Assembly: GCA_964406665.1 (NCBI GenBank)
Contig: CAYOSQ010000001.1
Coordinates: forward strand, 7,412 to 71,411
Length of the DNA stretch: 64,000 bases
Direction of reading: 5' to 3'
Origin: an uncultured Planctomycetia bacterium
GTDB lineage: Bacteria; Omnitrophota; Gorgyraeia; VGKH01; JBHPFN01
This document shows positions 1 through 64,000 of the stretch, piece after piece. Positions within the stretch are counted from its first letter, which is position 1. The number at the start of each line of letters is the position of its first letter. The position numbers and the translations under genes are program-made. The notes beneath the pieces were generated by a model. That model searched no databases, had not been told where the DNA came from, and saw nothing but the letters and a program-made list of their open reading frames with translations.

Positions 1-326
1 TATTAAAGATACTTAAAAAGTTAATGCCGGGTATAGAAAATCACATAGATACAACATTAACCGCTACGCCGCTTACTTTTGAAAGATATACCTCAAATAA
101 ACAGGGAGCAGCTTATGGTTGGGCGCCAACGCCTCAACAGGCGAATTCTTCTTTAATCCCACAAGAAACATCTATTGAAGGATTGTATTTAACAGGCCAC
201 TGGTGCACCAAAGGGATTGGTACAGGATGCATTTCAGGAGTAGCAAGCTTAGGCAGAAACGCTGCAAAGCTTGTCTTAGAAAACAAGGGTAAAAAATGGG
301 ATTACCCAATATTGTTCAGGAAATAA
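1..326 (+). CDS. C-terminal fragment of a phytoene-desaturase-family FAD-dependent oxidoreductase (CrtI-like). The reading frame is open to the window edge.
   Basis: C-terminal AAYGW...GLYLTGHW..G.G.GI.GV..SG motif is typical of the CrtI / amine-oxidase family. No stop codon occurs upstream in this frame within the window. Confidence 0.55.
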   Translation, partial: LKILKKLMPGIENHIDTTLTATPLTFERYTSNKQGAAYGWAPTPQQANSSLIPQETSIEGLYLTGHWCTKGIGTGCISGVASLGRNAAKLVLENKGKKWDYPILFRK

Positions 327-330
327 TATC

Positions 331-1062
331 ATGAGCTTCAAAGAAAAAAACGCTATAGTTATTGAGGGCAACCGCCGGCTCGGCGCCCAAGCAAGTATTG
401 AGCTGGCTAAAAAAGGTGCTAAGGTAACTGTCTTAACAAGCATGGCCGATAACAGTTTTTCTAAGCTTATCAATAAGAATAAACTAAATATACGATGCAT
501 AAAAATTGGCAAACAAAAAACCTCTCTAAAGAGTGGCATTGCTAAAGCTAAAAAAATATGTAAATCTATCGATATCGTTATAAATTATCTAAATGCTGAA
601 AAAGGATCTCATTACTCAATTGGCAAAAAGAAAGCCGTAAAGCAAAGCTGGCAATCATTCTTTTCAGTAAATCTAAAAAGTTTTAACTCATCTCTTGAGA
701 CAATTATCTCTTCCATGGTTAATCAAAAAAATAGCACTATTATAACGCTCGCTGACACACCTATTCAAGGAACCCTGCATTATCTTACAGTGAGAAATAT
801 TATTACAGCAACTACCAAAACCTTAGGCAGAGAGCTGGCAAAAAAGAATATTCGCCTCAATGCAGTTATCCCAGGACCTATCGAGGGTGAAGACTACTCC
901 AGGGTCCTTAGAACCCACGCAGCAGCACTGTCGATGTATTTTCCTCATTTTAAACCTGCCAAAATAAATGAAATAGTCGAGCCGGTTTTGTTTCTGGCTA
1001 GTAAAGATTCCAGCTATATATTCTCAGAAACTATCCGCGTTGATTCTGGCTTCGCCTCATAA
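331..1062 (+). CDS. Short-chain dehydrogenase/reductase (SDR) family oxidoreductase
   Basis: SDR-like layout: degenerate N-terminal Rossmann segment (GNRRLGAQASIELAKKGAKVTVL), NAVIPGPI and a C-terminal LFLAS..SSYI...RVDSGF motif. An AGGAAA Shine-Dalgarno-like sequence sits upstream of the ATG. Confidence 0.55.
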   Translation: MSFKEKNAIVIEGNRRLGAQASIELAKKGAKVTVLTSMADNSFSKLINKNKLNIRCIKIGKQKTSLKSGIAKAKKICKSIDIVINYLNAEKGSHYSIGKKKAVKQSWQSFFSVNLKSFNSSLETIISSMVNQKNSTIITLADTPIQGTLHYLTVRNIITATTKTLGRELAKKNIRLNAVIPGPIEGEDYSRVLRTHAAALSMYFPHFKPAKINEIVEPVLFLASKDSSYIFSETIRVDSGFAS

Positions 1063-1109
1063 AATACGAATGTGTTGACAAATCATCATGCATATCCTAC
1101 AATTTTCTT

Positions 1110-2612
1110 GTGGACCTATTAAAGTATCCTAAAAAATCTATCAGCTATATAGAAAATCCTAATGTCCCTCTTCTATATTATTTCCTAACATTTTTTGCAG
1201 TAATAAGCTTAAGGAATTTCCTAGATATTTTCTCCGATACCGCACGCATATCATTTACATTATTTCCTATAACTCACGAATTATTTATGGCAGCATATGT
1301 AAGTCTAGGCATATCTTTCGCCCATTTTTATCTTTTCTGGATTGCGCTATTTTTGATATTTCCCTTTATAGCTACGTTTATTACTAAACAAGATATAGGT
1401 AAAACTCTGCGCATTATCTTAGGTTTCAGCTGGATTATAGTCATTACTCCAATTGCTGATCTTTTACTTTCAAGAGGTCAGGGCATCGAGGCAACATTTA
1501 TAGCACCAACAAGTTTAGGAAGCATTATTCCTTTGCCACAGGCGCTTAACCCTGGAGAAAAAATAACCTGCGTTGTCAGTATCCTGCTAATTTTTACTTA
1601 TGCAATCGTCAAAACGAAGAAGCTAAACAAGGCCTTACTTTTAGCTTTTCTTTTTTATTTAGTTAATATGCTTAGTTTTATGTTTCCGTTTTTAATCACA
1701 TCAATCGCAAGAATATTTAATAAGGCTTTTACAATAACATCTCCGGCAAACATAATTCCTATTCTCTCTGCCGTAATAGTTGTTGAAGCTGCTTTTCTTT
1801 TCTATTTATACGATAAAAAGTTCTTTATCTCCATTGTTAAAAGTGCGGGAATTTTAAAAAGTCTGCAGCTTGTTTTTATGTTTACCTTGGGTATCCTACT
1901 TTTTAGAGCGCGCCTTAACGGATTTATATTTAATAATATCGGTTTATTTTTCTTAAGTTCTTTAGTAATCATGCTCGCCTTAACTGCAATAACTCTTTTT
2001 AAAAGAAGCCGAGATGGATTAACACCATGTAAAACATCGCTAAAGATTTCATCTATTGCTCTGCTACTTGCGATTTTATGTGCAGCTTCAATAAACATAA
2101 CAACACTTTTTTTCCTTTTGGTCGCAATTGCCTGTGCTTTTATATACTACCTGCCACCTTTAAAATTAATGCGCATTCCTTTTTTCTCAAAAGTTTTTCT
2201 AGCATTAATGATTCTACTAATTATTATGCTAGGGTGGCTTTTTGCCGGTGGTGAGCTTTCTCAGTTCCCTCAGATATTTAGCCTATACATTCTAATTTTC
2301 TTCACCGGCTGCCTGAACATTACTGAAATCAATAAAAAACAAGACGCCGCCAAAGATGCCTTCCCCTTGCTAGAGATGTTCGGCGAAAAAAGATATAAGC
2401 TATTTATCGGCTGCTTATTTTTTCTATCCTATCTGTTGATTCCCTTGGTGCTAGTAGCAAAGATCTTGTTGATTCCCAGCATTTTATTCGCTGCGCTGTT
2501 TTTATTTTTCATTGTAAGAAAAAACTACCAAGAACATCCCATCATACTTACTTACACAGTAAGCCTCGCAGGAATACTTATTTGGCTAAACTATTTCAGA
2601 ATAACTGGATAA
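1110..2612 (+). CDS. Polytopic integral membrane protein of unknown function (about 12-14 TM helices)
   Basis: 500 aa ORF that is almost entirely hydrophobic helices. No catalytic motif recognised. GTG start. Confidence 0.45.
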   Translation: MDLLKYPKKSISYIENPNVPLLYYFLTFFAVISLRNFLDIFSDTARISFTLFPITHELFMAAYVSLGISFAHFYLFWIALFLIFPFIATFITKQDIGKTLRIILGFSWIIVITPIADLLLSRGQGIEATFIAPTSLGSIIPLPQALNPGEKITCVVSILLIFTYAIVKTKKLNKALLLAFLFYLVNMLSFMFPFLITSIARIFNKAFTITSPANIIPILSAVIVVEAAFLFYLYDKKFFISIVKSAGILKSLQLVFMFTLGILLFRARLNGFIFNNIGLFFLSSLVIMLALTAITLFKRSRDGLTPCKTSLKISSIALLLAILCAASINITTLFFLLVAIACAFIYYLPPLKLMRIPFFSKVFLALMILLIIMLGWLFAGGELSQFPQIFSLYILIFFTGCLNITEINKKQDAAKDAFPLLEMFGEKRYKLFIGCLFFLSYLLIPLVLVAKILLIPSILFAALFLFFIVRKNYQEHPIILTYTVSLAGILIWLNYFRITG

Positions 2613-2637
2613 TCTTTTTAATTAAATATAGAAGGTT

Positions 2638-3171
2638 TTAGTGGATGCGAAAACTGCGGATTGCTTTTTTAAACGTAGATTCATAATTAGCAAATTGGAT
2701 ATCCTGAGCAGTACAAGTTACGATATAAGCCTTACCGTCCTTAACCCATAATACTGCCAAGGTTTTTATAGACATGTCTTGACCATCACTGGTAAAACTA
2801 AGCCAGTTACCGCGGTGCGACCCAGAAGAGATCTCCCCTTCAGAAATACCATATTCTTCTCCAGGGACTGTTTCTAAGGTTTCGTTTTTGAATAGTTCAA
2901 AAAAAGTAACCGTTTGCATACCGACAGGTGCAGTGGTAACTACTACGTTGATATTCTCCTGAAAACGATCTGCTTTATCTTCCAGCGGGGATTTAGTTAG
3001 AATTATCGTTCCGTACAATCCCTCTATCTTAACCCACAAACGAGGTAGAGAAATTGAGAAACCATAATGCTTGCTTTCATAATTCTGCCACAGAAGCCCA
3101 GGCACAAACAAAATCATTGCCATTATAACAACGAGCATAATTCCAATAATTCTTTTAGCTTTTAAGCTCAT
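2638..3171 (-). CDS. Hypothetical membrane-anchored protein (N-terminal TM helix), the last gene of the Tad-like cluster
   Basis: 177 aa ORF with an N-terminal hydrophobic anchor. It is 2 nt downstream of tadC on the same strand. Confidence 0.4.
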   Translation of the reverse strand: MSLKAKRIIGIMLVVIMAMILFVPGLLWQNYESKHYGFSISLPRLWVKIEGLYGTIILTKSPLEDKADRFQENINVVVTTAPVGMQTVTFFELFKNETLETVPGEEYGISEGEISSGSHRGNWLSFTSDGQDMSIKTLAVLWVKDGKAYIVTCTAQDIQFANYESTFKKAIRSFRIH

Positions 3172-3173
3172 TA

Positions 3174-4052
3174 TTAAAATCCTCCTGGGATTAATTCTCC
3201 TGAAGTAAACTTAATGATAATTGGGCCTGCAACAACAATCATAATTACCGGCAGAATAAAAAACAACAGTGGAAACAGAATCTTAAGAGATGCAGCAATT
3301 GCCTGCCTCTCCCCTTCTATAAAACGCCCTTCGCGGGTATCTTCAGATAAGTTCCTGAAGGCCTCTTCAACAGAAGTACCCATGCGCTCAGACTGAACAA
3401 CCGTACGCACAAAACTTCTGATATCAGGAATATCTAATCTTCTAGACATATCTTTTAAAGCATCTATTCTATTGCGGCCTACCTGAATTTCTTTAAGCAC
3501 AAGTTCAAGTTGTTCGCTAAATGCGTTTCTATCTACTTTCTCAATTACCCATTTAAGTGATGATGTAAAATCTAATCCGGCACCGATACAAAGATCAATT
3601 AAGTCTATAGTTTCTGGAAACACCCTGACTATTTCGCGCTTCTTTTGTTTTATCTTATTCATGAAAATCATGTCTGGAATAAAGAAGCCAATCGTTCCAC
3701 CCGCGAATGCATAGCCTTCTGTCTGGGTTAACAAATAAACAATAAATCCGCTGAACAATGACAAAAATATTTTAACCAACACCAATCCGGTAACATCGAG
3801 ATTGATTCTTAAAACCTCTGTTTGCATCTGAAGTTTCTTTAAATATGCCATATTGGCAATCGGCTGAGTCAAAGGAAGCAGGGGTTTCAACAATTTAGAA
3901 GAAGAAAGCTGATTAAGCCTAGATCCTTTAGAATCCAATACAGAACGCAAACGTGGTTTCTTTTGCACCTGAAGCATAGAGGTAGACATCATATAAACTG
4001 CCGTAGCAACCATAACTAAAATAGAATAATATAAAGTTGTCTCAAAATCCAT
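3174..4052 (-). CDS. tadC: Tad pilus inner-membrane platform protein TadC (type II secretion system F domain)
   Basis: T2SSF-domain signature: GLDFTSSLKWVI...QVGRNRIDALKDMSRRLDIPDIRSFVRTVVQSERMGTSVEEAFRNLSEDTR, followed by C-terminal TM helices. Confidence 0.8.
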   Translation of the reverse strand: MDFETTLYYSILVMVATAVYMMSTSMLQVQKKPRLRSVLDSKGSRLNQLSSSKLLKPLLPLTQPIANMAYLKKLQMQTEVLRINLDVTGLVLVKIFLSLFSGFIVYLLTQTEGYAFAGGTIGFFIPDMIFMNKIKQKKREIVRVFPETIDLIDLCIGAGLDFTSSLKWVIEKVDRNAFSEQLELVLKEIQVGRNRIDALKDMSRRLDIPDIRSFVRTVVQSERMGTSVEEAFRNLSEDTREGRFIEGERQAIAASLKILFPLLFFILPVIMIVVAGPIIIKFTSGELIPGGF

Positions 4053-4906
4053 TATACCCTCAATGTACTGATCTTCTTAATCAGAAATATAGCAAGTATC
4101 TGAGCTATAACTGCAGCAATAAGTAACATCCTGCCCTGCTCAGAACTCCACATAACATCAAAATGATCCGGCTGCTGCTTAGATATGAACAATGCGAAGC
4201 CAATCGGTAAAATACTCATAATGACACCTTGCATTCTTCCCTGCAGAGTAAGAGTCGCTATTTTATTTTTCAATTTTATATTGTTACGCATCGTCTCAAC
4301 AAGCCTGGAAAAAACCCTGGTTAACTCACCACCTGTCTCGCGGGCAACTAGAACAGAGCTAACCAAAAGATTTACTTCTTCAATCGGCATTCTTACCCTC
4401 AGCTTACGCATAGAATCTTCCAGGCTAACGCCCCACTTATTTTCCTTAAGGATCAAATTAAATTCCTGTGATACAGGAGGAGGCATCTCTTCACATAATA
4501 CTTCTATTGCCTGTATAAGACTCAATCCACCTTTTAATGAAGAAGAAAGAATCATCATACTATCAACTAACTGAGCCGTAAACTGCTTAAGCCTTCTTTG
4601 TTTAATAAAATTACTCGCAAAACCTGGAAAGGCTAGGCCTAAGAAAAACCCTACAATCAAACCTATTACACTTTGGAACAAAATAAAAAATGCCCCTGCA
4701 AAAATCAAGGGACATACAGAAATTAAAACTAGCTTCTTCTTTTCTAAAAAAATAAAAGAGTCTTCTAGTTTATCTACTACCTTATCTACTCTTTTTTCCT
4801 GCCAACTACCCCACTTTTTTGCAAAAGCAGGAATAATCGCTTCGACCAAAACGAAAGAAAAAATATAAGTTGCTATAAAAACTAGTAAATATATAAGTGC
4901 GTTCAT
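4052..4906 (-). CDS. tadB: Tad pilus inner-membrane platform protein TadB (T2SSF domain)
   Basis: LKGGLSLIQAIEVL...LVARETGGELTRVFSRLVETMR T2SSF motif with flanking TM helices. Its stop overlaps the tadC start. Confidence 0.8.
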   Translation of the reverse strand: MNALIYLLVFIATYIFSFVLVEAIIPAFAKKWGSWQEKRVDKVVDKLEDSFIFLEKKKLVLISVCPLIFAGAFFILFQSVIGLIVGFFLGLAFPGFASNFIKQRRLKQFTAQLVDSMMILSSSLKGGLSLIQAIEVLCEEMPPPVSQEFNLILKENKWGVSLEDSMRKLRVRMPIEEVNLLVSSVLVARETGGELTRVFSRLVETMRNNIKLKNKIATLTLQGRMQGVIMSILPIGFALFISKQQPDHFDVMWSSEQGRMLLIAAVIAQILAIFLIKKISTLRV

Positions 4907-4915
4907 AGGGCAATA

Positions 4916-5167
4916 CTATGGGGTCGGCGTGCTTATATCTGTAGTTACTGTACTACGAATACCTTCGTTTCCAACTATATCCGGCACATAGGTCTCCCCT
5001 CTACCGTAAGTCTCAGAAACTTCACGCCATTTTCCCACAAAACTATTTCTTATATAATACCCCATAACCACCAAAGTTGCAACAACAATTACAAGTAAAA
5101 CTACATAATCTAGCATTGCCTGAGCATGTCGGTAGCATTTTTGTTTTCTTTTCATCTTACTCCCCAC
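4916..5167 (-). CDS. Small Flp/TadE-like prepilin-type protein (variant class III leader A|QAMLDY)
   Basis: HAQAMLDYVVLLVIVVATLVVMGYY: a basic leader, then the QxxL(D/E)Y motif and a hydrophobic helix. Confidence 0.4.
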   Translation of the reverse strand: MGSKMKRKQKCYRHAQAMLDYVVLLVIVVATLVVMGYYIRNSFVGKWREVSETYGRGETYVPDIVGNEGIRSTVTTDISTPTP

Positions 5168-5227
5168 AATCTAAACTTATTATATTATTTTCAATAAAAT
5201 ATTTTTGTTTCAACTAACAAAATCTCA

Positions 5228-7498
5228 TTATTCCAGAGGTAGAGGACATGGATTTGAGTCGCCCCACGGCCAATCCGGATTCTCATAATCAGGATCAGGT
5301 ATTGCTGCTGGACAAGGAGGATAATCTTCCTGACATAAGATATTACAACACTCTAATTTCTCCGGTTCATCGCTTGTTGCGTAGTGAGAACAACAGTCCT
5401 GACACTCTTCCACCAAGCCAACGCATTCACTTATGCATTCTGCCTGACAATATGGCAAGATTTCTCCTTCTTCTCCTAAGCATGCTTCTTCAAATAAGTC
5501 TGCATTGAAACAATCCGGACATTCATCTTGTATATTCGTATCACCATCAATAAGATCAGCAATTTCTGCAATACAACGCTGTTGACAATCAGTAAGTGTC
5601 TCTCCGAAAAAACATTCATCAGTTGCAACATCATTAAATCCATCCCTATCAGCATCAAACCATCCATTGCCCGGCATTATTTCACAACAGGCATCTATAG
5701 CTAGCTTTAAAGCTTCAAGTGCATTTTGCTGAGCAATCAACCCATCTTCTGCATCATTGATTAATTGTTGAAGCCTATCTCGCAATGTTGATAATCCACA
5801 CAAAGGACCTTCTACCATATTAATACATTCTGATAGAGGAATATCTGATGCCATAATGTCACAACCTTCATCGCAATCCTCTGTAGGCTCCACACACCCT
5901 CTGCCCCAAAGATCAGGAGGATTATTGCCACATTCAACATTATTGTTTACCCAGGGATGAAGATAAGCCCTCTCTCCTCCCGGCAAACTATCCCACCAAG
6001 GAGGATATTGTCCATAGCTTTGCGTCTGGTGCATTACTTTAAGCTCGCAATTATAGAAAAGCCCGTCATTATTATCCAAACAGCAAAAACTTTCACAGCA
6101 CTCCTCTTCATAATCTAAACCAGCTCCTGTTGTCATACAATTTTCAACACATGGAGGCACTTCTTCTGTCCACATGCAGTATCCATAGCACGGAGGATTA
6201 TTGCCAGCATCATCGCACTGAAAACACTCTCTAACATTCCAGCAATACCACCAAAAGCGTCCCCAATCACTACCACAATCGTTTTCAAGCTGCCAGTCAG
6301 TCATTGTGGTATCGCAATGATCATCCTGACAATCGCTGGAACGTGGCGGAACACACAAAGCCATGCAATTATCAAAAGGATCTCCCGGGGGAAGACCTTG
6401 ACACCCTCCAAACATTGGAGAAGTGTTTGCACACCAATCTTCTGCCTCAGCATCACACTGATCTTCACATCTATCTTCTGCCCAAGTATAACAAGGAGCC
6501 TTACAAGGCTCTATGGCAGGCTCTGCGCAATCTTTCTGACAGCGCAACTCTGCATACTCTGCACAGCCATTGCCCGCGAGACCCGATGTAATTCCATTAA
6601 TGATATTATTGGCTTCAGATATCCTAACACCTAACTCTGCTATCTGGCTATCCCACTCATCTTTATATCCTTGTATTAACATAGGGCATTGATTTGCAGC
6701 AATTAAATCTAGGCACGCATTCATTTCATCTAAATTTGTATAAACTGGGTTCTGACAACAGTTATTAATATCGTTGTACCTTGCCTGGATTTCTGCTTTC
6801 CTAGCTGCAAGCTTGTTTGCCTCTGCATCAATCTTGTTTGCAGAGTCTTTCAATTTTCTTGCAGTTACTCCAAAACCTGCCCACCAGCAAAGCTCCCACC
6901 AATCATCGCATTCTTCTGCCTGCCTTCTTAATTCTGCTGCCTCACTGCGCATAGCTCTTTCTGCATCGTCAAGCGCGTCAATCTGTCCCGCTAAAGCAGC
7001 AAGCTTTGCTTCAGTATTTCTTTCACACATACATTTATCATAAACATAACAATCTTCTCTTATTTCATATATAATAATCCCATTTTCTCCAACATGTTCT
7101 ATAACGCATTCAGGATGAGCTGCTCTACACCGTTCCTCTGCATCTGCCATACCAATGGGTTGAAGAACGAACGAAATCTCTTGATCTGTTCTTCCTGCAA
7201 AAACCCAATCGTCAGTTATGTCCAGGGGCGCTATGGGATCAATCGTAGAAGAGCCCAAATAAGCAGTATCGTTATTGAAGGCTCCGTAAGAATCTTTATT
7301 CGCTGCAACCATACGGGTATCTTGATATTCATCTTGGCGCTGGGCAAAGTTTGAGGTAAACCAAAGCCAGATACGCGTAATGCCAATGGCTAATGCTAAA
7401 ACAACTATGAAGGAAAAAACAAAACCCAGGATTGACTGACCTATTCTGCGGTTTTTTCTAACTAGGAAAGGTATTTTTTTACAACCCAAACATATCAC
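5228..7498 (-). CDS. Giant Cys-, Asp/Glu- and Trp-rich secreted or pilus-associated protein with an Flp-like leader (paralog A, 756 aa)
   Basis: The N-terminal RRIGQSILGFVFSFIVVLALAIG resembles the Flp leader of the 71 aa pilin (G|QSILEY). There are about 64 Cys and the protein is very acidic. Conserved blocks AEECDDWWELCWWAGFG and CQAECIS.CVGLV.ECQDCC.HYAT..EPEKLECCN are shared with the 9925-12123 paralog. Confidence 0.6.
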   Translation of the reverse strand: MICLGCKKIPFLVRKNRRIGQSILGFVFSFIVVLALAIGITRIWLWFTSNFAQRQDEYQDTRMVAANKDSYGAFNNDTAYLGSSTIDPIAPLDITDDWVFAGRTDQEISFVLQPIGMADAEERCRAAHPECVIEHVGENGIIIYEIREDCYVYDKCMCERNTEAKLAALAGQIDALDDAERAMRSEAAELRRQAEECDDWWELCWWAGFGVTARKLKDSANKIDAEANKLAARKAEIQARYNDINNCCQNPVYTNLDEMNACLDLIAANQCPMLIQGYKDEWDSQIAELGVRISEANNIINGITSGLAGNGCAEYAELRCQKDCAEPAIEPCKAPCYTWAEDRCEDQCDAEAEDWCANTSPMFGGCQGLPPGDPFDNCMALCVPPRSSDCQDDHCDTTMTDWQLENDCGSDWGRFWWYCWNVRECFQCDDAGNNPPCYGYCMWTEEVPPCVENCMTTGAGLDYEEECCESFCCLDNNDGLFYNCELKVMHQTQSYGQYPPWWDSLPGGERAYLHPWVNNNVECGNNPPDLWGRGCVEPTEDCDEGCDIMASDIPLSECINMVEGPLCGLSTLRDRLQQLINDAEDGLIAQQNALEALKLAIDACCEIMPGNGWFDADRDGFNDVATDECFFGETLTDCQQRCIAEIADLIDGDTNIQDECPDCFNADLFEEACLGEEGEILPYCQAECISECVGLVEECQDCCSHYATSDEPEKLECCNILCQEDYPPCPAAIPDPDYENPDWPWGDSNPCPLPLE

Positions 7499-8486
7499 CT
7501 TCTTCGCTGTAAACTATCTGAACTACGGCTCCTTCCTCTGAAGAAATAATATTGGGCATGATGGTAATTTTGACAAACTCATAATCATTAGTGAAATTCA
7601 AAGTATAGGTCTGATAAAATGCTTTATCTAAATCCCTGGAACCGCTGAAAGGAAAACGAAGCTTTCCTAATTTAAATCCTTTTTTGCTGCCTGACATCTT
7701 CTTATATTTATCCAGCATATCTCCTGCCTTAAAAGAACTGGTTAAATCCCAACCCTCGAGCTCCATCATCCTTTCATAAAATTCCAATGCTTCATCTAAA
7801 GAGAGTTCAGTAGTGTAAGTAACATATGTTTGTTTTCCAATGTTCATGTTGGACAATCGCACACTATCAGGTGGACGAGGAACATCTGATAAATCTTCCC
7901 CCTCTAAATCTTCTTTGGGCATATCAAAAAAAGTGTCTTCTGTTGACATGGGCAGTTCATCTAAGTTGGCAACGCCAATGGGAAGAAGATATTTAGCAAT
8001 ACCAACATCTGTGCCGTCATCAGCAGCAGTTAAAGCTACTTCAACTACTAGCTGATCTTTCTTAAACTGCATCCTGCGTATTTTGCTTCTGGGAAGTAAT
8101 TCCATAACTTTATCTTTAATGTTTCCACCTTTTAATAAAGACGCGTTTTCCGGCTTAGCTATTGACTCTGGTGGAACCATATCAGGCATTTTTTCATCTA
8201 AAACATTATCAAATTCTTCGTCTCGGAAAAAATCACTGTAATAGTTTGCAACATCGAAACGATTATCTTCACTTTTGTATACAACTCCAGAGACATCTTG
8301 ACCTCTTAATTTAAGAGTAAATGTATCTATCTTTTCACTGTTCTCTGGTGCCGGCACAACAAAATCAATACCAACCTCATCTTCAGCCCAAACAGAAGAT
8401 AACAATAAAACAAGTGTCACTACAATAATGACACCCGGATAAACAAACAAATTACTTTTTTTGAAATATTTTCTATGTACCATCAT
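7479..8486 (-). CDS. Hypothetical secreted/periplasmic protein (N-terminal signal anchor) inside the Tad cluster
   Basis: 335 aa ORF with N-terminal hydrophobic segment VIIVVTLVLLLSSVWA. Same strand as the cluster and overlaps its neighbours by a few nt. Confidence 0.45.
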   Translation of the reverse strand: MMVHRKYFKKSNLFVYPGVIIVVTLVLLLSSVWAEDEVGIDFVVPAPENSEKIDTFTLKLRGQDVSGVVYKSEDNRFDVANYYSDFFRDEEFDNVLDEKMPDMVPPESIAKPENASLLKGGNIKDKVMELLPRSKIRRMQFKKDQLVVEVALTAADDGTDVGIAKYLLPIGVANLDELPMSTEDTFFDMPKEDLEGEDLSDVPRPPDSVRLSNMNIGKQTYVTYTTELSLDEALEFYERMMELEGWDLTSSFKAGDMLDKYKKMSGSKKGFKLGKLRFPFSGSRDLDKAFYQTYTLNFTNDYEFVKITIMPNIISSEEGAVVQIVYSEEGDMFGL

Positions 8487-9906
8487 CCCATTCTATCTCT
8501 TCTATGCCTGCTTCATAAAGATGTAGTTCAGTATTAAAATAATCTTCCCAGTGAGATATGATATAGGCAATGCCGATAGGTGCAGCTAACAATGTAAGGA
8601 ATATACCCCAGAGATTATCGGCATCCCATAAAGTCGGCTGAATAGTAGAAGTCCTTCCTCCGGGATAGCTTTCTACAAAAACCCGTGAGGAAGACTCGGC
8701 ATCAATTTGCTCCAACATAGGATCAGAATTACCATAGCGGAAATTCCATAAACCTAAGTTTTCTCCCTGCTTGTACCTTTGCACTTTAACCAATATAGGA
8801 CTGTTTTCTACCTGCCACTGTTGACCATCCATACCACCTTCGCTTGGATCTTTAAACTTCAGGCCGAAAGCAATGGATTTAATTAGCAACCTTCCTATTG
8901 TTGCCTCGGCACCGGCAAACAACCCTGCGATAATTGGTGCAAGCGGACCTGCCCAACCACACATGGCCAGCCAAGTAGGATATCTTGTTACAAATATATA
9001 GGCCCAAGCTAAATTAGCAGCCATATCCTGAGGTGCACCTAAATCAACTAAATCCAAAATGTACAACATTCTCATAGAAATTACACTTACTTCTACCCAG
9101 TTATCATAATCTCTCCAACAGCCATCATCCAGGCCGCCCCCCAAACAAGCTTGTTGATTTCCTCCAGAATCATCAAAACTGTTATGCATTACCCAATCAT
9201 CAGCAGCAACAGACCATTGCCACTCCCAACCATAGCCGTTTATCGGCATGGGGTCGCCTAAATCTGCTGAGGGGTCGTCAGTTTCTCCAAAAACATCTTC
9301 AACCCAAAACCCAGTTTTTGAATGAGACATAAATCTGGAAAAGCCGTTCATTCCATGCTCTTTAGCGTCAGGGCTTATACCAGCTATGTATTCATCATAT
9401 GATGCATTGCTGGCAGCCTTACCCGATCCTGCAAGAAAATCTTCATAGGTAGGCCTAGGTTCATCAACGCCTACATTGTTAAACGCATACTGTATGGCCG
9501 CCTTTCTGGCTCTTGCCCAGGCCATCTGAGAATCCCAACCAGCTTTTGCAAGCTTTGATAAATTGGAAGACATTACCGTTGCCAATGTTGCTATAGCAGT
9601 AATAAGATTTCCCGGAAACGGGATAAGAAGAAGCTCTAATATAATAGCTACACATTTTATTATATTCTCACCACACATTAAGTCGCTGGTAAGACCATAG
9701 CTAAGCAACTGACCTGTCATAGTGCTAGCTGCAGAGATTGACCCTGCATCAGCAGCATTGGATACATCGGTTTTAAACAAGGCTATCTGACCTACGTTTA
9801 CGGTAATCATTACCATAACGATTACAACGCAGAGAATCGCAATCAGAAAAGGAAATATCTGACCTGATTCATACTTTGTTTTGTCTTGGGAAAACTTAAT
9901 AAACAT
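8473..9906 (-). CDS. tadG: TadG-like pilus-assembly protein (TadE/G-like N-terminal domain)
   Basis: N-terminal GQIFPFLIAILCVVIVMVMITVNVGQIALFKTDVSNAADAGSISAAS matches the TadG pattern (TM helix followed by an NAADA(A/G) motif). Confidence 0.5.
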   Translation of the reverse strand: MFIKFSQDKTKYESGQIFPFLIAILCVVIVMVMITVNVGQIALFKTDVSNAADAGSISAASTMTGQLLSYGLTSDLMCGENIIKCVAIILELLLIPFPGNLITAIATLATVMSSNLSKLAKAGWDSQMAWARARKAAIQYAFNNVGVDEPRPTYEDFLAGSGKAASNASYDEYIAGISPDAKEHGMNGFSRFMSHSKTGFWVEDVFGETDDPSADLGDPMPINGYGWEWQWSVAADDWVMHNSFDDSGGNQQACLGGGLDDGCWRDYDNWVEVSVISMRMLYILDLVDLGAPQDMAANLAWAYIFVTRYPTWLAMCGWAGPLAPIIAGLFAGAEATIGRLLIKSIAFGLKFKDPSEGGMDGQQWQVENSPILVKVQRYKQGENLGLWNFRYGNSDPMLEQIDAESSSRVFVESYPGGRTSTIQPTLWDADNLWGIFLTLLAAPIGIAYIISHWEDYFNTELHLYEAGIEEIEWDDGT

Positions 9907-9924
9907 AAAATCCTTTTTCCACTA

Positions 9925-12123
9925 TTATTCCGGAGGATCAGGACATTCATCCGGCCAAGATGGATCATCCGGATCAGGTATTGCTCCCGGACACGGTGGA
10001 TAATCATTTTGACACAGAACATTACAACATTCTAGCTTCTCCGGTTCATGATTTGTAGCATAGTGAGCGCAACAATCCTGACACTCTCCAACCAAGCCTA
10101 CGCATAAACTTATACATTCAGCCTGACAATAAGGCATTATTTCACCGCCTACAACACATCCTTCATCCCATCCTGCATCTGCAGGATCAAAACAGTGGGG
10201 GCATTCATCCTGCAGCTCTCCGCCGCCTTCTCCAAATTCTGCGATTTCTGAAATACAACGCTGCTGACAACCAGAGTGCGTTTCTCCTATAAAACAATCA
10301 GCAGTAGTATAATCACAATATCCATCGCCGTCGTCATCAACCCAGTCCACATCACAACATTCTCCTATAGCAACAATTTTTGCTTCTAGTTCTGTCCTGT
10401 TATATAGTAACCCATCTGGTTCATCATGTATTACGTGCCAAAGACGTCTGCGCAGTTCTTCCAGACCACACTGTCGACCGCCTTCACACTGTGGCGGCAT
10501 TTCTGCTCCTTCGCAATCCTCATCGCAAAAATCATCTGGCTGGTAACAATCTCTGCCCCAAGTATTACCCATGCATTCAACAATATTGTCTACCCAAGGA
10601 TGAACATAATAATTCTGTGGTCCTGGTAAGCTATCCCACCATGGAGTATATACTCCGTGGCTTTCTGTTTCATGCATTACTCCGAACTCGCAACCATAGA
10701 AAAATCCTTGAGCATTTTCCCGACAACAGAAACTCTGGCAACATTCAGTCAAATATCCTGGCCCAGCTCCTGTGGCAATACAGTCGGCTTTACAAGGAGG
10801 CACGTTTACTGTCCACATACAATGACGGTAGTAATTCGGGTTTGCGGCATTAGATGTAAGACATCTTCTCAAGTCCCAACAACGCCACCAGTCAGAACCC
10901 GTGTATCCTCCAGGGTTAGGTGAACAATTATTCCGTAATCGGTTTTCGGTAAAATTATCACAACGGTTATCTACACATTCATCTGTTCTATCAGGAATAC
11001 AATCATCCCAACAATCCTGCCACGCCTGTCCCTCAAGGCCATCACAGTCAATTGTACATTGATCCTCTGCCCAATCATCACAGCGATCTAAACAACGGTC
11101 TAAATCGTACACATCTTCACAATGGTCTCTACAAGGGTCTATGTTTGGTACAACACAATCTTTCTGGCAACGCAACTCTGTGTAAAGATCACAGCCGTTA
11201 GCTCCCTCAAGTCCGTTCCATATTCCACCACGAATAGAATTGGCTTCATTTATCATGCGATTAATCTCATCAACCATCTGTTCCCAGTCATCAACAATAC
11301 CAGCAACAATTATAGGACACTCTGCTGCAGCAATTTCATCTAAACATGCATCCATTTCATTTCTATTTTCATATGCAGCATCATTACAACAAGCATAAAT
11401 CGCATCTCTTCTTGCGGCAATCTCATTTCTTCTGGTTACAAGCTTATCTGCTTCTTGATCTATTTTTCTTGCCGAATCTTTAAGCTTTCTGGCTGTTACA
11501 CCAAAGCCTGCCCACCAACAAAGCTCCCACCAATCGTCGCATTCTTCTGCCTGCTCTCTTAATTCATTAGCTTCGTGTCTCATAGCATTAATTGCATCGT
11601 TAAGAGAGGCTATCTGTCCGTTAAAAGATGCCATCTTGGGATCGATTGATTTATTACACAAACATCTATCATAACAAAGGCATCCGGTCACAATCCAAAC
11701 ACCATCTATCTCTTCAAAACAATCAGGGTTAGCATCTATACATTCATTTCTACATTCCTCTTCGGCATCTGCAAGACCTATAGGTTGAAGAACAAATGAT
11801 ATTTCTTGATCTGTTCTTCCTGCAAAAACCCAATCATCGGTTATGTCCAGGGGCGCTGCAGGATCAATAGTGGGAGAGCCCAAATAAGCAGTATCGTTAT
11901 TGAGGACTCCGTAAGAATCTTTATTCGCTGCAACCATGCGGGTATCTTGATATTCATCCTGGCGCTGGGCAAAGTTTGAGGTAAACCAAAGCCAGATACG
12001 CGTAATACCGATTGCTAATGCCAAAACAACTATGAAGGAAAAAACAAAACCCAGGATTGACTGACCGCGTCTTATTCCTGGGGGTTTAAAGAAAATTTTT
12101 CTAGAGAAAGATTTATTTGACAT
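9925..12123 (-). CDS. Giant Cys-, Asp/Glu- and Trp-rich protein with an Flp-like leader (paralog B, 732 aa)
   Basis: After the leader the N-terminus is identical to paralog A for about 55 aa (GQSILGFVFSFIVVLALAIGITRIWLWFTSNFAQRQDEYQDTRMVAANKDSYG), and the DDWWELCWWAGFGVTARKLKDSA block is shared. An AAAGGGG RBS precedes the start. Confidence 0.6.
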   Translation of the reverse strand: MSNKSFSRKIFFKPPGIRRGQSILGFVFSFIVVLALAIGITRIWLWFTSNFAQRQDEYQDTRMVAANKDSYGVLNNDTAYLGSPTIDPAAPLDITDDWVFAGRTDQEISFVLQPIGLADAEEECRNECIDANPDCFEEIDGVWIVTGCLCYDRCLCNKSIDPKMASFNGQIASLNDAINAMRHEANELREQAEECDDWWELCWWAGFGVTARKLKDSARKIDQEADKLVTRRNEIAARRDAIYACCNDAAYENRNEMDACLDEIAAAECPIIVAGIVDDWEQMVDEINRMINEANSIRGGIWNGLEGANGCDLYTELRCQKDCVVPNIDPCRDHCEDVYDLDRCLDRCDDWAEDQCTIDCDGLEGQAWQDCWDDCIPDRTDECVDNRCDNFTENRLRNNCSPNPGGYTGSDWWRCWDLRRCLTSNAANPNYYRHCMWTVNVPPCKADCIATGAGPGYLTECCQSFCCRENAQGFFYGCEFGVMHETESHGVYTPWWDSLPGPQNYYVHPWVDNIVECMGNTWGRDCYQPDDFCDEDCEGAEMPPQCEGGRQCGLEELRRRLWHVIHDEPDGLLYNRTELEAKIVAIGECCDVDWVDDDGDGYCDYTTADCFIGETHSGCQQRCISEIAEFGEGGGELQDECPHCFDPADAGWDEGCVVGGEIMPYCQAECISLCVGLVGECQDCCAHYATNHEPEKLECCNVLCQNDYPPCPGAIPDPDDPSWPDECPDPPE

Positions 12124-12164
12124 GCTGACCCCTTTTGTAAATATAATCTTTACTTAAATGTATT

Positions 12165-13085
12165 CTAAAAATTAGTATCCCACGTTCGGTTTATTATAAC
12201 ACGATTATCGGGATTGTTTATAGTATTTGGATCATATTTTATTCTATTGTCATTAGTATCATACCAGGCTCCCTGAGCAAGATCTTGCGGATCCAATAAT
12301 TCCCAATCACCTTCAGCCGGAGAACCATCATCTGCATCGTGTTGCGATACAGATGTATCTCTGCGCAAAAAAACTGTTGATTCAATATTCTCACTTAATT
12401 CCATACGCTGCGTATTAGAAATTCTTGCCGGTCCCTCCCCAGCGGGCAGCTGATGTTTTCTCGAGGTTGAAGTAAGCTGTGTATGCTTAGCTGTAACATC
12501 TCTCCAAACAGTAGAAGGAACTTTCGACCAAGTGTCGTCTCCCCCTGTAGGATCGGTTGCTGCTTTGGGGTAGCGAGTTAACATTACATCGGGGTTGCCT
12601 ACGCGTGCTGTTTCCCAATCATGCGTGCCCACAAACTGATTGTTGACTTCGTAATACGAAAAAGATCCTTGTATTGTCGAACTATCATTGTCTTCTTTTT
12701 TATTATGGCATCCATGTTCATCATGCTGGCAACCAGCCATACCTTTCTGCCACATAACCGATGCAGATGCAGTTAAGGTAGATGGTTGGCTTTCACCAAA
12801 ATTTGCTAAAGCATTATAAAAACGGTTGTCTTTCTTTAAAGTATAAGAAACATTTGCATTTCTCTGATATGATTTCTGCAAAGCCTTGCGGAATGCCTCC
12901 TGTTTTAATGCTTGCTGTGCATCTATGCGTTGTCCGTATGTGATAAGTGAAGAAAATGCAACAAGAACTAAACTTCCTAAGATTGCCAGCTCTGCTGCTG
13001 CCTGGCCTGTGCGGAAAATAAATGCAGAATATTTGTTTCTTTTCTGATTCGGCTTTAATATCTTATGCGTTCTTCCAAACCTCAT
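12165..13085 (-). CDS. TadE/TadF-like pseudopilin (prepilin-type, leader G|QAAAEL)
   Basis: RTGQAAAELAILGSLVLVAFSSLITYGQ matches the TadE-like N-terminal domain pattern. Confidence 0.55.
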   Translation of the reverse strand: MRFGRTHKILKPNQKRNKYSAFIFRTGQAAAELAILGSLVLVAFSSLITYGQRIDAQQALKQEAFRKALQKSYQRNANVSYTLKKDNRFYNALANFGESQPSTLTASASVMWQKGMAGCQHDEHGCHNKKEDNDSSTIQGSFSYYEVNNQFVGTHDWETARVGNPDVMLTRYPKAATDPTGGDDTWSKVPSTVWRDVTAKHTQLTSTSRKHQLPAGEGPARISNTQRMELSENIESTVFLRRDTSVSQHDADDGSPAEGDWELLDPQDLAQGAWYDTNDNRIKYDPNTINNPDNRVIINRTWDTNF

Positions 13086-13111
13086 AAACTCTCCTAGCTG
13101 AAGTTGTTAGT

Positions 13112-13579
13112 CTAAAATTCTGGAGCTGCAATATCAAATTCACCCTGATCTAAAAATTGATCCTGCTGAATTAACATTTCGTAACCGTCACCAGTAGATG
13201 CTGTAACCCTATTCATCAATACTTCATTATCATTAGGATCAAGGAACGAGCTTTTTAAACCACCATGAGCTTCATGCGCTACTTGCTTGCGTTTCTGGGC
13301 TGTTCTGGTCCTTGTCCTGGTGTTATCAAATTCATCTCCGTCAGCAAGTTCTTCAAGTAATTCTTCTCCAGTATCAACCCTCCAGGGCTCTCCAATTCCC
13401 CAGCTTGACCAGAGCACTAAATCAGAAGTCTGATTAACCTTCTGCTGCAGGGAATTTGAAAGCGGCCTCTGAACTGTAGCAAGGACTGCCAGAACCACTA
13501 CAAACACCGACGCCCACATTATAATGCTTTGGCCTTTTCTATTTAATATTTTACCATCCATAGGAGAAAATTCCTCCAT
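13112..13579 (-). CDS. Prepilin-like protein with a variant leader (G|QSIIMW), acidic C-terminal part
   Basis: NRKGQSIIMWASVFVVVLAVLATV hydrophobic helix after a Gly-Gln processing-like site. Confidence 0.4.
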   Translation of the reverse strand: MEEFSPMDGKILNRKGQSIIMWASVFVVVLAVLATVQRPLSNSLQQKVNQTSDLVLWSSWGIGEPWRVDTGEELLEELADGDEFDNTRTRTRTAQKRKQVAHEAHGGLKSSFLDPNDNEVLMNRVTASTGDGYEMLIQQDQFLDQGEFDIAAPEF

Positions 13580-13583
13580 TTTT

Positions 13584-13910
13584 TTAATCTAGACCAGCTA
13601 ACCCGTCTACAGCTTCCCTGCGATCAAACGTAGTAGATGAATTAGAAAAAGTTAATGTAACACCGTCAGGAGCTCCGTTTACTCCCATATAACTATCTGT
13701 ATTAGTAGTAACTGTAGATTCTATTAGTGCGGTTGTATGTCTTGGGGAATATTGTGACGGGCTTATTGTATCGGCTTCCTGCTTCAGTCTTCCTGAATAT
13801 GCTCTCCTGACATAAGTCGCCATAAGTAAAAGAGCGCTGAGGACAAGCGCGATCAATACCGTATACTCTAATAACCCTTGACCTTTACAGTTTCTCATTT
13901 TTCTTAACAT
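13584..13910 (-). CDS. Flp/TadE-type prepilin (G|QGLLEY)
   Basis: CKGQGLLEYTVLIALVLSALLLMATYVRRAYSG: the class III (Tad-type) signal motif G/xxxxEY followed by a hydrophobic helix. Confidence 0.55.
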   Translation of the reverse strand: MLRKMRNCKGQGLLEYTVLIALVLSALLLMATYVRRAYSGRLKQEADTISPSQYSPRHTTALIESTVTTNTDSYMGVNGAPDGVTLTFSNSSTTFDRREAVDGLAGLD

Positions 13911-13945
13911 AAGCTTTTCCTTAAAATAGTTATTCTTAAGCTCAA

Positions 13946-14419
13946 TTAATCAATTTCACCTAAATCAAAAGGTGCTGGAAAATCTTCCCAGACGGTTGAG
14001 TTATCAACTATATCTTCAGTCCTATAGAGCTCCCCTATGGCAGAGTCTGTTTGTTTTCTAATGTCAGTATCAAATCTATTGCCAACGGAAGCTCTATAGG
14101 AATAAATACCTTTGTCCGCAACATACTGCGGAGTATAACCAAAACCATCAGGCAAAAATTCGGATATATGCCCGGCGCCCTCAGCTGTAGCAGTTTCTTC
14201 TGCTACTTCCTGATCGCCGATCATTGTCCGCGCAACTCTTTCGCTGGTGGCAGTGGGGGAAAACTGTTCCCCCATCCTTTCTGCTGCATCATTCATGCTA
14301 CCTGAAAATCCTCTTTTAACAATTGTCTGCATAAGTAGCAAAGCAGAAAGCACCACCGCCAAAACAATTGCGTACTCTAACATACTTTGAGCTTTACGTT
14401 TGCCTTTTTTAAAGGACAT
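13946..14419 (-). CDS. Flp/TadE-type prepilin (A|QSMLEY)
   Basis: KRKAQSMLEYAIVLAVVLSALLLMQTIVKRGFSG. Confidence 0.55.
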   Translation of the reverse strand: MSFKKGKRKAQSMLEYAIVLAVVLSALLLMQTIVKRGFSGSMNDAAERMGEQFSPTATSERVARTMIGDQEVAEETATAEGAGHISEFLPDGFGYTPQYVADKGIYSYRASVGNRFDTDIRKQTDSAIGELYRTEDIVDNSTVWEDFPAPFDLGEID

Positions 14420-14464
14420 CTTCTCTCCTGCTTTTCTTTTCTAAACTGCTTTTAACAATCCCTA

Positions 14465-14953
14465 TTATTCCCAAAGAGCTTCAGGATTGTCCCATTCATC
14501 ATCTAAAGCCTCATACTCAGCTGATGTATGATCTTCATGAATAGTTGAATCAGTTGTCTGCCTTGTATCTGTTGAATAACCGTGCCCTACACGAGAACTA
14601 ATGCTGTTAGCGCCTCTATCGATTGCACCTACAATGTCATAATCTGCAACTCCAGCATCAGCAGCAGCATCAGCGATCAAGTCTGTCATAAGATCGTCTG
14701 AAGAATCAATACCACCTTCTTCAACGATAATATGATCTTCACCTTCTGCCATTGCTCGTGTTTCTTGTATAACTGAATTAGAAACTGAGTATTGATCACC
14801 CATTCTTGAAGCAGCATCATTAATACCACCTGAAACACCACGCTTGACTATTGCCTGCAAAAGTAAAAACGCGGAGATGACAACTGCTAAAAGAATAGCA
14901 TATTCAATCATTGATTGTGCTCTTCTATTCTTATACAGCTTCATATTTCTCAC
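14465..14953 (-). CDS. Flp/TadE-type prepilin (A|QSMIEY), paralog of 13946-14419
   Basis: NRRAQSMIEYAILLAVVISAFLLLQAIVKRGVSGG. Confidence 0.55.
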   Translation of the reverse strand: MRNMKLYKNRRAQSMIEYAILLAVVISAFLLLQAIVKRGVSGGINDAASRMGDQYSVSNSVIQETRAMAEGEDHIIVEEGGIDSSDDLMTDLIADAAADAGVADYDIVGAIDRGANSISSRVGHGYSTDTRQTTDSTIHEDHTSAEYEALDDEWDNPEALWE

Positions 14954-14999
14954 CTTCCTTAATGTTTTATGCTTTTATTAAATAATTTAAAAATCTCTA

Positions 15000-15383
15000 C
15001 TATTCTCCCTCTTCTACTAATCTGTTAATATCAAGTGTAGTAGTTTCAGTCGCGGTCTCGTTATGCTTCATTTCCGCACCACCCTTTAACCTGATCTTCT
15101 CATCCGTATAACCGGTTTCTAAGCTAGTGGTATGGCGGACCTGCTCGCTTACTGCATAGACATCCTGCATTGTGTCAAAACCTGCTTCTTCCATAGCATC
15201 ATCTAGCTCTGAAGTACCTGCTCGCAGCATAAACTCAACTGCTCTATCCTGCTTTACGTTTATGGCGTTCTTCAATGAGACTGAAAGAGCGCCAGCGGCA
15301 ATCGCAATTACAGCGGCAAAGATTATGCCGTATTCTGCAGTCGATTGCGCCCTTTTGCTTTTAAATAATCGTCTCAAAAACAT
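15000..15383 (-). CDS. Flp/TadE-type prepilin (A|QSTAEY)
   Basis: KSKRAQSTAEYGIIFAAVIAIAAGALSVSL. Confidence 0.5.
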   Translation of the reverse strand: MFLRRLFKSKRAQSTAEYGIIFAAVIAIAAGALSVSLKNAINVKQDRAVEFMLRAGTSELDDAMEEAGFDTMQDVYAVSEQVRHTTSLETGYTDEKIRLKGGAEMKHNETATETTTLDINRLVEEGE

Positions 15384-15447
15384 GTTTTATTCGCCTCCTT
15401 AAATTACTATATATTTTATTTTCAATTTCATTGTTTTCACAATTTGC

Positions 15448-15663
15448 TTACTCTTCCTGAAATACACCCATGCCTAAGTCATCAACAGTACTTTTTAATG
15501 CTGTACCTGTTTTAGAATAGGCACCTTCGACTGATTCTTTAATTGAACCACCACCGATACCGGTAAACAAAACGGCAACAATAGCAGCAACAACCACGCC
15601 GAGAATAAGGGTATACTCCAATATACTCTGACCTGATCTTGACGCTGTTCTCATATTATTCAC
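15448..15663 (-). CDS. flp: Flp-family major pilin candidate (71 aa, G|QSILEY)
   Basis: SRSGQSILEYTLILGVVVAAIVAVLFTGIGG. Its small size and canonical G/xxxxEY motif are typical of Flp pilins. Confidence 0.6.
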   Translation of the reverse strand: MNNMRTASRSGQSILEYTLILGVVVAAIVAVLFTGIGGGSIKESVEGAYSKTGTALKSTVDDLGMGVFQEE

Positions 15664-15673
15664 CTCCCTTCCT

Positions 15674-15907
15674 TTATCTATTATATGTCATTTCTTCCTG
15701 AACACGTTTTAAATATCTATTATATGTCATTTCTTCCTGAACACGTTTTAAACGCGCATTCACGGAACGATATACATACCGATGTGTAATAATAATCCCG
15801 GCTGCGACTACAGCGAATAGTAATGTAAATTCGATAATACTCTGTGCTTTTCTGCATTTATTAAGCTTAATTAGTATCATTCTGTAATCATCACCCCCCC
15901 TGCACAC
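15674..15907 (-). CDS. Flp/TadE-type prepilin-like protein (A|QSIIEF) with a duplicated 13 aa C-terminal repeat. The true start is probably the internal Met near 15880.
   Basis: KCRKAQSIIEFTLLFAVVAAGIIITHRY. The C-terminus reads RVQEEMTYNRYLKRVQEEMTYNR, matching a 39 bp tandem DNA duplication. Confidence 0.45.
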   Translation of the reverse strand: MCRGGDDYRMILIKLNKCRKAQSIIEFTLLFAVVAAGIIITHRYVYRSVNARLKRVQEEMTYNRYLKRVQEEMTYNR

Positions 15908-16143
15908 TGAGTTACGGTTCTAAAATATTGATCGAATATTCCTCTTTCTCCTTCTCCACCTGTTGACTTACCTACATCAACCCAGAAATAAACTGCAATC
16001 AAAGCAATAATAGCAAAACTGACCAGTGCAACATATTCTAATAAAACCTGGCCGTTTCTTTTCTTTGATTTGCCTGAAATTCTTTTTAAAGACTTTTTAA
16101 AACTCATAATCAACTCTCCAAAAATAAAAACCGGATTACTCAA
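15877..16143 (-). CDS. Flp/TadE-type prepilin (G|QVLLEY), the first gene of the pilin array
   Basis: KKRNGQVLLEYVALVSFAIIALIAVYFWV. Confidence 0.5.
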   Translation of the reverse strand: MSNPVFIFGELIMSFKKSLKRISGKSKKRNGQVLLEYVALVSFAIIALIAVYFWVDVGKSTGGEGERGIFDQYFRTVTQCAGGVMITE

Positions 16144-16330
16144 AAACCCATAACGGCCTTTCGGTAACCCGGCTAATTTCTATCTCGCTCTTGACCCTGT
16201 GAAAGCGATAAAATATAAAAAGATGTAGCGAGCGAATCCCGTGGCTTTGCGCATCCGCCGTTTTTGATCGACGGAATTGCCGTTTCGCTGCCGTAAAATT
16301 TCCAAATTGTATTGTGCTACTTGCAAGTAA

Positions 16331-16358
16331 AATATAACACAGTATGAGCAAAAGTCAA
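16331..16358 (-). promoter_or_regulatory. Candidate sigma70-type promoter for the prepilin array (TTGACT-16 nt-TATATT on the minus strand), with a roughly 190 nt leader
   Basis: Reverse complement of 16331-16358 reads TTGACTtttgctcatactgtgtTATATT. It lies in the 247 bp gap upstream of the first pilin gene. Confidence 0.35.
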
Positions 16359-16390
16359 GACTAAATACTCATACGCAAGAAAACGCTTTT

Positions 16391-18790
16391 TTAACCGATT
16401 TTAAAGAATAATCTACTAGAATTATTATCGCGTATTCCGGATTCGTTGACTCTTCTAATGGCATACAACAAATCATTGCGCAGCGCATAATCTTTAGCAG
16501 GTAATAAAGAAACTATCAGCATATCATTAATTCTTCTTACCTTCCCCGGGAGGCTGTAAAACTGCTCTTTCATCTTAAGCAAATCCATTCCTTTGTAACT
16601 AAATGGAAAATAATGATTTACAGCATAGTTATGCAGCCTGCTAAGCAAAAACTTTATGTTTTCTTTTGCATCTGTTGTTGAACAGTTCAGCTGATAATCG
16701 TCTTTTTTCTCTTCAACTAAATCTGTTTTCTGCTTCAACATGAAATTATGCATAGTAAAAGGATCTTGTTTCTTCAACAAATCTTGATATGTTTCCTCTA
16801 AATTAGGCCAACGCATCACATATTTACGTATTATTTCTTCCGGCGAAGACTTTTCTTCCGATATATTAGTAAGTATGCCGATACGCGGCGAACTAAACTC
16901 TGAATCCCTCAAGAATATAACTCTAAACGTTACCCTATGCGTTACGCTTAACTTAGGAAAATCAACTTTAAAATTACTATAGAATATTTGTCTTCCTAAC
17001 TCTTCTATAACAAAAGTTTTGATAGCTTTAGTATCAAACGGCTGAAACGATTTTGCCTGAGCCTGCCAGGGCCAAAACCCGATAATAAAATTTCTTTTTA
17101 AGGCTGATGGTACATCTTCGCGATAGAGCTCTTCTTCCTTCGGACTTAAGGCAATTACTGATTTTATTCTTTTTTCGATGGTGTCTTCACATAAAGCTAA
17201 GAATTCAAACGTAATCTTTGAAAACTCTTTAAATCCTGAAATATTAAAAATATTGATTGGGCTGCTGTTATTAACAAATGTCCTTTCAATATAATGTTTT
17301 GTTGTGCTAATGCTGGTATTAACAACAGCCGGTATGTTACTACCTGACCAAATAGTTTTCCATTGCCCGTCGATAAAAAAAACAGAGTTATCATTTAAAA
17401 TAAACTTTATTTTATTTATTTGGGAAAATCCTTTGGCTATATGATCATGCAGGGCAAGAGCTACTTCTTTTTTTGCCATGAGATTCTGCATAAAACTCTG
17501 GAGATCTGAACTGGAAAACTTTCCTAAAGAATCGTTTAGCAACCACAGACCTTTACCTTTATACAAATCTATCTCTTTTAGATCATTTATCCCAAAGACC
17601 GAATGATAAATTAACGAATCTGTCTTTGCTGCATAGCTTTTATTTTGCAGTGGCCCGCGAAGTATTCCATCAAAAGTATTGGCATTAAATACCTCCCACT
17701 CAGCCGCCTTTAGAAAAAACGTGCCCACCGAATCTATTTCTTCATCATCACTTATCTTAACCGGAATTATAGGTTCCTCAGGGACTAAAACCTGAATTTC
17801 TTCTTCTTGCACAGGAGGCTCTATTTCTTTTTCTTCTTCAGCTTTTTCCGACGACAAGATAGCAGCTGGCTCAGGCTGCAAGTCTTCCTTCGCTTTAGGT
17901 TCAAGAATTGGCTTTTGTTCCTCTACTTCCTGTTCAGGAATAACTATATCTTCTTTTTCTTGTCTTACCTGTTCAATTTCTTCAGCTGCTTCCTGATCAA
18001 GTTCAGCCTCAGAGATTTCCTGCTCTGCGGAATCGCTCTCTGGAGTTTCCTGCAGCTGTTCTAATGCAGGATCTGGTTTTTCGATTTCTTTTGGCAAGTC
18101 TATTTCTTCTACTGGTGGCTTAACATCAGTCTCTTCAACAGGTGGCTGTTGATCTATCTGAGCTGGGGGTTCCTTGATATCTTCAGGCTCTGGTTCAGGT
18201 TCTCGTTCTGGCTCTGGCTCAGGCTCAAGCTCTGTTTCTTTAGGCTCTTCTAACTTAGGAGCATCTTCTTCTGCAATCTGCTCAATCTTTTCTTGCGAAG
18301 CAGAAACATCAGGTTTTTTAATCTCAGGCTCTTTAATTTCAGGAATCGGCGCCAAAGGCTCCTGAACTTCTAATTCTTTCTTTTCTTCTGGTTCAATAAG
18401 CGGAATGATATCTTCTGCCGGTATGGCTTTTTCGACTTTTTCTTCCTCTATATTACTGACTACTTCAGCAGGCTTAATAGGTGGGGGGGTCTCTTCCAGA
18501 GATTGAACATCTTCTTTTTTCTCAATAAGCAAGGATTGCTCATGCCTAGGCAGAATATGAGATTCCTGCTTTGCAGCAGATCTTAAGCCGTTTTGATATT
18601 TAGGCCTGCCTACGCGACTGCTTAATCCGGCTTCTTTTATAATTGAATTTATAGATGATTTGGATGCGGATATTGAGAAACGCTTATTGACCATATCAAC
18701 CAACTTCCTACATCCCAGCTTAGGATTCTGCTGTTTTTGGCTGATAATAAAATTCTTTACCTCGTCTTTAAGCTTATAGACTACGCCCAT
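16391..18790 (-). CDS. Large protein (799 aa) with an N-terminal HTH-like domain, a long acidic Pro/Glu-rich (EP)n low-complexity linker and an uncharacterised roughly 430 aa C-terminal domain
   Basis: The N-terminal KLKDEVKNFIISQKQQNPKLGCRKLVDMVNKRFSISASKSSINSIIKEAGL resembles an HTH. The central segment ELEPEPEPEREPEPEPED is embedded in an about 250 aa E/P/K-rich region. Confidence 0.5.
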   Translation of the reverse strand: MGVVYKLKDEVKNFIISQKQQNPKLGCRKLVDMVNKRFSISASKSSINSIIKEAGLSSRVGRPKYQNGLRSAAKQESHILPRHEQSLLIEKKEDVQSLEETPPPIKPAEVVSNIEEEKVEKAIPAEDIIPLIEPEEKKELEVQEPLAPIPEIKEPEIKKPDVSASQEKIEQIAEEDAPKLEEPKETELEPEPEPEREPEPEPEDIKEPPAQIDQQPPVEETDVKPPVEEIDLPKEIEKPDPALEQLQETPESDSAEQEISEAELDQEAAEEIEQVRQEKEDIVIPEQEVEEQKPILEPKAKEDLQPEPAAILSSEKAEEEKEIEPPVQEEEIQVLVPEEPIIPVKISDDEEIDSVGTFFLKAAEWEVFNANTFDGILRGPLQNKSYAAKTDSLIYHSVFGINDLKEIDLYKGKGLWLLNDSLGKFSSSDLQSFMQNLMAKKEVALALHDHIAKGFSQINKIKFILNDNSVFFIDGQWKTIWSGSNIPAVVNTSISTTKHYIERTFVNNSSPINIFNISGFKEFSKITFEFLALCEDTIEKRIKSVIALSPKEEELYREDVPSALKRNFIIGFWPWQAQAKSFQPFDTKAIKTFVIEELGRQIFYSNFKVDFPKLSVTHRVTFRVIFLRDSEFSSPRIGILTNISEEKSSPEEIIRKYVMRWPNLEETYQDLLKKQDPFTMHNFMLKQKTDLVEEKKDDYQLNCSTTDAKENIKFLLSRLHNYAVNHYFPFSYKGMDLLKMKEQFYSLPGKVRRINDMLIVSLLPAKDYALRNDLLYAIRRVNESGIRDNNSSRLFFKIG

Positions 18791-18877
18791 TGATTTTTAG
18801 ATTGGACATTTCCCTTGTATAACATATTGTTAATTCAGATGTTACGTCTTAGATTAAATCTGATTTCTAATAGGTAT

Positions 18878-18905
18878 AGTCTATCACTAATACATAAGCT
18901 GTCAA
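18878..18905 (-). promoter_or_regulatory. Candidate sigma70 promoter upstream of the 799 aa gene (TTGACA-16 nt-TAGACT on the minus strand)
   Basis: Reverse complement of 18878-18905 reads TTGACAgcttatgtattagtgaTAGACT, about 88 nt upstream of the start at 18790. Confidence 0.3.
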
Positions 18906-18953
18906 GATAGTTTTTTTGACTCGGGGATAAATCATAAAATTAATACGAATTGA

Positions 18954-19295
18954 CTACTCGAAGCGCAGCTCATCATCAATCTGAGTCTGGGTTTGGGATA
19001 TTTTTTTTGCAGGTAACTCAACAACCGAATGCGCCTTAAGATAAATTCTGCTTATCTTACCGGGCGACATATCTTCTCTTAATCCAATAACTTTGTTTTT
19101 GCTATCTATAAAAACTGCATCCATATTAAAGCGCATAAAAAAGGTGTGGATAGAATTGCAGCGTCGGATAATAAGGGCTTCGTTTGCTTCTAGCGATTGC
19201 TTGCCCAGAAGACCTTTTGTCCTTGAAAAAAAAGTATCCGCAACTACTACCTTATCTGCTAATAGCGCGTTGCGGGTTTGATTGAAAATTTTCAT
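18954..19295 (-). CDS. DUF192 (COG1430) family protein
   Basis: 113 aa ORF. The FFSRTKGLLGKQSLEANEALIIRRCNSIHTFFMRFNMDAVFID pattern is typical of DUF192. Confidence 0.55.
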   Translation of the reverse strand: MKIFNQTRNALLADKVVVADTFFSRTKGLLGKQSLEANEALIIRRCNSIHTFFMRFNMDAVFIDSKNKVIGLREDMSPGKISRIYLKAHSVVELPAKKISQTQTQIDDELRFE

Positions 19296-19303
19296 GAAAT
19301 AAT

Positions 19304-21457
19304 TTACGGCTTGAAAACTTCTTCAGGGATAATTATGCCACGTGTCTTAAGCTCAGCATAGAACGAAGGAATATGCCCAGTAGGCTTAAACTCACCAAGC
19401 ACCTTACCTTTTTCATCGACTCCGGTCTGATAAAAAGCGAATATATCCTTTAAGCCGATGTGCATTTCATCAAGCATCCCTGTTATCTCAGTAACCTGAA
19501 GCACTTTTCTCGAACCATCTGAAAGTCTTGCGGTATGAACTATGACATGAACAGCAGATGCAATCATTTCTCTAATTGCCCTGATGGGCAACTCGATACC
19601 AGACATAAGTATCATTGAGTCCAGACGTGTTAAAACATCATGTGTGGAGTTAGCATGAACTGTGGTCATGGATCCGTCATGGCCTGTATTCATTGCCTGA
19701 AGCATATCTAACGTTTCAATCCCGCGACATTCTCCAATGAGTATTCTATCCGGACGCATTCTCAAAGAGTTTCTAAAAAGATCTCTAATAATAACTGCAC
19801 CCTTGCCTTCAATGTTCGGCGGACGCGATTCAAGCCTTACCCAATGATCCTGGGTTAATTTTAACTCTGCTGCGTCCTCGATAGTAACAATGCGTTCACT
19901 GCTGGGAACGAAAGTGGAGAGAACATTTAATACAGTTGTTTTTCCGCTTCCCGTACCTCCGGAAACTATTATGTTCTTGCGAGAAAGTACACATGCTTTT
20001 ATAAACTCACCCATGGGGCTACTTAGTGAATCTAAATCAACAAGCTCTTCGACAGTAAAACGCTCCTTGCGAAATTTTCTAATAGTTAAGGTAGGCCCTG
20101 TTAATGCCAGCGGAGGGATGATAGCATTAACGCGTGAACCGTCAGGAAGACGTGCATCAACCATGGGAACAGACTCGTCTATTCTTCTGCCTATAGGAGC
20201 AATTATACGCTCTATGGTTGTCTTTACATGAGCATTAGAGGTAAATTTCTTTGGGGTCAACTCCAGCTTTCCTTTCCGCTCAACATAGACTTCATTCCTG
20301 TTGTTAACCATAATGTCTGTTATCTCTGAATCTGAGAGTAGCGCCTCTAAAGGACCTAGGCCTAAAGCCTCATCCAATATATCTTCCACAAGAGCACGGC
20401 GCGCTTCCCCAGAAGAAATAAATTTTCCTGATTCCTCGGCAAGCAAGTTTGAAACTAAATTACCAGCCTTTTTTCTCAACTCCTCTTTGGCTGCATCAGA
20501 AAAAGCTTTTATATCGAGCTTCTTAAGATTTAACTCTGCTATAAGACGCTTATGTATACGGGTTTTTAACATAATCATCTTATCTATTTCACTAACTACA
20601 GTAGGTGAAGCTACGGGTTCAGCCATCCCAATTTTTTGCCAAAATTTATTTATCTTACCAGACGTCTTGTCTCCTTTTTCAGCAGCGCTGAAATCTTGAT
20701 GCTCAATAAATATCGAACTGTCGCTTATAAGTTTATTCGCGAAACTATCTATAGTTTTACTTACTTTGCTGCGAGCATTAACCATGCTAACCGGTAAGCC
20801 TCTGTTTACCGCCTCCATAACAACTTTGCCCTCTGATGGAATCTGGGTAATAATTTCACTTTTTAAAGCTGCCTGTATTTCATGTAAACCAATACTACTT
20901 AAACTTTCTGATCTGTTTAAAACAACTTTGATCATATTAACCGGGATAAGCATTGATTGCAGGGTATTTATTAAAACCTTAACCTGATTAATTGAAAGCA
21001 CGTCGGGGTTTGCTACTAAAAGAACAAGGTTTGCCTCATTTAAAATGCTTAACATTAAATCAGTAAAGCCACGTCCTGCATCAACAATGATATAATCATA
21101 GTTGGGTCTTAGAATATCGAACACGGCTTTTATATGAGATGGTTCAACCTGATGGGCCTGTTGCGGCCTGGCAATACCTGACAAAAAATCCATCCCGGAA
21201 GAATGCTTTGCTACAAAATCTCCAAGAACTATATCTTTTTTTGCGGCTTTAATCTCCGTAATAATATCAAGCATCGTCTTTTTAGGAGATAGGTCTAACA
21301 TTCTTCCCATGTCCCCGACTACTTGATAATCTAAATCGGCAAGAAGGGCTCTGACGTTTCTATCCTTAGTTAATGCAGCAGCTAAATTAGCCGCGAGAAA
21401 CGTTTTACCAACGCCTCCTTTTATGCTAAGAATAACGATTGTTTTTGCCAACGCCAT
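19304..21457 (-). CDS. tadZ-tadA: Fused Tad pilus ATPase: an N-terminal TadZ/CpaE-like ParA/MinD-family domain joined to a C-terminal TadA/CpaF secretion ATPase
   Basis: The N-terminal deviant Walker A ILSIKGGVGKTFLAANLAAAL (ParA/MinD-like, as in CpaE/TadZ) is followed by a C-terminal Walker A SGGTGSGKTT. The latter carries surrounding T2SS-E/CpaF-type motifs and the CpaF-like helical N-domain MIMLKTRIHKRLIAELNL. Confidence 0.8.
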   Translation of the reverse strand: MALAKTIVILSIKGGVGKTFLAANLAAALTKDRNVRALLADLDYQVVGDMGRMLDLSPKKTMLDIITEIKAAKKDIVLGDFVAKHSSGMDFLSGIARPQQAHQVEPSHIKAVFDILRPNYDYIIVDAGRGFTDLMLSILNEANLVLLVANPDVLSINQVKVLINTLQSMLIPVNMIKVVLNRSESLSSIGLHEIQAALKSEIITQIPSEGKVVMEAVNRGLPVSMVNARSKVSKTIDSFANKLISDSSIFIEHQDFSAAEKGDKTSGKINKFWQKIGMAEPVASPTVVSEIDKMIMLKTRIHKRLIAELNLKKLDIKAFSDAAKEELRKKAGNLVSNLLAEESGKFISSGEARRALVEDILDEALGLGPLEALLSDSEITDIMVNNRNEVYVERKGKLELTPKKFTSNAHVKTTIERIIAPIGRRIDESVPMVDARLPDGSRVNAIIPPLALTGPTLTIRKFRKERFTVEELVDLDSLSSPMGEFIKACVLSRKNIIVSGGTGSGKTTVLNVLSTFVPSSERIVTIEDAAELKLTQDHWVRLESRPPNIEGKGAVIIRDLFRNSLRMRPDRILIGECRGIETLDMLQAMNTGHDGSMTTVHANSTHDVLTRLDSMILMSGIELPIRAIREMIASAVHVIVHTARLSDGSRKVLQVTEITGMLDEMHIGLKDIFAFYQTGVDEKGKVLGEFKPTGHIPSFYAELKTRGIIIPEEVFKP

Positions 21458-21471
21458 ATGTTTTTGGTAGT

Positions 21472-23097
21472 TTAATTATTGTTTCTTCGAAAAGCAATTG
21501 GAACTTCTACACGAAGCTCATCTGCCCGCAACTGATAAGGAAAGGAAGGATAAGGATCCTCATTTTTTACTACCCCTAACGCAGCCTCATCCAATACCGC
21601 GTGTCCAGAAGATTCCTGGACGACAACTTCTTGCAATGAACCATTATCTGAAATAAGCAGGCTTAACCTTACAGTGCCTGACCAGCCTAATTCTTCTGCG
21701 TCTGCAGGATAGTATGCTGCGTTTAATATTTTAGTTTGCACCATCTGAACATATTCATTAAGCAGTCGCTGAACATCTTCTTGAGAAAACTCAACTGGTT
21801 TCTCTTCTTTTGACTCTTGAGCCTGAGCTTTTTTAATTTCTGAAACTATCGTTGGAGTAAGGGTGATAAATAACTCTACATTTCCTCTTTCTCCCTGACC
21901 GCCACCCATTTTAGTTTCTTTCTTTCTGAACAATGCTCCAATAATCGGAATGTCGCCTAAGAAAGCATTCTTTCTTATATCTTCTTCTAATTTTTCCTTA
22001 ATAATTCCACCGATAGCTAATGTCTGACCATTATCCAAATAAATCTCGGTTGAAATATTACGCTTGGTTAAAGGAAAGGCTTTAGCGGATGGAGCATTGG
22101 GGTCTCCGATAGTAATCGCGTCTCCGATTTCACTTACTTCAACATTAAGCCCAACATGAATTCTACCATCATCAATTGTGGGCTGAATATTAAGTTTGAT
22201 TCCATATTCCTTATACTCGATACTAGTTGAAGAAGCTCCACCTGATTGAACAGCGGTGCTGAACATCGGCTTCTCTCCGCCTACCAACAGCTCTGCTTCT
22301 TTTCCACTTGAGCATGTCAATCTCGGACGAGAAAGAATTCTCGCCTTACCTTCCTGCTCTAAGAAATCAACTGTGGCAGTAAGTGCATTTCTTGTCCAGT
22401 CGGATACATGGAATAATGCACTAAACCCTGTTACTGCGTTTGCAGTAGGGCCAGATGCTTCCAAAACAGAAAACTGTCCCGGCAGAGTAAACCCTAACGT
22501 CTTAGTTGCATCTCTATCCAATTCAAGAACCTGAACTTCTATATCAATAACGCCTTCGTCTTTAACTTGAAGGAGATCTATAGTCTGAGGGAATAATTCA
22601 CCTAATGCCAGCTCAATTAATTCTCTTTCCTCCTCGGTGGGAACATCTCCCAAAATAAGAATTCTACCTTCTTCGTGGTTAGCCTTTGTGTAAACATTAT
22701 CAAGCTTAAGCGGTTTCAACAAATTGTCAACGCGCCTTTTGGTGTTAGTCATGTCTGCAGTTAATACTCTAATCTCAAATGAGCGTTCTCCTAATTCATC
22801 CCAGACCACCAACGTTGTAGAACCTGCCCCCTTACCAGCTATGCTAACTGCATCTTCAGATACCTTGGTAATATCTGCAATCTGCGGATTACCAATAGCT
22901 ACTCTAGTAGGAGATTTTATGGGAAGAACTTTTATCTCCCCAATATATACTATTTCTTCGTTGTTTAAATATTCTTCAAAAGATATATCCTCAGCTGAGA
23001 TGATGACAGGTGAAACAAATAATAAAGAAATTAAAAAACAGCTGATGATATTTCTTCTGAAATGTTTCATTGTGTGATTCTTATATAAGCTCTTCAT
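21472..23097 (-). CDS. rcpA: Flp pilus secretin RcpA/CpaC with an additional C-terminal TonB-C-like domain
   Basis: Secretin C-domain FLGDIPIIGALFRKKE...VELFITLTPTIV. The last roughly 100 aa (AAYYPADAEELGWSGTVRLSLLISDNGSLQEVVVQESSGHAVLDEAALGVVKNEDPYPSFP...VEVPIAFR) match the TonB C-terminal domain pattern. Confidence 0.75.
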   Translation of the reverse strand: MKSLYKNHTMKHFRRNIISCFLISLLFVSPVIISAEDISFEEYLNNEEIVYIGEIKVLPIKSPTRVAIGNPQIADITKVSEDAVSIAGKGAGSTTLVVWDELGERSFEIRVLTADMTNTKRRVDNLLKPLKLDNVYTKANHEEGRILILGDVPTEEERELIELALGELFPQTIDLLQVKDEGVIDIEVQVLELDRDATKTLGFTLPGQFSVLEASGPTANAVTGFSALFHVSDWTRNALTATVDFLEQEGKARILSRPRLTCSSGKEAELLVGGEKPMFSTAVQSGGASSTSIEYKEYGIKLNIQPTIDDGRIHVGLNVEVSEIGDAITIGDPNAPSAKAFPLTKRNISTEIYLDNGQTLAIGGIIKEKLEEDIRKNAFLGDIPIIGALFRKKETKMGGGQGERGNVELFITLTPTIVSEIKKAQAQESKEEKPVEFSQEDVQRLLNEYVQMVQTKILNAAYYPADAEELGWSGTVRLSLLISDNGSLQEVVVQESSGHAVLDEAALGVVKNEDPYPSFPYQLRADELRVEVPIAFRRNNN

Positions 23098-23105
23098 TTT
23101 CCTCC

Positions 23106-24041
23106 TTATTGAGATAAGGGAACAACCTCTAATTCAAGCCCGCGAATAATCTCTACATCTTTACCTGAATAGATAGTTTCCCGAGGAGTGTCAATAATTT
23201 GTTTTGGCTTTCTCTTGGGTGCCTTACGAGGCATAATCTGATCAAGTAAAGCTTCTAAGTTAGCCGGTTCTATATCCTCAACTATTTCCTTGTCTTCGGG
23301 TGAACGCAATACCATCTGAATCTCACCTTGTTCGGTAACAAAAGCTAGCATGCTGGATTCTTGAGGAGTTAAGGCAACGGTGATAATCTTTGCTGGCTTA
23401 GTGACCTTTTTCCTCTTTTTTCCATCTTCAGCATATTTTTGAGGATCTTCATATCCTATATCTGTACCCACAGCAAGAACTAAAACATTTTGAAACACAG
23501 GATATACGAGCTCTTGCTTTTTCTTACTTTTTTTCTTGTCCTTTGTTTCTTCAACATAAGGGATAGTACATAAAATATCTACGTGGTCTCCGGGCTTTAA
23601 CATCCCACCTACAGATTGAATCTCTTTAACCTGAACTGCAATTGCTCTTTTACCTGCAGGCGTTGCCACTGATAGAGATGATGCCCTGGTTTTCCTTGGT
23701 CTTTTGGATGCTATTAACATACCTTTCAATATAGGTTCGCCTCTCTCGATATCTTTTCCGGCTGTCTTACCTACAACCTCGCCGAAAGAAGTAGCGATCC
23801 TAGGATCAAGCTGCTCTTTATAAATCATCACTACACCGAGCATCTCTGAGGTTATTGGAATCCCTGCAGAAATTTTTTGTTCAGCAACCAATATTCTTTC
23901 TTTTTGTTCCTGCAATTTCTCTGATGCCTGCCTAGCCCTTATAGCCAATGCTTGTGTTTGTTGATCAAGATAAATTTTTATCAATACAACAGCTAAAATC
24001 GCTAATACGCCACCGACTATCAAACTTATTCGTTTAGACAC
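23106..24041 (-). CDS. cpaB: Flp pilus assembly protein CpaB/RcpC (N-terminal TM anchor, SAF-like domain)
   Basis: RISLIVGGVLAILAVVLIKIY anchor and a GDHVDILCT motif typical of CpaB. Located immediately upstream of the secretin gene. Confidence 0.65.
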   Translation of the reverse strand: MSKRISLIVGGVLAILAVVLIKIYLDQQTQALAIRARQASEKLQEQKERILVAEQKISAGIPITSEMLGVVMIYKEQLDPRIATSFGEVVGKTAGKDIERGEPILKGMLIASKRPRKTRASSLSVATPAGKRAIAVQVKEIQSVGGMLKPGDHVDILCTIPYVEETKDKKKSKKKQELVYPVFQNVLVLAVGTDIGYEDPQKYAEDGKKRKKVTKPAKIITVALTPQESSMLAFVTEQGEIQMVLRSPEDKEIVEDIEPANLEALLDQIMPRKAPKRKPKQIIDTPRETIYSGKDVEIIRGLELEVVPLSQ

Positions 24042-24970
24042 TATTGTATCTCCCCTTCGTAATATTCGATTTTTGCCTTGTTAGAAAGATCGGCGATAAG
24101 CTGCTCAATTGCCGCCTGCTGCTTTACAAAAGTAAGTTCTCTTTTAATATCATCCCAGATATCAGACAATTCTTTTTGAGCACCGCCGCGTTTCTCCTCA
24201 AGCTTCACTATATAATATCCTTCCGGACCTTTAAAATAATTACTTGTTTTACCAACTTCCAAAGTATCTGAAAAAGCTTCAACATCAAACTGTGGAGATT
24301 TTACTCCTCTTTGTATAAAACCCAAATCTCCGCCCTTATCTTTACTGGCTGCCTTCGAACGTTCTACGGCCAAAGCAGCAAAATCGACTCCTTGATATAT
24401 TTGAATAATAACACCCCTTGCTTCCTCCTCGGTATTAACCACTATTTCGCGCAGATGTCTTTCTTCTGGATCTTTTAACTGTTCTTTATACGTTTCATAA
24501 AAATTATTTATTTCATCATATGTTACCACTACACTCTCGGCTTCTTTTCTCACCAACTCCATAACCAGAAGATCTGCTTTGGTTTTCTCTAAAATTCTTT
24601 GTATCTCAGGATTACTATCCAGCCCTCTGCTCTGTGCTTCTTGATAAAGCAAAGAACGACGCACCATTTCATTCTTTAAATATTCAACTTTCTGCTCGGG
24701 TGTGGTAATTTTTACTTCAGGCCTGTCTTCTGGCACTAAGGCATTAAAACTATCAACCTCTTCGTTAAGATCTTCTAGTACGATGGGATAATTGTTTACT
24801 TTTGCAACAACTGTGCCGGTTACCATGGGAATCTTGACCGACTTCGTTGCAGAAGTACCCGTTTTAGGTGGGCTTAAAAACGGAATTTGTTCACAACCGA
24901 TAAAATAAAAAGATATAATAACTAAGCATACAGCTACCACTAATCCTTTTAAAGACTTAAGGTTACTCAT
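24041..24970 (-). CDS. Parvulin-type peptidyl-prolyl cis-trans isomerase (SurA/PrsA-like), probable lipoprotein
   Basis: PpiC-type domain GGDLGFIQRGVKSPQFDVEAFSDTLEVGKTSNYFKGPEGYYIVKLEEKRG. Signal peptide ending in Cys (FIGC). Confidence 0.6.
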   Translation of the reverse strand: MSNLKSLKGLVVAVCLVIISFYFIGCEQIPFLSPPKTGTSATKSVKIPMVTGTVVAKVNNYPIVLEDLNEEVDSFNALVPEDRPEVKITTPEQKVEYLKNEMVRRSLLYQEAQSRGLDSNPEIQRILEKTKADLLVMELVRKEAESVVVTYDEINNFYETYKEQLKDPEERHLREIVVNTEEEARGVIIQIYQGVDFAALAVERSKAASKDKGGDLGFIQRGVKSPQFDVEAFSDTLEVGKTSNYFKGPEGYYIVKLEEKRGGAQKELSDIWDDIKRELTFVKQQAAIEQLIADLSNKAKIEYYEGEIQ

Positions 24971-24998
24971 ATTTATGTCCCTTTCTATATTTGAAAAA

Positions 24999-25027
24999 AT
25001 TATAGCAATTATTATTTTCTATTGCAA
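24999..25027 (-). promoter_or_regulatory. Candidate sigma70 promoter (TTGCAA-17 nt-TATAAT on the minus strand) driving the ppiase-cpaB-rcpA-tadZA segment
   Basis: -35 TTGCAA at 25022-25027 and -10 TATAAT (reverse complement) at 24999-25004, with a 17 nt spacer. An AAGGGA RBS precedes the ATG at 24970. Confidence 0.45.
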
Positions 25028-25136
25028 GAAAAATCTGCAAATTCTTGATAAAATAGAAAAAATAATCATTCGCTTTTGAAAAAAATAAATTAAAAATCTA
25101 CTTTTACTGCTTTTATTATCTAAACTAAATAAACCT

Positions 25137-26840
25137 TTATTCTACATTAGTCAACCACTGTATTCTTCCAATTGTAGCTCCAGAGCTTTCAGGGATAATA
25201 TCAAAATTTTCAAATTCTATTGCACCTTGTAAATATGGAATCTGGCCTGCATACTGTGGCACCTCTGAACGAATGAGAAGATTCCCCCGACTACCATCGC
25301 ATGCAAAATTAGCATCACAGTTTGAATAACACAATGATGACATCACTACACTGTCGCATAACCTATGACATTCGGATCTATATGCCAAATAGTTAGCAAT
25401 GCCTGGTCTTACGTTCAGCCAATGATAAATCTCCTGAAAATCTAAACACTCTTGCATGCACTGTCCGGGATTATCCAGAGCACAAAAATCTCTACACTCA
25501 TAATAACCGTCAACGGTTCCCAACTCTTCATTGTCTAAACATTTCCGAATACACTCTGTATCGCATTTGTCTACAGCACAACATTCTTGTACGCATCCAG
25601 ATTTTCCATATGCAAACTGATATTCTCTGGCACACCAACGCATACAATGATCAGGATCACACCTACGATGACATTCAGAATCAGGATGCTCTGGCTGTAA
25701 AATTTCTAAACAACTATTAAAACATTGATCTCTACACGCAATTCCCTTGCAATCTTTATCAATATTGCTGCACATTTTATAACAAGCAGAACCTTCCTCT
25801 AAATCACAATCGGCAACACAGCGAACCGAATCTGTAGGGTCATGTTCTTGTTGCAGGCAAAGCGTTTGACCAAGCAATGGTTCGTCATCAACTTGAAAAA
25901 AGTACTCAGGAGAATCATTAACACCGTTACCGGCAACATGGGCAAAGTGTTCAATAAATCCCGTCTGCAAATCCCAGGGAATATTATATTCCCCATAACA
26001 CGGTATACCGTCTCCGGCTACACAGGGAAATTCTCCTGTTTCGTCAAAGCCCTCGCCATCATCTACCCATTCTTCAAGCAACAATTCTGTTTTTCCCAAA
26101 GTAATATATATATCTTCACTTTTGTAAGAAAGATCCTCTCCCTCTGGGGAGTCATTTGGACCTTCAAGTTTATGATATTTAGCAGAATAACTTATATCAT
26201 ATTTTCCAGCAGGAAGACCTAAATTTGCAAAATAGATAATATTCTTACCTCCCATAAGCAGCTCCCCATCTTCTCCTATAGTTGCATCACCAACTTCAAT
26301 GTTCATAGGGGCAACATAGCTGTATTTTACTGAGCATTGTACTGTCTTTAATGTTGAGCCTCCTAATATAGGAACTGTTGCAGATGCAGTTAAAAGATAA
26401 ATGTAGTCTCCTGGGATAGGAGGTTTCCCTGCTCCAGAGCCGTAAGTGTCTACGCTGATTAATTGAGCAGTGTTTTTATTAATAGATTCAAGCTGTTCAG
26501 GTGTACATTCGAAGTGTCCGTGCCCGGTCCCACCAGTTTCCCCAGAACCTCTATCGGTTTCTGGCAAAGACCACTCAAACACTTCACCAATATCTTTCTG
26601 CTCTATGGGAAAATGCTTAGGGAATTCACCTGTGTCAAAGTAAACTTTTATCTCTTGGATTTTTTCTCTGGCAGCTGATTCTGCTAACCAGAGTGCTTGG
26701 GTGGTACCAATCTGTCTTTTAGTAGAAGATATTTCTCTTACCGAAGACATGAATACTCCGGTAATGATAGCACCGAAGAGAATACATAAACCTAAAGCAG
26801 TAATCAGAGCAAAGCTTTTTTTATTATTTGGTTTATTCAT
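25137..26840 (-). CDS. PilX_N-domain minor-pilin-like protein with a Cys-rich C-terminal domain (567 aa)
   Basis: The N-terminal KKSFALITALGLCILFGAIITGVFMSSVREISSTKRQIGTTQALWLAESAAREKIQEI matches the PilX N-terminal pattern. The C-terminus has ECHRRCDPDHCMRWCA and the tail LLIRSEVPQY..PYLQGAIEF...RIQWLTNV, shared with 26854-28734 and 31260-33038. Confidence 0.55.
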   Translation of the reverse strand: MNKPNNKKSFALITALGLCILFGAIITGVFMSSVREISSTKRQIGTTQALWLAESAAREKIQEIKVYFDTGEFPKHFPIEQKDIGEVFEWSLPETDRGSGETGGTGHGHFECTPEQLESINKNTAQLISVDTYGSGAGKPPIPGDYIYLLTASATVPILGGSTLKTVQCSVKYSYVAPMNIEVGDATIGEDGELLMGGKNIIYFANLGLPAGKYDISYSAKYHKLEGPNDSPEGEDLSYKSEDIYITLGKTELLLEEWVDDGEGFDETGEFPCVAGDGIPCYGEYNIPWDLQTGFIEHFAHVAGNGVNDSPEYFFQVDDEPLLGQTLCLQQEHDPTDSVRCVADCDLEEGSACYKMCSNIDKDCKGIACRDQCFNSCLEILQPEHPDSECHRRCDPDHCMRWCAREYQFAYGKSGCVQECCAVDKCDTECIRKCLDNEELGTVDGYYECRDFCALDNPGQCMQECLDFQEIYHWLNVRPGIANYLAYRSECHRLCDSVVMSSLCYSNCDANFACDGSRGNLLIRSEVPQYAGQIPYLQGAIEFENFDIIPESSGATIGRIQWLTNVE

Positions 26841-26853
26841 TAATTGCCACTAT

Positions 26854-28734
26854 TTAATTTACGTTAGTCAACCATTGAATTCTTCTAACCGTAGCCCCGG
26901 ATTCTTCCGGAACAATATCAAAGCTTTCAAACTGAACAGAACCCTGTAAATAAGGTAACGCATAGTGGTATTGTGGCACCTCTGAACGAATTAAAAGATT
27001 ACCTCTAAAATCATCACATAGAAAATAAGAATCACAGTTAGAAAAACAAGTCTTTTTACTAGATAAATTTTTGCATAGCCTATGACATTCAGACATAAAG
27101 CCTGCTGCTTCGGGAATGCCAGGCCTAACATTCTCTCCATTATAGTCTCTCTGAAAATTCAAAGCGCAATCATCCACGCACTCTCCGGGATTGTCTATAG
27201 CACAAAAATCTTTGCACTCTGTATATCCCTCTATAGCTTGTTTTTGCTTAAATGCACATTGAAGCAAACAATCTTGGTCACAGGCCGTTTTGCCACAACA
27301 TAATTCTACGCACTGAGAATGTATATATGCTGTTTCATACTCAAAGGCACACCAACGCATACAATGAACCGGGTCACACCTACGGTGACATTCAGAGTTT
27401 GGATGTTCTTTCTGAAAAATTTCTACGCAACCTTTATAGCATGGTCCGCCACAACCAGAACCTTCACAATCGTCATCAAGCTGTTCGCACATTTTGCTAC
27501 ACAAAGAATCCTCTTCTAGATCACAATCATCTTGATAAAATTCAAGCCTCGAAGGATCTAAAATATCATACAGACCTAAAAAGCTTTCAACCAAAGGATC
27601 ATCATCAACTTCAAAGTGATACTGCAGATCTTCGTTAACCCCGTTATCAGCAATATGGGTAAAGTTTTCAGCAAATCCTGTTTGTAAATCCCAGGGAATA
27701 TTATATTCGCCGTAACATGACATGTCATCTCCAGCAACACAAGGAAGTTCTCCGGCTTCATCAAAACCGTCACCGTCATCTACCCACTCTTGCAGAAGAA
27801 TTTCGCTTTTACCTAATCTAATGTAAAAATTCTCTTCTTGAAAAGGGCTAACTTTTTCTGCTTCCCGTAAACTACGGCCAATATGCTGATTATATTTTGC
27901 AACATAGCTCAAATCGTATCTACCTGCAGGCAGATCTAAATCTTTATAATAAATAATATTATCGACTCCCATCTTTATACGTCCATCTTCTCCTATAGTT
28001 GCATCACCAACTTCAATATTCATAGGAGCAACATAGCTGTATTTTACTGAGCATTGTACTGTCTTTGATGTTGAGCCTCCTAATATAGGAACTGTTGCAG
28101 ATGCGGTTAAAAGATAAATGTAGTCTCCTGGAATAGGAGGATCTCCTGTTCCAGAACCATAAAGATTGACGCTGATTAATTGAGCACTGGTGGCTATGAC
28201 TGGAATATCTAGAGCATCAACAATCTTTTCAATCTTTGCCTTCTGGGAAGATGCGCTTTTTGGCTGACTAGCGCCACCAGAGGCGGGAGGCAGACCTTTT
28301 GGCTGACTAGCGCCACCAGAGGCGGGAGGCAGACCTTTTGGCTGACTACCACCTCCTGAATCAGGCTCATGTCCTGAGGGATCTTCATGACTCCCGTCTT
28401 GATCATCTGGCATAAAACCCCACTCATACTCTTTACCTATATCTTTATCAGGGTCTACGGGGAAGTGTTTAGGGAATTCACCGATGTCAAAGTATGTTTT
28501 TATCTCTTGGATTTTTTCTCTGGCAGCTGATTCTGCTAACCAGAGTGCTTGGGTGGTACCAATCTGTCTTTTAGTAGAAGATATTTCTCTTACCGAAGAC
28601 ATGAATACTCCGGTAATGATAGCACCGAAGAGAATACATAAACCTAAAGCAGTAATCAGAGCAAAGCTTTTTTTATTATTTGGTTTTTTTATTACTTTCA
28701 CCCCACCTACTCCTGCAAAGAATTGATTGGCCAA
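26854..28734 (-). CDS. PilX_N-domain Cys-rich protein, tandem paralog (626 aa as tracked). The probable true start is the GTG near 28701 (V of GVKVIKKPNNKK), preceded by a GGAG RBS.
   Basis: The first roughly 62 aa after KKPNNKK are identical to the 567 aa paralog. It contains a 3x GGASQPKGLPPAS repeat, and its C-terminus has ECHRRCDPVHCMRWCA ... RIQWLTNVN. Confidence 0.55.
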   Translation of the reverse strand: MANQFFAGVGGVKVIKKPNNKKSFALITALGLCILFGAIITGVFMSSVREISSTKRQIGTTQALWLAESAAREKIQEIKTYFDIGEFPKHFPVDPDKDIGKEYEWGFMPDDQDGSHEDPSGHEPDSGGGSQPKGLPPASGGASQPKGLPPASGGASQPKSASSQKAKIEKIVDALDIPVIATSAQLISVNLYGSGTGDPPIPGDYIYLLTASATVPILGGSTSKTVQCSVKYSYVAPMNIEVGDATIGEDGRIKMGVDNIIYYKDLDLPAGRYDLSYVAKYNQHIGRSLREAEKVSPFQEENFYIRLGKSEILLQEWVDDGDGFDEAGELPCVAGDDMSCYGEYNIPWDLQTGFAENFTHIADNGVNEDLQYHFEVDDDPLVESFLGLYDILDPSRLEFYQDDCDLEEDSLCSKMCEQLDDDCEGSGCGGPCYKGCVEIFQKEHPNSECHRRCDPVHCMRWCAFEYETAYIHSQCVELCCGKTACDQDCLLQCAFKQKQAIEGYTECKDFCAIDNPGECVDDCALNFQRDYNGENVRPGIPEAAGFMSECHRLCKNLSSKKTCFSNCDSYFLCDDFRGNLLIRSEVPQYHYALPYLQGSVQFESFDIVPEESGATVRRIQWLTNVN

Positions 28735-29345
28735 ACTCCGTCTATTGATTTGAAAGAAATCGATGTATCAATATTGGGAACCTTCTTCTCCAAAGTCAAT
28801 TCAAAAAATAAAGTCTCTCCATCGTCATATTGTTGGTTTACCGCTATTGTTTCAGAAGATGAACAAGTAAAAGAAACAACATTGTCAGTTATAACCTGAG
28901 ACACACTTACCACGCCAGAATTATCTGTTCGCATTAAACATCCTGTATTAGAGTTAACGCTATACACAATATTCGTATTAGCGGGATAGTATTCGAGAAC
29001 ATAATCACAATCGCCCCCTTCTTCTCCACCTTCACAACTACTAATCCAAAGACTTCCGTCATTATTTATATCCTTAGGAAGTGCAGCTGAAATGACACAG
29101 TTATTTACAGAGTTATGGTTAAACATTAACTTCTGCAGACCGTTTGGTTTTGCATTTCTTAGTTCTGACACTAATATGTTGGTTGCTCTATTGGCTTTTT
29201 GTTGCAACTCTACAGCAGAAAGCTCTGAAAAACTATATCTCATGGTAACAGCAAGAGCTGTAGCTCCAATGCCTGCAACTATGCTGAAAATTAAAGCTAC
29301 CATTAATACTTCTGGTAAGGTAAAACCAATATTTCTTAGCTTCAT
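28707..29345 (-). CDS. Type IVa/T2SS-type minor prepilin (PilW/GspJ-like), leader G|FTLPEV
   Basis: RNIGFTLPEVLMVALIFSIVAGIG is a classical prepilin cleavage/methylation-type N-terminus with Glu at +5. Confidence 0.6.
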   Translation of the reverse strand: MKLRNIGFTLPEVLMVALIFSIVAGIGATALAVTMRYSFSELSAVELQQKANRATNILVSELRNAKPNGLQKLMFNHNSVNNCVISAALPKDINNDGSLWISSCEGGEEGGDCDYVLEYYPANTNIVYSVNSNTGCLMRTDNSGVVSVSQVITDNVVSFTCSSSETIAVNQQYDDGETLFFELTLEKKVPNIDTSISFKSIDGVWPINSLQE

Positions 29346-29782
29346 AAACCAACCTCTATATATTCATCTACAATTTTTCCGTCAGTAATCCATCTAACAC
29401 CTACCTGAACATGTAAAGGCCTATCGGGCAATCCCGGAGACGCAGGAAGGTCATCTATGTATTCAACAGAAATCTTTTCTTCGGGAAGATATGGCGGATC
29501 GATCCAATCCCTTATATCAGGAGCTACTCCTTCGGGAAAATGTGTGATGTAAACAGCTTGGATACCTTCTTTTACTTCTATGCTTTTTAATATTTCTACT
29601 AAACGTTGGGCGTGTAAAGTTGCGGTCATCTGCTGGCCTAAAAGAATACGTAGTTGCCTGGCACAGGCAAAAGTTTTACCTGCTGCTACAAAAATAGCAA
29701 CAACAACTAGCAGAGAAATAAGAATCTCTACAAAAGATACTCCCAAGCGATTTTTGGAAAATACCTTAATCATTATATTCAA
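29342..29782 (-). CDS. Type IVa/T2SS-type minor prepilin (PilV/GspI-like), leader G|VSFVEI
   Basis: NRLGVSFVEILISLLVVVAIFVAAG. Paralogous to the divergently encoded 30136-30576. Confidence 0.55.
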   Translation of the reverse strand: MNIMIKVFSKNRLGVSFVEILISLLVVVAIFVAAGKTFACARQLRILLGQQMTATLHAQRLVEILKSIEVKEGIQAVYITHFPEGVAPDIRDWIDPPYLPEEKISVEYIDDLPASPGLPDRPLHVQVGVRWITDGKIVDEYIEVGL

Positions 29783-29890
29783 TATACCATAGAAATAATT
29801 CTGTACATAGAAAAATTTAAGGGAAAATATGTGGGGGCTTCGATGGTTTTATTATTTTAAGAATACAGTTAAATTATGTTTTTTCTTATC

Positions 29891-29918
29891 TTGAAAAGAC
29901 GCTATCTCGTGTTATACT
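29891..29918 (+). promoter_or_regulatory. Candidate sigma70 promoter in the divergent intergenic region (TTGAAA-16 nt-TATACT) for the plus-strand minor-pilin cassette
   Basis: The 353 bp divergent gap 29783-30135 is AT-rich. The plus-strand gene at 30136 has an AAGGAG RBS. Confidence 0.3.
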
Positions 29919-30135
29919 TTTATAGTAAGCATAAACAGTTGATTGAACGCACTGTCTGTTAAAGATGGGCATTCAGAGACAAGTAAATTTACCTCTGACC
30001 CTTGTGAAAGACAAGATGCAGGTCTTTCCAACACAACGTTATTAGCCTTATTTCACATTCAGGGTAATTACTGGGTCAAAAATTGAAACCTATCTTTTCG
30101 GCTTAGATAAAGATGGGTTTTTTTAAGGAGATCGC

Positions 30136-30576
30136 ATGCGTTACGCAAAAAACAAAAAAGGCATGATGATGCTATTGGAGGTCTTGGTTTCTTCGGTGGT
30201 TACCACCATCGTCGTTGCCGTAATGACTCTTACCTTGGTGCAGGAAAGAAATTTTCGCGCAACCCTAGGAGAACAAATGATAGCCACGTTTCATGCGCAA
30301 CGAATTATTGAGACGATGAAAAAGATAGAAAAACAAAGTGGCATAGAAGCAGTATACAACAATCCCTATTTTCCCGTAAACGACGAAGTAGTATGGAGCA
30401 ATTGCGATTGCATTGATGGGATTCTATTGCCGGGAGAAGTGGCAAAAATTACCTATCCTGATGGCCCGCTGCCACCGCCGGGCACGCTTCCTCCACGACC
30501 CTTACGTGCGCGCGTTGAAATTTTATGGAATAATAACGGTCGAACGCTCACCGAGGTTATGGAGGTAAATCTATAA
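30136..30576 (+). CDS. Minor prepilin (PilV/GspI-like), mirror paralog of 29342-29782
   Basis: KKGMMMLLEVLVSSVVTTIVVAV. An EQMIATFHAQRIIETMKKIE block is shared with the minus-strand paralog (QQMTATLHAQRLVEILKSIE). Confidence 0.55.
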   Translation: MRYAKNKKGMMMLLEVLVSSVVTTIVVAVMTLTLVQERNFRATLGEQMIATFHAQRIIETMKKIEKQSGIEAVYNNPYFPVNDEVVWSNCDCIDGILLPGEVAKITYPDGPLPPPGTLPPRPLRARVEILWNNNGRTLTEVMEVNL

Positions 30577-30578
30577 AA

Positions 30579-31235
30579 ATGACCCTCCATCCTTATTTAC
30601 GATTTTGTACATACCGATATAAAAAGAAGTCTGCTTCTTCTAAGGGGACTATTCTCATAGAAATGCTTATCGCTGTATTGATTATTGCACTTATCTCAGG
30701 TGTTGTAGGCGGCTTGTTGATTGCTCTCTCGCGGTTTTATTTTACCGAAATGGTTAAAACGGAACTTCAACAAAAAGGAAATCGCTCTATTACTCTTCTT
30801 GTTACAGAATTACGCGATGCGCAATCGCAGGGAACAGATATTTTAACCTTTACCCATGACAGCAACGGTAATTGTATAATCGATGCCTTTCTTCCCTACG
30901 ACGTCAATGACGATGATAGTCTTTGGAATTTAGCCTGTGATGAAGAAGGAAGACATTGTGATTTTAACATTGAATACGATGCTGCCGGCCAAATGCAGTA
31001 TATGGTTGATATGACGACTAACCAACTACAGCGCGTTTATACCAATGGAGTAGCATTGGTGCTATGCAATAATGTAAGAACGTTTATGTGTGCAGAGCCT
31101 GTTGGAGATGCGAATCAGTACGACGAAGGCGAGATGCTTTCGCTACGTCTTGAATTGTCCAAAGAAATTCCTTACCTTGGTCAAACGGCAGAAATAATTT
31201 TGGAAGATGGTGTATGGCTGGTGAATTCGCTCTGA
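30579..31235 (+). CDS. Minor prepilin (PilW/GspJ-like), leader G|TILIEM; paralog of 28707-29345
   Basis: SKGTILIEMLIAVLIIALISGVVGG with ELQQKGNRSITLLVTELRDA, compared with ELQQKANRATNILVSELRNA in the paralog. Confidence 0.6.
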   Translation: MTLHPYLRFCTYRYKKKSASSKGTILIEMLIAVLIIALISGVVGGLLIALSRFYFTEMVKTELQQKGNRSITLLVTELRDAQSQGTDILTFTHDSNGNCIIDAFLPYDVNDDDSLWNLACDEEGRHCDFNIEYDAAGQMQYMVDMTTNQLQRVYTNGVALVLCNNVRTFMCAEPVGDANQYDEGEMLSLRLELSKEIPYLGQTAEIILEDGVWLVNSL

Positions 31236-31259
31236 TATATTGAAAGGAGTATTCCTTAA

Positions 31260-33038
31260 ATGTTAGGCATTTATTCTCGCAAAGGACAAGTAGTTATTAT
31301 TACCTTAATACTTGTTGTTGCCTTCGCTGCAATCACCGCCAGCTTGTTTATGTCTTCTGTAGGTGAATGGATTTCTACGCGTCGCCAGCGCGACACAACA
31401 AAAGCAGTATGGGTTGCTGAGGCTGGCCTGCAACAGAGGATGCGAGATATAGAAACATGGTTTAATAACGGGCCTTTTCCTACAAACTTTCCCGTTGATT
31501 CTGATGAAATTGGTGACACGTATACGTGGCAAAACACTACTTTTTTCGGCGGAAACTACAATTCAAGTGCAACACTTATTCATATACGGGAATATGCTCC
31601 GGATACTCCGGATTATGTTCAGGAAGATCCACCTTCTGCAGAATATGTGTATTTAATTGAAGCAGAGGCAAATATATCCGCTCTCCCAGGACCTCAAGGA
31701 TTTACCACGCGCAAAGCCCAATGTGCAGTAGCATATGACTATCTTGGTCCAACCATATTTATAGATAGAGACAACAGAACATTAGGCAGAAGAGGAGCAA
31801 CGATTTTTGCTTCCGGAGGCATCTACAGATTAGCCAATATTATGCATTTCGGCAATCTAGATTTACCTCCAGGAAGATATAGCATGTCTTTTAGATCAGT
31901 CTATACTCAAGTTGCTGGCCCTCCTCTTCCTCCCAATAATGCTTCATACCCTTTGGCCCATGAAGATGCTTATATACATTTGGGCGACTCAAATATTTTA
32001 CTTGAGGAATGGACGGATGACGGCGATGGCTTTGAAGTAGACGGAGTGACTCCCTGCGTTGCTAATGATAGCGTTGTCTGTTACGGCGAATATAATATTC
32101 CCTGGGAGATGCAGAACTCTCATGAAGAATGGTATGAACATATTGATGAAGATGGAGTCCATGAAAATCCTCTGTATACTTTTGAAATCTCAGATGAAGA
32201 AGAAACTGAAATAGCAGAGTTCGCCTGCCACGGCGGAACACCTTCAGATCAAGATGCCGAAGAAGGCTCTTCAGGTTTTGTAGGCACCTGCTGGAATGAT
32301 CTTGATTTAGAAGAAGATTCAACCTGTAGCCAATTTTGCAACACCATTGACGACGCTTGTATCGGGCAAGATTGTATAACTCAATGCTGGGATGGCTGTC
32401 TTGACAATTTTCAGTGGAACCATCCTGATTCCGAATGTCATCGTAGATGCGAACCAATACATTGCATGAGATGGTGTGCGCAGGAATACCAACTTAAATA
32501 TCCCCAATCAGAATGCAACTTACTCTGTGCATCCGAGGCAGACCAAGCAAGCTGTGTGCAAACATGCATTGCTGATGAACAAAGCGGGCAAAACGGCAGA
32601 GAAGAATGCAAAGATTTCTGCGGAATTGAACCGCCAAATGGAATGACACAAATGGAAGCTTGCTTAACCGAATGTACTCTGGATACCACTGGGCTCCAAT
32701 TGGTATATGATGGGTCGTGGCATTCTGCATTTCTCTCGGAATGTCACAGAATCTGTGACAACATTACAGGCCCTCAACAATGTTTGGATAATTGTGATTT
32801 CTTATTCTTTAGAGAAGACATTCAAGGAGATATGCTGCTACGTACAGAAATAGGTCAATTTGATAACCAAAGACCATATCTACAAGGAGCTATGGAGTTT
32901 GATAAGCTTATTTTAACACCGGAAGACCCAGGTGCAAGCATCACTGACGTACAATGGATAACCAACCCTAGCCGCATAGAGATGCCACCAGAAGATCATC
33001 ATGGTAGGCATGCTGAAGAATTCGAACAATCATTTTAA
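31260..33038 (+). CDS. PilX_N-domain protein with a Cys-rich C-terminal domain (592 aa), third paralog
   Basis: The N-terminal LILVVAFAAITASLFMSSVGEWISTRRQRDTTKAVWVAEAGLQQRM is PilX_N-like. The C-terminus has HPDSECHRRCEPIHCMRWCAQEYQ ... LLRTEIGQF..PYLQGAMEF...VQWITN. Confidence 0.55.
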   Translation: MLGIYSRKGQVVIITLILVVAFAAITASLFMSSVGEWISTRRQRDTTKAVWVAEAGLQQRMRDIETWFNNGPFPTNFPVDSDEIGDTYTWQNTTFFGGNYNSSATLIHIREYAPDTPDYVQEDPPSAEYVYLIEAEANISALPGPQGFTTRKAQCAVAYDYLGPTIFIDRDNRTLGRRGATIFASGGIYRLANIMHFGNLDLPPGRYSMSFRSVYTQVAGPPLPPNNASYPLAHEDAYIHLGDSNILLEEWTDDGDGFEVDGVTPCVANDSVVCYGEYNIPWEMQNSHEEWYEHIDEDGVHENPLYTFEISDEEETEIAEFACHGGTPSDQDAEEGSSGFVGTCWNDLDLEEDSTCSQFCNTIDDACIGQDCITQCWDGCLDNFQWNHPDSECHRRCEPIHCMRWCAQEYQLKYPQSECNLLCASEADQASCVQTCIADEQSGQNGREECKDFCGIEPPNGMTQMEACLTECTLDTTGLQLVYDGSWHSAFLSECHRICDNITGPQQCLDNCDFLFFREDIQGDMLLRTEIGQFDNQRPYLQGAMEFDKLILTPEDPGASITDVQWITNPSRIEMPPEDHHGRHAEEFEQSF

Positions 33039-33063
33039 AGCATACAAAAAAATATTTCTGCTT

Positions 33064-33106
33064 TCGAAAAAAAAGAGCTGGTGATAAAAACACCAACTCT
33101 TTTTAA
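33064..33106. terminator. Bidirectional rho-independent terminator between the plus-strand pilin cassette and tRNA-Glu
   Basis: An 11 bp stem AAGAGCTGGTG / CACCAACTCTT (one mismatch) with a 7 nt loop, flanked by an A-run upstream and a T-run downstream. Confidence 0.5.
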
Positions 33107-33137
33107 TTTGAATTTATTGTTATCTGCTTAATAAAAA

Positions 33138-33215
33138 TGGTAGCCCCAGCGGGATTTGAACCCGCGTCTGATGGCTGAGAACCACCTGTCCTAGACCGGG
33201 CTAGACGATGGGGCC
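33138..33215 (-). tRNA. tRNA-Glu (anticodon CUC), CCA encoded
   Basis: Reverse complement GGCCCCATCGTCTAGCCCGGTCTAGGACAGGTGGTTCTCAGCCATCAGACGCGGGTTCAAATCCCGCTGGGGCTACCA folds as a cloverleaf. Acceptor stem GGCCCCA/TGGGGCT, anticodon loop TTCTCAG, T-arm GCGGG-TTCAAAT-CCCGC. Confidence 0.75.
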
Positions 33216-33375
33216 AATAAATACGTATGATTATTCTACCAAAAAAAATAGCGGAGTCAATCCTAAATTTTGCTCTGTAAAAATAAAAAATGTCAAAGAA
33301 TAAGCTCATAACTCAATAAAACTATTGACACTCCCAAGCGGTAAAGCTACAATAAAAACACAAAAAGGAAATTTT

Positions 33376-34566
33376 ATGTCCACATTAATTGGCATCGGGG
33401 TCAGCTCGTCTGCCGACGCACAACGGGCCGCTCGCGAAGCAACGCAATTAGCAAAATTTCAAATAGGTCAAGAAGACCTTGATTTAATTATAGCTTTCTC
33501 CTCTCTGCGCTCGAGCCATCAAAACATCATTACTGGTATTCGAGAGGTTGCCTCAGCTGCTAAAATTATCGGCTGTTCTACCGCAAGCGTTATACTCAAT
33601 TCCGGAGTCGAAAAAGACACTGTTGCTATCATGGCTATCCGCTCAAAACAGATGAAGTTCGGATTAAGCTGTGAAGCTGATTTAGCAGGAAAAGATCCGC
33701 GTGCCGCAGGACAAAACCTAGCAAAAGCAGCCATGGCCAATTTAGGATACGGACACCGTAATGTTTTTACTATGTTTTCCGACGGACTGATCCAAAACAC
33801 AACAGATATTATCCGGGGAGTCCAGGATGTGCTGGGAAAAAGCTTTCTTTTTATTGGCGGTGCTGCCAGCGATGATTTACGATTTACAACAACATACCAA
33901 TATTTCCAAAACCAAGTTCTTACCGATAGCGCTCTGGGTCTGCTCTGGGGAGGAGATATTCACTATGGCTTTGGTATTCAGCATGGCTGGAAACCGATAG
34001 GTAAAGCCAGAACAGTAACTTCGTGTGAAGGCAGAATAATTAAAACCATAGATAACGCTGCAGCAATCAGCATCTATAAAGATTATTTTGGAGAAGAAGC
34101 AAACAATCTTTATAAAACAAAATTGGCGCGGACTGCTATTCTTTATCCTTTAGGTATTTATTTAGAAGATGAACAAGAGCATATTTTACGTAACGTACTG
34201 GAAGTAACCGAGGATGGCTTTCTTGTTTGCCAAGGAGACATACCCAAGGGTGCATCTATACGCCTGATGATTGGTAACAAAGACTCATGCATACAGGCCG
34301 CAAGACAAGCAGCAGAAGAAGCAAAAAATATGTTGCATTCTAAGCAGCCAAAATTTATTATGGTAATTGATTCTGTTTCCAGAAATAAGCTTCTGCAGAG
34401 AAACGCTGTGAAAGAAATTGAAGCGATAACAGAGGTGTTTGATAAAAGTGTTCCGTTAATCGGTTTTTACAGTTTTGGCGAAAGCGCTCCGCTTAAAACG
34501 CTAGGCTATCAAGGACAAGCATACTTTCACAATGAAGCTATTGCTATATTGGTAATAGCAGAATAA
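33376..34566 (+). CDS. FIST-domain sensory protein. The track start at 33325 is a TTG; the ATG at 33376 with an AAAGGAAA RBS is preferred.
   Basis: STLIGIGVSSSADAQRAAREATQLAKFQIGQEDLDLIIAFSSL...IIGCSTASVI matches the FIST N/C-domain pattern. Confidence 0.55.
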   Translation: MSTLIGIGVSSSADAQRAAREATQLAKFQIGQEDLDLIIAFSSLRSSHQNIITGIREVASAAKIIGCSTASVILNSGVEKDTVAIMAIRSKQMKFGLSCEADLAGKDPRAAGQNLAKAAMANLGYGHRNVFTMFSDGLIQNTTDIIRGVQDVLGKSFLFIGGAASDDLRFTTTYQYFQNQVLTDSALGLLWGGDIHYGFGIQHGWKPIGKARTVTSCEGRIIKTIDNAAAISIYKDYFGEEANNLYKTKLARTAILYPLGIYLEDEQEHILRNVLEVTEDGFLVCQGDIPKGASIRLMIGNKDSCIQAARQAAEEAKNMLHSKQPKFIMVIDSVSRNKLLQRNAVKEIEAITEVFDKSVPLIGFYSFGESAPLKTLGYQGQAYFHNEAIAILVIAE

Positions 34567-34571
34567 AAACT

Positions 34572-36083
34572 ATGGACTCATTACTGCAAAATTTAAGCGT
34601 TGATGTAATCATTGACTGGCTAGGTTATATTTCACTGTTTTGTGTTATCTGCCTTATAGTAGTGCTTCTGGGAAAGGGAGAAAAAATAAAACAGCAGCGA
34701 CAAAGCTTGGAAAAACTACAAAAATCTTTTGACCAACTTGACGAACAAGCAAAGCTAATCGTTAAGACAGACCTTGAGCTTAATAAAACCCAGGAAGAGC
34801 TAGATAAAAAGGTTACTGGATTATATGCCTTACAAAGCATCTCTCACCTGGTCAGTACTACGCTTGATGAAAACGAAATTTTTGCACGCATCAGCCAAAA
34901 TTTAGTTGCCTCTCTAGGATTTGAAAAAGCGCTAATACTTATGTTCGATAAAGAACATAAAAACGTCTGGAAAACCACCTTAGGGTTTTCACAGGAACAA
35001 TTAAACATGTTTTTGATTCTTCTGGAAAAAGATCCTATCTTAAAGCAAGCAGCAAAAGAAGGCAAAACAATTAACTCATCTCATGTTTCCATAAAAGAAA
35101 TTGAACAGCTTTCTCAAACAATAGATGTTGCTTTTTTCATTATTTCTCCTATCCTAACCCAAGATGGAGTAATCGGTATCATGCTTGTGGGAAATAGCTC
35201 GATGGCTCCCGCCCTAACCGAAGGTGACCAAGAAATTGTTTCTATTCTCTCCACTCAATTGGGACAATCTATAGAAAATGCTCGCTTATTTGAACAAGTT
35301 TATAATTCCCATCAAGATCTGGAAAAGAAAGTAAAGATCAGAACCAAAGAACTCGCCGAGGCACTGGAGCAGGTCAAAAAAATCAGCAAAGCAAAATCGC
35401 AATTTGTCTCAGCTGTTTCACACGAATTAAGAACTCCTCTTACATCTATCAAAGGATATGCGGCAATTTTAATGGCCGGGACAATCGGTGAAATACCTGA
35501 TAAAATAAAAGAACGTCTTGAAAAAATAAATAAACACAGCGATAGTCTGGTTCAGCTAATAAACAACCTTTTAGATATTTCCAGAATTGAATCCGGCAGA
35601 GTCGCAATGAAACTTGAAGAGTGTGACTTAAAAGAAATGGTTCTTTCTGTTGCTGATATGCTGGTTCCTCAAACTAAAGAAAAGAAAATCAAGCTCGTGG
35701 CCAATGTGCCAGAAAACCTTTCTAAGATTTCAGCAGACACAAGTCAGATAGAGCGCGTATTTATTAATCTTTTAAGCAACGCAATAAAATTTACTCCGGA
35801 AAATGGTACAATAACGGTAGATATAAAAGAGATCCCCGGCGAAGCTATTGAAGCTTCTGTAACAGACACAGGTGTTGGTCTTGCCGAGGATGATCTTGCT
35901 AATGTATTTGAAGAATTTTACCGAGTAGACAATGCAATTAACCAAACGGTTAAAGGAACCGGCCTTGGGCTGCCTCTGGTAAAATATATTGTTGAAGCTC
36001 ATCAAGGAAAAATCTGGGTAAAGAGTACGCCAAACGAAAAAACTACTTTCACTTTTACTTTACCAAAAAAACAACAGGGATAA
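34572..36083 (+). CDS. Sensor histidine kinase (TM anchor, coiled coil, GAF-like domain, HisKA and HATPase_c domains)
   Basis: H-box SHELRTPLTSIKGY, N-box LLSNAIKFTPENG, G-boxes DTGVGL and GTGLGLPLV. Confidence 0.8.
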   Translation: MDSLLQNLSVDVIIDWLGYISLFCVICLIVVLLGKGEKIKQQRQSLEKLQKSFDQLDEQAKLIVKTDLELNKTQEELDKKVTGLYALQSISHLVSTTLDENEIFARISQNLVASLGFEKALILMFDKEHKNVWKTTLGFSQEQLNMFLILLEKDPILKQAAKEGKTINSSHVSIKEIEQLSQTIDVAFFIISPILTQDGVIGIMLVGNSSMAPALTEGDQEIVSILSTQLGQSIENARLFEQVYNSHQDLEKKVKIRTKELAEALEQVKKISKAKSQFVSAVSHELRTPLTSIKGYAAILMAGTIGEIPDKIKERLEKINKHSDSLVQLINNLLDISRIESGRVAMKLEECDLKEMVLSVADMLVPQTKEKKIKLVANVPENLSKISADTSQIERVFINLLSNAIKFTPENGTITVDIKEIPGEAIEASVTDTGVGLAEDDLANVFEEFYRVDNAINQTVKGTGLGLPLVKYIVEAHQGKIWVKSTPNEKTTFTFTLPKKQQG

Positions 36084-36086
36084 AAT

Positions 36087-37022
36087 ATGTTAAAAACAAA
36101 AATCTTAACAGTTGATGATGATCCAGACATTCTGGATATTTTAAAGATTACCTTAACCGATGCTGGATACGAAGTAATCTCTGGGTCCGATGGAGAAAAA
36201 GGCCTACAGCTGGCTAGAACAAAATCTCCTAATCTTGTAATACTTGATTTTAATATGCCTAAGATGAACGGCCGCGAGGTCTGCCGGACATTAAAAGAAG
36301 ATATTCTCTTGCGACACCTTCCTATTATCATGCTTACCGGAAGGGGAGAAATCACTGATAAGGTTGGTGGAATAGAAGCCGGTGCGGACGATTATATAGT
36401 AAAACCTTTTGAGCCACAAGAACTCTTAGCTAGAATAAGAATGTTGCTGCGTAAAACAGAACGCGATCTTGATGCCAATCCTCTCTCTCGCCTTCCTGGA
36501 AACGTTTCCATTATGAGCGCACTGCAACAGCGTATTGATGGAAAATCAAAGTTCGCCGTAGGCTATGTAGATTTAAATAAATTTAAGGCATATAATGATA
36601 AGTATGGCTTTGAGCACGGAGATGATGTTATTAGAGAAACTGCTCGTATAATTTTAAGGACCACTAAAGCGCTCGGAGACCCTAATGACTTTACCGGACA
36701 TATTGGCGGAGATGATTTTGTTTTTATTACCTCTCTTGATAAATCCGATGCGATCTGCAAAAAAATAATTCAGGATTTTGATGCTTGTGCTCCTAGTTTT
36801 TATAATGAAGATGATCGGGCCAAAGGGTTTATTGCTGGTAAAGACCGCCAAGGAAATATGAGAGAAATCCCTCTGCTCTCTGTCTCTATCGGCGTAGTTG
36901 CTAATGATTCACGCGAAATTACTCACGTTGCAGAAATCGGAGAAATCGGAGCAGAGTTAAAAGAATACGCTAAAAGTCTTAAAGGAAGTAACTATGTAAA
37001 AGACAAGCGAAAAGAGATATAG
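36087..37022 (+). CDS. Response regulator with a receiver domain plus a GGDEF-family domain carrying a non-canonical GGDDF motif and no RxxD I-site
   Basis: REC: ILTVDDDPDILDIL..D...LVILDFNMPKMNG. GGDEF domain: LSRLPGN...VGYVDLNKFKAYNDKYGFEHGDDVI...HIGGDDFVFI. Confidence 0.7.
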   Translation: MLKTKILTVDDDPDILDILKITLTDAGYEVISGSDGEKGLQLARTKSPNLVILDFNMPKMNGREVCRTLKEDILLRHLPIIMLTGRGEITDKVGGIEAGADDYIVKPFEPQELLARIRMLLRKTERDLDANPLSRLPGNVSIMSALQQRIDGKSKFAVGYVDLNKFKAYNDKYGFEHGDDVIRETARIILRTTKALGDPNDFTGHIGGDDFVFITSLDKSDAICKKIIQDFDACAPSFYNEDDRAKGFIAGKDRQGNMREIPLLSVSIGVVANDSREITHVAEIGEIGAELKEYAKSLKGSNYVKDKRKEI

Positions 37023-37040
37023 TTAGTTGTTTAATCAATT

Positions 37041-38213
37041 ATGATAAATAAATTAAAAACCGTTGCTCAATTTTTACTTATTATTCTTCTGGTAGTTTTT
37101 GTCTGGCTACATATAAAACCTGGCCTTGCACCCTACTTCACTAACAAGGGTGAAGAATACATGCAAAAGGGTGAATTAAGCGAAGCGATAGATTTTCTCA
37201 AAATTGCAACGATGCTTGATTCTCAAAATGCACAAATACGGATAGACCTAGGAAAAGCGTATAAGAATAATAAACAACTTGTACCGGCTGTTGGCGAATT
37301 AAGAAAAGCAATCGATCTTAACCCCCTCGCCTCAGATGCATATCAGCTACTCGCCGCGGCTTACCTGCAGCAAAATAATTTCTCAGAGGCAATAGTAATT
37401 TTGAAGGAAGGCCTTACTATAAATCCAGATAACGTATCTGCCAAAAACCTGCTGGAAAAAAGCAAACAAGACTATATCAAAAATCAGCTTCTTGAAGCAT
37501 CTGATGCTTACGCCAATAAAGAAATTGAAAAGGCAGAAAAGCTTCTTTTGGGCGCATCAAAGTTAAAACCAAGTTATTTGTATAATGCATACATGGTAAA
37601 AAACTTGCCTCCTATAGAAAAATCCCAAAATGATATTGTTGATGCGTTAAAAGCGGTAATCAAGGCTAACTCAAAAGATAAAACGGCTTATAGATTACTT
37701 GCCGACCTTCATCTTGAGAATGCTGAATTCAAGCGAGCCATAGACTATTACAGAAAATATTTAACACTTGAAGAAAATGAATTAGCCATCCGCAACAATC
37801 TGGCTATATGCTTTAATCAACTGGGTAAATTAGATGAAGCAATAAATGAATATCGCATAGCGCTTTCTCTTGAACCAGACAATACAGATGTTATTTACGG
37901 CTTAGCATCCACCTATAAAGAAATGCAAATGCATGAAGAAGCTATTAACCTTTATAATCACCTGATTAAAATTAAGCCAGAGTTACCCTACCTATATACA
38001 GACTTAGGAAGCATCTATAAAGACCTTGGGTTTTATAAAAAAGCCGTAGAATATTTAAATACAGCAATAAGTGTCGCTAAACAAAATCTCATAAATGATA
38101 CATCGGATATGATAGCAAGATTAGTTCTTGCAGAAGCTAGGTGGCTAAATAAAAATATTGTAATTGAAGAAAACATTAACGAAGAAATAAACCAACAAAG
38201 GGGGGAAGAATGA
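37041..38213 (+). CDS. TPR-repeat protein with an N-terminal membrane anchor
   Basis: Multiple 34-residue repeats with the A/Y/L TPR pattern. N-terminal helix VAQFLLIILLVVFVWL. Confidence 0.6.
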   Translation: MINKLKTVAQFLLIILLVVFVWLHIKPGLAPYFTNKGEEYMQKGELSEAIDFLKIATMLDSQNAQIRIDLGKAYKNNKQLVPAVGELRKAIDLNPLASDAYQLLAAAYLQQNNFSEAIVILKEGLTINPDNVSAKNLLEKSKQDYIKNQLLEASDAYANKEIEKAEKLLLGASKLKPSYLYNAYMVKNLPPIEKSQNDIVDALKAVIKANSKDKTAYRLLADLHLENAEFKRAIDYYRKYLTLEENELAIRNNLAICFNQLGKLDEAINEYRIALSLEPDNTDVIYGLASTYKEMQMHEEAINLYNHLIKIKPELPYLYTDLGSIYKDLGFYKKAVEYLNTAISVAKQNLINDTSDMIARLVLAEARWLNKNIVIEENINEEINQQRGEE

Positions 38214-38563
38214 AGTTTGCAAAGAAAACCTGCATTGCCATACTTATCATCTTATGCTTGTTAAGCTTAACCTGTTCACCTGCATTCGCTCAGAGAGCGC
38301 TAAGAAAACTAGGAAGAGGAGTTACTAATGCCGCTTTGGGTTGGACTGAAATATTAACCTGCATAGAGCTTACCGGGAAAGAATCTGGACCAATGGCTGG
38401 AGCGTCTTACGGATTGTTAAAAGGACTGGTAAATTCTGCGTTGCGCACTGTTGTTGGACTATATGAAACAGTGACGTTTATTGCTCCTGCTCCGGAAGAA
38501 TATAAGGTAATTCTTGAGCCGGAATTTCCTATGCAAAAAGAAATGTTGAAGCTCGCTGATTAA
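38210..38563 (+). CDS. Small secreted protein resembling the exosortase-system-associated TIGR04073 family
   Basis: Signal peptide followed by LRKLGRGVTNAALGWTEIL...GLLKGLVNSALRTVVGLYETVTFIAP, which matches my recollection of the TIGR04073 consensus (KLGRG..N...GW.E...G...G...G..R...G..E..TF). Confidence 0.4.
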   Translation: MKFAKKTCIAILIILCLLSLTCSPAFAQRALRKLGRGVTNAALGWTEILTCIELTGKESGPMAGASYGLLKGLVNSALRTVVGLYETVTFIAPAPEEYKVILEPEFPMQKEMLKLAD

Positions 38564-38599
38564 GATTAATTAAAAAGTATTTGTATGGTTGAAATAGCT

Positions 38600-38634
38600 G
38601 TGCCCGCCTAATTTCAGGCGGGCACAATTTTTTT
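38600..38634 (+). terminator. Rho-independent terminator
   Basis: A 9 bp GC-rich stem GTGCCCGCC/GGCGGGCAC with an 8 nt loop, followed by TTTTTTT. Confidence 0.6.
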
Positions 38635-38648
38635 ACCTTAATTAATTC

Positions 38649-38735
38649 TGGTGCGCGGGAGAGGACTTGAACCTCCATGAGATTACTCCCACTACCCCCT
38701 CAAAGTAGCGCGTCTGCCAATTCCGCCACCCGCGC
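38649..38735 (-). tRNA. tRNA-Leu (anticodon GAG), long variable arm, CCA encoded
   Basis: Reverse complement GCGCGGGTGGCGGAATTGGCAGACGCGCTACTTTGAGGGGGTAGTGGGAGTAATCTCATGGAGGTTCAAGTCCTCTCCCGCGCACCA. Anticodon loop TTGAGGG. Confidence 0.75.
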
Positions 38736-38813
38736 ATTTATTCAATAAAAAGGCGGCCCACACAACACGAGGGTCGCCAATGTGTGCTACAAAAACTTTA
38801 TATCTTCGTAATA

Positions 38814-39008
38814 TTATCTGCTATACGGATTTTCTTCATCAGTTTCACCGCCGTGATACACCTCAGCTCCACCCTCAGAAAGACCACCTACTGTTTCCAT
38901 TGTCTTTCCTGCAACCTTACCGGTCTCTTTCGCAGCGCCATGGACTGTTTCACAACCTAAAACTGAAGCAGCAAATAATAAAATATATAATCCCAAAAAT
39001 AGTCTCAT
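38814..39008 (-). CDS. Small lipoprotein (64 aa, entericidin-like)
   Basis: Signal peptide with lipobox VLGC, then Gly/Ala/Lys-rich GAAKETGKVAGKTMETVGG. Confidence 0.4.
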   Translation of the reverse strand: MRLFLGLYILLFAASVLGCETVHGAAKETGKVAGKTMETVGGLSEGGAEVYHGGETDEENPYSR

Positions 39009-39017
39009 ATATTCTCC

Positions 39018-39923
39018 CTATTCTGTTATTAAATCACCCTTCATAATTTCCATAGCACATGTTGGGGATAATTCAGCCTTAGAAAATTTATCTTGGACTT
39101 CTGTTATTTTAATATCTCCTATTTTTGCACTTTCTTTACCTAGTTCCATTCCGGTTTCAGGATCAATTAATGCTTCTCCTTCACGATAAACATCAAAAGT
39201 CTGTCCAGATTTTACACCAGCATTTTCCCCGGAGTTTACGTAAACTTTTCCTTCTTTTACTAACATTACTCTTCCTCGCCAAGGAATATCTTCCATTTGT
39301 TTAGTTGTATAAACAACGGCTCTGTCGATCGCCATCTGGACTGCTTTCCCTAAAGGAGTTTTCTCAAAACTTGATGTGCCAATACTAAAATTACCGCTGT
39401 ATCCGATTGAAAAACCTCCGGCCTTAGCTTCTCCTTCTACTCTTTTAGAATGAAGTATTTCACCGGTAGTAGAATCAATCAGCTGAATAATAACTGCAAC
39501 GTGGGCTGTTGATTTTTTGCCACCTATAGTAACTCCGCTTATAGAAAATCCCTGCTCTCCTCCGGAGGTATTTTCCTGAAATTCGGTAATCTGACCTTTT
39601 ATCAAAATCTGGGCAGGAACAATTTTTCCGGTCTTCGCAGATTTTGCTTTTGCAAAACGTCCGCTTGCAGCTAAATCTTGCTCAGCCATAACCACATCTA
39701 GGTCTTTTCTGGTTAAAACAATAAACTTACCGCTTGTAATCAACGCATCAGAAAGCTGTGTTGAAAAATCTTGACCTAAATTACCTATACTTGTATAGCC
39801 AGAATCATTTTTGAAATCAAAAACTGCAACTGTTTTCTTAAGTGCGCTTGCACAATATGCCTCGCCTACAAAAGCGACGTTGGCAACCATGCTTAAAATC
39901 AGCATAAAAATAAAATAGCGCAT
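39018..39923 (-). CDS. csgG: CsgG-family lipoprotein (curli-type secretion channel subunit homolog)
   Basis: KKTVAVFDFKNDSGYTSIGNLGQDFSTQLSDALITSGKFIVLTRKDLDVVMAEQDLAASG matches the CsgG N-domain pattern (TVAV.DF.N.TG...G..L.D.L...L..SGRF.V.ER..L..V..EQ.L..SG). Confidence 0.65.
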   Translation of the reverse strand: MRYFIFMLILSMVANVAFVGEAYCASALKKTVAVFDFKNDSGYTSIGNLGQDFSTQLSDALITSGKFIVLTRKDLDVVMAEQDLAASGRFAKAKSAKTGKIVPAQILIKGQITEFQENTSGGEQGFSISGVTIGGKKSTAHVAVIIQLIDSTTGEILHSKRVEGEAKAGGFSIGYSGNFSIGTSSFEKTPLGKAVQMAIDRAVVYTTKQMEDIPWRGRVMLVKEGKVYVNSGENAGVKSGQTFDVYREGEALIDPETGMELGKESAKIGDIKITEVQDKFSKAELSPTCAMEIMKGDLITE

Positions 39924-39945
39924 GTAACCTCCTTTTAGTTAAAAG

Positions 39946-40563
39946 TTAATAACAAATATGCTCCGCTAAATTATCGAGATTAACGCCCTCGGTTAATACA
40001 TCGATTTTTTCTCTATTAAGATTATAAACACTGTAATTAATTTTTCCCTGCGCATCTTGTTGAATTATAACATAATTACTGTTGTTATTAGGACATGTAA
40101 AAACACTAAAATCCACACCGCTATCAACTATAAACTCTTCGTTGCTTACTAAATTCATCCCATAAACAACGCTGGCCCCGGCAGGAGATAGCCCGGTATA
40201 AAAAACAAAATCTTCTCCCGATGAAAACAATATCCCTTGCTGCGCTTCATCATTAGTCGTATATTCAACAAATATGGTTTTTTCACTATTGTTTTTATCA
40301 ACTATCCATATTTTCTGTTTGTATCTTGGTTCGGCTTTACGTCTAAATACGTCAAGGGCTTCTTCTACTGAGGAAGATTCTGTTTTGACATCCCATTTAT
40401 CTAGATCGTAAGAAGAATATTTTGCTTGCGGAATATTTACAGCTTGTTGGGTTTTAGATTGTTCTGCAGAAATTTTAGCGCCAACAGGACAAGCAGCATC
40501 CTGTTCAGCAAACACAAAACTAGCAAACGTTAAGCATAAAATAAAGGTCAAGAATACCTTCAT
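39946..40563 (-). CDS. Hypothetical secreted protein. The start is reassigned to the internal Met (MKVFLTFILCL signal peptide), because the 22-codon N-terminal extension in the track is the repeat element.
   Basis: The track ORF 39946-40629 begins inside the inverted copy of the tRNA-Gln-associated repeat. A GGAG motif precedes the internal ATG. Confidence 0.45.
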   Translation of the reverse strand: MKVFLTFILCLTFASFVFAEQDAACPVGAKISAEQSKTQQAVNIPQAKYSSYDLDKWDVKTESSSVEEALDVFRRKAEPRYKQKIWIVDKNNSEKTIFVEYTTNDEAQQGILFSSGEDFVFYTGLSPAGASVVYGMNLVSNEEFIVDSGVDFSVFTCPNNNSNYVIIQQDAQGKINYSVYNLNREKIDVLTEGVNLDNLAEHICY

Positions 40564-40596
40564 ATCATCTCCTTTTATAAAGGTTTTTGGTAAATG

Positions 40597-40670
40597 TTGC
40601 CCTGCCCGCAAAAAATAGGGGCTGTGCAAATTTCCGCTGAATAAAAATTTAGGAAAATTTGCCCTGAATT
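40597..40670. repeat. Inverted partial copy of the 146 bp repeat family found next to tRNA-Gln
   Basis: The reverse complement of 40597-40670 is about 90% identical to 41690-41750 (GGGCAAATTTTCCTAAATTTTTATTCAGCGGAAATTTGCACAGCCCCTATT...). Confidence 0.6.
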
Positions 40671-40853
40671 AAGCGTTAGCTAAGCTGTAATCGTGTTAAT
40701 TAAATTAACATACTTATAATTGTTTTTCAAGCTTTTTCTATAGTAGAGAAATGGTCGCTGAGCTTATGATTTTATCTATTGAATATGTTATACTTTAGTG
40801 GTAGCATAGATACGAAAATTCAATAAAGAATTCAATAAAACAGGGAGAGCAAT

Positions 40854-41267
40854 ATGAAAATTCTTATAACAACATTAATCGCTTTAGGATTATGTTTTAG
40901 TGCATTTGCTGCTGACTATTCCACATTAAACGATACAAGTATGGCTGTATTATTAAAAGTAGTGCCTAGATTAAGGGCCTTGAGTCGTGATTTCGCAGAA
41001 AGTAAAGGCTTGCTAGCTGCCAACGTTCCCGCACAACTACAAACCGAAGCCTTGCAAGGATTACTTAAGCCCTACGGTATGACTGAAGAAGAGTTTTCCC
41101 AACTTATGCAAAAACTAGCCATAGGATTTACAAAGATCAAGGCTAAAGAAAAAGATGCTCCTATAAAATCTTACGGCTTCGAACAACTAGAAGGACCCTC
41201 GATTCAAGAGATGGGCGTTATCAGACGCAATCTGCCCAAACTAGAAAAAATTCTAGCAACTCAGTAA
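40854..41267 (+). CDS. Hypothetical secreted protein (137 aa)
   Basis: N-terminal signal peptide LIALGLCFSAFAADY. A GGAG RBS precedes the ATG. Confidence 0.45.
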   Translation: MKILITTLIALGLCFSAFAADYSTLNDTSMAVLLKVVPRLRALSRDFAESKGLLAANVPAQLQTEALQGLLKPYGMTEEEFSQLMQKLAIGFTKIKAKEKDAPIKSYGFEQLEGPSIQEMGVIRRNLPKLEKILATQ

Positions 41268-41323
41268 TATCTATCTCCTACCAAATAAAAAAGAAGGGAT
41301 TACCCTTCCTAAATATATAAATC

Positions 41324-41398
41324 TGGCTGCCCCGCCTGGACTCGAACCAGAACTAATTGATCCAGAATCAATCGTGCTACCAATTACACCACGGGGCA
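41324..41398 (-). tRNA. tRNA-Gln (anticodon CUG), U1:A72 pair, CCA encoded
   Basis: Reverse complement TGCCCCGTGGTGTAATTGGTAGCACGATTGATTCTGGATCAATTAGTTCTGGTTCGAGTCCAGGCGGGGCAGCCA. Anticodon stem ATTGA/TCAAT, loop TTCTGGA. Confidence 0.7.
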
Positions 41399-41750
41399 AA
41401 TTTTCCTAAATTTTCTCCTAGCGGAAATTTGCACAGCCCCTATTTTGTGGGCGGGGCAAATAAACAAAAAATCTTTTATATAGCGTAATTTTGCCCAGTC
41501 CTTGTTTCCGATACGCTCCGTTTCAGAAAAACAAGGGCGGGGCAAATTTTCCTAAATTTTCTCCTAGCGGAAATTTGCACAGCCCCTATTTTGTGGGCGG
41601 GGCAAATAAACAAAAAATCTTTTATATAGCGTAATTTTGCCCAGTCCTTGTTTCCGATACGCTCCGTTTCAGAAAAACAAGGGCGGGGCAAATTTTCCTA
41701 AATTTTTATTCAGCGGAAATTTGCACAGCCCCTATTCGTGAACAGGCAAA
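41389..41750. repeat. Direct tandem repeat, about 2.5 copies of a 146 bp unit, beginning inside the 5' end of tRNA-Gln
   Basis: Unit GGGCGGGGCAAATTTTCCTAAATTTTCTCCTAGCGGAAATTTGCACAGCCCCTATTTTGTGGGCGGGGCAAATAAAC...CAGAAAAACAA. Copies start at about 41389, 41535 and 41681; the third copy is diverged. Confidence 0.7.
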
Positions 41751-41771
41751 ACTTCCTTGATTTTTTAAAAC

Positions 41772-41972
41772 CTACCAAAGGTTTTCTTTTATCCAATCGT
41801 CAGTCTTTTTGATACCTTGAAAAACACAACCGGCACCATTGGCAACGCCTTTAGCATCCTCTTTCAATCCTGTGGCGGCACCTTGAACTATACCTTTAGC
41901 GGTAGAGCATCCTGCGCAAAAAACAAACGCTGCCAAGAACAACATTATAATCGAAGTTTTTTTTGAATGCAA
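41772..41972 (-). CDS. Small lipoprotein (66 aa, entericidin-like)
   Basis: Signal peptide with FCAGC, then CSTAKGIVQGAATGLKEDAKGVANGAG. Confidence 0.4.
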   Translation of the reverse strand: MHSKKTSIIMLFLAAFVFCAGCSTAKGIVQGAATGLKEDAKGVANGAGCVFQGIKKTDDWIKENLW

Positions 41973-41974
41973 GT

Positions 41975-43267
41975 CTACTCCTTTCTTTTTAAGCCTTCAT
42001 AAACTTGAACAAGCCGTTGCTTAGTTTTTTCACAACCCAATATTTCAATTGTCTCGAATAATCCCGGGCCGATGAGCTTTCCGGTTAAAGCCGCCCTTAC
42101 TGGATGCACCAATTCCGAAGCGCTCATATCTAACTCCTGCACCAGAGCCCTAAACTCTTCCTCAATAGAATGCGCATCAAAACTTTCCAAAGATCCTACT
42201 TTTTCAGCCAGTAAAGAAAACTCCTTCGATAAATTCTTAGATTGTAATTTTTCACGTGCTTGCTCATTAAAAACGGGCTTATCTAAAAACAAAAAGTCTG
42301 TCCAATCCAAAAAATCTCCTAAATTGTTAATCCTGCCTTGATACAGCTTAACAACTTTATTCAACCAATCCCGATCAAAGTCTTCTTGTAGATACTTCCT
42401 GTTTTTAAGAAACGGGGTGATTAAATCCGTTAATTTACCAACTTCCAGCTTCTTGATATACTCACTATTAACCCAGTTAAGTTTATCTAGAGAAAATGTT
42501 GCGGCAGTCTTATTAACTTTTTTTATAGAGAAGTTTTTAACGGCCTTATCCAAAGATACGATCTCCTGATTGCCTCCCGGAGACCAGCCTAAAAGCATGA
42601 AATAATTCCTCAAAGCGTCCGGCAAATATCCCATCGCCTTGTATTCACTTATTGCTGTAGCACCTGTTCTCTTAGAAAGCCTACCTCCATCATTACCTAA
42701 AATAAGCGGCAAGTGAGCAAACTTAGGAACCTTATACCCTAAAGCATCATAAAGCAAAACCTGTTTGGGCGTATTAGAGATATGATCATCCCCGCGGATT
42801 ACATGGGTAATGCCCATCTCGGCATCATCTACTGTGCAGGCAAAATTATATGTAGGAGTCCCGTCGGATTTAATAAGTACCTGGTCTTTGATTTCTGAAG
42901 CATCAAACTCTATTTCTCCACGGATAACATCATAAACCTTGATTTCTTTATCGGGTACAGGGTATATAATTGCACCTTCGCTGTGAACCGCTTTGCCTTC
43001 TTCCAACAATTTATCTACGTGTTGCTTGTAAACATCGGGCCTTTTGCTTTGATAATGAATCTCGTCCCAGTTTAATCCTAGCCACTTAAGACTATCTAAA
43101 ATCTCATCCAGATATTTTTTCTCTGACCTGTTTACATCAGTATCTTCAATGCGCAGGACAAACTGTCCTTTATTAGCCCTAGCATAAAGCCAGTTAAACA
43201 ACGCTGTTCTGGCACCACCGATATGAAGATATCCCGTCGGAGACGGAGCAAAGCGAACCCTGGTCAT
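41975..43267 (-). CDS. gltX: Glutamate--tRNA ligase (class I aminoacyl-tRNA synthetase)
   Basis: RFAPSPTGYLHIGGARTALFNW (HIGH region) and a downstream LSKR KMSKS-like motif. Confidence 0.8.
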   Translation of the reverse strand: MTRVRFAPSPTGYLHIGGARTALFNWLYARANKGQFVLRIEDTDVNRSEKKYLDEILDSLKWLGLNWDEIHYQSKRPDVYKQHVDKLLEEGKAVHSEGAIIYPVPDKEIKVYDVIRGEIEFDASEIKDQVLIKSDGTPTYNFACTVDDAEMGITHVIRGDDHISNTPKQVLLYDALGYKVPKFAHLPLILGNDGGRLSKRTGATAISEYKAMGYLPDALRNYFMLLGWSPGGNQEIVSLDKAVKNFSIKKVNKTAATFSLDKLNWVNSEYIKKLEVGKLTDLITPFLKNRKYLQEDFDRDWLNKVVKLYQGRINNLGDFLDWTDFLFLDKPVFNEQAREKLQSKNLSKEFSLLAEKVGSLESFDAHSIEEEFRALVQELDMSASELVHPVRAALTGKLIGPGLFETIEILGCEKTKQRLVQVYEGLKRKE

Positions 43268-43268
43268 T

Positions 43269-43820
43269 CTATGCTTTAACCTTTCCGCTACCTATAGCAA
43301 AACCTTGCTCAAGTGCTTTTTTATTAATTGCTAGAAGATTTATTTTTTTAGGCGGGGCGATTTTCCTCATGGCTTGAATAACGCTTTTTAAACGTACAAT
43401 TCTTTTCTGAGCTAGATATACGCCTAAAGCAACGGTGTTTGCTACCTTTATGTTACCTAACTTAACCGCAACATCCGTAAGCGGTACGGATAATATCTTT
43501 AAATCTTTTTTCTTAGGAATTTTTCTAACCAAAGAACTATTGATTATCAGCAATCCTTTTTTCTTAATACGGGAAATAAACCTATCCAGGGACGGTTGAT
43601 TCATCGCACAACATGTATCAGCTTCTGTAATATGGGGAGATGCGATTTCTCGCTCAGCAATTTTAACCATACAATATGCCGTGCCGCCTCTGACCTCAGC
43701 ACCATAAGCAGGCAGCCAAGTTACAACCTTATTTTCTTCTAAAGCGGCATGGGCTAAAATCTTACCCATCAACATAATTCCCTGTCCGCCAAAACCTGCA
43801 AAAATTATCTTTTCTTTCAT
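43269..43820 (-). CDS. porG: 2-oxoacid:ferredoxin oxidoreductase gamma subunit
   Basis: IIFAGFGGQGIMLMGKILAHAAL is the signature N-terminus of Por/Kor gamma subunits. Confidence 0.75.
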   Translation of the reverse strand: MKEKIIFAGFGGQGIMLMGKILAHAALEENKVVTWLPAYGAEVRGGTAYCMVKIAEREIASPHITEADTCCAMNQPSLDRFISRIKKKGLLIINSSLVRKIPKKKDLKILSVPLTDVAVKLGNIKVANTVALGVYLAQKRIVRLKSVIQAMRKIAPPKKINLLAINKKALEQGFAIGSGKVKA

Positions 43821-43827
43821 AATAAAT

Positions 43828-45186
43828 CTATAAACCTAAATCTTTCTTACCTCTAATTTGAGCCTTTAATTCTTCGATCTCTCTTTGTTGATGCTGAACA
43901 ACCTTTGTAAGCACTGCAACGATATCCATCGGGCTTAAAGACTCTCCATCTGGCTCAGCAACTAATTCAGGGACGTCTTCAGCAACAAATCCAACATATT
44001 CTTGGCCGTCAAGTTTATTTCTATAACTAACAGGTTCAAGATCTATCACTGTTTTCAAGGCATCATCTAACAAAAGAGGATTTATATTCTCTTTGTTTTT
44101 CCTGCTAGAAGAATTTGTCCACGCCCCTCCCATGGTTAAATGCGCACCTGATGGATGATTAATAGCGTCTGAAGGATTGATCTCTCCTCCTATTCCAATC
44201 GCGCCATCATTAGCAAGTGCGAGTAAATTCACTTCTCCTCCTGCTCCATCATCCCAGGCAAATATTGTCTTACCGGTATTGGCTCCTGTATGCATAACCC
44301 AAAAATTGCTATCATTTCCTCCGTCATACCACATATCTCTTCTGGCAGTACCAAAACCCACGCTTCCAACAGAGGCAGCATCACTTGCTATTTCCAGCTG
44401 AGTCGAAGGAGTTGTTGTATTAATTCCAACGTGGCCACCATTAGCTGCGGTTAAAATAGTTAGATGCTCATCAGCAGATGCTGCATTAGGCAAAAGAGGG
44501 TCAAAATTAGTAGCAGCAGAGGTTTTATTTCCTATACCTAAACGATTACCGTAGCTCGGGCCGTAAGCATTAATGAGCCAGTGGCGGTTTATTCCTACAT
44601 CAACCCCGCTAAGAATAATATGCGACATATGAGAAGTACTATATTTACCTACTACATGTAATGCAGCAGAATCGCTTGATTCCAAAACAAAAGAAGGCCC
44701 ATAAAAATAATGTTTACTACCAGCACCGTCTTCTCCTATATGAAGCTTAACATTAGTATTGTATCCTCCAGCAGAATTTAATCCTGGGTTAGTTATATCT
44801 CCTAATCCGATTAAGTACGCTGGGTCGGCTGGAAGCAGAAAATCAGGAACCCCAGCTAAGGAGCTGTTGTCAACATGTGTCCAATATCCTCCACTGCGCT
44901 GCCAACCCCAGACACCGGCTAAATTTTTGCTGCAATAAAAAAATCCCTCTTGCGCTAACCCACCAGGCCCACCATTGTCATAATGCAAAACACCCTGCTG
45001 CGCAGGGTCCACCCCATCACAAGCCGGAGGCGTATCATTAGGCCACAGCAGCAAGGCTTTATACGCGCCATAGGGTGCCGGATAATAAGTTGTCATCTTT
45101 AACTCTTCGGTTGTTTGAGCATAGGCGTAAATACTAGCTAGTGCAATTAAACTAATAACAATCAAAGTAATTATTGTTTTTTTCAT
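43828..45186 (-). CDS. Secreted tail-fibre-like protein with a C-terminal S74-type intramolecular chaperone domain (paralog 1 of 3)
   Basis: Signal peptide, then the conserved module KMTTYYPAPYGAYKALLLWPNDTPPACDG. The C-terminus (RKNKENINPLLLDDALKTVIDLEPVSYRNKLDGQEYVGFVAEDVPELV...IEELKAQI) resembles endosialidase/tail-fibre chaperone domains. Confidence 0.55.
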   Translation of the reverse strand: MKKTIITLIVISLIALASIYAYAQTTEELKMTTYYPAPYGAYKALLLWPNDTPPACDGVDPAQQGVLHYDNGGPGGLAQEGFFYCSKNLAGVWGWQRSGGYWTHVDNSSLAGVPDFLLPADPAYLIGLGDITNPGLNSAGGYNTNVKLHIGEDGAGSKHYFYGPSFVLESSDSAALHVVGKYSTSHMSHIILSGVDVGINRHWLINAYGPSYGNRLGIGNKTSAATNFDPLLPNAASADEHLTILTAANGGHVGINTTTPSTQLEIASDAASVGSVGFGTARRDMWYDGGNDSNFWVMHTGANTGKTIFAWDDGAGGEVNLLALANDGAIGIGGEINPSDAINHPSGAHLTMGGAWTNSSSRKNKENINPLLLDDALKTVIDLEPVSYRNKLDGQEYVGFVAEDVPELVAEPDGESLSPMDIVAVLTKVVQHQQREIEELKAQIRGKKDLGL

Positions 45187-45199
45187 ATTGCACCTCCTA

Positions 45200-45940
45200 T
45201 TATTTTAATCTACCTAAGGGAAATTGTTTAGTCATTGTATTTTCTATCCAATCCATAGCCTGCTTAGGCTTTACACCCCAATAAGTAGGACAAGGAGATA
45301 AAACCTCGACGAGAGAAAATCCAATTCCTTTTATTTGATTTTCAAATGCTTGTTTAATAGCTTTTTTAGTTTTAAGAATTTGCTGTGGAGAACTAGCTGC
45401 TGTCCTTTCAACATAAGTAACTGCCGGCAAAGAAGCGATGATTTCTGATATTTTTAAAGGAGACCCTGCGTCCTTTAGATCTCTACCCTTTGGAGTAGTT
45501 GCTGTAACCTGTCCGACTAAAGTTGTAGGAGCCATCTGGCCTCCGGTCATCCCGTATACTGCATTATTAATAAAAATGCAGGTTAAATTTTCTCCTCGAT
45601 TTGCAGCATGAATAGTTTCTGCAGTACCTATAGCAGCTAAATCACCATCTCCCTGATAAGTGAATACGAATTTATCCGGAGAGCATCTTTTAATACCTGT
45701 AGCCACAGCCAAGGCCCTACCGTGAGCAGCCTCGGAGCAATCAAAATCCCAATAATCATAAGCAATCACTGCGCAGCCCACAGGACAAACAGCTATAGTT
45801 TTATCGCGAATTTTTAATTCGTCAATAATTTCACTGACAAGCCTATGAACTATTCCATGTCCACAACCAGAACAATAATGCGTAGGATTGTCTCTTAAAC
45901 TTTTTGGCCTAGACAACACTTTGGTATATTTTTTCTTCAT
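45200..45940 (-). CDS. porB: 2-oxoacid:ferredoxin oxidoreductase beta (TPP-binding) subunit. The start is reassigned to the internal ATG (MKKKYTKVLSRP) that overlaps the porA stop as ATGA.
   Basis: Conserved CSGCGHGI and GDG..AAIG TPP-binding motifs. The track ORF extends to 46024 over the end of porA. Confidence 0.8.
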   Translation of the reverse strand: MKKKYTKVLSRPKSLRDNPTHYCSGCGHGIVHRLVSEIIDELKIRDKTIAVCPVGCAVIAYDYWDFDCSEAAHGRALAVATGIKRCSPDKFVFTYQGDGDLAAIGTAETIHAANRGENLTCIFINNAVYGMTGGQMAPTTLVGQVTATTPKGRDLKDAGSPLKISEIIASLPAVTYVERTAASSPQQILKTKKAIKQAFENQIKGIGFSLVEVLSPCPTYWGVKPKQAMDWIENTMTKQFPLGRLK

Positions 45941-47025
45941 TTGCTGATCTTTTTTATCTTCTTTAAAATTTCCTCTTTGGAAGGAATACTCCCACCGGAA
46001 CGGCCGAAGAAATACACAGGACATCTCTCGCGCACAGCAAGACGAACATCCTCGACCATTTGACCACAGCTCATTTCAACCGTTAAAACATTTTTTATCT
46101 TTTTGTTCGTCTTGAACAATTTATAAAATGCATTATCAGGAAACGGCCAGAGAGATATCGGCCTAATCAATCCTACTTTAATTCCTTTTTCTCTTGCTTC
46201 TTCCATAGCCTGCTTAGCTATACGAGCCATTGAACCATATGCAACTAAAACTACTTTGCTATCATTTAAATGCAAAGACTCATAGCGTCTTTCTTTCAAA
46301 GAAATTATTCTATATGTCGCCTGTAAAACTTTATTCAGCTCTTCCAGGGCACCTTCTTTCAACAACAGAGAGCGGATAATATTAGGTTTACGGTTCTTTG
46401 CACCAGTAAGAATCCAGGGTTTTTTGATTTTTCTAGATACTGTTTTTTGCATCTGAAAGCCGTGTATAGATTCCATCATCTGACCAAGCATGCCATCACC
46501 CAAAACTATAGCCGGTACCCTATAAGCTTCGCTCAACTCAAATGCCTTAACTGTTAAATCAACTGCTTCTTGTACTGAAGCAGGAGCTAATACTATGCAA
46601 CGATAGTCTCCGTGGCCTCCGCCTTTAGTCGCCTGGAAATAATCAGCTTGGCTGAGAGATATATTGCCTAAACCCGGACCTCCCCGCATAATATTAACAA
46701 TCACAGCAGGCAATCTACATGCAGCCAAATACGAAATTCCTTCCTGCTTTAAGCTCATTCCCGGGCTAGAAGAAGTAGTCATGGCTAAAGCGCCTGTTGT
46801 TGCTGCACCAAATACCATATTTATTGCTGCCAACTCTGACTCTGCCTGAATAAATATTCCACTTACTTCTGGCATACGCCTTGACATATATGCGGGTATT
46901 TCATTTTGCGGAGTAATGGGATAGCCAGTATAGAACCGACAACCTGCCTGTATCGCAGCTTCGGCAATAGCTTCGTTTCCCGTCATCAACAAACTGTTTT
47001 TATTTTTTTTCTTTGTATGTTTCAA
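45937..47025 (-). CDS. porA: 2-oxoacid:ferredoxin oxidoreductase alpha subunit
   Basis: LLMTGNEAIAEAAIQAGCRFYTGYPITPQNEI is a typical alpha-subunit N-terminus. The start is TTG (as tracked) or the internal ATG near 46986. Confidence 0.8.
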   Translation of the reverse strand: MKHTKKKNKNSLLMTGNEAIAEAAIQAGCRFYTGYPITPQNEIPAYMSRRMPEVSGIFIQAESELAAINMVFGAATTGALAMTTSSSPGMSLKQEGISYLAACRLPAVIVNIMRGGPGLGNISLSQADYFQATKGGGHGDYRCIVLAPASVQEAVDLTVKAFELSEAYRVPAIVLGDGMLGQMMESIHGFQMQKTVSRKIKKPWILTGAKNRKPNIIRSLLLKEGALEELNKVLQATYRIISLKERRYESLHLNDSKVVLVAYGSMARIAKQAMEEAREKGIKVGLIRPISLWPFPDNAFYKLFKTNKKIKNVLTVEMSCGQMVEDVRLAVRERCPVYFFGRSGGSIPSKEEILKKIKKISK

Positions 47026-47218
47026 TACAAACCTCCGGACAAACTACATAACACATCCCGCAACCGGTACATTTCTTCTTTTGATCTTTTTTAAATTTCA
47101 CCGACTTAACTCCCAGCTTGTTGAAAGAAGATTCTATACCAATTAATCCTTGCGGACAAAAAGCAATACAAAGATAGCATGCTTTACATTTATCTTTTTT
47201 TATCTTAATTTTTGCCAT
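47000..47218 (-). CDS. porD: 4Fe-4S ferredoxin-type delta subunit of 2-oxoacid:ferredoxin oxidoreductase
   Basis: Two CxxCxxCxxxCP clusters: CKACYLCIAFCP and CTGCGMCYVVCP. Confidence 0.8.
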   Translation of the reverse strand: MAKIKIKKDKCKACYLCIAFCPQGLIGIESSFNKLGVKSVKFKKDQKKKCTGCGMCYVVCPEVCIETYKEKK

Positions 47219-47223
47219 GAACT

Positions 47224-49107
47224 TTATTGATTTATAAAATGTTTAATTGTTTTTGTCAAAGACTCAACATCAAGACCAAGCTCCTTAAATAGCTTTTTGC
47301 GAGTTCCATGAACTATGAATTCCGTCGGGAGGCCTAAGTTAAGAATTTGAGGTAACTTATCTTTTTTGCACAAATCAACAATTTTTCCAGTAACCGTACT
47401 CCCAAACCCTCCATCAACAATTCCTTCTTCAATAGTTACTACTTTCTTGTGCGTTTTTAATAATTTCTGCAAAAGCTTTTCGTCTATCGGCTTTGCAAAA
47501 CGAGCATTAACCACTGTAGTTTCTATTTTTTCTTTCGCCAAATTTTCTGCAACCTCAGCTACATGTTTTACCATAGTTCCTATTGACAATATGGCGACAT
47601 CCTTACCTTCCCGGATAACTTCTGCTTTGCCCAATTCTATTTTTATGCCTGGTTCGCCCTGAGAAATCTTATCAACCTCTTTGGGATAACGTATCGCTAC
47701 AGGTTGATTAACATTAACTGCGAATTCAAGCATTGCTTGAAATTCTGATAAATCCTTTGGCGCCAATACAACCAAATTTGGCAAGTTACCCAAATAAGCT
47801 AAATCTGTTACTCCGTGATGAGTAGCTCCGTCAACCCCAACCAAACCTGCCCTATCAATTGCAAAAACCACTGGTAAATTTTGAAGCGCTACCGCCTCCA
47901 TAATTTGATCAAACGAACGCTGAAGAAAAGTTGAGTATATGGCAACTACGGGTTTTAACCCTGATTTTGCCAACCCTGCGGCAAAACATACTGCATGCTC
48001 TTCAGCTATGCCCACATCAAAAAATCTGTCAGGAAACTTATCGCGGAATAAATCTAACCCCGTCCCGTCAGGCATGGCAGCGGTAATAGCAACTATTTTT
48101 TTATCTTTGGCTGCCAGCTTAACAATTTCTTCTCCGAATATTCTTGTATACGATGCTGTATCATCTGCGTATTGAGATGGCTTTGCCCTACCCGATGAAA
48201 CCACGAAAGGAGAAGCGCTATGAAACCTCACAGGGTTTTCTTCTGCCGGATCATATCCTTTCCCTTTTTTAGTAACAATATGAATAATGCGCGGCTCTTT
48301 TAGAGAAAGAATATTTTTCAGTGTCGGCACTAATGTGCTTAGATCGTGTCCGTCAAAAGGACCGAAATAACGAAATCCCAATTCCTCAAAAAATATTCCC
48401 GGAACAATCAACCCCTTAAACACTTCTTCGAATTTATCCGAAAGCTTAAGTATGCGGGTTCCCACCCGCGGAATGCGTTCCTTAATAAAATGCTCAACTG
48501 CCTCACGAAATCTATTATAGATCGGCTGAGATATAATCTTATTCAAATAATTGGAAAGCGCACCCACCGACGGGGCGATGCTCATCTCGTTAGTATTAAA
48601 CATTACCGCTATATCTGTTTTCAAATGTCCGGCATTATTTAAGGCCTCAAAACACAAACCTCCAGTAAGTGAACCATCACCCATAACCGCAACAATTTTC
48701 TCATCGGTCTTTTTCAAATCCCTTGCAGCCGCTAACCCTAGTGCAAGCGAAACAGATGTTGAGCTGTGTCCCGTGGTAAATACATCGTACTCAGATTCGT
48801 CCTTGTGAGGAAAGCCGCTTATTCCTTTAAACTGTCTGAGGGTATGAAATTTTTTAGCACGTCCTGTTAAAATCTTATGAGCATAACATTGATGTCCAAC
48901 ATCCCAAACAATTTTATCTTCGGGAGTATTAAGACAGTAGTGCAACGCTACTGTTAGCTCGACTGCGCCTAAGCTAGAAGCAAGATGCCCCCCTGTTGAT
49001 GACACTACTTGTATCATCTTTTCGCGAATTTCATGTGCTACAAACGGCAATTCGTCAACAGGAAGTTCTTTAAGATCATTTGGAGAGTTGATTCTGTCAA
49101 TTAACAC
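47224..49107 (-). CDS. dxs: 1-deoxy-D-xylulose-5-phosphate synthase
   Basis: Transketolase-like TPP motifs GHSSTSVSLALGLA and GDGSLTGG. GTG start; 627 aa. Confidence 0.85.
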   Translation of the reverse strand: MLIDRINSPNDLKELPVDELPFVAHEIREKMIQVVSSTGGHLASSLGAVELTVALHYCLNTPEDKIVWDVGHQCYAHKILTGRAKKFHTLRQFKGISGFPHKDESEYDVFTTGHSSTSVSLALGLAAARDLKKTDEKIVAVMGDGSLTGGLCFEALNNAGHLKTDIAVMFNTNEMSIAPSVGALSNYLNKIISQPIYNRFREAVEHFIKERIPRVGTRILKLSDKFEEVFKGLIVPGIFFEELGFRYFGPFDGHDLSTLVPTLKNILSLKEPRIIHIVTKKGKGYDPAEENPVRFHSASPFVVSSGRAKPSQYADDTASYTRIFGEEIVKLAAKDKKIVAITAAMPDGTGLDLFRDKFPDRFFDVGIAEEHAVCFAAGLAKSGLKPVVAIYSTFLQRSFDQIMEAVALQNLPVVFAIDRAGLVGVDGATHHGVTDLAYLGNLPNLVVLAPKDLSEFQAMLEFAVNVNQPVAIRYPKEVDKISQGEPGIKIELGKAEVIREGKDVAILSIGTMVKHVAEVAENLAKEKIETTVVNARFAKPIDEKLLQKLLKTHKKVVTIEEGIVDGGFGSTVTGKIVDLCKKDKLPQILNLGLPTEFIVHGTRKKLFKELGLDVESLTKTIKHFINQ

Positions 49108-49109
49108 GG

Positions 49110-49490
49110 CTATAGATTTTCTGATTGCAATCGCATGAGTCTTTGAACTATAGAATAGATTCTTTGCTGATCATCTTTCTTAACTTTGCTTAATTCGATA
49201 CCAGTATCAAAGAACAGTGGTTTCTTTTCATCCGAATCTTTTCTCTTTACCACCCAAACGATTTTACCTTCACATTTTATATGAGGCTGTGTATCCATTA
49301 AATCAAGCTCAACTTCTACGGGAGTAAACAAACCAAGGTCTTTCTTTAAAATGACACAGACACCACCCATCCCGATATTCTCTGTATGTGTCAACATCGC
49401 TTCCGGACGGACGCTGCTGCGACGGATAATGACCAAACAGGGATAATTTGCCCTAGGAAATCTTCTTCTATCCATACCTTGCCATGTCAT
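49110..49490 (-). CDS. PilZ-domain protein (c-di-GMP receptor candidate)
   Basis: DRRRFPRANYPCLV...THTENIGMGGVCV fits the PilZ RxxxR ... (D/N)xSxxG pattern. Confidence 0.6.
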   Translation of the reverse strand: MTWQGMDRRRFPRANYPCLVIIRRSSVRPEAMLTHTENIGMGGVCVILKKDLGLFTPVEVELDLMDTQPHIKCEGKIVWVVKRKDSDEKKPLFFDTGIELSKVKKDDQQRIYSIVQRLMRLQSENL

Positions 49491-50269
49491 TTGAACCCCC
49501 TTTGTAATCTTTTAATAGAATTAGCTTTACCAGTTTTTTCATCTATATCTATAATAACGCCGTGCAGCTGAATATCCTCAGAAGCAACTTCAAACCTAAC
49601 CGGCAGACCTGTAAGAAATCTCTCTATTATCTTTTCTTTTTTTTGACCAATAACAGAATCGCAAGGACCTACCATGCCCGCATCAGTAATATATGCAGTG
49701 CCTTTGGACAAAACCTTTTCATCTGCAGTCTGAATATGAGTATGAGTGCCTATTACCGCACTTACTTCTCCGTCCAAAAAATGTCCCATAGCAACTTTTT
49801 CGCTGGTTGCCTCTGCATGCATATCAACAATAATAACCTTAGTTTCTTTTTTTAGCTCAGCCACTAATTTCTCTGCTGCCTTAAAAGGATTCTCTACTAC
49901 AGGGGCCATGAACACCCTACCCTGTAGATTAAGCACGCCAACTTTTTTACTCCCCTTTTCTACGACACAACATCCAACACCTGGGACTTCTACAGCAAAA
50001 TTAGCCGGACGCACAAGCCTGTCCTTGTTGTCCATCTCATCTAAAAGTTCTCGCCTATCCCAAATATGATCGCCACTAGTTAATATGTCAACGTTGTATC
50101 TTGCAAGCTCATCAATAATTTTTGGAGTTATTCCAGCACCGCCGGCAGCATTTTCTGCATTAGCTATGCAAAATTCTATGTTGAATTCTTCTGTAATCTG
50201 TGGGAGGAGCTCGGCAATTGCCTCTCTGCCTTGCTTACCTACAACATCTCCGATAAACAATATATTCAT
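49487..50269 (-). CDS. ymdB: YmdB-like metallophosphoesterase (TIGR00282 family)
   Basis: MNILFIGDVVGKQGREAI start and GDHIWD motif. Located adjacent to rny, as in many genomes. Confidence 0.75.
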   Translation of the reverse strand: MNILFIGDVVGKQGREAIAELLPQITEEFNIEFCIANAENAAGGAGITPKIIDELARYNVDILTSGDHIWDRRELLDEMDNKDRLVRPANFAVEVPGVGCCVVEKGSKKVGVLNLQGRVFMAPVVENPFKAAEKLVAELKKETKVIIVDMHAEATSEKVAMGHFLDGEVSAVIGTHTHIQTADEKVLSKGTAYITDAGMVGPCDSVIGQKKEKIIERFLTGLPVRFEVASEDIQLHGVIIDIDEKTGKANSIKRLQRGFK

Positions 50270-50347
50270 ACTATTACATTACTGCATAAGATATCTCTAT
50301 GTCAAGCAACAATACATAAACAAACTTAGCATTATTATGCCCTGTAG

Positions 50348-51922
50348 TTACTTAGCATATTCTATGGCACGAGTTTCTCTTATGACAGTTACCTTTATCT
50401 GTCCGGGATATTCCATCCCATCTTCAATCTTTTTACGTATGTCATTAGCTAAAACTGTTACTTCGGCATCAGCTACTCTCTCAGGCTGTACAATTACACG
50501 TATTTCTCTTCCAGCCTGAATTGCGAATGCCTTCTCAACGCCCTTAAACTCCGTAGCGATTGATTCTAGTTTATCTAAGCGCTTGATATAACTTTCTAAA
50601 GTTTCTCGACGCGCACCTGGACGAGCAGCACTAATACCATCTGCGGCTATAGCAAGTACGGCGTATAAGCTTTTTATTTCTTCTTCTTCGTGATGAGCTC
50701 CTATAGAATTAACCACCATCTCTGACTCACCAAACTTTTTAGCTAATTCGGCCCCGATCTTTGCGTGTGTACCTTCTATCTGATGATCAACCGCCTTACC
50801 TATATCGTGCAACAAGCCGATACGTCGGGCTAGCTTATAATCCAAACCTAGCTCCGAAGCCATAACACCCATAAGATAAGATACCTCTTTAGAATGCTGC
50901 AGTGCGTTCTGTCCGAAACTGGTGCGGTATTTTAATTTTCCTAAGAGCCTTATTATCTCCGGCCTAACACCTAAAAGTCCCATATCAAAAACTACCTGTT
51001 CACCCTCTTCTTTAATGCGCTGAGACAAGTCTTTTTTTGCCTTTTCCACAACTTCTTCTATGCGTCCGGGATGAATCCTGCCATCTCCAATTAACTTCTC
51101 TAAAGCCATCCTGGCAACTTCACGGCGCACCACATCAAAACCTGATAAAGTCACAGCTTCCGGCGTATCATCTATAATGATATCTATTCCTGTGGCCATC
51201 TCTAATGCCCTGATGTTACGGCCTTCTCTACCTATGATCCTACCTTTCATTTCATCACTAGGAAGACTAACAACGCTTACGGTTGATTCTGTTGTGTGTT
51301 CAGTTGCGCAGCGCTGAATAGCTAAACTGACAATCTCCTTAGCTTTTTTATCAGAAGTTTCTTTCACTTCATCTTCAAGTTTTTTAAGAAGCACAGCTTT
51401 TTCTCTTTTCATTTCTTCTTCTAAACGCACCATAAGCAATCTTCTGGCCTCTTCTTGGGATAGAGAAGAAATTTGCTGCAGGCGCTGTTTTTCTTCAACA
51501 AGCAGCTTTTGGAGTTGATCGTCTTTCTGTTTAATAGCTGCTTCTTGGCCTAAAACGGCCTGCTGTTTTTGTTGCATGTCTTTTTCTTTTTTCTCGAGAA
51601 GATCAACACGCCGCTCAATATTCTCCTCCCGCTGCGTCAAGCGTTTCTCTAGCGTGGTAATTTCATCTCGCCTGTCTTTAGTCTCCTTCTCGAAATCCTG
51701 ACGGATATTAAAAAGAAGGTCTTTCGCTTCTATGTCTATTTCTTTTTTTCTTGTTTCTGCTTCTCTTTTGGCTGTCTCTAAAATCTGCTTGGATTCTAAT
51801 TCGGCATTATATACCTTTTTCCCAGCAGTATATTTCCTGACAAAGTATCCCAGAAATATAAAACAGGCAGCCATTAATACAATCATTACTGTCTGAATCA
51901 TAGTATTGGCAAATATTGACAT
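50348..51922 (-). CDS. rny: Ribonuclease Y
   Basis: N-terminal TM helix, long coiled coil, KH domain ([15 protein letters not shown]) and HD domain ([19 protein letters not shown]...LLHDIGK). Confidence 0.85.
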
Positions 51923-52000
51923 GAGTTTAACACCCCCTATTGCACAACTTAATATTTTTTCTTATTCTAACAAGAGATACATGTGTAGAGCTAAATCTGT

Positions 52001-52606
52001 TTATGCAAACAGAATTTTGTCTACTGGCAAGTCGTGATTCTTTTGGTAAGGGATACGCGGAATAACTTGAAAATCAAAGGCAAGTCCTATAGTAAAAACG
52101 TGTCTTGGTAATGTTTTTAAGAAACGGTCGTAATACCCTTTTCCTCTTCCTAGGCGGTTGCCTTTTTTATCAAAAGCAACTCCTGGAACAATAACCAGAT
52201 CAATGTTCTCCTTAGCTATAGGTTTTATGTGTTCCTTCTTGGGTTCAGATATACCATAAACATTCTTTACAAACGTCTTTTGGAAACTATTAACCAGCGA
52301 AGGAACTATTGTTTTTGCCCTCTCCTTAATAACAGGAAGGGCTATATTTTTTTTATTTCTCTTTGCCTCTTTTATCATTTTAAACGTATCAACCTCACCA
52401 TCAAAACTTGCATAAAACAAAATATTTTTTGCTTCTTTAAACTCTAAACAAGAAAACAACTTCTCTTGAACCTTATAACTTTTTCTTGCCCTGCTAACCT
52501 CCTTTTGCACTTTCAACTTATTTAGGATGTATTTCCTAAGTTTTCTTTTTTGTTCTTTAACCTTTTTGTTCACCGGAATCTCCGGTGTTCTTCTTTTTAA
52601 AATCAT
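52001..52606 (-). CDS. 5-formyltetrahydrofolate cyclo-ligase
   Basis: C-terminal VPGVAFDKKGNRLGRGKGYYDRFL motif. The start is uncertain because the tracked ORF overlaps iscU by 50 nt. Confidence 0.65.
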   Translation of the reverse strand: MILKRRTPEIPVNKKVKEQKRKLRKYILNKLKVQKEVSRARKSYKVQEKLFSCLEFKEAKNILFYASFDGEVDTFKMIKEAKRNKKNIALPVIKERAKTIVPSLVNSFQKTFVKNVYGISEPKKEHIKPIAKENIDLVIVPGVAFDKKGNRLGRGKGYYDRFLKTLPRHVFTIGLAFDFQVIPRIPYQKNHDLPVDKILFA

Positions 52607-52958
52607 CGATTGCTGATTTCAAAGCCTCTTCGGCTAATACGGAACAATGCATTTTTACCGCAGGCAATCCCCCTAAGGACTCTGCAACAATACGGTTGGA
52701 AATCTTCAATGCTTCATCTATCGTTTTATCTTTAACTAGCTCTGTAACCATAGAACTAGTTGCAATGGCTGCACCGCAACCAAAAGTTTTGAACTTTGCA
52801 TCTACTATTTTATCATCTTTTATTTTAAGATACAACTTTAAGATATCTCCGCATACAGGATTTCCTACGCTACCAATGCCGTCTGCATCCTTAATTTCTC
52901 CTACATTATGAGGATGTAAACAATGCTCCATTACTTTATCGTTGTAACCTTCTGCCAT
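52557..52958 (-). CDS. iscU: Fe-S cluster assembly scaffold IscU/NifU-like
   Basis: NPVCGD ... FKTFGCGAAIATSS ... KMHCSVLAEEA, with three conserved Cys. Confidence 0.8.
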   Translation of the reverse strand: MAEGYNDKVMEHCLHPHNVGEIKDADGIGSVGNPVCGDILKLYLKIKDDKIVDAKFKTFGCGAAIATSSMVTELVKDKTIDEALKISNRIVAESLGGLPAVKMHCSVLAEEALKSAIDDFKKKNTGDSGEQKG

Positions 52959-52959
52959 T

Positions 52960-53613
52960 TTACTTTCCTGCCGTTGCCTTTCTCGGCTTCACCGTTTTTC
53001 CGTAATCCTTGACGGATTGAATTTTGGAAAATAATTCCAGCTTGCCGCGTTTTTTAAGATCATTATAAATCAACACCCACGTACAATCTCTGTCTTTATC
53101 TACTTCACATTTACCTTTATCCATGCCGCCACAGGGGCCGTTTAAAATTCCCTTAGGACATCTAGTAATCGGACAGATACAGCCGGTTGAATCTAAAACA
53201 CATTCGGCACAGGCAGAGCACAATTCTTGAAAACTACCCTGGCTATCAACTGCTCCAGCAAATAAAGTATCACACCCTGGCACGACCCAAAGATCTCTTC
53301 GGTCGTTTTCTTTAACCGACTGAGCACCTAAACCACAGGCCATAACCAAAATAGCATCTGATTCTTTTACTGCCTTTATATTCTTTGCGAAAGATGTTTT
53401 TATCTGGGCTGAAACACATGGGGCATCTGGAACAACATATCCTGTTACTTCCTTGCCTTGCTGTTCCAATTTTTCCTTAACTGCTAAGACTTCGGGCTCT
53501 CCTCCAGTCTTACAAGTTGTAGAGCATTCTCCGCAACCAATCACAAAAATCTTCTTAGATTCTTTAAGATTATCTAGAATCTTCTGCAAATCTCTTTGTT
53601 TAGTAATAATCAT
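52960..53613 (-). CDS. Cys-rich protein with an MTHFR C-terminal-like (NGPCGG) domain
   Basis: CPKGILNGPCGGMDKGKCEVDKDRDCTW matches my recollection of the methylene-THF reductase C-terminal domain. The N-terminal part has CGECS and further Cys pairs. Confidence 0.4.
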   Translation of the reverse strand: MIITKQRDLQKILDNLKESKKIFVIGCGECSTTCKTGGEPEVLAVKEKLEQQGKEVTGYVVPDAPCVSAQIKTSFAKNIKAVKESDAILVMACGLGAQSVKENDRRDLWVVPGCDTLFAGAVDSQGSFQELCSACAECVLDSTGCICPITRCPKGILNGPCGGMDKGKCEVDKDRDCTWVLIYNDLKKRGKLELFSKIQSVKDYGKTVKPRKATAGK

Positions 53614-53691
53614 AGTAGAATAATTTTAAATCAAAATTGCCAAAAAGTAAACAAATTTCGCTTAAGCCAAAAATTATCCGGAATTTCACAA

Positions 53692-55029
53692 TTAAGGCTT
53701 ATTCTGATCTTCGTTTTTTTTACGGCGCTTTAAATTTTCCATGCGCTGTCTTATTTTTGCTTCATAACCAATATCTGCAGGATGATAATAGCTTATGTTT
53801 TCCGGCATATATTCTTGAACAACAAAATGGTCAGAATAATTATGTGCATATTTATAATCTTCGCCTCGGCCAAGTTTTTTTGCGCCGCGATATGATGCAT
53901 CCTTTAAATGTTTTGGCACTTCTTGTATGCGTTGGTTTTCGACATCTTCCATTGCCTTGTTAATTCCCATATAAGCTGCGTTTGATTTAGGAGAACAGGC
54001 AACGTAGACCGCTGCCTGAGCCAAAGGAATTCTAGCTTCAGGAAGACCAACGAATTCAGCCACCTGCATTGCAGCATTTGCTAAAACCAACGCCTGAGGG
54101 TCTGCATTGCCTACATCTTCTGCAGCGCAAATACATATACGCCTGGCAACAAACCGAGGATCCTCGCCGGCATAAAGCATCTTAGCCATCCAGTATAAAG
54201 CCGCATCCGGGTCAGAGCCGCGCATAGATTTTATAAAACTTGAGGCTGTATCATAATGAGCATCTTCATCTTTATCATACAATATTATTTTTTTCTGAAT
54301 AGACTCTTTAGCTACTTCTAATGAAAAGTTTATTTTACCTTTTTTATCCACAGGTGTTGTAAGACAACCAACTTCTAAAGCGTTAAGGGCTCTTCTGGCA
54401 TCGCCATCGCACGTTTTTGACAAAAATTCTAAGGCTTTATCTTGAACATCTACTGCAAGATTACCCAAACCATTCTTTTTATCGACAAGCGCTCTTTTTA
54501 AAATTGATAATATTTCTTTTTTTTCTAAAGAGTGTAATTCAAAAACTAGCGAACGGGATAAAAGCGGAGAGACCAAAGAAAAAAATGGGTTGTGCACTGT
54601 GGCACCAATAAGAATAATCGTAGCCTCTTCAACATCCGGCATCAAAACATCTTGCTGTGCTTTGTTGAAACGGTGAATTTCATCTATAAACAATATTGTC
54701 TTCCTACCGTTGGTTGATTTCCTATGTTTTGCCTGTGCGATAATTTTACGCATCTCTTCCACATTAGATGTAACGGCATTTATCGGAACAAATTCTGTTT
54801 TAGTAATATTGCTTATTAAATGTGCCAGAGAAGTTTTTCCCACACCCGGAGGGCCATAAAGGATTAACGATGTTAGCCTATCGGCTTCAATTGCGCGGCG
54901 CAAGAGCTTATCTTTTCCCAAGATGTGTTCTTGCCCGACAAACTCTGATAGCTTTCCCGGACGCATGCGTGCAGCTAATGGTCTATCTTTTGTATTTTCT
55001 GTTTTTGGTTTTGTCTCGAAGAGATCCAT
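53692..55029 (-). CDS. rarA: Replication-associated recombination protein A (AAA+ ATPase RarA/MgsA)
   Basis: Walker A GPPGVGKTSLA, Walker B ILFIDEIHRFNKAQQD and a C-terminal MgsA helical domain. Confidence 0.85.
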   Translation of the reverse strand: MDLFETKPKTENTKDRPLAARMRPGKLSEFVGQEHILGKDKLLRRAIEADRLTSLILYGPPGVGKTSLAHLISNITKTEFVPINAVTSNVEEMRKIIAQAKHRKSTNGRKTILFIDEIHRFNKAQQDVLMPDVEEATIILIGATVHNPFFSLVSPLLSRSLVFELHSLEKKEILSILKRALVDKKNGLGNLAVDVQDKALEFLSKTCDGDARRALNALEVGCLTTPVDKKGKINFSLEVAKESIQKKIILYDKDEDAHYDTASSFIKSMRGSDPDAALYWMAKMLYAGEDPRFVARRICICAAEDVGNADPQALVLANAAMQVAEFVGLPEARIPLAQAAVYVACSPKSNAAYMGINKAMEDVENQRIQEVPKHLKDASYRGAKKLGRGEDYKYAHNYSDHFVVQEYMPENISYYHPADIGYEAKIRQRMENLKRRKKNEDQNKP

Positions 55030-55332
55030 TTTAAATCAAATAATAAATTATTTCTTTGCGTGAAAAAAATCCCCGCAACATGCCGTCGGAAAACTGGTTG
55101 ACTGAACCGTGTGTCTACAAGTGGGTGTCGCTCTAAACTTACCCGCAGGCAACATAGAAGTCAACTCCCATTGTTTAGCTGTTGGCTCAACACACATATC
55201 TTCCGGCGCGCATGGCAGGGATAAGAATTAATTACTTCTTAATTTGAATATACCACTTGGCAATTACAAAATCAAGGAATTTTGATGGCAGGTAAAATAT
55301 TTTTTCTTTTGTTTTTTGTAAGCGGAAGATTT

Positions 55333-56835
55333 CTATTTATTATCTGATACTAACTCTAAAGCTGCTATTCTCTGCGCTAACTCTTTATTTTCTGACTTTA
55401 ATGCATCAATTTCTGTCTTAAGCTCCCTTATAGTCTCTACAAAAAGTGCCTCAATTCCAGAAATATTGGTTGTTTTAAAACCATCCGGCCCATCCATTAC
55501 CCACTGAGGAAATACTTGTTCTATCTCTTGGGCTATGAAACCCATACGAGTACCAGTTTCATTGCCATGTCTTTGTGGATCTTTCCATTCAAAAACAGCC
55601 CCCCGCAGCTTAAGCACGGTATCCAAAGCTTCTTCTACAGTTTTGATATTCTTTTTTAAGCGTCTATCTGAAACGGCATTCCAAAGGTTGCCGCCGGAGC
55701 TCTTCCACGCAGACATACCTGTTCCATTATAATTCACTACCAAACCTGTGTTGGCGCTAGCGGGATTATCGTAATCTACAACAAGACCCTGGCCACCACC
55801 TTGATAATCTATCCACATCCCAGCCCCAGAACCACCCTCATATTGAACATTTATCCCATGTCCAGTAATATTATTGCTTTCGTTCCAAACCTTAAGTACA
55901 TCGGGGTCTCCGGAGACATTCGGATGAATATATGCTTGAACCGCATTATCGCCAGTAGAATATGCAACATTGCCTTGTAACTGAAAATCCGCTGCATGAA
56001 CATCGCTGCTTGCATCATTAAGCATAGTTCCTTTGACTGCTGCCCAATATCCGTAGTCACCATTGGGCGTTAGCGATGATTCAAAACCGGAAAAATTTGT
56101 TCCCTGGCCGAGATTACCAGCATAATCGACATAGGTTGCATATATTGCGCGATCGTAATCGCCCGCAGCGCTATCACCCGAACCTCCCACATACAACCTT
56201 GCGATATCATTAGATACTATACGCGGGTCTCCGATAAGCACATTAGAACCTAATGGATTAAGCGCTAAAATTTGATAGGTGCCAGCATCTTCAAATGCCT
56301 GAATACTGCCAAAGGTATTTTCCGCTCCAGATGGTTCGCGCAGATTACCTAAAGCAAGACCGTATTGATTGTCCCCGATAAAATAAGCAGTATGCTGTCC
56401 TAGGCCAGTTGCTCCCTGCACTGAAAACCGAGCCGCAGGACTATTGGTACCAATACCTATGTTCCAATCTAAACCCAAATCTACATCCCGTGTGTAAAGA
56501 TCTGTACCGTTAAGCCTCCAGTGTCCACCGCCTCCGACACCTGCCATCTGCTCCCAGGCAAAAGCCGGTGTTGCGTCTTGCGTACAGACATAAAGGCCTA
56601 TACCATCGGGAAGTCCTCCAGCGCCGTCATCGTAATGCATAATGCCTTCATTTGCAGCATTGCATCCGGCTGCCGGAGGAGTATTGTTAGGAAACAATCT
56701 TAAGGCTTTATATGCACCAAACGGTGCGGGATAATAGGTTGTCAGGGTTAACCCTTCTGTCGTTTGAGCATAAGCACAAACACTAGCCAGTGCAATTAAG
56801 CTTATACCTATTAAAATAATTATTGTTTTTTTCAT
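55333..56835 (-). CDS. Secreted tail-fibre-like protein with a C-terminal S74-type intramolecular chaperone domain (paralog 2)
   Basis: Signal peptide with TLTTYYPAPFGAYKALRLFPNNTPPAAGC. The C-terminal VSDRRLKKNIKTVEEALDTVLKLRGAVFEWKD...GFIAQEIEQVFPQWV...IRELKTEIDALKSENKEL is a canonical SDxRLK(K/T)NI chaperone-domain start. Confidence 0.65.
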   Translation of the reverse strand: MKKTIIILIGISLIALASVCAYAQTTEGLTLTTYYPAPFGAYKALRLFPNNTPPAAGCNAANEGIMHYDDGAGGLPDGIGLYVCTQDATPAFAWEQMAGVGGGGHWRLNGTDLYTRDVDLGLDWNIGIGTNSPAARFSVQGATGLGQHTAYFIGDNQYGLALGNLREPSGAENTFGSIQAFEDAGTYQILALNPLGSNVLIGDPRIVSNDIARLYVGGSGDSAAGDYDRAIYATYVDYAGNLGQGTNFSGFESSLTPNGDYGYWAAVKGTMLNDASSDVHAADFQLQGNVAYSTGDNAVQAYIHPNVSGDPDVLKVWNESNNITGHGINVQYEGGSGAGMWIDYQGGGQGLVVDYDNPASANTGLVVNYNGTGMSAWKSSGGNLWNAVSDRRLKKNIKTVEEALDTVLKLRGAVFEWKDPQRHGNETGTRMGFIAQEIEQVFPQWVMDGPDGFKTTNISGIEALFVETIRELKTEIDALKSENKELAQRIAALELVSDNK

Positions 56836-56866
56836 ATTGCACCTCCTCTTCGTGGGAAAAACCAGA

Positions 56867-58915
56867 TTATCTAATTTCTGCTCCGGTTTTATCTTGCAGC
56901 TCGGTACGGATTAAATCGAACACGCCAGAAACTTCTACATCACTTAACGTATGATCTTTCGCTTGAAATATCAAAGATAGGGTTAGACCTTTGGAATCTT
57001 TGGGGATATGCCCTCCAAGATAGTAATCAACTAGGCTTACGCTACGCAGCAATGTTCCTCCGGCTTCTTTCGTGATTTGTTCAAGTTGAGAAAATTTTAT
57101 TCTTTTATGAACTACTAGGCTTATATCGCGGGCAACCTCTGGATAAGAATCAATGTTTTCGAAATGCTTCCTAAGATTAACGAGCTGATAAAGCTCTGAT
57201 AAATTAATTTCTGCAAGCAATACTTCAGAGGTAGTTTTAAAATCAAAGTTCTTAAGTACCTTATCAGAAACTTTGCCAAGGACACCGATTTGTTTTCCTT
57301 CAATACTTATATTCGCGCTTTCTTGAGAAAACATGGGTATGTGCTGCGTCGCAAATGTAACATTGTATATACCCAGACGTTTAAAGAAATTTTCCAGCAC
57401 TCCCTTTAGATGAAATACGCCCTGCTCTAAATAAACTTTTTTGTTGGGTAAACAAGTATTTACATCCTCTCCTGTCAACCCTATGGTCAATACCGGCTGT
57501 TCGCTAAACTCAGCATTGTTGTTAAAATACTTGTTAGAAATTTCAAACATCTTTATATTTTTTTGGTTTCTTCTAAAATTATAAGACATGCAAGAAAGCA
57601 TGCTCGGCAATGCTGTAGGTCTTAAAACTGCCTGTTCTTTACTTAGAGGATTCAATATAAAGACCATGTCGGAAGAACTTACGTTCGCTTTTGCCAAAAA
57701 CTCTTCTGAAATTAAAGTATAGGTTACCACTTCGCGCAAGCCGGAAGAAATCATTGTTTCTTTTATTAGCGGACGCAACTGAACATCTTGCTGCGACTTA
57801 ATGCTTATTGACTTAACTAACGCACTGCTGTAAGGAATATTATCGTAACCGCTACAACGCGCCAATTCTTCGACAAGATCAACATCTGCGCTTACATCTC
57901 GACGGAAACTCGGAGGCTTTGCCTTTATTAATGATTTTGTCGTACGCACCGTAAACCCTAAGCTAGTTAACATGCGCTTTGCCTGCTGCAGAGATATTGA
58001 CATCCCTAAAAGCTGGTTGGCATATTTAATATCTAACGCCACCTCTTTTTTAAAAAGCTGTTTTTCCTGACAATCCTTGGCTGCAATAATTTTTCCTTTG
58101 GCGATATCGCATATAAATTGACTAGCCCTGAGAGAACCATAAGCCACCCCCGCAAAATCCACGAATCTCTCAAAGCGATAGCTAGATTCAGAGCTTAAGC
58201 CTAACTTTCGAGATGCCCTGCGTATTAATATTGGATCGAAGTATGCACTTTCCAATAAAATGTTTTTTGTCGATTCGGTTACTTCGGTTTCCAGCCCACC
58301 CATTACCCCGGCTATGGCTACGGGTTTCTTAGAATCAGCTATAATCAATATATCCGAATCCAGTGAGCGCTCAACACCATCAATAGTAGTAATCTTTTCA
58401 CCTGATTTTGCCTTACGGACAACGATCTTCCCACCAGATAACTTATCCAAATCAAAAGCGTGCATTGGCTGACCAGTCTCCATCAAACAAAAGTTTGTAA
58501 TATCTACAATATTATTTACTGGCCGCATCCCTATAGACTCAAGCTTATTAATCAGCCAGGCGGGAGAAGATTTCACATTAACATTCTGAATTATGGTTCC
58601 AATATAACGTTGGCAGGCTTTTTTATTTTTAACAGAAATACTTACTTTGCTTGAAGATTTTTTTAGGTTTGAAAGCGCAATTGTTTTAGGGATTCTTAAT
58701 TTCTTATTAGTTATGGCTGCTACTTCTCGAGCCAAGCCAATGATGCTTAACCAGTCCGGACGATTAGGAGTAACCTCTATTTCAAAAACCCAATCGCTGC
58801 CTTGCTTTTCTAGAGAAACAACCTCTAATCCAGCCATGGTAAACTTCTGTGCTAACTTCTCAGCAGAAAGCTTAACATCAACATAATTTTTTAACCAGCT
58901 TAAACTAAATTTCAT
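56867..58915 (-). CDS. pheT: Phenylalanine--tRNA ligase beta subunit (short form, 682 aa)
   Basis: B3/B4, B5 and catalytic-like domains are recognisable. Immediately downstream of pheS. Confidence 0.8.
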   Translation of the reverse strand: MKFSLSWLKNYVDVKLSAEKLAQKFTMAGLEVVSLEKQGSDWVFEIEVTPNRPDWLSIIGLAREVAAITNKKLRIPKTIALSNLKKSSSKVSISVKNKKACQRYIGTIIQNVNVKSSPAWLINKLESIGMRPVNNIVDITNFCLMETGQPMHAFDLDKLSGGKIVVRKAKSGEKITTIDGVERSLDSDILIIADSKKPVAIAGVMGGLETEVTESTKNILLESAYFDPILIRRASRKLGLSSESSYRFERFVDFAGVAYGSLRASQFICDIAKGKIIAAKDCQEKQLFKKEVALDIKYANQLLGMSISLQQAKRMLTSLGFTVRTTKSLIKAKPPSFRRDVSADVDLVEELARCSGYDNIPYSSALVKSISIKSQQDVQLRPLIKETMISSGLREVVTYTLISEEFLAKANVSSSDMVFILNPLSKEQAVLRPTALPSMLSCMSYNFRRNQKNIKMFEISNKYFNNNAEFSEQPVLTIGLTGEDVNTCLPNKKVYLEQGVFHLKGVLENFFKRLGIYNVTFATQHIPMFSQESANISIEGKQIGVLGKVSDKVLKNFDFKTTSEVLLAEINLSELYQLVNLRKHFENIDSYPEVARDISLVVHKRIKFSQLEQITKEAGGTLLRSVSLVDYYLGGHIPKDSKGLTLSLIFQAKDHTLSDVEVSGVFDLIRTELQDKTGAEIR

Positions 58916-58934
58916 AACAATATTTTCTTAATGA

Positions 58935-59624
58935 TTATGGACACCAGTCCCAGCCCGCCTCACAAGGAGATCCAACGCAACCGCCGTCACCAACCCAAGT
59001 TCCGTCTCTAAGGCATGTCCACAAAGTATATATTGTTCCCAGCTTAGTGAAACATTTTGTGGGATTGCTATAAGGAGTACCTGACCAGTAACATTCTGTG
59101 GCTGGTTCAAGCGAGGCACCTTTCCAAAGTGCACCATTGAAAAATTGATACTCTTGATCAGCTGTATTATACACAAACAACCCTTCCGCAGGAGCAGCGA
59201 TAGAATCCCGCTGAGCAGTTGTCATGCGGGGAGGCAGAAACCCTGCAACCGTAGAGCTTAAATCAAGCACAACGGAAGAATCGGGTGTGGCAGTTCCAAC
59301 ACCTATTGTCCAATTGGCGTCAGACGGATATATATCATTTCCGGAAACATCCCACAATCCTTCAAAAGTTTGCCACTCATATGTACTGGTTACGGTATTA
59401 AAAGAGCAGGCCCTAACTTGATTATCTGTATTGTCATAGTACAGCTTACCTGCATCATCCACAGCAGCGCACGGCGAAGGTGTATTGTTAGGAAACAATC
59501 TCATTTCTTTATATGTGCCGAAAGGAACAGGGTAATATGTTGTCATTGTAATTTCTTCGGCATGAACAAATCCCACAAACATGCAAAGCACGATTAAACA
59601 AATTATTAATGAAAATTTTAGCAC
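58935..59624 (-). CDS. Secreted protein sharing the TTYYPxPFGxYK N-terminal module (paralog 3, short, no chaperone domain)
   Basis: Signal peptide plus ITMTTYYPVPFGTYKEMRLFPNNTPSPCAAVDD. Cys-containing C-terminus (CEAGWDWCP). Confidence 0.5.
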   Translation of the reverse strand: MLKFSLIICLIVLCMFVGFVHAEEITMTTYYPVPFGTYKEMRLFPNNTPSPCAAVDDAGKLYYDNTDNQVRACSFNTVTSTYEWQTFEGLWDVSGNDIYPSDANWTIGVGTATPDSSVVLDLSSTVAGFLPPRMTTAQRDSIAAPAEGLFVYNTADQEYQFFNGALWKGASLEPATECYWSGTPYSNPTKCFTKLGTIYTLWTCLRDGTWVGDGGCVGSPCEAGWDWCP

Positions 59625-59640
59625 TATTTCACTCCCGCGA

Positions 59641-60699
59641 TTAAAACTGCTTTAAGAATCTAATATCGTTATCAAAAAATAACCTTATGTCATTAATGCC
59701 GTATTTAAGCATGGCTATTCGCTCAACACCCATGCCAAAAGCAAATCCTGTGTATTTTTTACTGGGATAACCCACAGCCTTAAATACCGCCGGATGAACC
59801 ATTCCAGCGCCTAAAATTTCTAGCCAGCCTTTCCCGCCACAAACGCTGCATTTTTTCTGTTTTGAAGTATTCTTTTTACCTTTACAAATAATACAAGAAA
59901 TGTCTGCCTCTGCCGAAGGCTCGGTAAAAGGAAAATAATGTGGTCTGAATCTCATCTTGATGTCGCGGCCAAACATCTCTTTAGCAAAATGTTCCAACAC
60001 ACCTTTTAAATCAGAGAAACGCACATTTTCATCTACTAGCAATCCTTCAACCTGATGAAACATAAAGCTATGACTTGCATCCACTGCATCCGGTCGATAA
60101 ACTCTTCCCGGAACAATTATCGCCAGCGGAGGTTTGTATTGTTTCATAATTCTTACCTGCCCCGGCGATGTGTGGCTACGCAGCAAAAGGCGCTCGTCGC
60201 TCAATCCTGATTTTTTGCAATCCAAATAAAATGTATCAAAGGCATCCCGAGAAGAATGCTCCAAGGGAATATTTAATGCGGTAAAATTATTATGTTCTGT
60301 CTCAACTTCAGGGCCTTCGAAAACCTTGAACCCAAGATTATTAAATATTTTACATATTGTATCTACAACCTCTGTAACAGGATGTCTCGAGCCCAATTCA
60401 CGAGCAACTCCAGGAAGTGTCACATCAATGTCTTGAGAAGGTGCGCTCAATAAATCATTTTTAAGTTGATTGAATCTTTCTTGAAATAGCTGAGTCAGCT
60501 CTTGTTTTAATTGATTAGCGGCCTTGCCAAAAGCAGGCCTCTCTGCTGCAGGAAGAGAAGATACCTTAGAAAGAAGATCTGCGAGTACCCCTTTTCTGCC
60601 TAAAAACCGAATGCGCACTTCTTCCAAACAAGCTATATCACTAGCTGCACCTATTTGTTCTGCAGCTTGCTCTTGAATATGTTTAATATTCCCAGACAC
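59641..60699 (-). CDS. pheS: Phenylalanine--tRNA ligase alpha subunit
   Basis: Class II aaRS motifs FRPHYFPFTEPSAE and GAGMVHP...GFAFGMGVERIAML. Confidence 0.85.
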   Translation of the reverse strand: MSGNIKHIQEQAAEQIGAASDIACLEEVRIRFLGRKGVLADLLSKVSSLPAAERPAFGKAANQLKQELTQLFQERFNQLKNDLLSAPSQDIDVTLPGVARELGSRHPVTEVVDTICKIFNNLGFKVFEGPEVETEHNNFTALNIPLEHSSRDAFDTFYLDCKKSGLSDERLLLRSHTSPGQVRIMKQYKPPLAIIVPGRVYRPDAVDASHSFMFHQVEGLLVDENVRFSDLKGVLEHFAKEMFGRDIKMRFRPHYFPFTEPSAEADISCIICKGKKNTSKQKKCSVCGGKGWLEILGAGMVHPAVFKAVGYPSKKYTGFAFGMGVERIAMLKYGINDIRLFFDNDIRFLKQF

Positions 60700-61181
60700 A
60701 ATAATACCCCAAGTAAAATATTAGCCAATTTTTGTTTCTTTTCGCTTACCTCGTGGATTCTCTCTGAGCCTACTTCAAGAATCTCTATGCTTTCTGCGTG
60801 AATATCCAAATCCCCACCGTGTTCACTACATGCCCGATGAAAAACTCCTTCTATTCTTACTCTGTCGCCGTTGTATTTATAGCCACCTTTATACGTTATC
60901 TTATCCGATAATTCACGCGGGGCCCATATTCCTATAGCGCTATCTATATCGCTAATATTAATCCAGGTAAAATCTCCACGAATCATTATGTCGCCGACAA
61001 CCTCTCCTTCGAAAGTGATATTTTGCTCATCGTATTTTTCAGAATGCTCAATAAGGTCGATGCTTGATGTAGGTTCAACTAAAGCAGCATAGGCAACATC
61101 TAATAACAGAAAAAAAGTTATACAAAAAGCAACTGCAATAAATACAGCATTAATGATCGTTTTATATTTTAAATTTTTCAT
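60651..61181 (-). CDS. Hypothetical membrane-anchored protein (N- and C-terminal TM helices)
   Basis: 176 aa ORF. No recognised motif. Confidence 0.4.
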   Translation of the reverse strand: MKNLKYKTIINAVFIAVAFCITFFLLLDVAYAALVEPTSSIDLIEHSEKYDEQNITFEGEVVGDIMIRGDFTWINISDIDSAIGIWAPRELSDKITYKGGYKYNGDRVRIEGVFHRACSEHGGDLDIHAESIEILEVGSERIHEVSEKKQKLANILLGVLLCLGILNIFKSKLQNK

Positions 61182-62680
61182 CTTCCTTTAATTATTGCAA
61201 TAATAAAACCTAAAAGTGCAAACACCGACATAAATTCTAACCTACCAGCCCACATCTGTAATATATAGGTAACTTTTAATGCCGCAGGCATAGAAGCAGA
61301 TGTAATGCCGCTTGATAACCCTACATTAGCTGCTGCTGAAGTTGATTCAAAAAGAGATTCCAAAAAAGGATATCCTAGAAGCATTCCTACAATGGCACCT
61401 GCAATATACAGAAACAAATACACCGTAGTAATTAACAAAACAGTTCTAACGCGCTTATCTTCTAATATTAAATCTTTTATATGATGGAATCTTGCAACCT
61501 CAACCGCATCCTCAGGAAGCAAAATTTTCTTAACATCATAAAATAAAGTTTTAACAATAAGTCCTATGCGCAAAACCTTAATGCCTCCTGTTGTAGAACA
61601 TGTTGCTCCTCCTAGAGCCATAGCAATAATGATGCCAAAAATGGCCAGATTCCCCCACTCTCTGATAAACTGTCCAACGTACAATGTTGAATAGCCAGTG
61701 CCCGTATGTGCGGATATAAGTTGATAAAATCCTCTCCGGAACATCACCAGCGCCTGAGGATATATGTCTGAGCGAGAAAGATCTAAAACAATTAATGAAA
61801 ATATAATAACCACGGATGAAAAAAAGGTGATTATTTCAATGTTGCGAAAGATTTCTTTGCGGTTTCCCGTCCAGACAGCGTAATGAACCTTAAAGTTTAT
61901 CGCGCCAAAAACCATAATGAGAATTGTAGCAATCTCAAACGCAAAGCTGTGATAATAAACTATGTTTTGTGACTGAGGAGTAAACCCTCCAGTATCAAAA
62001 GCTGCCATAAAAATACACGCACCATGAAACAAAGCTCTAAGAGGTGGCAGTCCTTCAATAAAACCAATAACCCCCAAGGTTGTTGTACCTAACATAAAAT
62101 AAATAATACTCACCATCCAAATAAATCTAGCGGTGTGTATAACATTAGGCAGCACCCTTTCTCCCCTTGCCTCACCTACATAAATCTTAAATGCGCCGGA
62201 TATCCCCCTCACAAGAAAAGTAAGGGCAACCACAACTATACCCTGCCCACCTAAAAACATGATGAGATGTCGCCAAAAATTATGCGAGTATGATAAATGA
62301 TCCAGATCCTGGATAAGAACTAATCCTGTAGTGGCAAATCCCGACATAGAATCGAAACAAGCATCCAAAAATGATTTCCAATGGCCGCTTAAGTATAGTG
62401 GGATAGCGCCTAAAACCATCGCAACTAGCCAAGATAAAGAAACAACCACCATGCCATGCAGCCAAGATAAATCTTTTTCTGCACGGAACAGCATGGTTAA
62501 AACCAAACCCAGCGATAAACAAATTGAAAGGCCCAGGGTAAAATCTATCACCGGATTAATCTCACCGGCAATAAGACCTACAGCCATAGGAATAAGCATG
62601 CATAACCCTATGCCAATTGTTAATCTACCCAAGTAATGACCTATCAGTTGGACATCTGCAAATCGTGGTCGTAAAATCAT
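61178..62680 (-). CDS. trkH: Trk/Ktr-family potassium transporter membrane subunit
   Basis: Repeated selectivity-filter-like motifs TGFATTG, TGGFT and GLSSG in a roughly 10-TM protein. Confidence 0.8.
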   Translation of the reverse strand: MILRPRFADVQLIGHYLGRLTIGIGLCMLIPMAVGLIAGEINPVIDFTLGLSICLSLGLVLTMLFRAEKDLSWLHGMVVVSLSWLVAMVLGAIPLYLSGHWKSFLDACFDSMSGFATTGLVLIQDLDHLSYSHNFWRHLIMFLGGQGIVVVALTFLVRGISGAFKIYVGEARGERVLPNVIHTARFIWMVSIIYFMLGTTTLGVIGFIEGLPPLRALFHGACIFMAAFDTGGFTPQSQNIVYYHSFAFEIATILIMVFGAINFKVHYAVWTGNRKEIFRNIEIITFFSSVVIIFSLIVLDLSRSDIYPQALVMFRRGFYQLISAHTGTGYSTLYVGQFIREWGNLAIFGIIIAMALGGATCSTTGGIKVLRIGLIVKTLFYDVKKILLPEDAVEVARFHHIKDLILEDKRVRTVLLITTVYLFLYIAGAIVGMLLGYPFLESLFESTSAAANVGLSSGITSASMPAALKVTYILQMWAGRLEFMSVFALLGFIIAIIKGR

Positions 62681-62796
62681 TTTATCTTAATTTTAAAAAC
62701 AAAAATATTATTAAAAAAGCCGTTGCCATTATGGCAAAGGCAAAACCTACTTCTGTGCTTATACCTAAAAATAATTTTTTTATTTTTGAATTCATG

Positions 62797-63462
62797 CTAT
62801 ATTTTACCGATCAAACTCACCAATAGCTGTTGTTCATTCTCTATTAAAGTCAAAGCAATGATATCATCTCCGGGCAAAAGAACAGTATCACCTTGAGGAA
62901 CAACAACCTCATCTTTTCTTATAATAGAAACCATGACTGAACTAGGAGGAAGTGTAATTTCCTGCAAGCTCTTATTTACTACGGGTGAATCTTTACTGAG
63001 GTCAACACGCACTATCGCTAATTTACCGCGTTTAAAGCTTAGCAAATTTACAAAATCTGAAAAAGAAGCTTCTTCTTCTATAATTTTAGCGATTATACTA
63101 GTTGAGTCTATGGGAACATCCACGCCTAAATCACTTAAGGCACGTGTATTGGTAGGATCGTTAACTCTGCCGACTGTCCGGCTGATTCCAAACTTATCTT
63201 TAGCTAGTTGACAAATAACTAAATTATCTTGATCGGCTCCGGTCACTGCGGCTAAAACATCTGCTCGCTCAATACCTGCTTGCTCAAGACTATCTACGTT
63301 GCAACCATCTCCGTTAATAACTAAAAGTCCTCCCAGAGATGATTTTATCTCCTCGCAGACAGCTTTTTCTTTTTCTATAATTACTACCTTATGATTATCC
63401 GCAACAAGTTTTTTACCTAAGAAAAATCCTACTTTACCACCACCAACAATTATAATATACAT
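62797..63462 (-). CDS. trkA: Trk system NAD-binding regulatory subunit (TrkA-N plus TrkA-C)
   Basis: MYIIIVGGGKVGFFLGKKL Rossmann start and a C-terminal TrkA-C-like fold. Confidence 0.75.
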   Translation of the reverse strand: MYIIIVGGGKVGFFLGKKLVADNHKVVIIEKEKAVCEEIKSSLGGLLVINGDGCNVDSLEQAGIERADVLAAVTGADQDNLVICQLAKDKFGISRTVGRVNDPTNTRALSDLGVDVPIDSTSIIAKIIEEEASFSDFVNLLSFKRGKLAIVRVDLSKDSPVVNKSLQEITLPPSSVMVSIIRKDEVVVPQGDTVLLPGDDIIALTLIENEQQLLVSLIGKI

Positions 63463-63483
63463 AAAGCCTGCTCCTTAATCACT

Positions 63484-64000
63484 CTATGAAAAAAGCTTTT
63501 TGATTTTATTAATGCTCGACATTTTAAGAACACCCAAAACTCTGTCGCCAGCTTCCACTATCATTTCTGGTTGAGGAATAACTGTATCTTTGCCTCGGAT
63601 AACGGCAACCACGATAAACTCTTCTGGGATATTAATTTGAGCAACGGAGCTACCATCTAATTTTTCATCTACCTCTATCTCCATGGTGCCCAACTTACCG
63701 CTTTCAACCAAATAGCTAGAAAGATGCTTTTCTATCAATTTATCCCTAAACATCGCTGCCAGTAATTCTGTTCCACTAATAATATCTAAGCCAAACTCTT
63801 TATAAATATTTGCTCTGCGTGGATCATACATGCGTGCAATAACACGAGGAATGTTAAATATTTTCTTAGCTATTTGAGATGCCATAATATTAGTATTGTC
63901 GTCGTGGGTAACCGCACAAAAGGCTTCGGCTTTTTCAATACCGGCGTTTCTTAATACATCTAAAGTAAAACCGTTGCCAACAACAGTTAGGCCGTTGAAA
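63484..64000 (-). CDS. trkA: Second TrkA-family subunit, partial, continuing past the window end
   Basis: The frame remains open upstream of the tracked Met. The reverse complement of 63886-64000 encodes ...VVGNGFTLDVLRNAGIEKAEAFCAVTHDDNTNI, typical of the TrkA-N domain. Confidence 0.65.
   Translation of the reverse strand, partial: FNGLTVVGNGFTLDVLRNAGIEKAEAFCAVTHDDNTNIMASQIAKKIFNIPRVIARMYDPRRANIYKEFGLDIISGTELLAAMFRDKLIEKHLSSYLVESGKLGTMEIEVDEKLDGSSVAQINIPEEFIVVAVIRGKDTVIPQPEMIVEAGDRVLGVLKMSSINKIKKLFS

What the first reader, a model, noticed from the sequence alone, without database searches (positions are those of the whole stretch)
21472..23097. Secretin with a C-terminal TonB-C-like domain
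After the conserved secretin C-domain (FLGDIPIIGALF...ELFITLTPTIV), about 110 extra residues carry a pattern characteristic of TonB C-terminal domains (YP.DA...G.SGTV.L.L.I...G.L..V.V..SSG...LD.AAL..V....PYP.FP). A TonB_C module on a secretin could contact periplasmic partners or peptidoglycan, or couple the channel to an energised inner-membrane complex. I am not aware of this fusion in described Tad secretins.
Basis: partly seen in the sequence, partly recalled or inferred. Interest (0 to 1): 0.7.

Follow-up and report, generated by a model that had tools for sequence, protein, structure and literature searches.

The report
Tad pilus secretin with TonB-like tail
The outer-membrane channel protein of a Tad pilus machine in an uncultivated Omnitrophota bacterium really does end in a TonB-type domain, and this tail is conserved on two kinds of pilus channel across the phylum, where it most likely anchors or assembles the channel and does not supply energy.

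Summary
Window 21472-23097, on the minus strand, is one uninterrupted 541-aa ORF. It encodes a signal peptide, a CpaC/RcpA-type N domain, a Secretin domain (residues 245-418), a variable 20-30 residue linker and a TonB_C domain (Pfam 461-537, E 9.5e-17). AlphaFold models the tail at pLDDT 92-98, and its best PDB matches are all TonB/TolA C-terminal domains.

It is neither chance nor a frameshift. All 120 best homologues listed, out of 1093 hits, carry the same three domains. The operon lipoprotein PPIase-CpaB-secretin::TonB_C-TadZA-DUF192 is syntenic in 12 other loci.

- A second Omnitrophota secretin family, of PilQ/GspD type, carries a diverged version of the same tail in 119 of 120 members.
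- Some Tad secretins carry two tandem tails.
- Sampled secretins from other phyla lack the tail; in most of the nine such Tad loci examined, a small lipoprotein gene (CpaD, OmpA or unknown) follows the secretin.

The protein has no TonB membrane anchor, and no ExbBD genes lie in the window, so it is not a TonB. My inference is that the tail is a built-in tethered anchoring or assembly module that replaces partners such as TadD or CpaD. I found no paper describing it. I rate it a new variant of a known kind, of moderate interest.

The parts
21472..23097 (-). Complete gene for the 541-aa secretin::TonB_C fusion (CpaC/RcpA-type Tad secretin); the stop codon is at 21472-21474
   Evidence: Single ORF. 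Pfam and NCBIfam domain hits. All 120 best homologues listed share the architecture.
22993..23097 (-). N-terminal signal peptide, about residues 1-35 (n-region KHFRRN, hydrophobic core, ...ISA/ED). It is not a TonB-type membrane anchor and has no usable lipobox.
   Evidence: Read directly from the sequence. This region is only 19% identical across homologues.
22765..22950 (-). T2SS-T3SS_pil_N domain (residues 50-111), the N-terminal beta domain typical of CpaC/RcpA secretins
   Evidence: Pfam E 1.3e-13. AF2 pLDDT 95-97.
22516..22752 (-). Second periplasmic alpha/beta ring-type domain (about residues 116-194)
   Evidence: AF2 secondary structure H116-130, E135-152, H155-171, E172-194, with pLDDT of about 86-97.
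21844..22365 (-). Secretin C-domain (residues 245-418), the outer-membrane barrel and gate
   Evidence: Pfam PF00263 E 1.6e-36. PDB sequence hits: A. caldus secretin 8jvb at 1.3e-32 and P. aeruginosa RcpA 8odn at 2.2e-24. Foldseek hits to secretins.
21784..21843 (-). Flexible, low-complexity linker (residues 419-438), rich in E, A, K, P and S
   Evidence: pLDDT below 50 at residues 424-434. 14% identity, and 33-89 residues between the two domains across 68 homologues. Composition.
21487..21783 (-). TonB/TolA-type C-terminal domain: leading helix 439-460 plus the alpha-beta-beta-alpha-beta core 461-537 (the Pfam TonB_C match corresponds to 21487-21717)
   Evidence: Pfam E 9.5e-17. Profile against PDB: H. 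pylori TonB-CTD 6sly at E 6.7e-13. AF2 tail model pLDDT 92, pTM 0.79. Foldseek TM 0.75 to 6sly, and the top 25 hits are all TonB/TolA-fold domains.
23106..24041 (-). CpaB/RcpC (SAF + RcpC domains), the periplasmic alignment-ring protein, immediately upstream
   Evidence: Pfam RcpC 4.4e-26; NCBIfam pilus_cpaB 3.6e-44. Syntenic in the related loci.
24041..24970 (-). SurA/PrsA-like PPIase with a lipobox (…FIGC), first gene of the conserved core operon. It is a candidate chaperone or partner of the secretin.
   Evidence: Pfam Rotamase and SurA_N hits. Lipobox read from the sequence. Detected in 11 of the 12 related loci; the lipobox could be read in the seven complete orthologues aligned and in L083.
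19304..21457 (-). Fused TadZ (MinD/ParA-like) and TadA (CpaF ATPase), 717 aa, starting 14 nt downstream of the secretin stop. No lipoprotein gene lies between them.
   Evidence: Pfam CbiA, ParA and T2SSE hits; NCBIfam TadA family 2.4e-99. 50-70% identical in all related loci.
18954..19295 (-). DUF192 protein, a conserved member of the operon
   Evidence: Pfam 2.7e-17. Syntenic in 11 loci.
3174..4906 (-). TadB and TadC platform proteins (two T2SSF-domain genes) at the far end of the roughly 27 kb tad locus
   Evidence: Pfam T2SSF 7e-20 and 2.5e-14.
13112..16143 (-). Tandem array of about nine small genes, of which about seven show the Flp-type motif (…G/AQS-x-x-EY… N-termini)
   Evidence: N-terminal sequences. 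Weak Flp_Fap and Class_IIIsignal hits.

Best explanation
The gene encodes the outer-membrane secretin of a Tad (Flp) pilus machine of an Omnitrophota bacterium. In this phylum the short C-terminal tail of the secretin has been replaced. In Pseudomonas that tail plugs into the pilotin TadD. Here a folded TonB/TolA-type domain hangs on a flexible tether of 20-30 residues in this protein, and up to about 90 residues between the two domains in homologues.

A secretin is a ring of about 13-15 subunits, and its C-terminus emerges on the periplasmic side, outside the barrel. The assembled channel would therefore carry a crown of 13-15 such domains, or twice that number in the variants with two tandem copies.

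I propose that these domains act passively. They would dock onto a cell-envelope partner: the peptidoglycan layer, a wall-associated protein of the Pal, OmpA or TolB kind, or an outer-membrane lipoprotein such as the operon's own PPIase. Docking would probably be by beta-strand augmentation, as TonB and TolA domains do. This would target, stabilise and anchor the channel. In other bacteria separate lipoproteins encoded next to the secretin do this job: TadD, CpaD, OmpA-like proteins, or AMIN/TsaP for type IVa pili.

The protein is not an energy transducer.

Shown here: the domain identity, the conservation, the architecture, the synteny, and the absence of TonB-specific parts. Inferred: the topology, the crown, the passive docking and the partner.
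For: Domain identity:
- HMM hits.
- Profile match to solved TonB C-terminal domains.
- Confident fold model whose PDB matches are exclusively TonB/TolA-fold domains.

Selection on the tail:
- It is 46% identical on average, with the invariant YP, G, S and D motifs.
- It ends 2-4 residues before the C-terminus in 67 of 68 sequences.
- The linker is 14% identical, E/A/K/P/S-rich and variable in length. That is what a tether looks like, and not what a fixed staple looks like.

Generality:
- A separate PilQ/GspD-type secretin family of Omnitrophota, sitting in a PilB-PilC-PilMN operon, carries a diverged copy at its extreme C-terminus in 119 of 120 members.
- Tad secretins with two tandem copies exist in the same operon context.
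- An Omnitrophota protein with a signal peptide carries at least six tandem copies.
- A domain used as a repeat module on different channels points to a generic binding or anchoring role.

Positional analogy:
- In 7 of 9 sampled Tad loci from other phyla, a small lipoprotein gene follows the secretin: one OmpA-family, two CpaD and four unknown. Those secretins have short tails without TonB_C.
- In the window and in the related loci where the junction could be read, TadZA follows the secretin directly, and no TPR lipoprotein of the TadD kind lies in the locus.

Literature:
- In Caulobacter the lipoprotein CpaD, encoded just after cpaC, is modelled as a belt around the barrel that anchors it to peptidoglycan (PMC13170226).
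- Omnitrophota have complete peptidoglycan synthesis (bioRxiv 10.64898/2026.06.07.730766).
Against: - No partner has been identified, and no binding was or could be tested here.
- The monomer AF2 model says nothing about where the tail sits in the oligomer (pTM 0.44).
- Peptidoglycan binding by TonB-fold domains is not firmly established; I recall it from the literature and did not check it here.
- The PilQ-type tails have lost the YP and SSG motifs and are only 22% identical to the Tad-type tails. The two families may therefore not share one partner or one mechanism.
- The conserved motif after the lipid-modified cysteine of the PPIase, C-[DE]-x-[IM]-x-F-L, is absent in at least one locus. 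That candidate partner is weak.
- Absence of TadD was judged only from the locus and the 64 kb window, not from the whole genome.
Confidence: 0.55

Rival explanations
1. Inter-subunit staple. The TonB_C domain behaves like the S-domain of GspD-type secretins. It reaches over to the neighbouring subunit, or swaps a strand with the neighbour's tail, and forms a closed ring that stabilises the multimer without any outside partner.
For: The domain sits exactly where S-domains sit, at the C-terminus after the secretin domain. It is found on two secretin classes, so it could serve a need intrinsic to secretins. From my own knowledge, not tested here: TonB C-terminal domains can form strand-swapped dimers in crystals.
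Against: The linker is long, disordered and unconserved, and the distance between the two domains ranges from 33 to 89 residues. Variants with two tandem copies, and secretin-free proteins with 2-6 copies, exist. Neither feature is expected of a precisely fitting staple.
Confidence: 0.2
2. Energy or force coupling. The tail links the channel to an energised inner-membrane complex of the ExbBD, TolQR or Poc type, or captures a TonB-box-like strand of an energised partner, so that proton-motive force gates or assembles the secretin.
For: The YP motif and the canonical TonB_C core are invariant in the Tad-type tails. In P. aeruginosa the ExbBD-TonB-like PocAB-TonB3 complex is needed for type IVa pili, and a TonB3-PilQ N0 contact has been hypothesised (PMC5285504).
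Against: The protein lacks what makes TonB an energy transducer. Its N-terminus is a cleavable signal peptide, not the membrane anchor that couples to ExbB/ExbD. It has no proline-rich rod. The domain is tethered to the outer membrane, not the inner one. No ExbB, ExbD, TolQ, TolR or TonB-dependent receptor gene was found in the 64 kb window or in the annotated flanks of related loci. The PilQ-type tails have lost the YP motif.
Confidence: 0.08
3. Regulatory or substrate-related receptor. The tails bind pilins, the CpaB ring or a secreted or prey-directed factor, and so control gate opening or recruitment of the inner-membrane platform.
For: A tether of 20-30 residues could reach the periplasmic N domains and the CpaB ring. 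RcpC-RcpA contacts are themselves made by beta-strand completion (PMC12307814).
Against: The same kind of tail occurs on a PilQ-type secretin that works with a different alignment complex (PilMNOP) and different pilins. That argues against a Tad-specific ligand. There is no direct evidence.
Confidence: 0.07
4. Artefact: a frameshift, a misassembly or a chance motif joins a secretin gene to a separate TonB-like gene.
For: None found.
Against: The reading frame is continuous. An identical protein exists in an independent ENA record, and all 120 best homologues listed (47-63% identity), out of 1093 hits, have the same architecture. Related loci from different assemblies show the same fused ORF.
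Confidence: 0.01

Closest known systems
RcpA/CpaC, the secretin of Tad (Flp) pili (P. aeruginosa RcpA, PDB 8ODN; C. crescentus CpaC)
   Same: It has the same N-terminal pil_N domain and Secretin C-domain. It has the same operon neighbours: CpaB/RcpC upstream, TadZ/TadA downstream, and TadB/C, Flp pilins and TadE/G-like genes in the locus. RcpA is among the best solved-structure matches.
   Different: RcpA ends in a short disordered tail whose last four residues bind the TPR lipoprotein pilotin TadD (PMC10499894). CpaC works with the lipoprotein CpaD, encoded just downstream (PMC13170226). Here the tail is a folded domain of about 100 residues of TonB/TolA type on a flexible linker. No TadD- or CpaD-like gene is in the locus, and TadZA follows directly.
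TonB (and the HasB and FusB paralogues), C-terminal domain
   Same: It has the same fold and sequence family. The best match is the H. pylori TonB-CTD 6SLY/5LW8, including its extra leading helix. The YP motif and the G..V, SSG and LD.AA motifs are conserved.
   Different: TonB is anchored in the inner membrane by an N-terminal helix that couples to ExbB/ExbD, and it spans the periplasm on a proline-rich rod. This protein has a cleavable signal peptide and a secretin body, and the domain is tethered from the outer-membrane side. The NCBI name 'TonB family protein' is therefore misleading.
CpaD and OmpA-like lipoproteins, and TadD and PilF pilotins: trans-acting outer-membrane partners of secretins
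   Same: The position in the operon is the same, immediately after the secretin coding sequence. So is the presumed place in the machine, around the barrel on its periplasmic side. The proposed role in anchoring and assembly is also the same.
   Different: The folds are unrelated (OmpA-like or TPR against TonB/TolA). Those partners are separate lipoproteins, whereas here the module is fused in cis and is not lipidated.
S-domain of GspD/PulD/InvG-type secretins
   Same: It is a C-terminal extension after the secretin domain, on the outside of the barrel.
   Different: S-domains are short helical segments that bind a pilotin and the neighbouring subunit. This is an independently folding globular domain on a long variable tether, and it is sometimes duplicated.
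PocAB-TonB3 of P. aeruginosa, needed for type IVa pilus assembly and placement
   Same: It is a precedent for a functional link between a TonB-family C-terminal domain and a pilus secretin machine (PMC5285504).
   Different: TonB3 is a separate protein anchored in the inner membrane and working with ExbBD homologues. Its mechanism is unresolved, and no fusion is involved.

Membership tests
Tad/Flp pilus secretin (RcpA/CpaC) | C-terminal Secretin domain (PF00263) | tested here: met
   Residues 245-418, E 1.6e-36. RcpA 8odn matches at E 2.2e-24.
Tad/Flp pilus secretin (RcpA/CpaC) | CpaC-type N-terminal domain (T2SS-T3SS_pil_N) in place of the N0/STN and Secretin_N domains of GspD/PilQ | tested here: met
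   PF13629, residues 50-111, E 1.3e-13. No STN or Secretin_N hit.
Tad/Flp pilus secretin (RcpA/CpaC) | Encoded in a tad operon next to CpaB/RcpC and TadZ/TadA, with TadB/C and Flp pilins | tested here: met
   The synteny is conserved in the related loci.
Tad/Flp pilus secretin (RcpA/CpaC) | Short C-terminal tail that binds a TadD-type pilotin | tested here: not met
   The tail is a TonB_C domain. No TPR lipoprotein lies in the locus. Sampled proteobacterial and Nitrospira homologues do have short tails ending in hydrophobic motifs. This feature varies among Tad systems: Kil lacks TadD and Caulobacter uses CpaD. Failing it makes this a variant and does not exclude membership.
Tad/Flp pilus secretin (RcpA/CpaC) | Forms a 13-14-mer outer-membrane channel through which the Flp pilus passes | not testable with these tools
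   This needs biochemistry or cryo-EM.
TonB energy transducer | TonB_C C-terminal domain | tested here: met
   PF03544 E 9.5e-17; TIGR01352 E 1.1e-14. Fold match.
TonB energy transducer | N-terminal inner-membrane anchor that couples to ExbB/ExbD | tested here: not met
   The N-terminus is a Sec-type signal peptide followed by secretin domains.
TonB energy transducer | Proline-rich periplasm-spanning spacer | tested here: not met
   The linker is about 33 residues on average and rich in E, A, K and S, with about 10% Pro. It connects to the outer-membrane barrel, not to the inner membrane.
TonB energy transducer | Works with ExbB/ExbD and TonB-dependent receptors | tested here: inconclusive
   None are encoded in the 64 kb window or in the annotated flanks of related loci. 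The rest of the genome was not available.
TonB energy transducer | Binds a TonB-box strand by beta-augmentation | not testable with these tools
TolA C-terminal domain | TolA domain III fold, at the end of a long helical domain II anchored in the inner membrane, working with TolQR, TolB and Pal | tested here: not met
   The fold is related, but matches are weaker than to TonB (Foldseek ranks 7-11; tolA_full 25 bits against a cut-off of 59). There is no inner-membrane anchor and no TolQR neighbour.

The most novel reading that the evidence does not exclude
Omnitrophota may have dispensed with trans-acting pilotins and wall anchors altogether. They would use a TonB/TolA-fold domain as a universal built-in assembly and anchoring device for all their secretins.

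A bolder reading is also not excluded. The tail could work as an inverted TonB: a domain tethered to the outer membrane that captures a TonB-box-like strand of a periplasmic or inner-membrane partner. Force from pilus retraction, or from an energised complex, would then be transmitted to the secretin gate. That would be a new way of coupling an outer-membrane channel to the rest of the envelope in ultra-small predatory or parasitic bacteria.
Probability: 0.12. Interest if true: 0.8.

Novelty: new variant of a known kind. Interest (0 to 1): 0.55.

Why it matters
How secretins reach the outer membrane, assemble and stay fixed to the wall is solved differently in each system, by pilotins, AMIN domains, TsaP or CpaD, and it is still being worked out for Tad pili. 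A phylum-wide secretin with the accessory function apparently built in, using a fold otherwise known from energy transduction, has several uses:
- It gives a simple one-polypeptide model for pilotin-independent secretin biogenesis.
- It widens the known uses of the TonB/TolA fold.
- It corrects a systematic misannotation ('TonB family protein').
- It concerns the very machines, Tad and type IVa pili, thought to mediate attachment of Omnitrophota nanobacteria to their hosts or prey.

It is not a new kind of system. Both domains and the pilus machine are well known.

Tried and rejected
- **Plus-strand reading.** The plus-strand translation of the given coordinates is full of stops. The gene is on the minus strand.
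- **Frameshift or separate ORF.** Rejected.
- **Literature.** Searches for Omnitrophota + Tad + TonB, secretin + 'TonB C-terminal domain', and TonB_C + secretin found no description of the fusion. The only joint occurrences concern the STN domain shared by secretins and TonB-dependent receptors. A search for Velamenicoccus archaeovorus + secretin was swamped by papers on the hormone secretin.
- **Distribution outside Omnitrophota.** It is a sample, not a census. Ten Tad-type tail-bearing secretins were recovered, plus one PilQ-type secretin (L015) with a weak tail. Two of the ten are labelled 'uncultured Planctomycetales', but they have the full Omnitrophota operon and are probably mislabelled or close relatives. 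I could not settle this.
- **Partner hunting.** The operon's lipoprotein PPIase has a conserved motif right after the lipid-modified cysteine, C-[DE]-x-[IM]-x-F-L, in most orthologues. The motif is missing in L083, and no such motif was found in the proteins of the PilQ-type operon. I keep it only as a weak lead; it may be a lipoprotein-sorting signal.
- **TadD candidate.** The only TPR protein in the window (37041-38213) has a membrane anchor, not a lipobox. It belongs to the neighbouring FIST-kinase-GGDEF operon and is not conserved there in L001. Rejected as a TadD equivalent.
- **Monomer model.** The full-length AF2 monomer cannot place the tail relative to the barrel (pTM 0.44).
- **E. 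coli TonB reference.** I use it only as an illustration and draw no conclusion from it.
Full report
**1. What is at the coordinates**

The interval 21472-23097 is an ORF, but on the minus strand. The plus-strand translation is full of stops. The minus strand reads through 541 codons from an ATG to a stop at 21472-21474.

Pfam finds three domains well above the curated cut-offs:
- T2SS-T3SS_pil_N, residues 50-111, E 1.3e-13.
- Secretin, residues 245-418, E 1.6e-36.
- TonB_C, residues 461-537, E 9.5e-17, 61.7 bits against a gathering score of 24.6, with a weaker overlapping TonB_2 hit.

NCBIfam agrees: tonB_Cterm at E 1.1e-14, with partial matches to GspD, PilQ and other secretin models over the C-domain only.

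**2. Not chance, not a frameshift**

A search of the 5.8-billion-protein collection gave 1093 hits at E below 1e-5. One protein is identical to the query. All 120 best hits (47-63% identity, 503-642 aa) carry the same three Pfam domains. NCBI calls them 'TonB family protein [Candidatus Omnitrophota bacterium]' and JGI calls them 'pilus assembly protein CpaC'.

In an alignment of 68 members:
- The TonB_C part is 46% identical on average, the same as the N-terminal domains.
- Y463, P464 (the TonB 'YP' motif), G474, G486, S497, D503 and P533 are invariant.
- The domain ends 2-4 residues before the C-terminus in 67 of 68 sequences.
- The segment between the secretin domain and the tail is only 14% identical and rich in E, A, K, P and S, and the two domains lie 33 to 89 residues apart.

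This is the signature of a selected domain on a flexible tether.

**3. Fold**

AlphaFold2 with this alignment gives pLDDT 95-98 over residues 440-535. The elements are a leading helix at 439-460, then helix, strand, strand, helix, strand. Residues 424-434 fall below pLDDT 50.

The tail modelled on its own has pLDDT 92 and pTM 0.79. Its 25 best Foldseek matches in the PDB are all C-terminal domains of TonB, HasB, FusB or TolA. The best is the H. pylori TonB-CTD (6SLY, TM 0.75), which has the same extra leading helix. A sequence profile of the tails finds the same entry at E 6.7e-13.

The body of the protein matches solved secretins. The best are an Acidithiobacillus secretin (8JVB, 1.3e-32) and P. 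aeruginosa RcpA (8ODN, 2.2e-24).

**4. Context in the window**

The gene lies in a tad locus of about 27 kb, all on the minus strand. In the direction of transcription it reads:
- Two pilin-like genes with type IV (GFxxxE-type) N-termini, and two large paralogous proteins (25137-29782).
- A SurA/PrsA-like PPIase with a lipobox (24041-24970).
- CpaB/RcpC (23106-24041).
- The secretin::TonB_C gene.
- A fused TadZ-TadA ATPase starting 14 nt after the stop (19304-21457).
- A DUF192 protein.
- A 799-aa protein with an N-terminal helix-turn-helix.
- A tandem array of about nine small genes, about seven of them Flp-type pilins (13112-16143).
- TadE/G-like and unknown exported proteins.
- TadB and TadC (3174-4906), then a PsbP-like protein.

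No TPR lipoprotein of the TadD kind and no CpaD- or OmpA-like gene is in the locus. No ExbB, ExbD, TolQ, TolR or TonB-dependent receptor gene is anywhere in the 64 kb window.

**5. Related loci**

The core order PPIase-CpaB-secretin::TonB_C-TadZA-DUF192-(HTH protein) recurs in 12 other loci: L001, L003-L012 and L083. Secretin identity in these loci falls as low as 30%. Nine of the 12 are labelled Omnitrophota or Omnitrophica. Two are labelled 'uncultured Planctomycetales' but have the whole Omnitrophota operon, so I regard the label as doubtful.

These came from Alpha- and Gammaproteobacteria, Myxococcota, Planctomycetota, Nitrospira and others. The 14 whose C-termini I read have short tails without TonB_C. 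Several end in hydrophobic motifs such as GFILE, GYVME or GHVMPH.

Nine such Tad loci could be examined. In seven, the gene right after the secretin encodes a small lipoprotein: one OmpA-family, two CpaD and four unknown. In the other two, TadZ/CpaE follows directly.

**6.

(a) One locus of the scan (L015) holds a different Omnitrophota secretin, with STN/N0, Secretin_N and Secretin domains, that is, PilQ/GspD-type. It has a weak C-terminal TonB_C hit (E 0.0025, below the cut-off).
- Among its 120 closest relatives (603-688 aa), 38 have a precomputed TonB_C hit and 12 more have TonB_2 only.
- An HMM built from the Tad-type tails hits 119 of the 120 at the extreme C-terminus.
- One member sits in a PilB(MshE)-PilC-PilMN-...-secretin operon.
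- The two kinds of tail are only 22% identical. The PilQ-type has lost the YP and SSG motifs. Both share a P-[YF]-P-x-F-P motif before the last strand that is not seen in the H. pylori TonB reference. This hints at a common secretin-associated lineage.

(b) A search of 1.84 billion cluster representatives with the tail profile gave these results:
- Among the 147 new top hits, 63 contain a secretin domain.
- Thirteen of those carry two tandem TonB_C domains. One example is the 1045-aa P0266, in the same PPIase-RcpC-secretin-TadZA operon.
- The other 84 are fragments or secretin-free proteins with 2-6 tandem TonB_C domains. One is an Omnitrophota protein of 1183 aa with a signal peptide and at least six copies.

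In this phylum the TonB fold is evidently used as a modular, repeatable periplasmic domain.

**7. What it most likely does**

Two facts from the literature frame the question.
- In P. aeruginosa the last four residues of RcpA insert into the groove of the lipoprotein pilotin TadD, and this is essential for secretin assembly (PMC10499894).
- In C. crescentus the lipoprotein CpaD, encoded immediately after cpaC, is predicted to have an OmpA-like fold. It is modelled as a spoke-like belt around the secretin barrel that anchors it to peptidoglycan (PMC13170226).

The Omnitrophota secretins have neither partner nearby. They carry a folded TonB/TolA-type domain at exactly that place in the polypeptide and in the operon. 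Omnitrophota have a complete peptidoglycan pathway.

I therefore propose that the tails form a crown of tethered docking domains around the periplasmic side of the channel. Each would bind an envelope partner passively: peptidoglycan, a wall-associated protein, or a lipoprotein. The crown would fix and perhaps help assemble the secretin, as a built-in substitute for TadD, CpaD, AMIN or TsaP.

Four observations support this: the long variable tether, the occasional duplication, the presence on two unrelated pilus systems, and the existence of multi-copy proteins. All of them fit a generic binding module better than a precisely fitted staple or a Tad-specific ligand.

This is inference.

**8. 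What it is not**

It is not a TonB in the functional sense.
- The N-terminus is a cleavable signal peptide, not the inner-membrane anchor that couples to ExbB/ExbD.
- There is no proline-rich rod.
- The domain hangs from the outer-membrane side.
- No ExbBD genes are nearby.

The PocAB-TonB3 requirement for type IVa pili in P. aeruginosa (PMC5285504) keeps it from being absurd. I give it 0.08.

**9. Novelty and score**

The Omnitrophota Tad system has been described and is expressed in V. archaeovorus. The key paper does not mention TonB or the secretin's architecture (PMC10066038). A 2026 preprint notes 'TonB-domain content' next to giant genes without recognising a secretin. None of my searches found a description of a secretin-TonB_C fusion.

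The proteins are abundant in databases under automatic names. I rate this a new variant of a known kind, with interest 0.55. It is a real, conserved and unexpected domain combination with a testable role in secretin biogenesis, but it is built from well-known parts and has no demonstrated mechanism yet.

Noticed in passing
L015:4612-6540 and proteins P0121-P0240; operon example L082:1613-9875: A second Omnitrophota secretin family, PilQ/GspD/MshL-type (STN + Secretin_N + Secretin), also ends in a diverged TonB_C-like domain in 119 of 120 members. It lacks the YP and SSG motifs. One member lies in a PilB(MshE)-PilC-PilMN operon.
   Followed up: yes
P0041, P0245, P0248, P0251, P0252, P0265, P0266 (L083:2584-5721): Some Tad-type secretins of the same operon type carry two tandem TonB_C domains (642-1091 aa).
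   Followed up: partly
P0388 (1183 aa; same cluster as the partial P0241, which NCBI labels Omnitrophota), P0242 (KSB1), P0280 (L084:6001-8181): Proteins with 2-6 or more tandem TonB_C domains and no secretin exist. P0388 has a signal peptide. They occur in an Omnitrophota-labelled cluster and in other phyla. One combines FG-GAP repeats with three TonB_C domains, next to a gene with a Por_Secre_tail domain.
   Followed up: partly
window 19304-21457 (-): TadZ (MinD/ParA-like) and TadA (CpaF ATPase) are fused into one 717-aa protein. The fusion is conserved at 50-70% identity in all related loci. The same kind of TadZA fusion was recently described in Bdellovibrio bacteriovorus, where it binds the polarity factor RomR (bioRxiv 10.64898/2026.07.08.737194).
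   Followed up: partly
window 24041-24970 (-): A SurA/PrsA-like PPIase with a lipobox is the first gene of the conserved core operon. Most orthologues share the motif C-[DE]-x-[IM]-x-F-L right after the lipid-modified cysteine (absent in L083). It may be a dedicated secretin chaperone, a docking strand or a sorting signal.
   Followed up: partly
window 16391-18790 (-) and 18954-19295 (-): A DUF192 protein and a 799-aa protein with an N-terminal helix-turn-helix and no other Pfam hit follow TadZA. DUF192 is found in 11 of the 12 related loci and the HTH protein in most of them. Their role in a pilus operon is unexplained.
   Followed up: no
window 5228-7498 vs 9925-12123, and 25137-26840 vs 26854-28734 (all -): Two pairs of large paralogous genes with no Pfam hits lie inside the tad locus. 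Their 5' ends are nearly identical (DNA repeats of 183-300 nt at 81-95% identity, with identical N-terminal peptides). This suggests recent duplication or gene conversion of pilin-like or minor-pilin-like proteins.
   Followed up: partly
window 28707-29782 (-): Pilin-like genes with a type IV/T2SS-style N-terminus (GFTLPEV..., N_methyl hit) sit at the head of a locus whose other pilins are Flp-type. No prepilin peptidase (Peptidase_A24) was detected among the ORFs of 100 aa or more that were scanned.
   Followed up: no
window 33325-38213 (+), 49110-49490 (-): A FIST sensor, a GAF histidine kinase, a response regulator with a GGDEF domain and a TPR protein are encoded divergently, a few kb beyond the head of the tad locus. 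The first three are also next to it in L001, and the FIST and kinase genes in L004 and L006. A PilZ-domain protein lies further on. This hints at c-di-GMP control of the pilus.
   Followed up: partly
window 43828-45186 (-) and 55333-56835 (-): Two proteins end in a Peptidase_S74 domain (the intramolecular chaperone of endosialidase, or tail-fibre type). The first is wedged between the genes for pyruvate:ferredoxin oxidoreductase subunits.
   Followed up: no
window 2638-3171 (-): A PsbP-like protein with an N-terminal membrane or signal segment is encoded right after TadC, where canonical loci often have tadD. It is a possible accessory factor.
   Followed up: no
window 39018-39923 (-): A CsgG-like protein with FlgT-like C-terminal matches and an N-terminal signal sequence, with no curli genes nearby.
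   Followed up: no
L011, L012 (CAZYOA010000004.1, CAZAOD010000009.1): Two MAGs labelled 'uncultured Planctomycetales bacterium' carry the complete Omnitrophota-type operon, including the TonB_C secretin. Either the taxonomy is wrong or these are the only members seen outside the phylum.
   Followed up: partly
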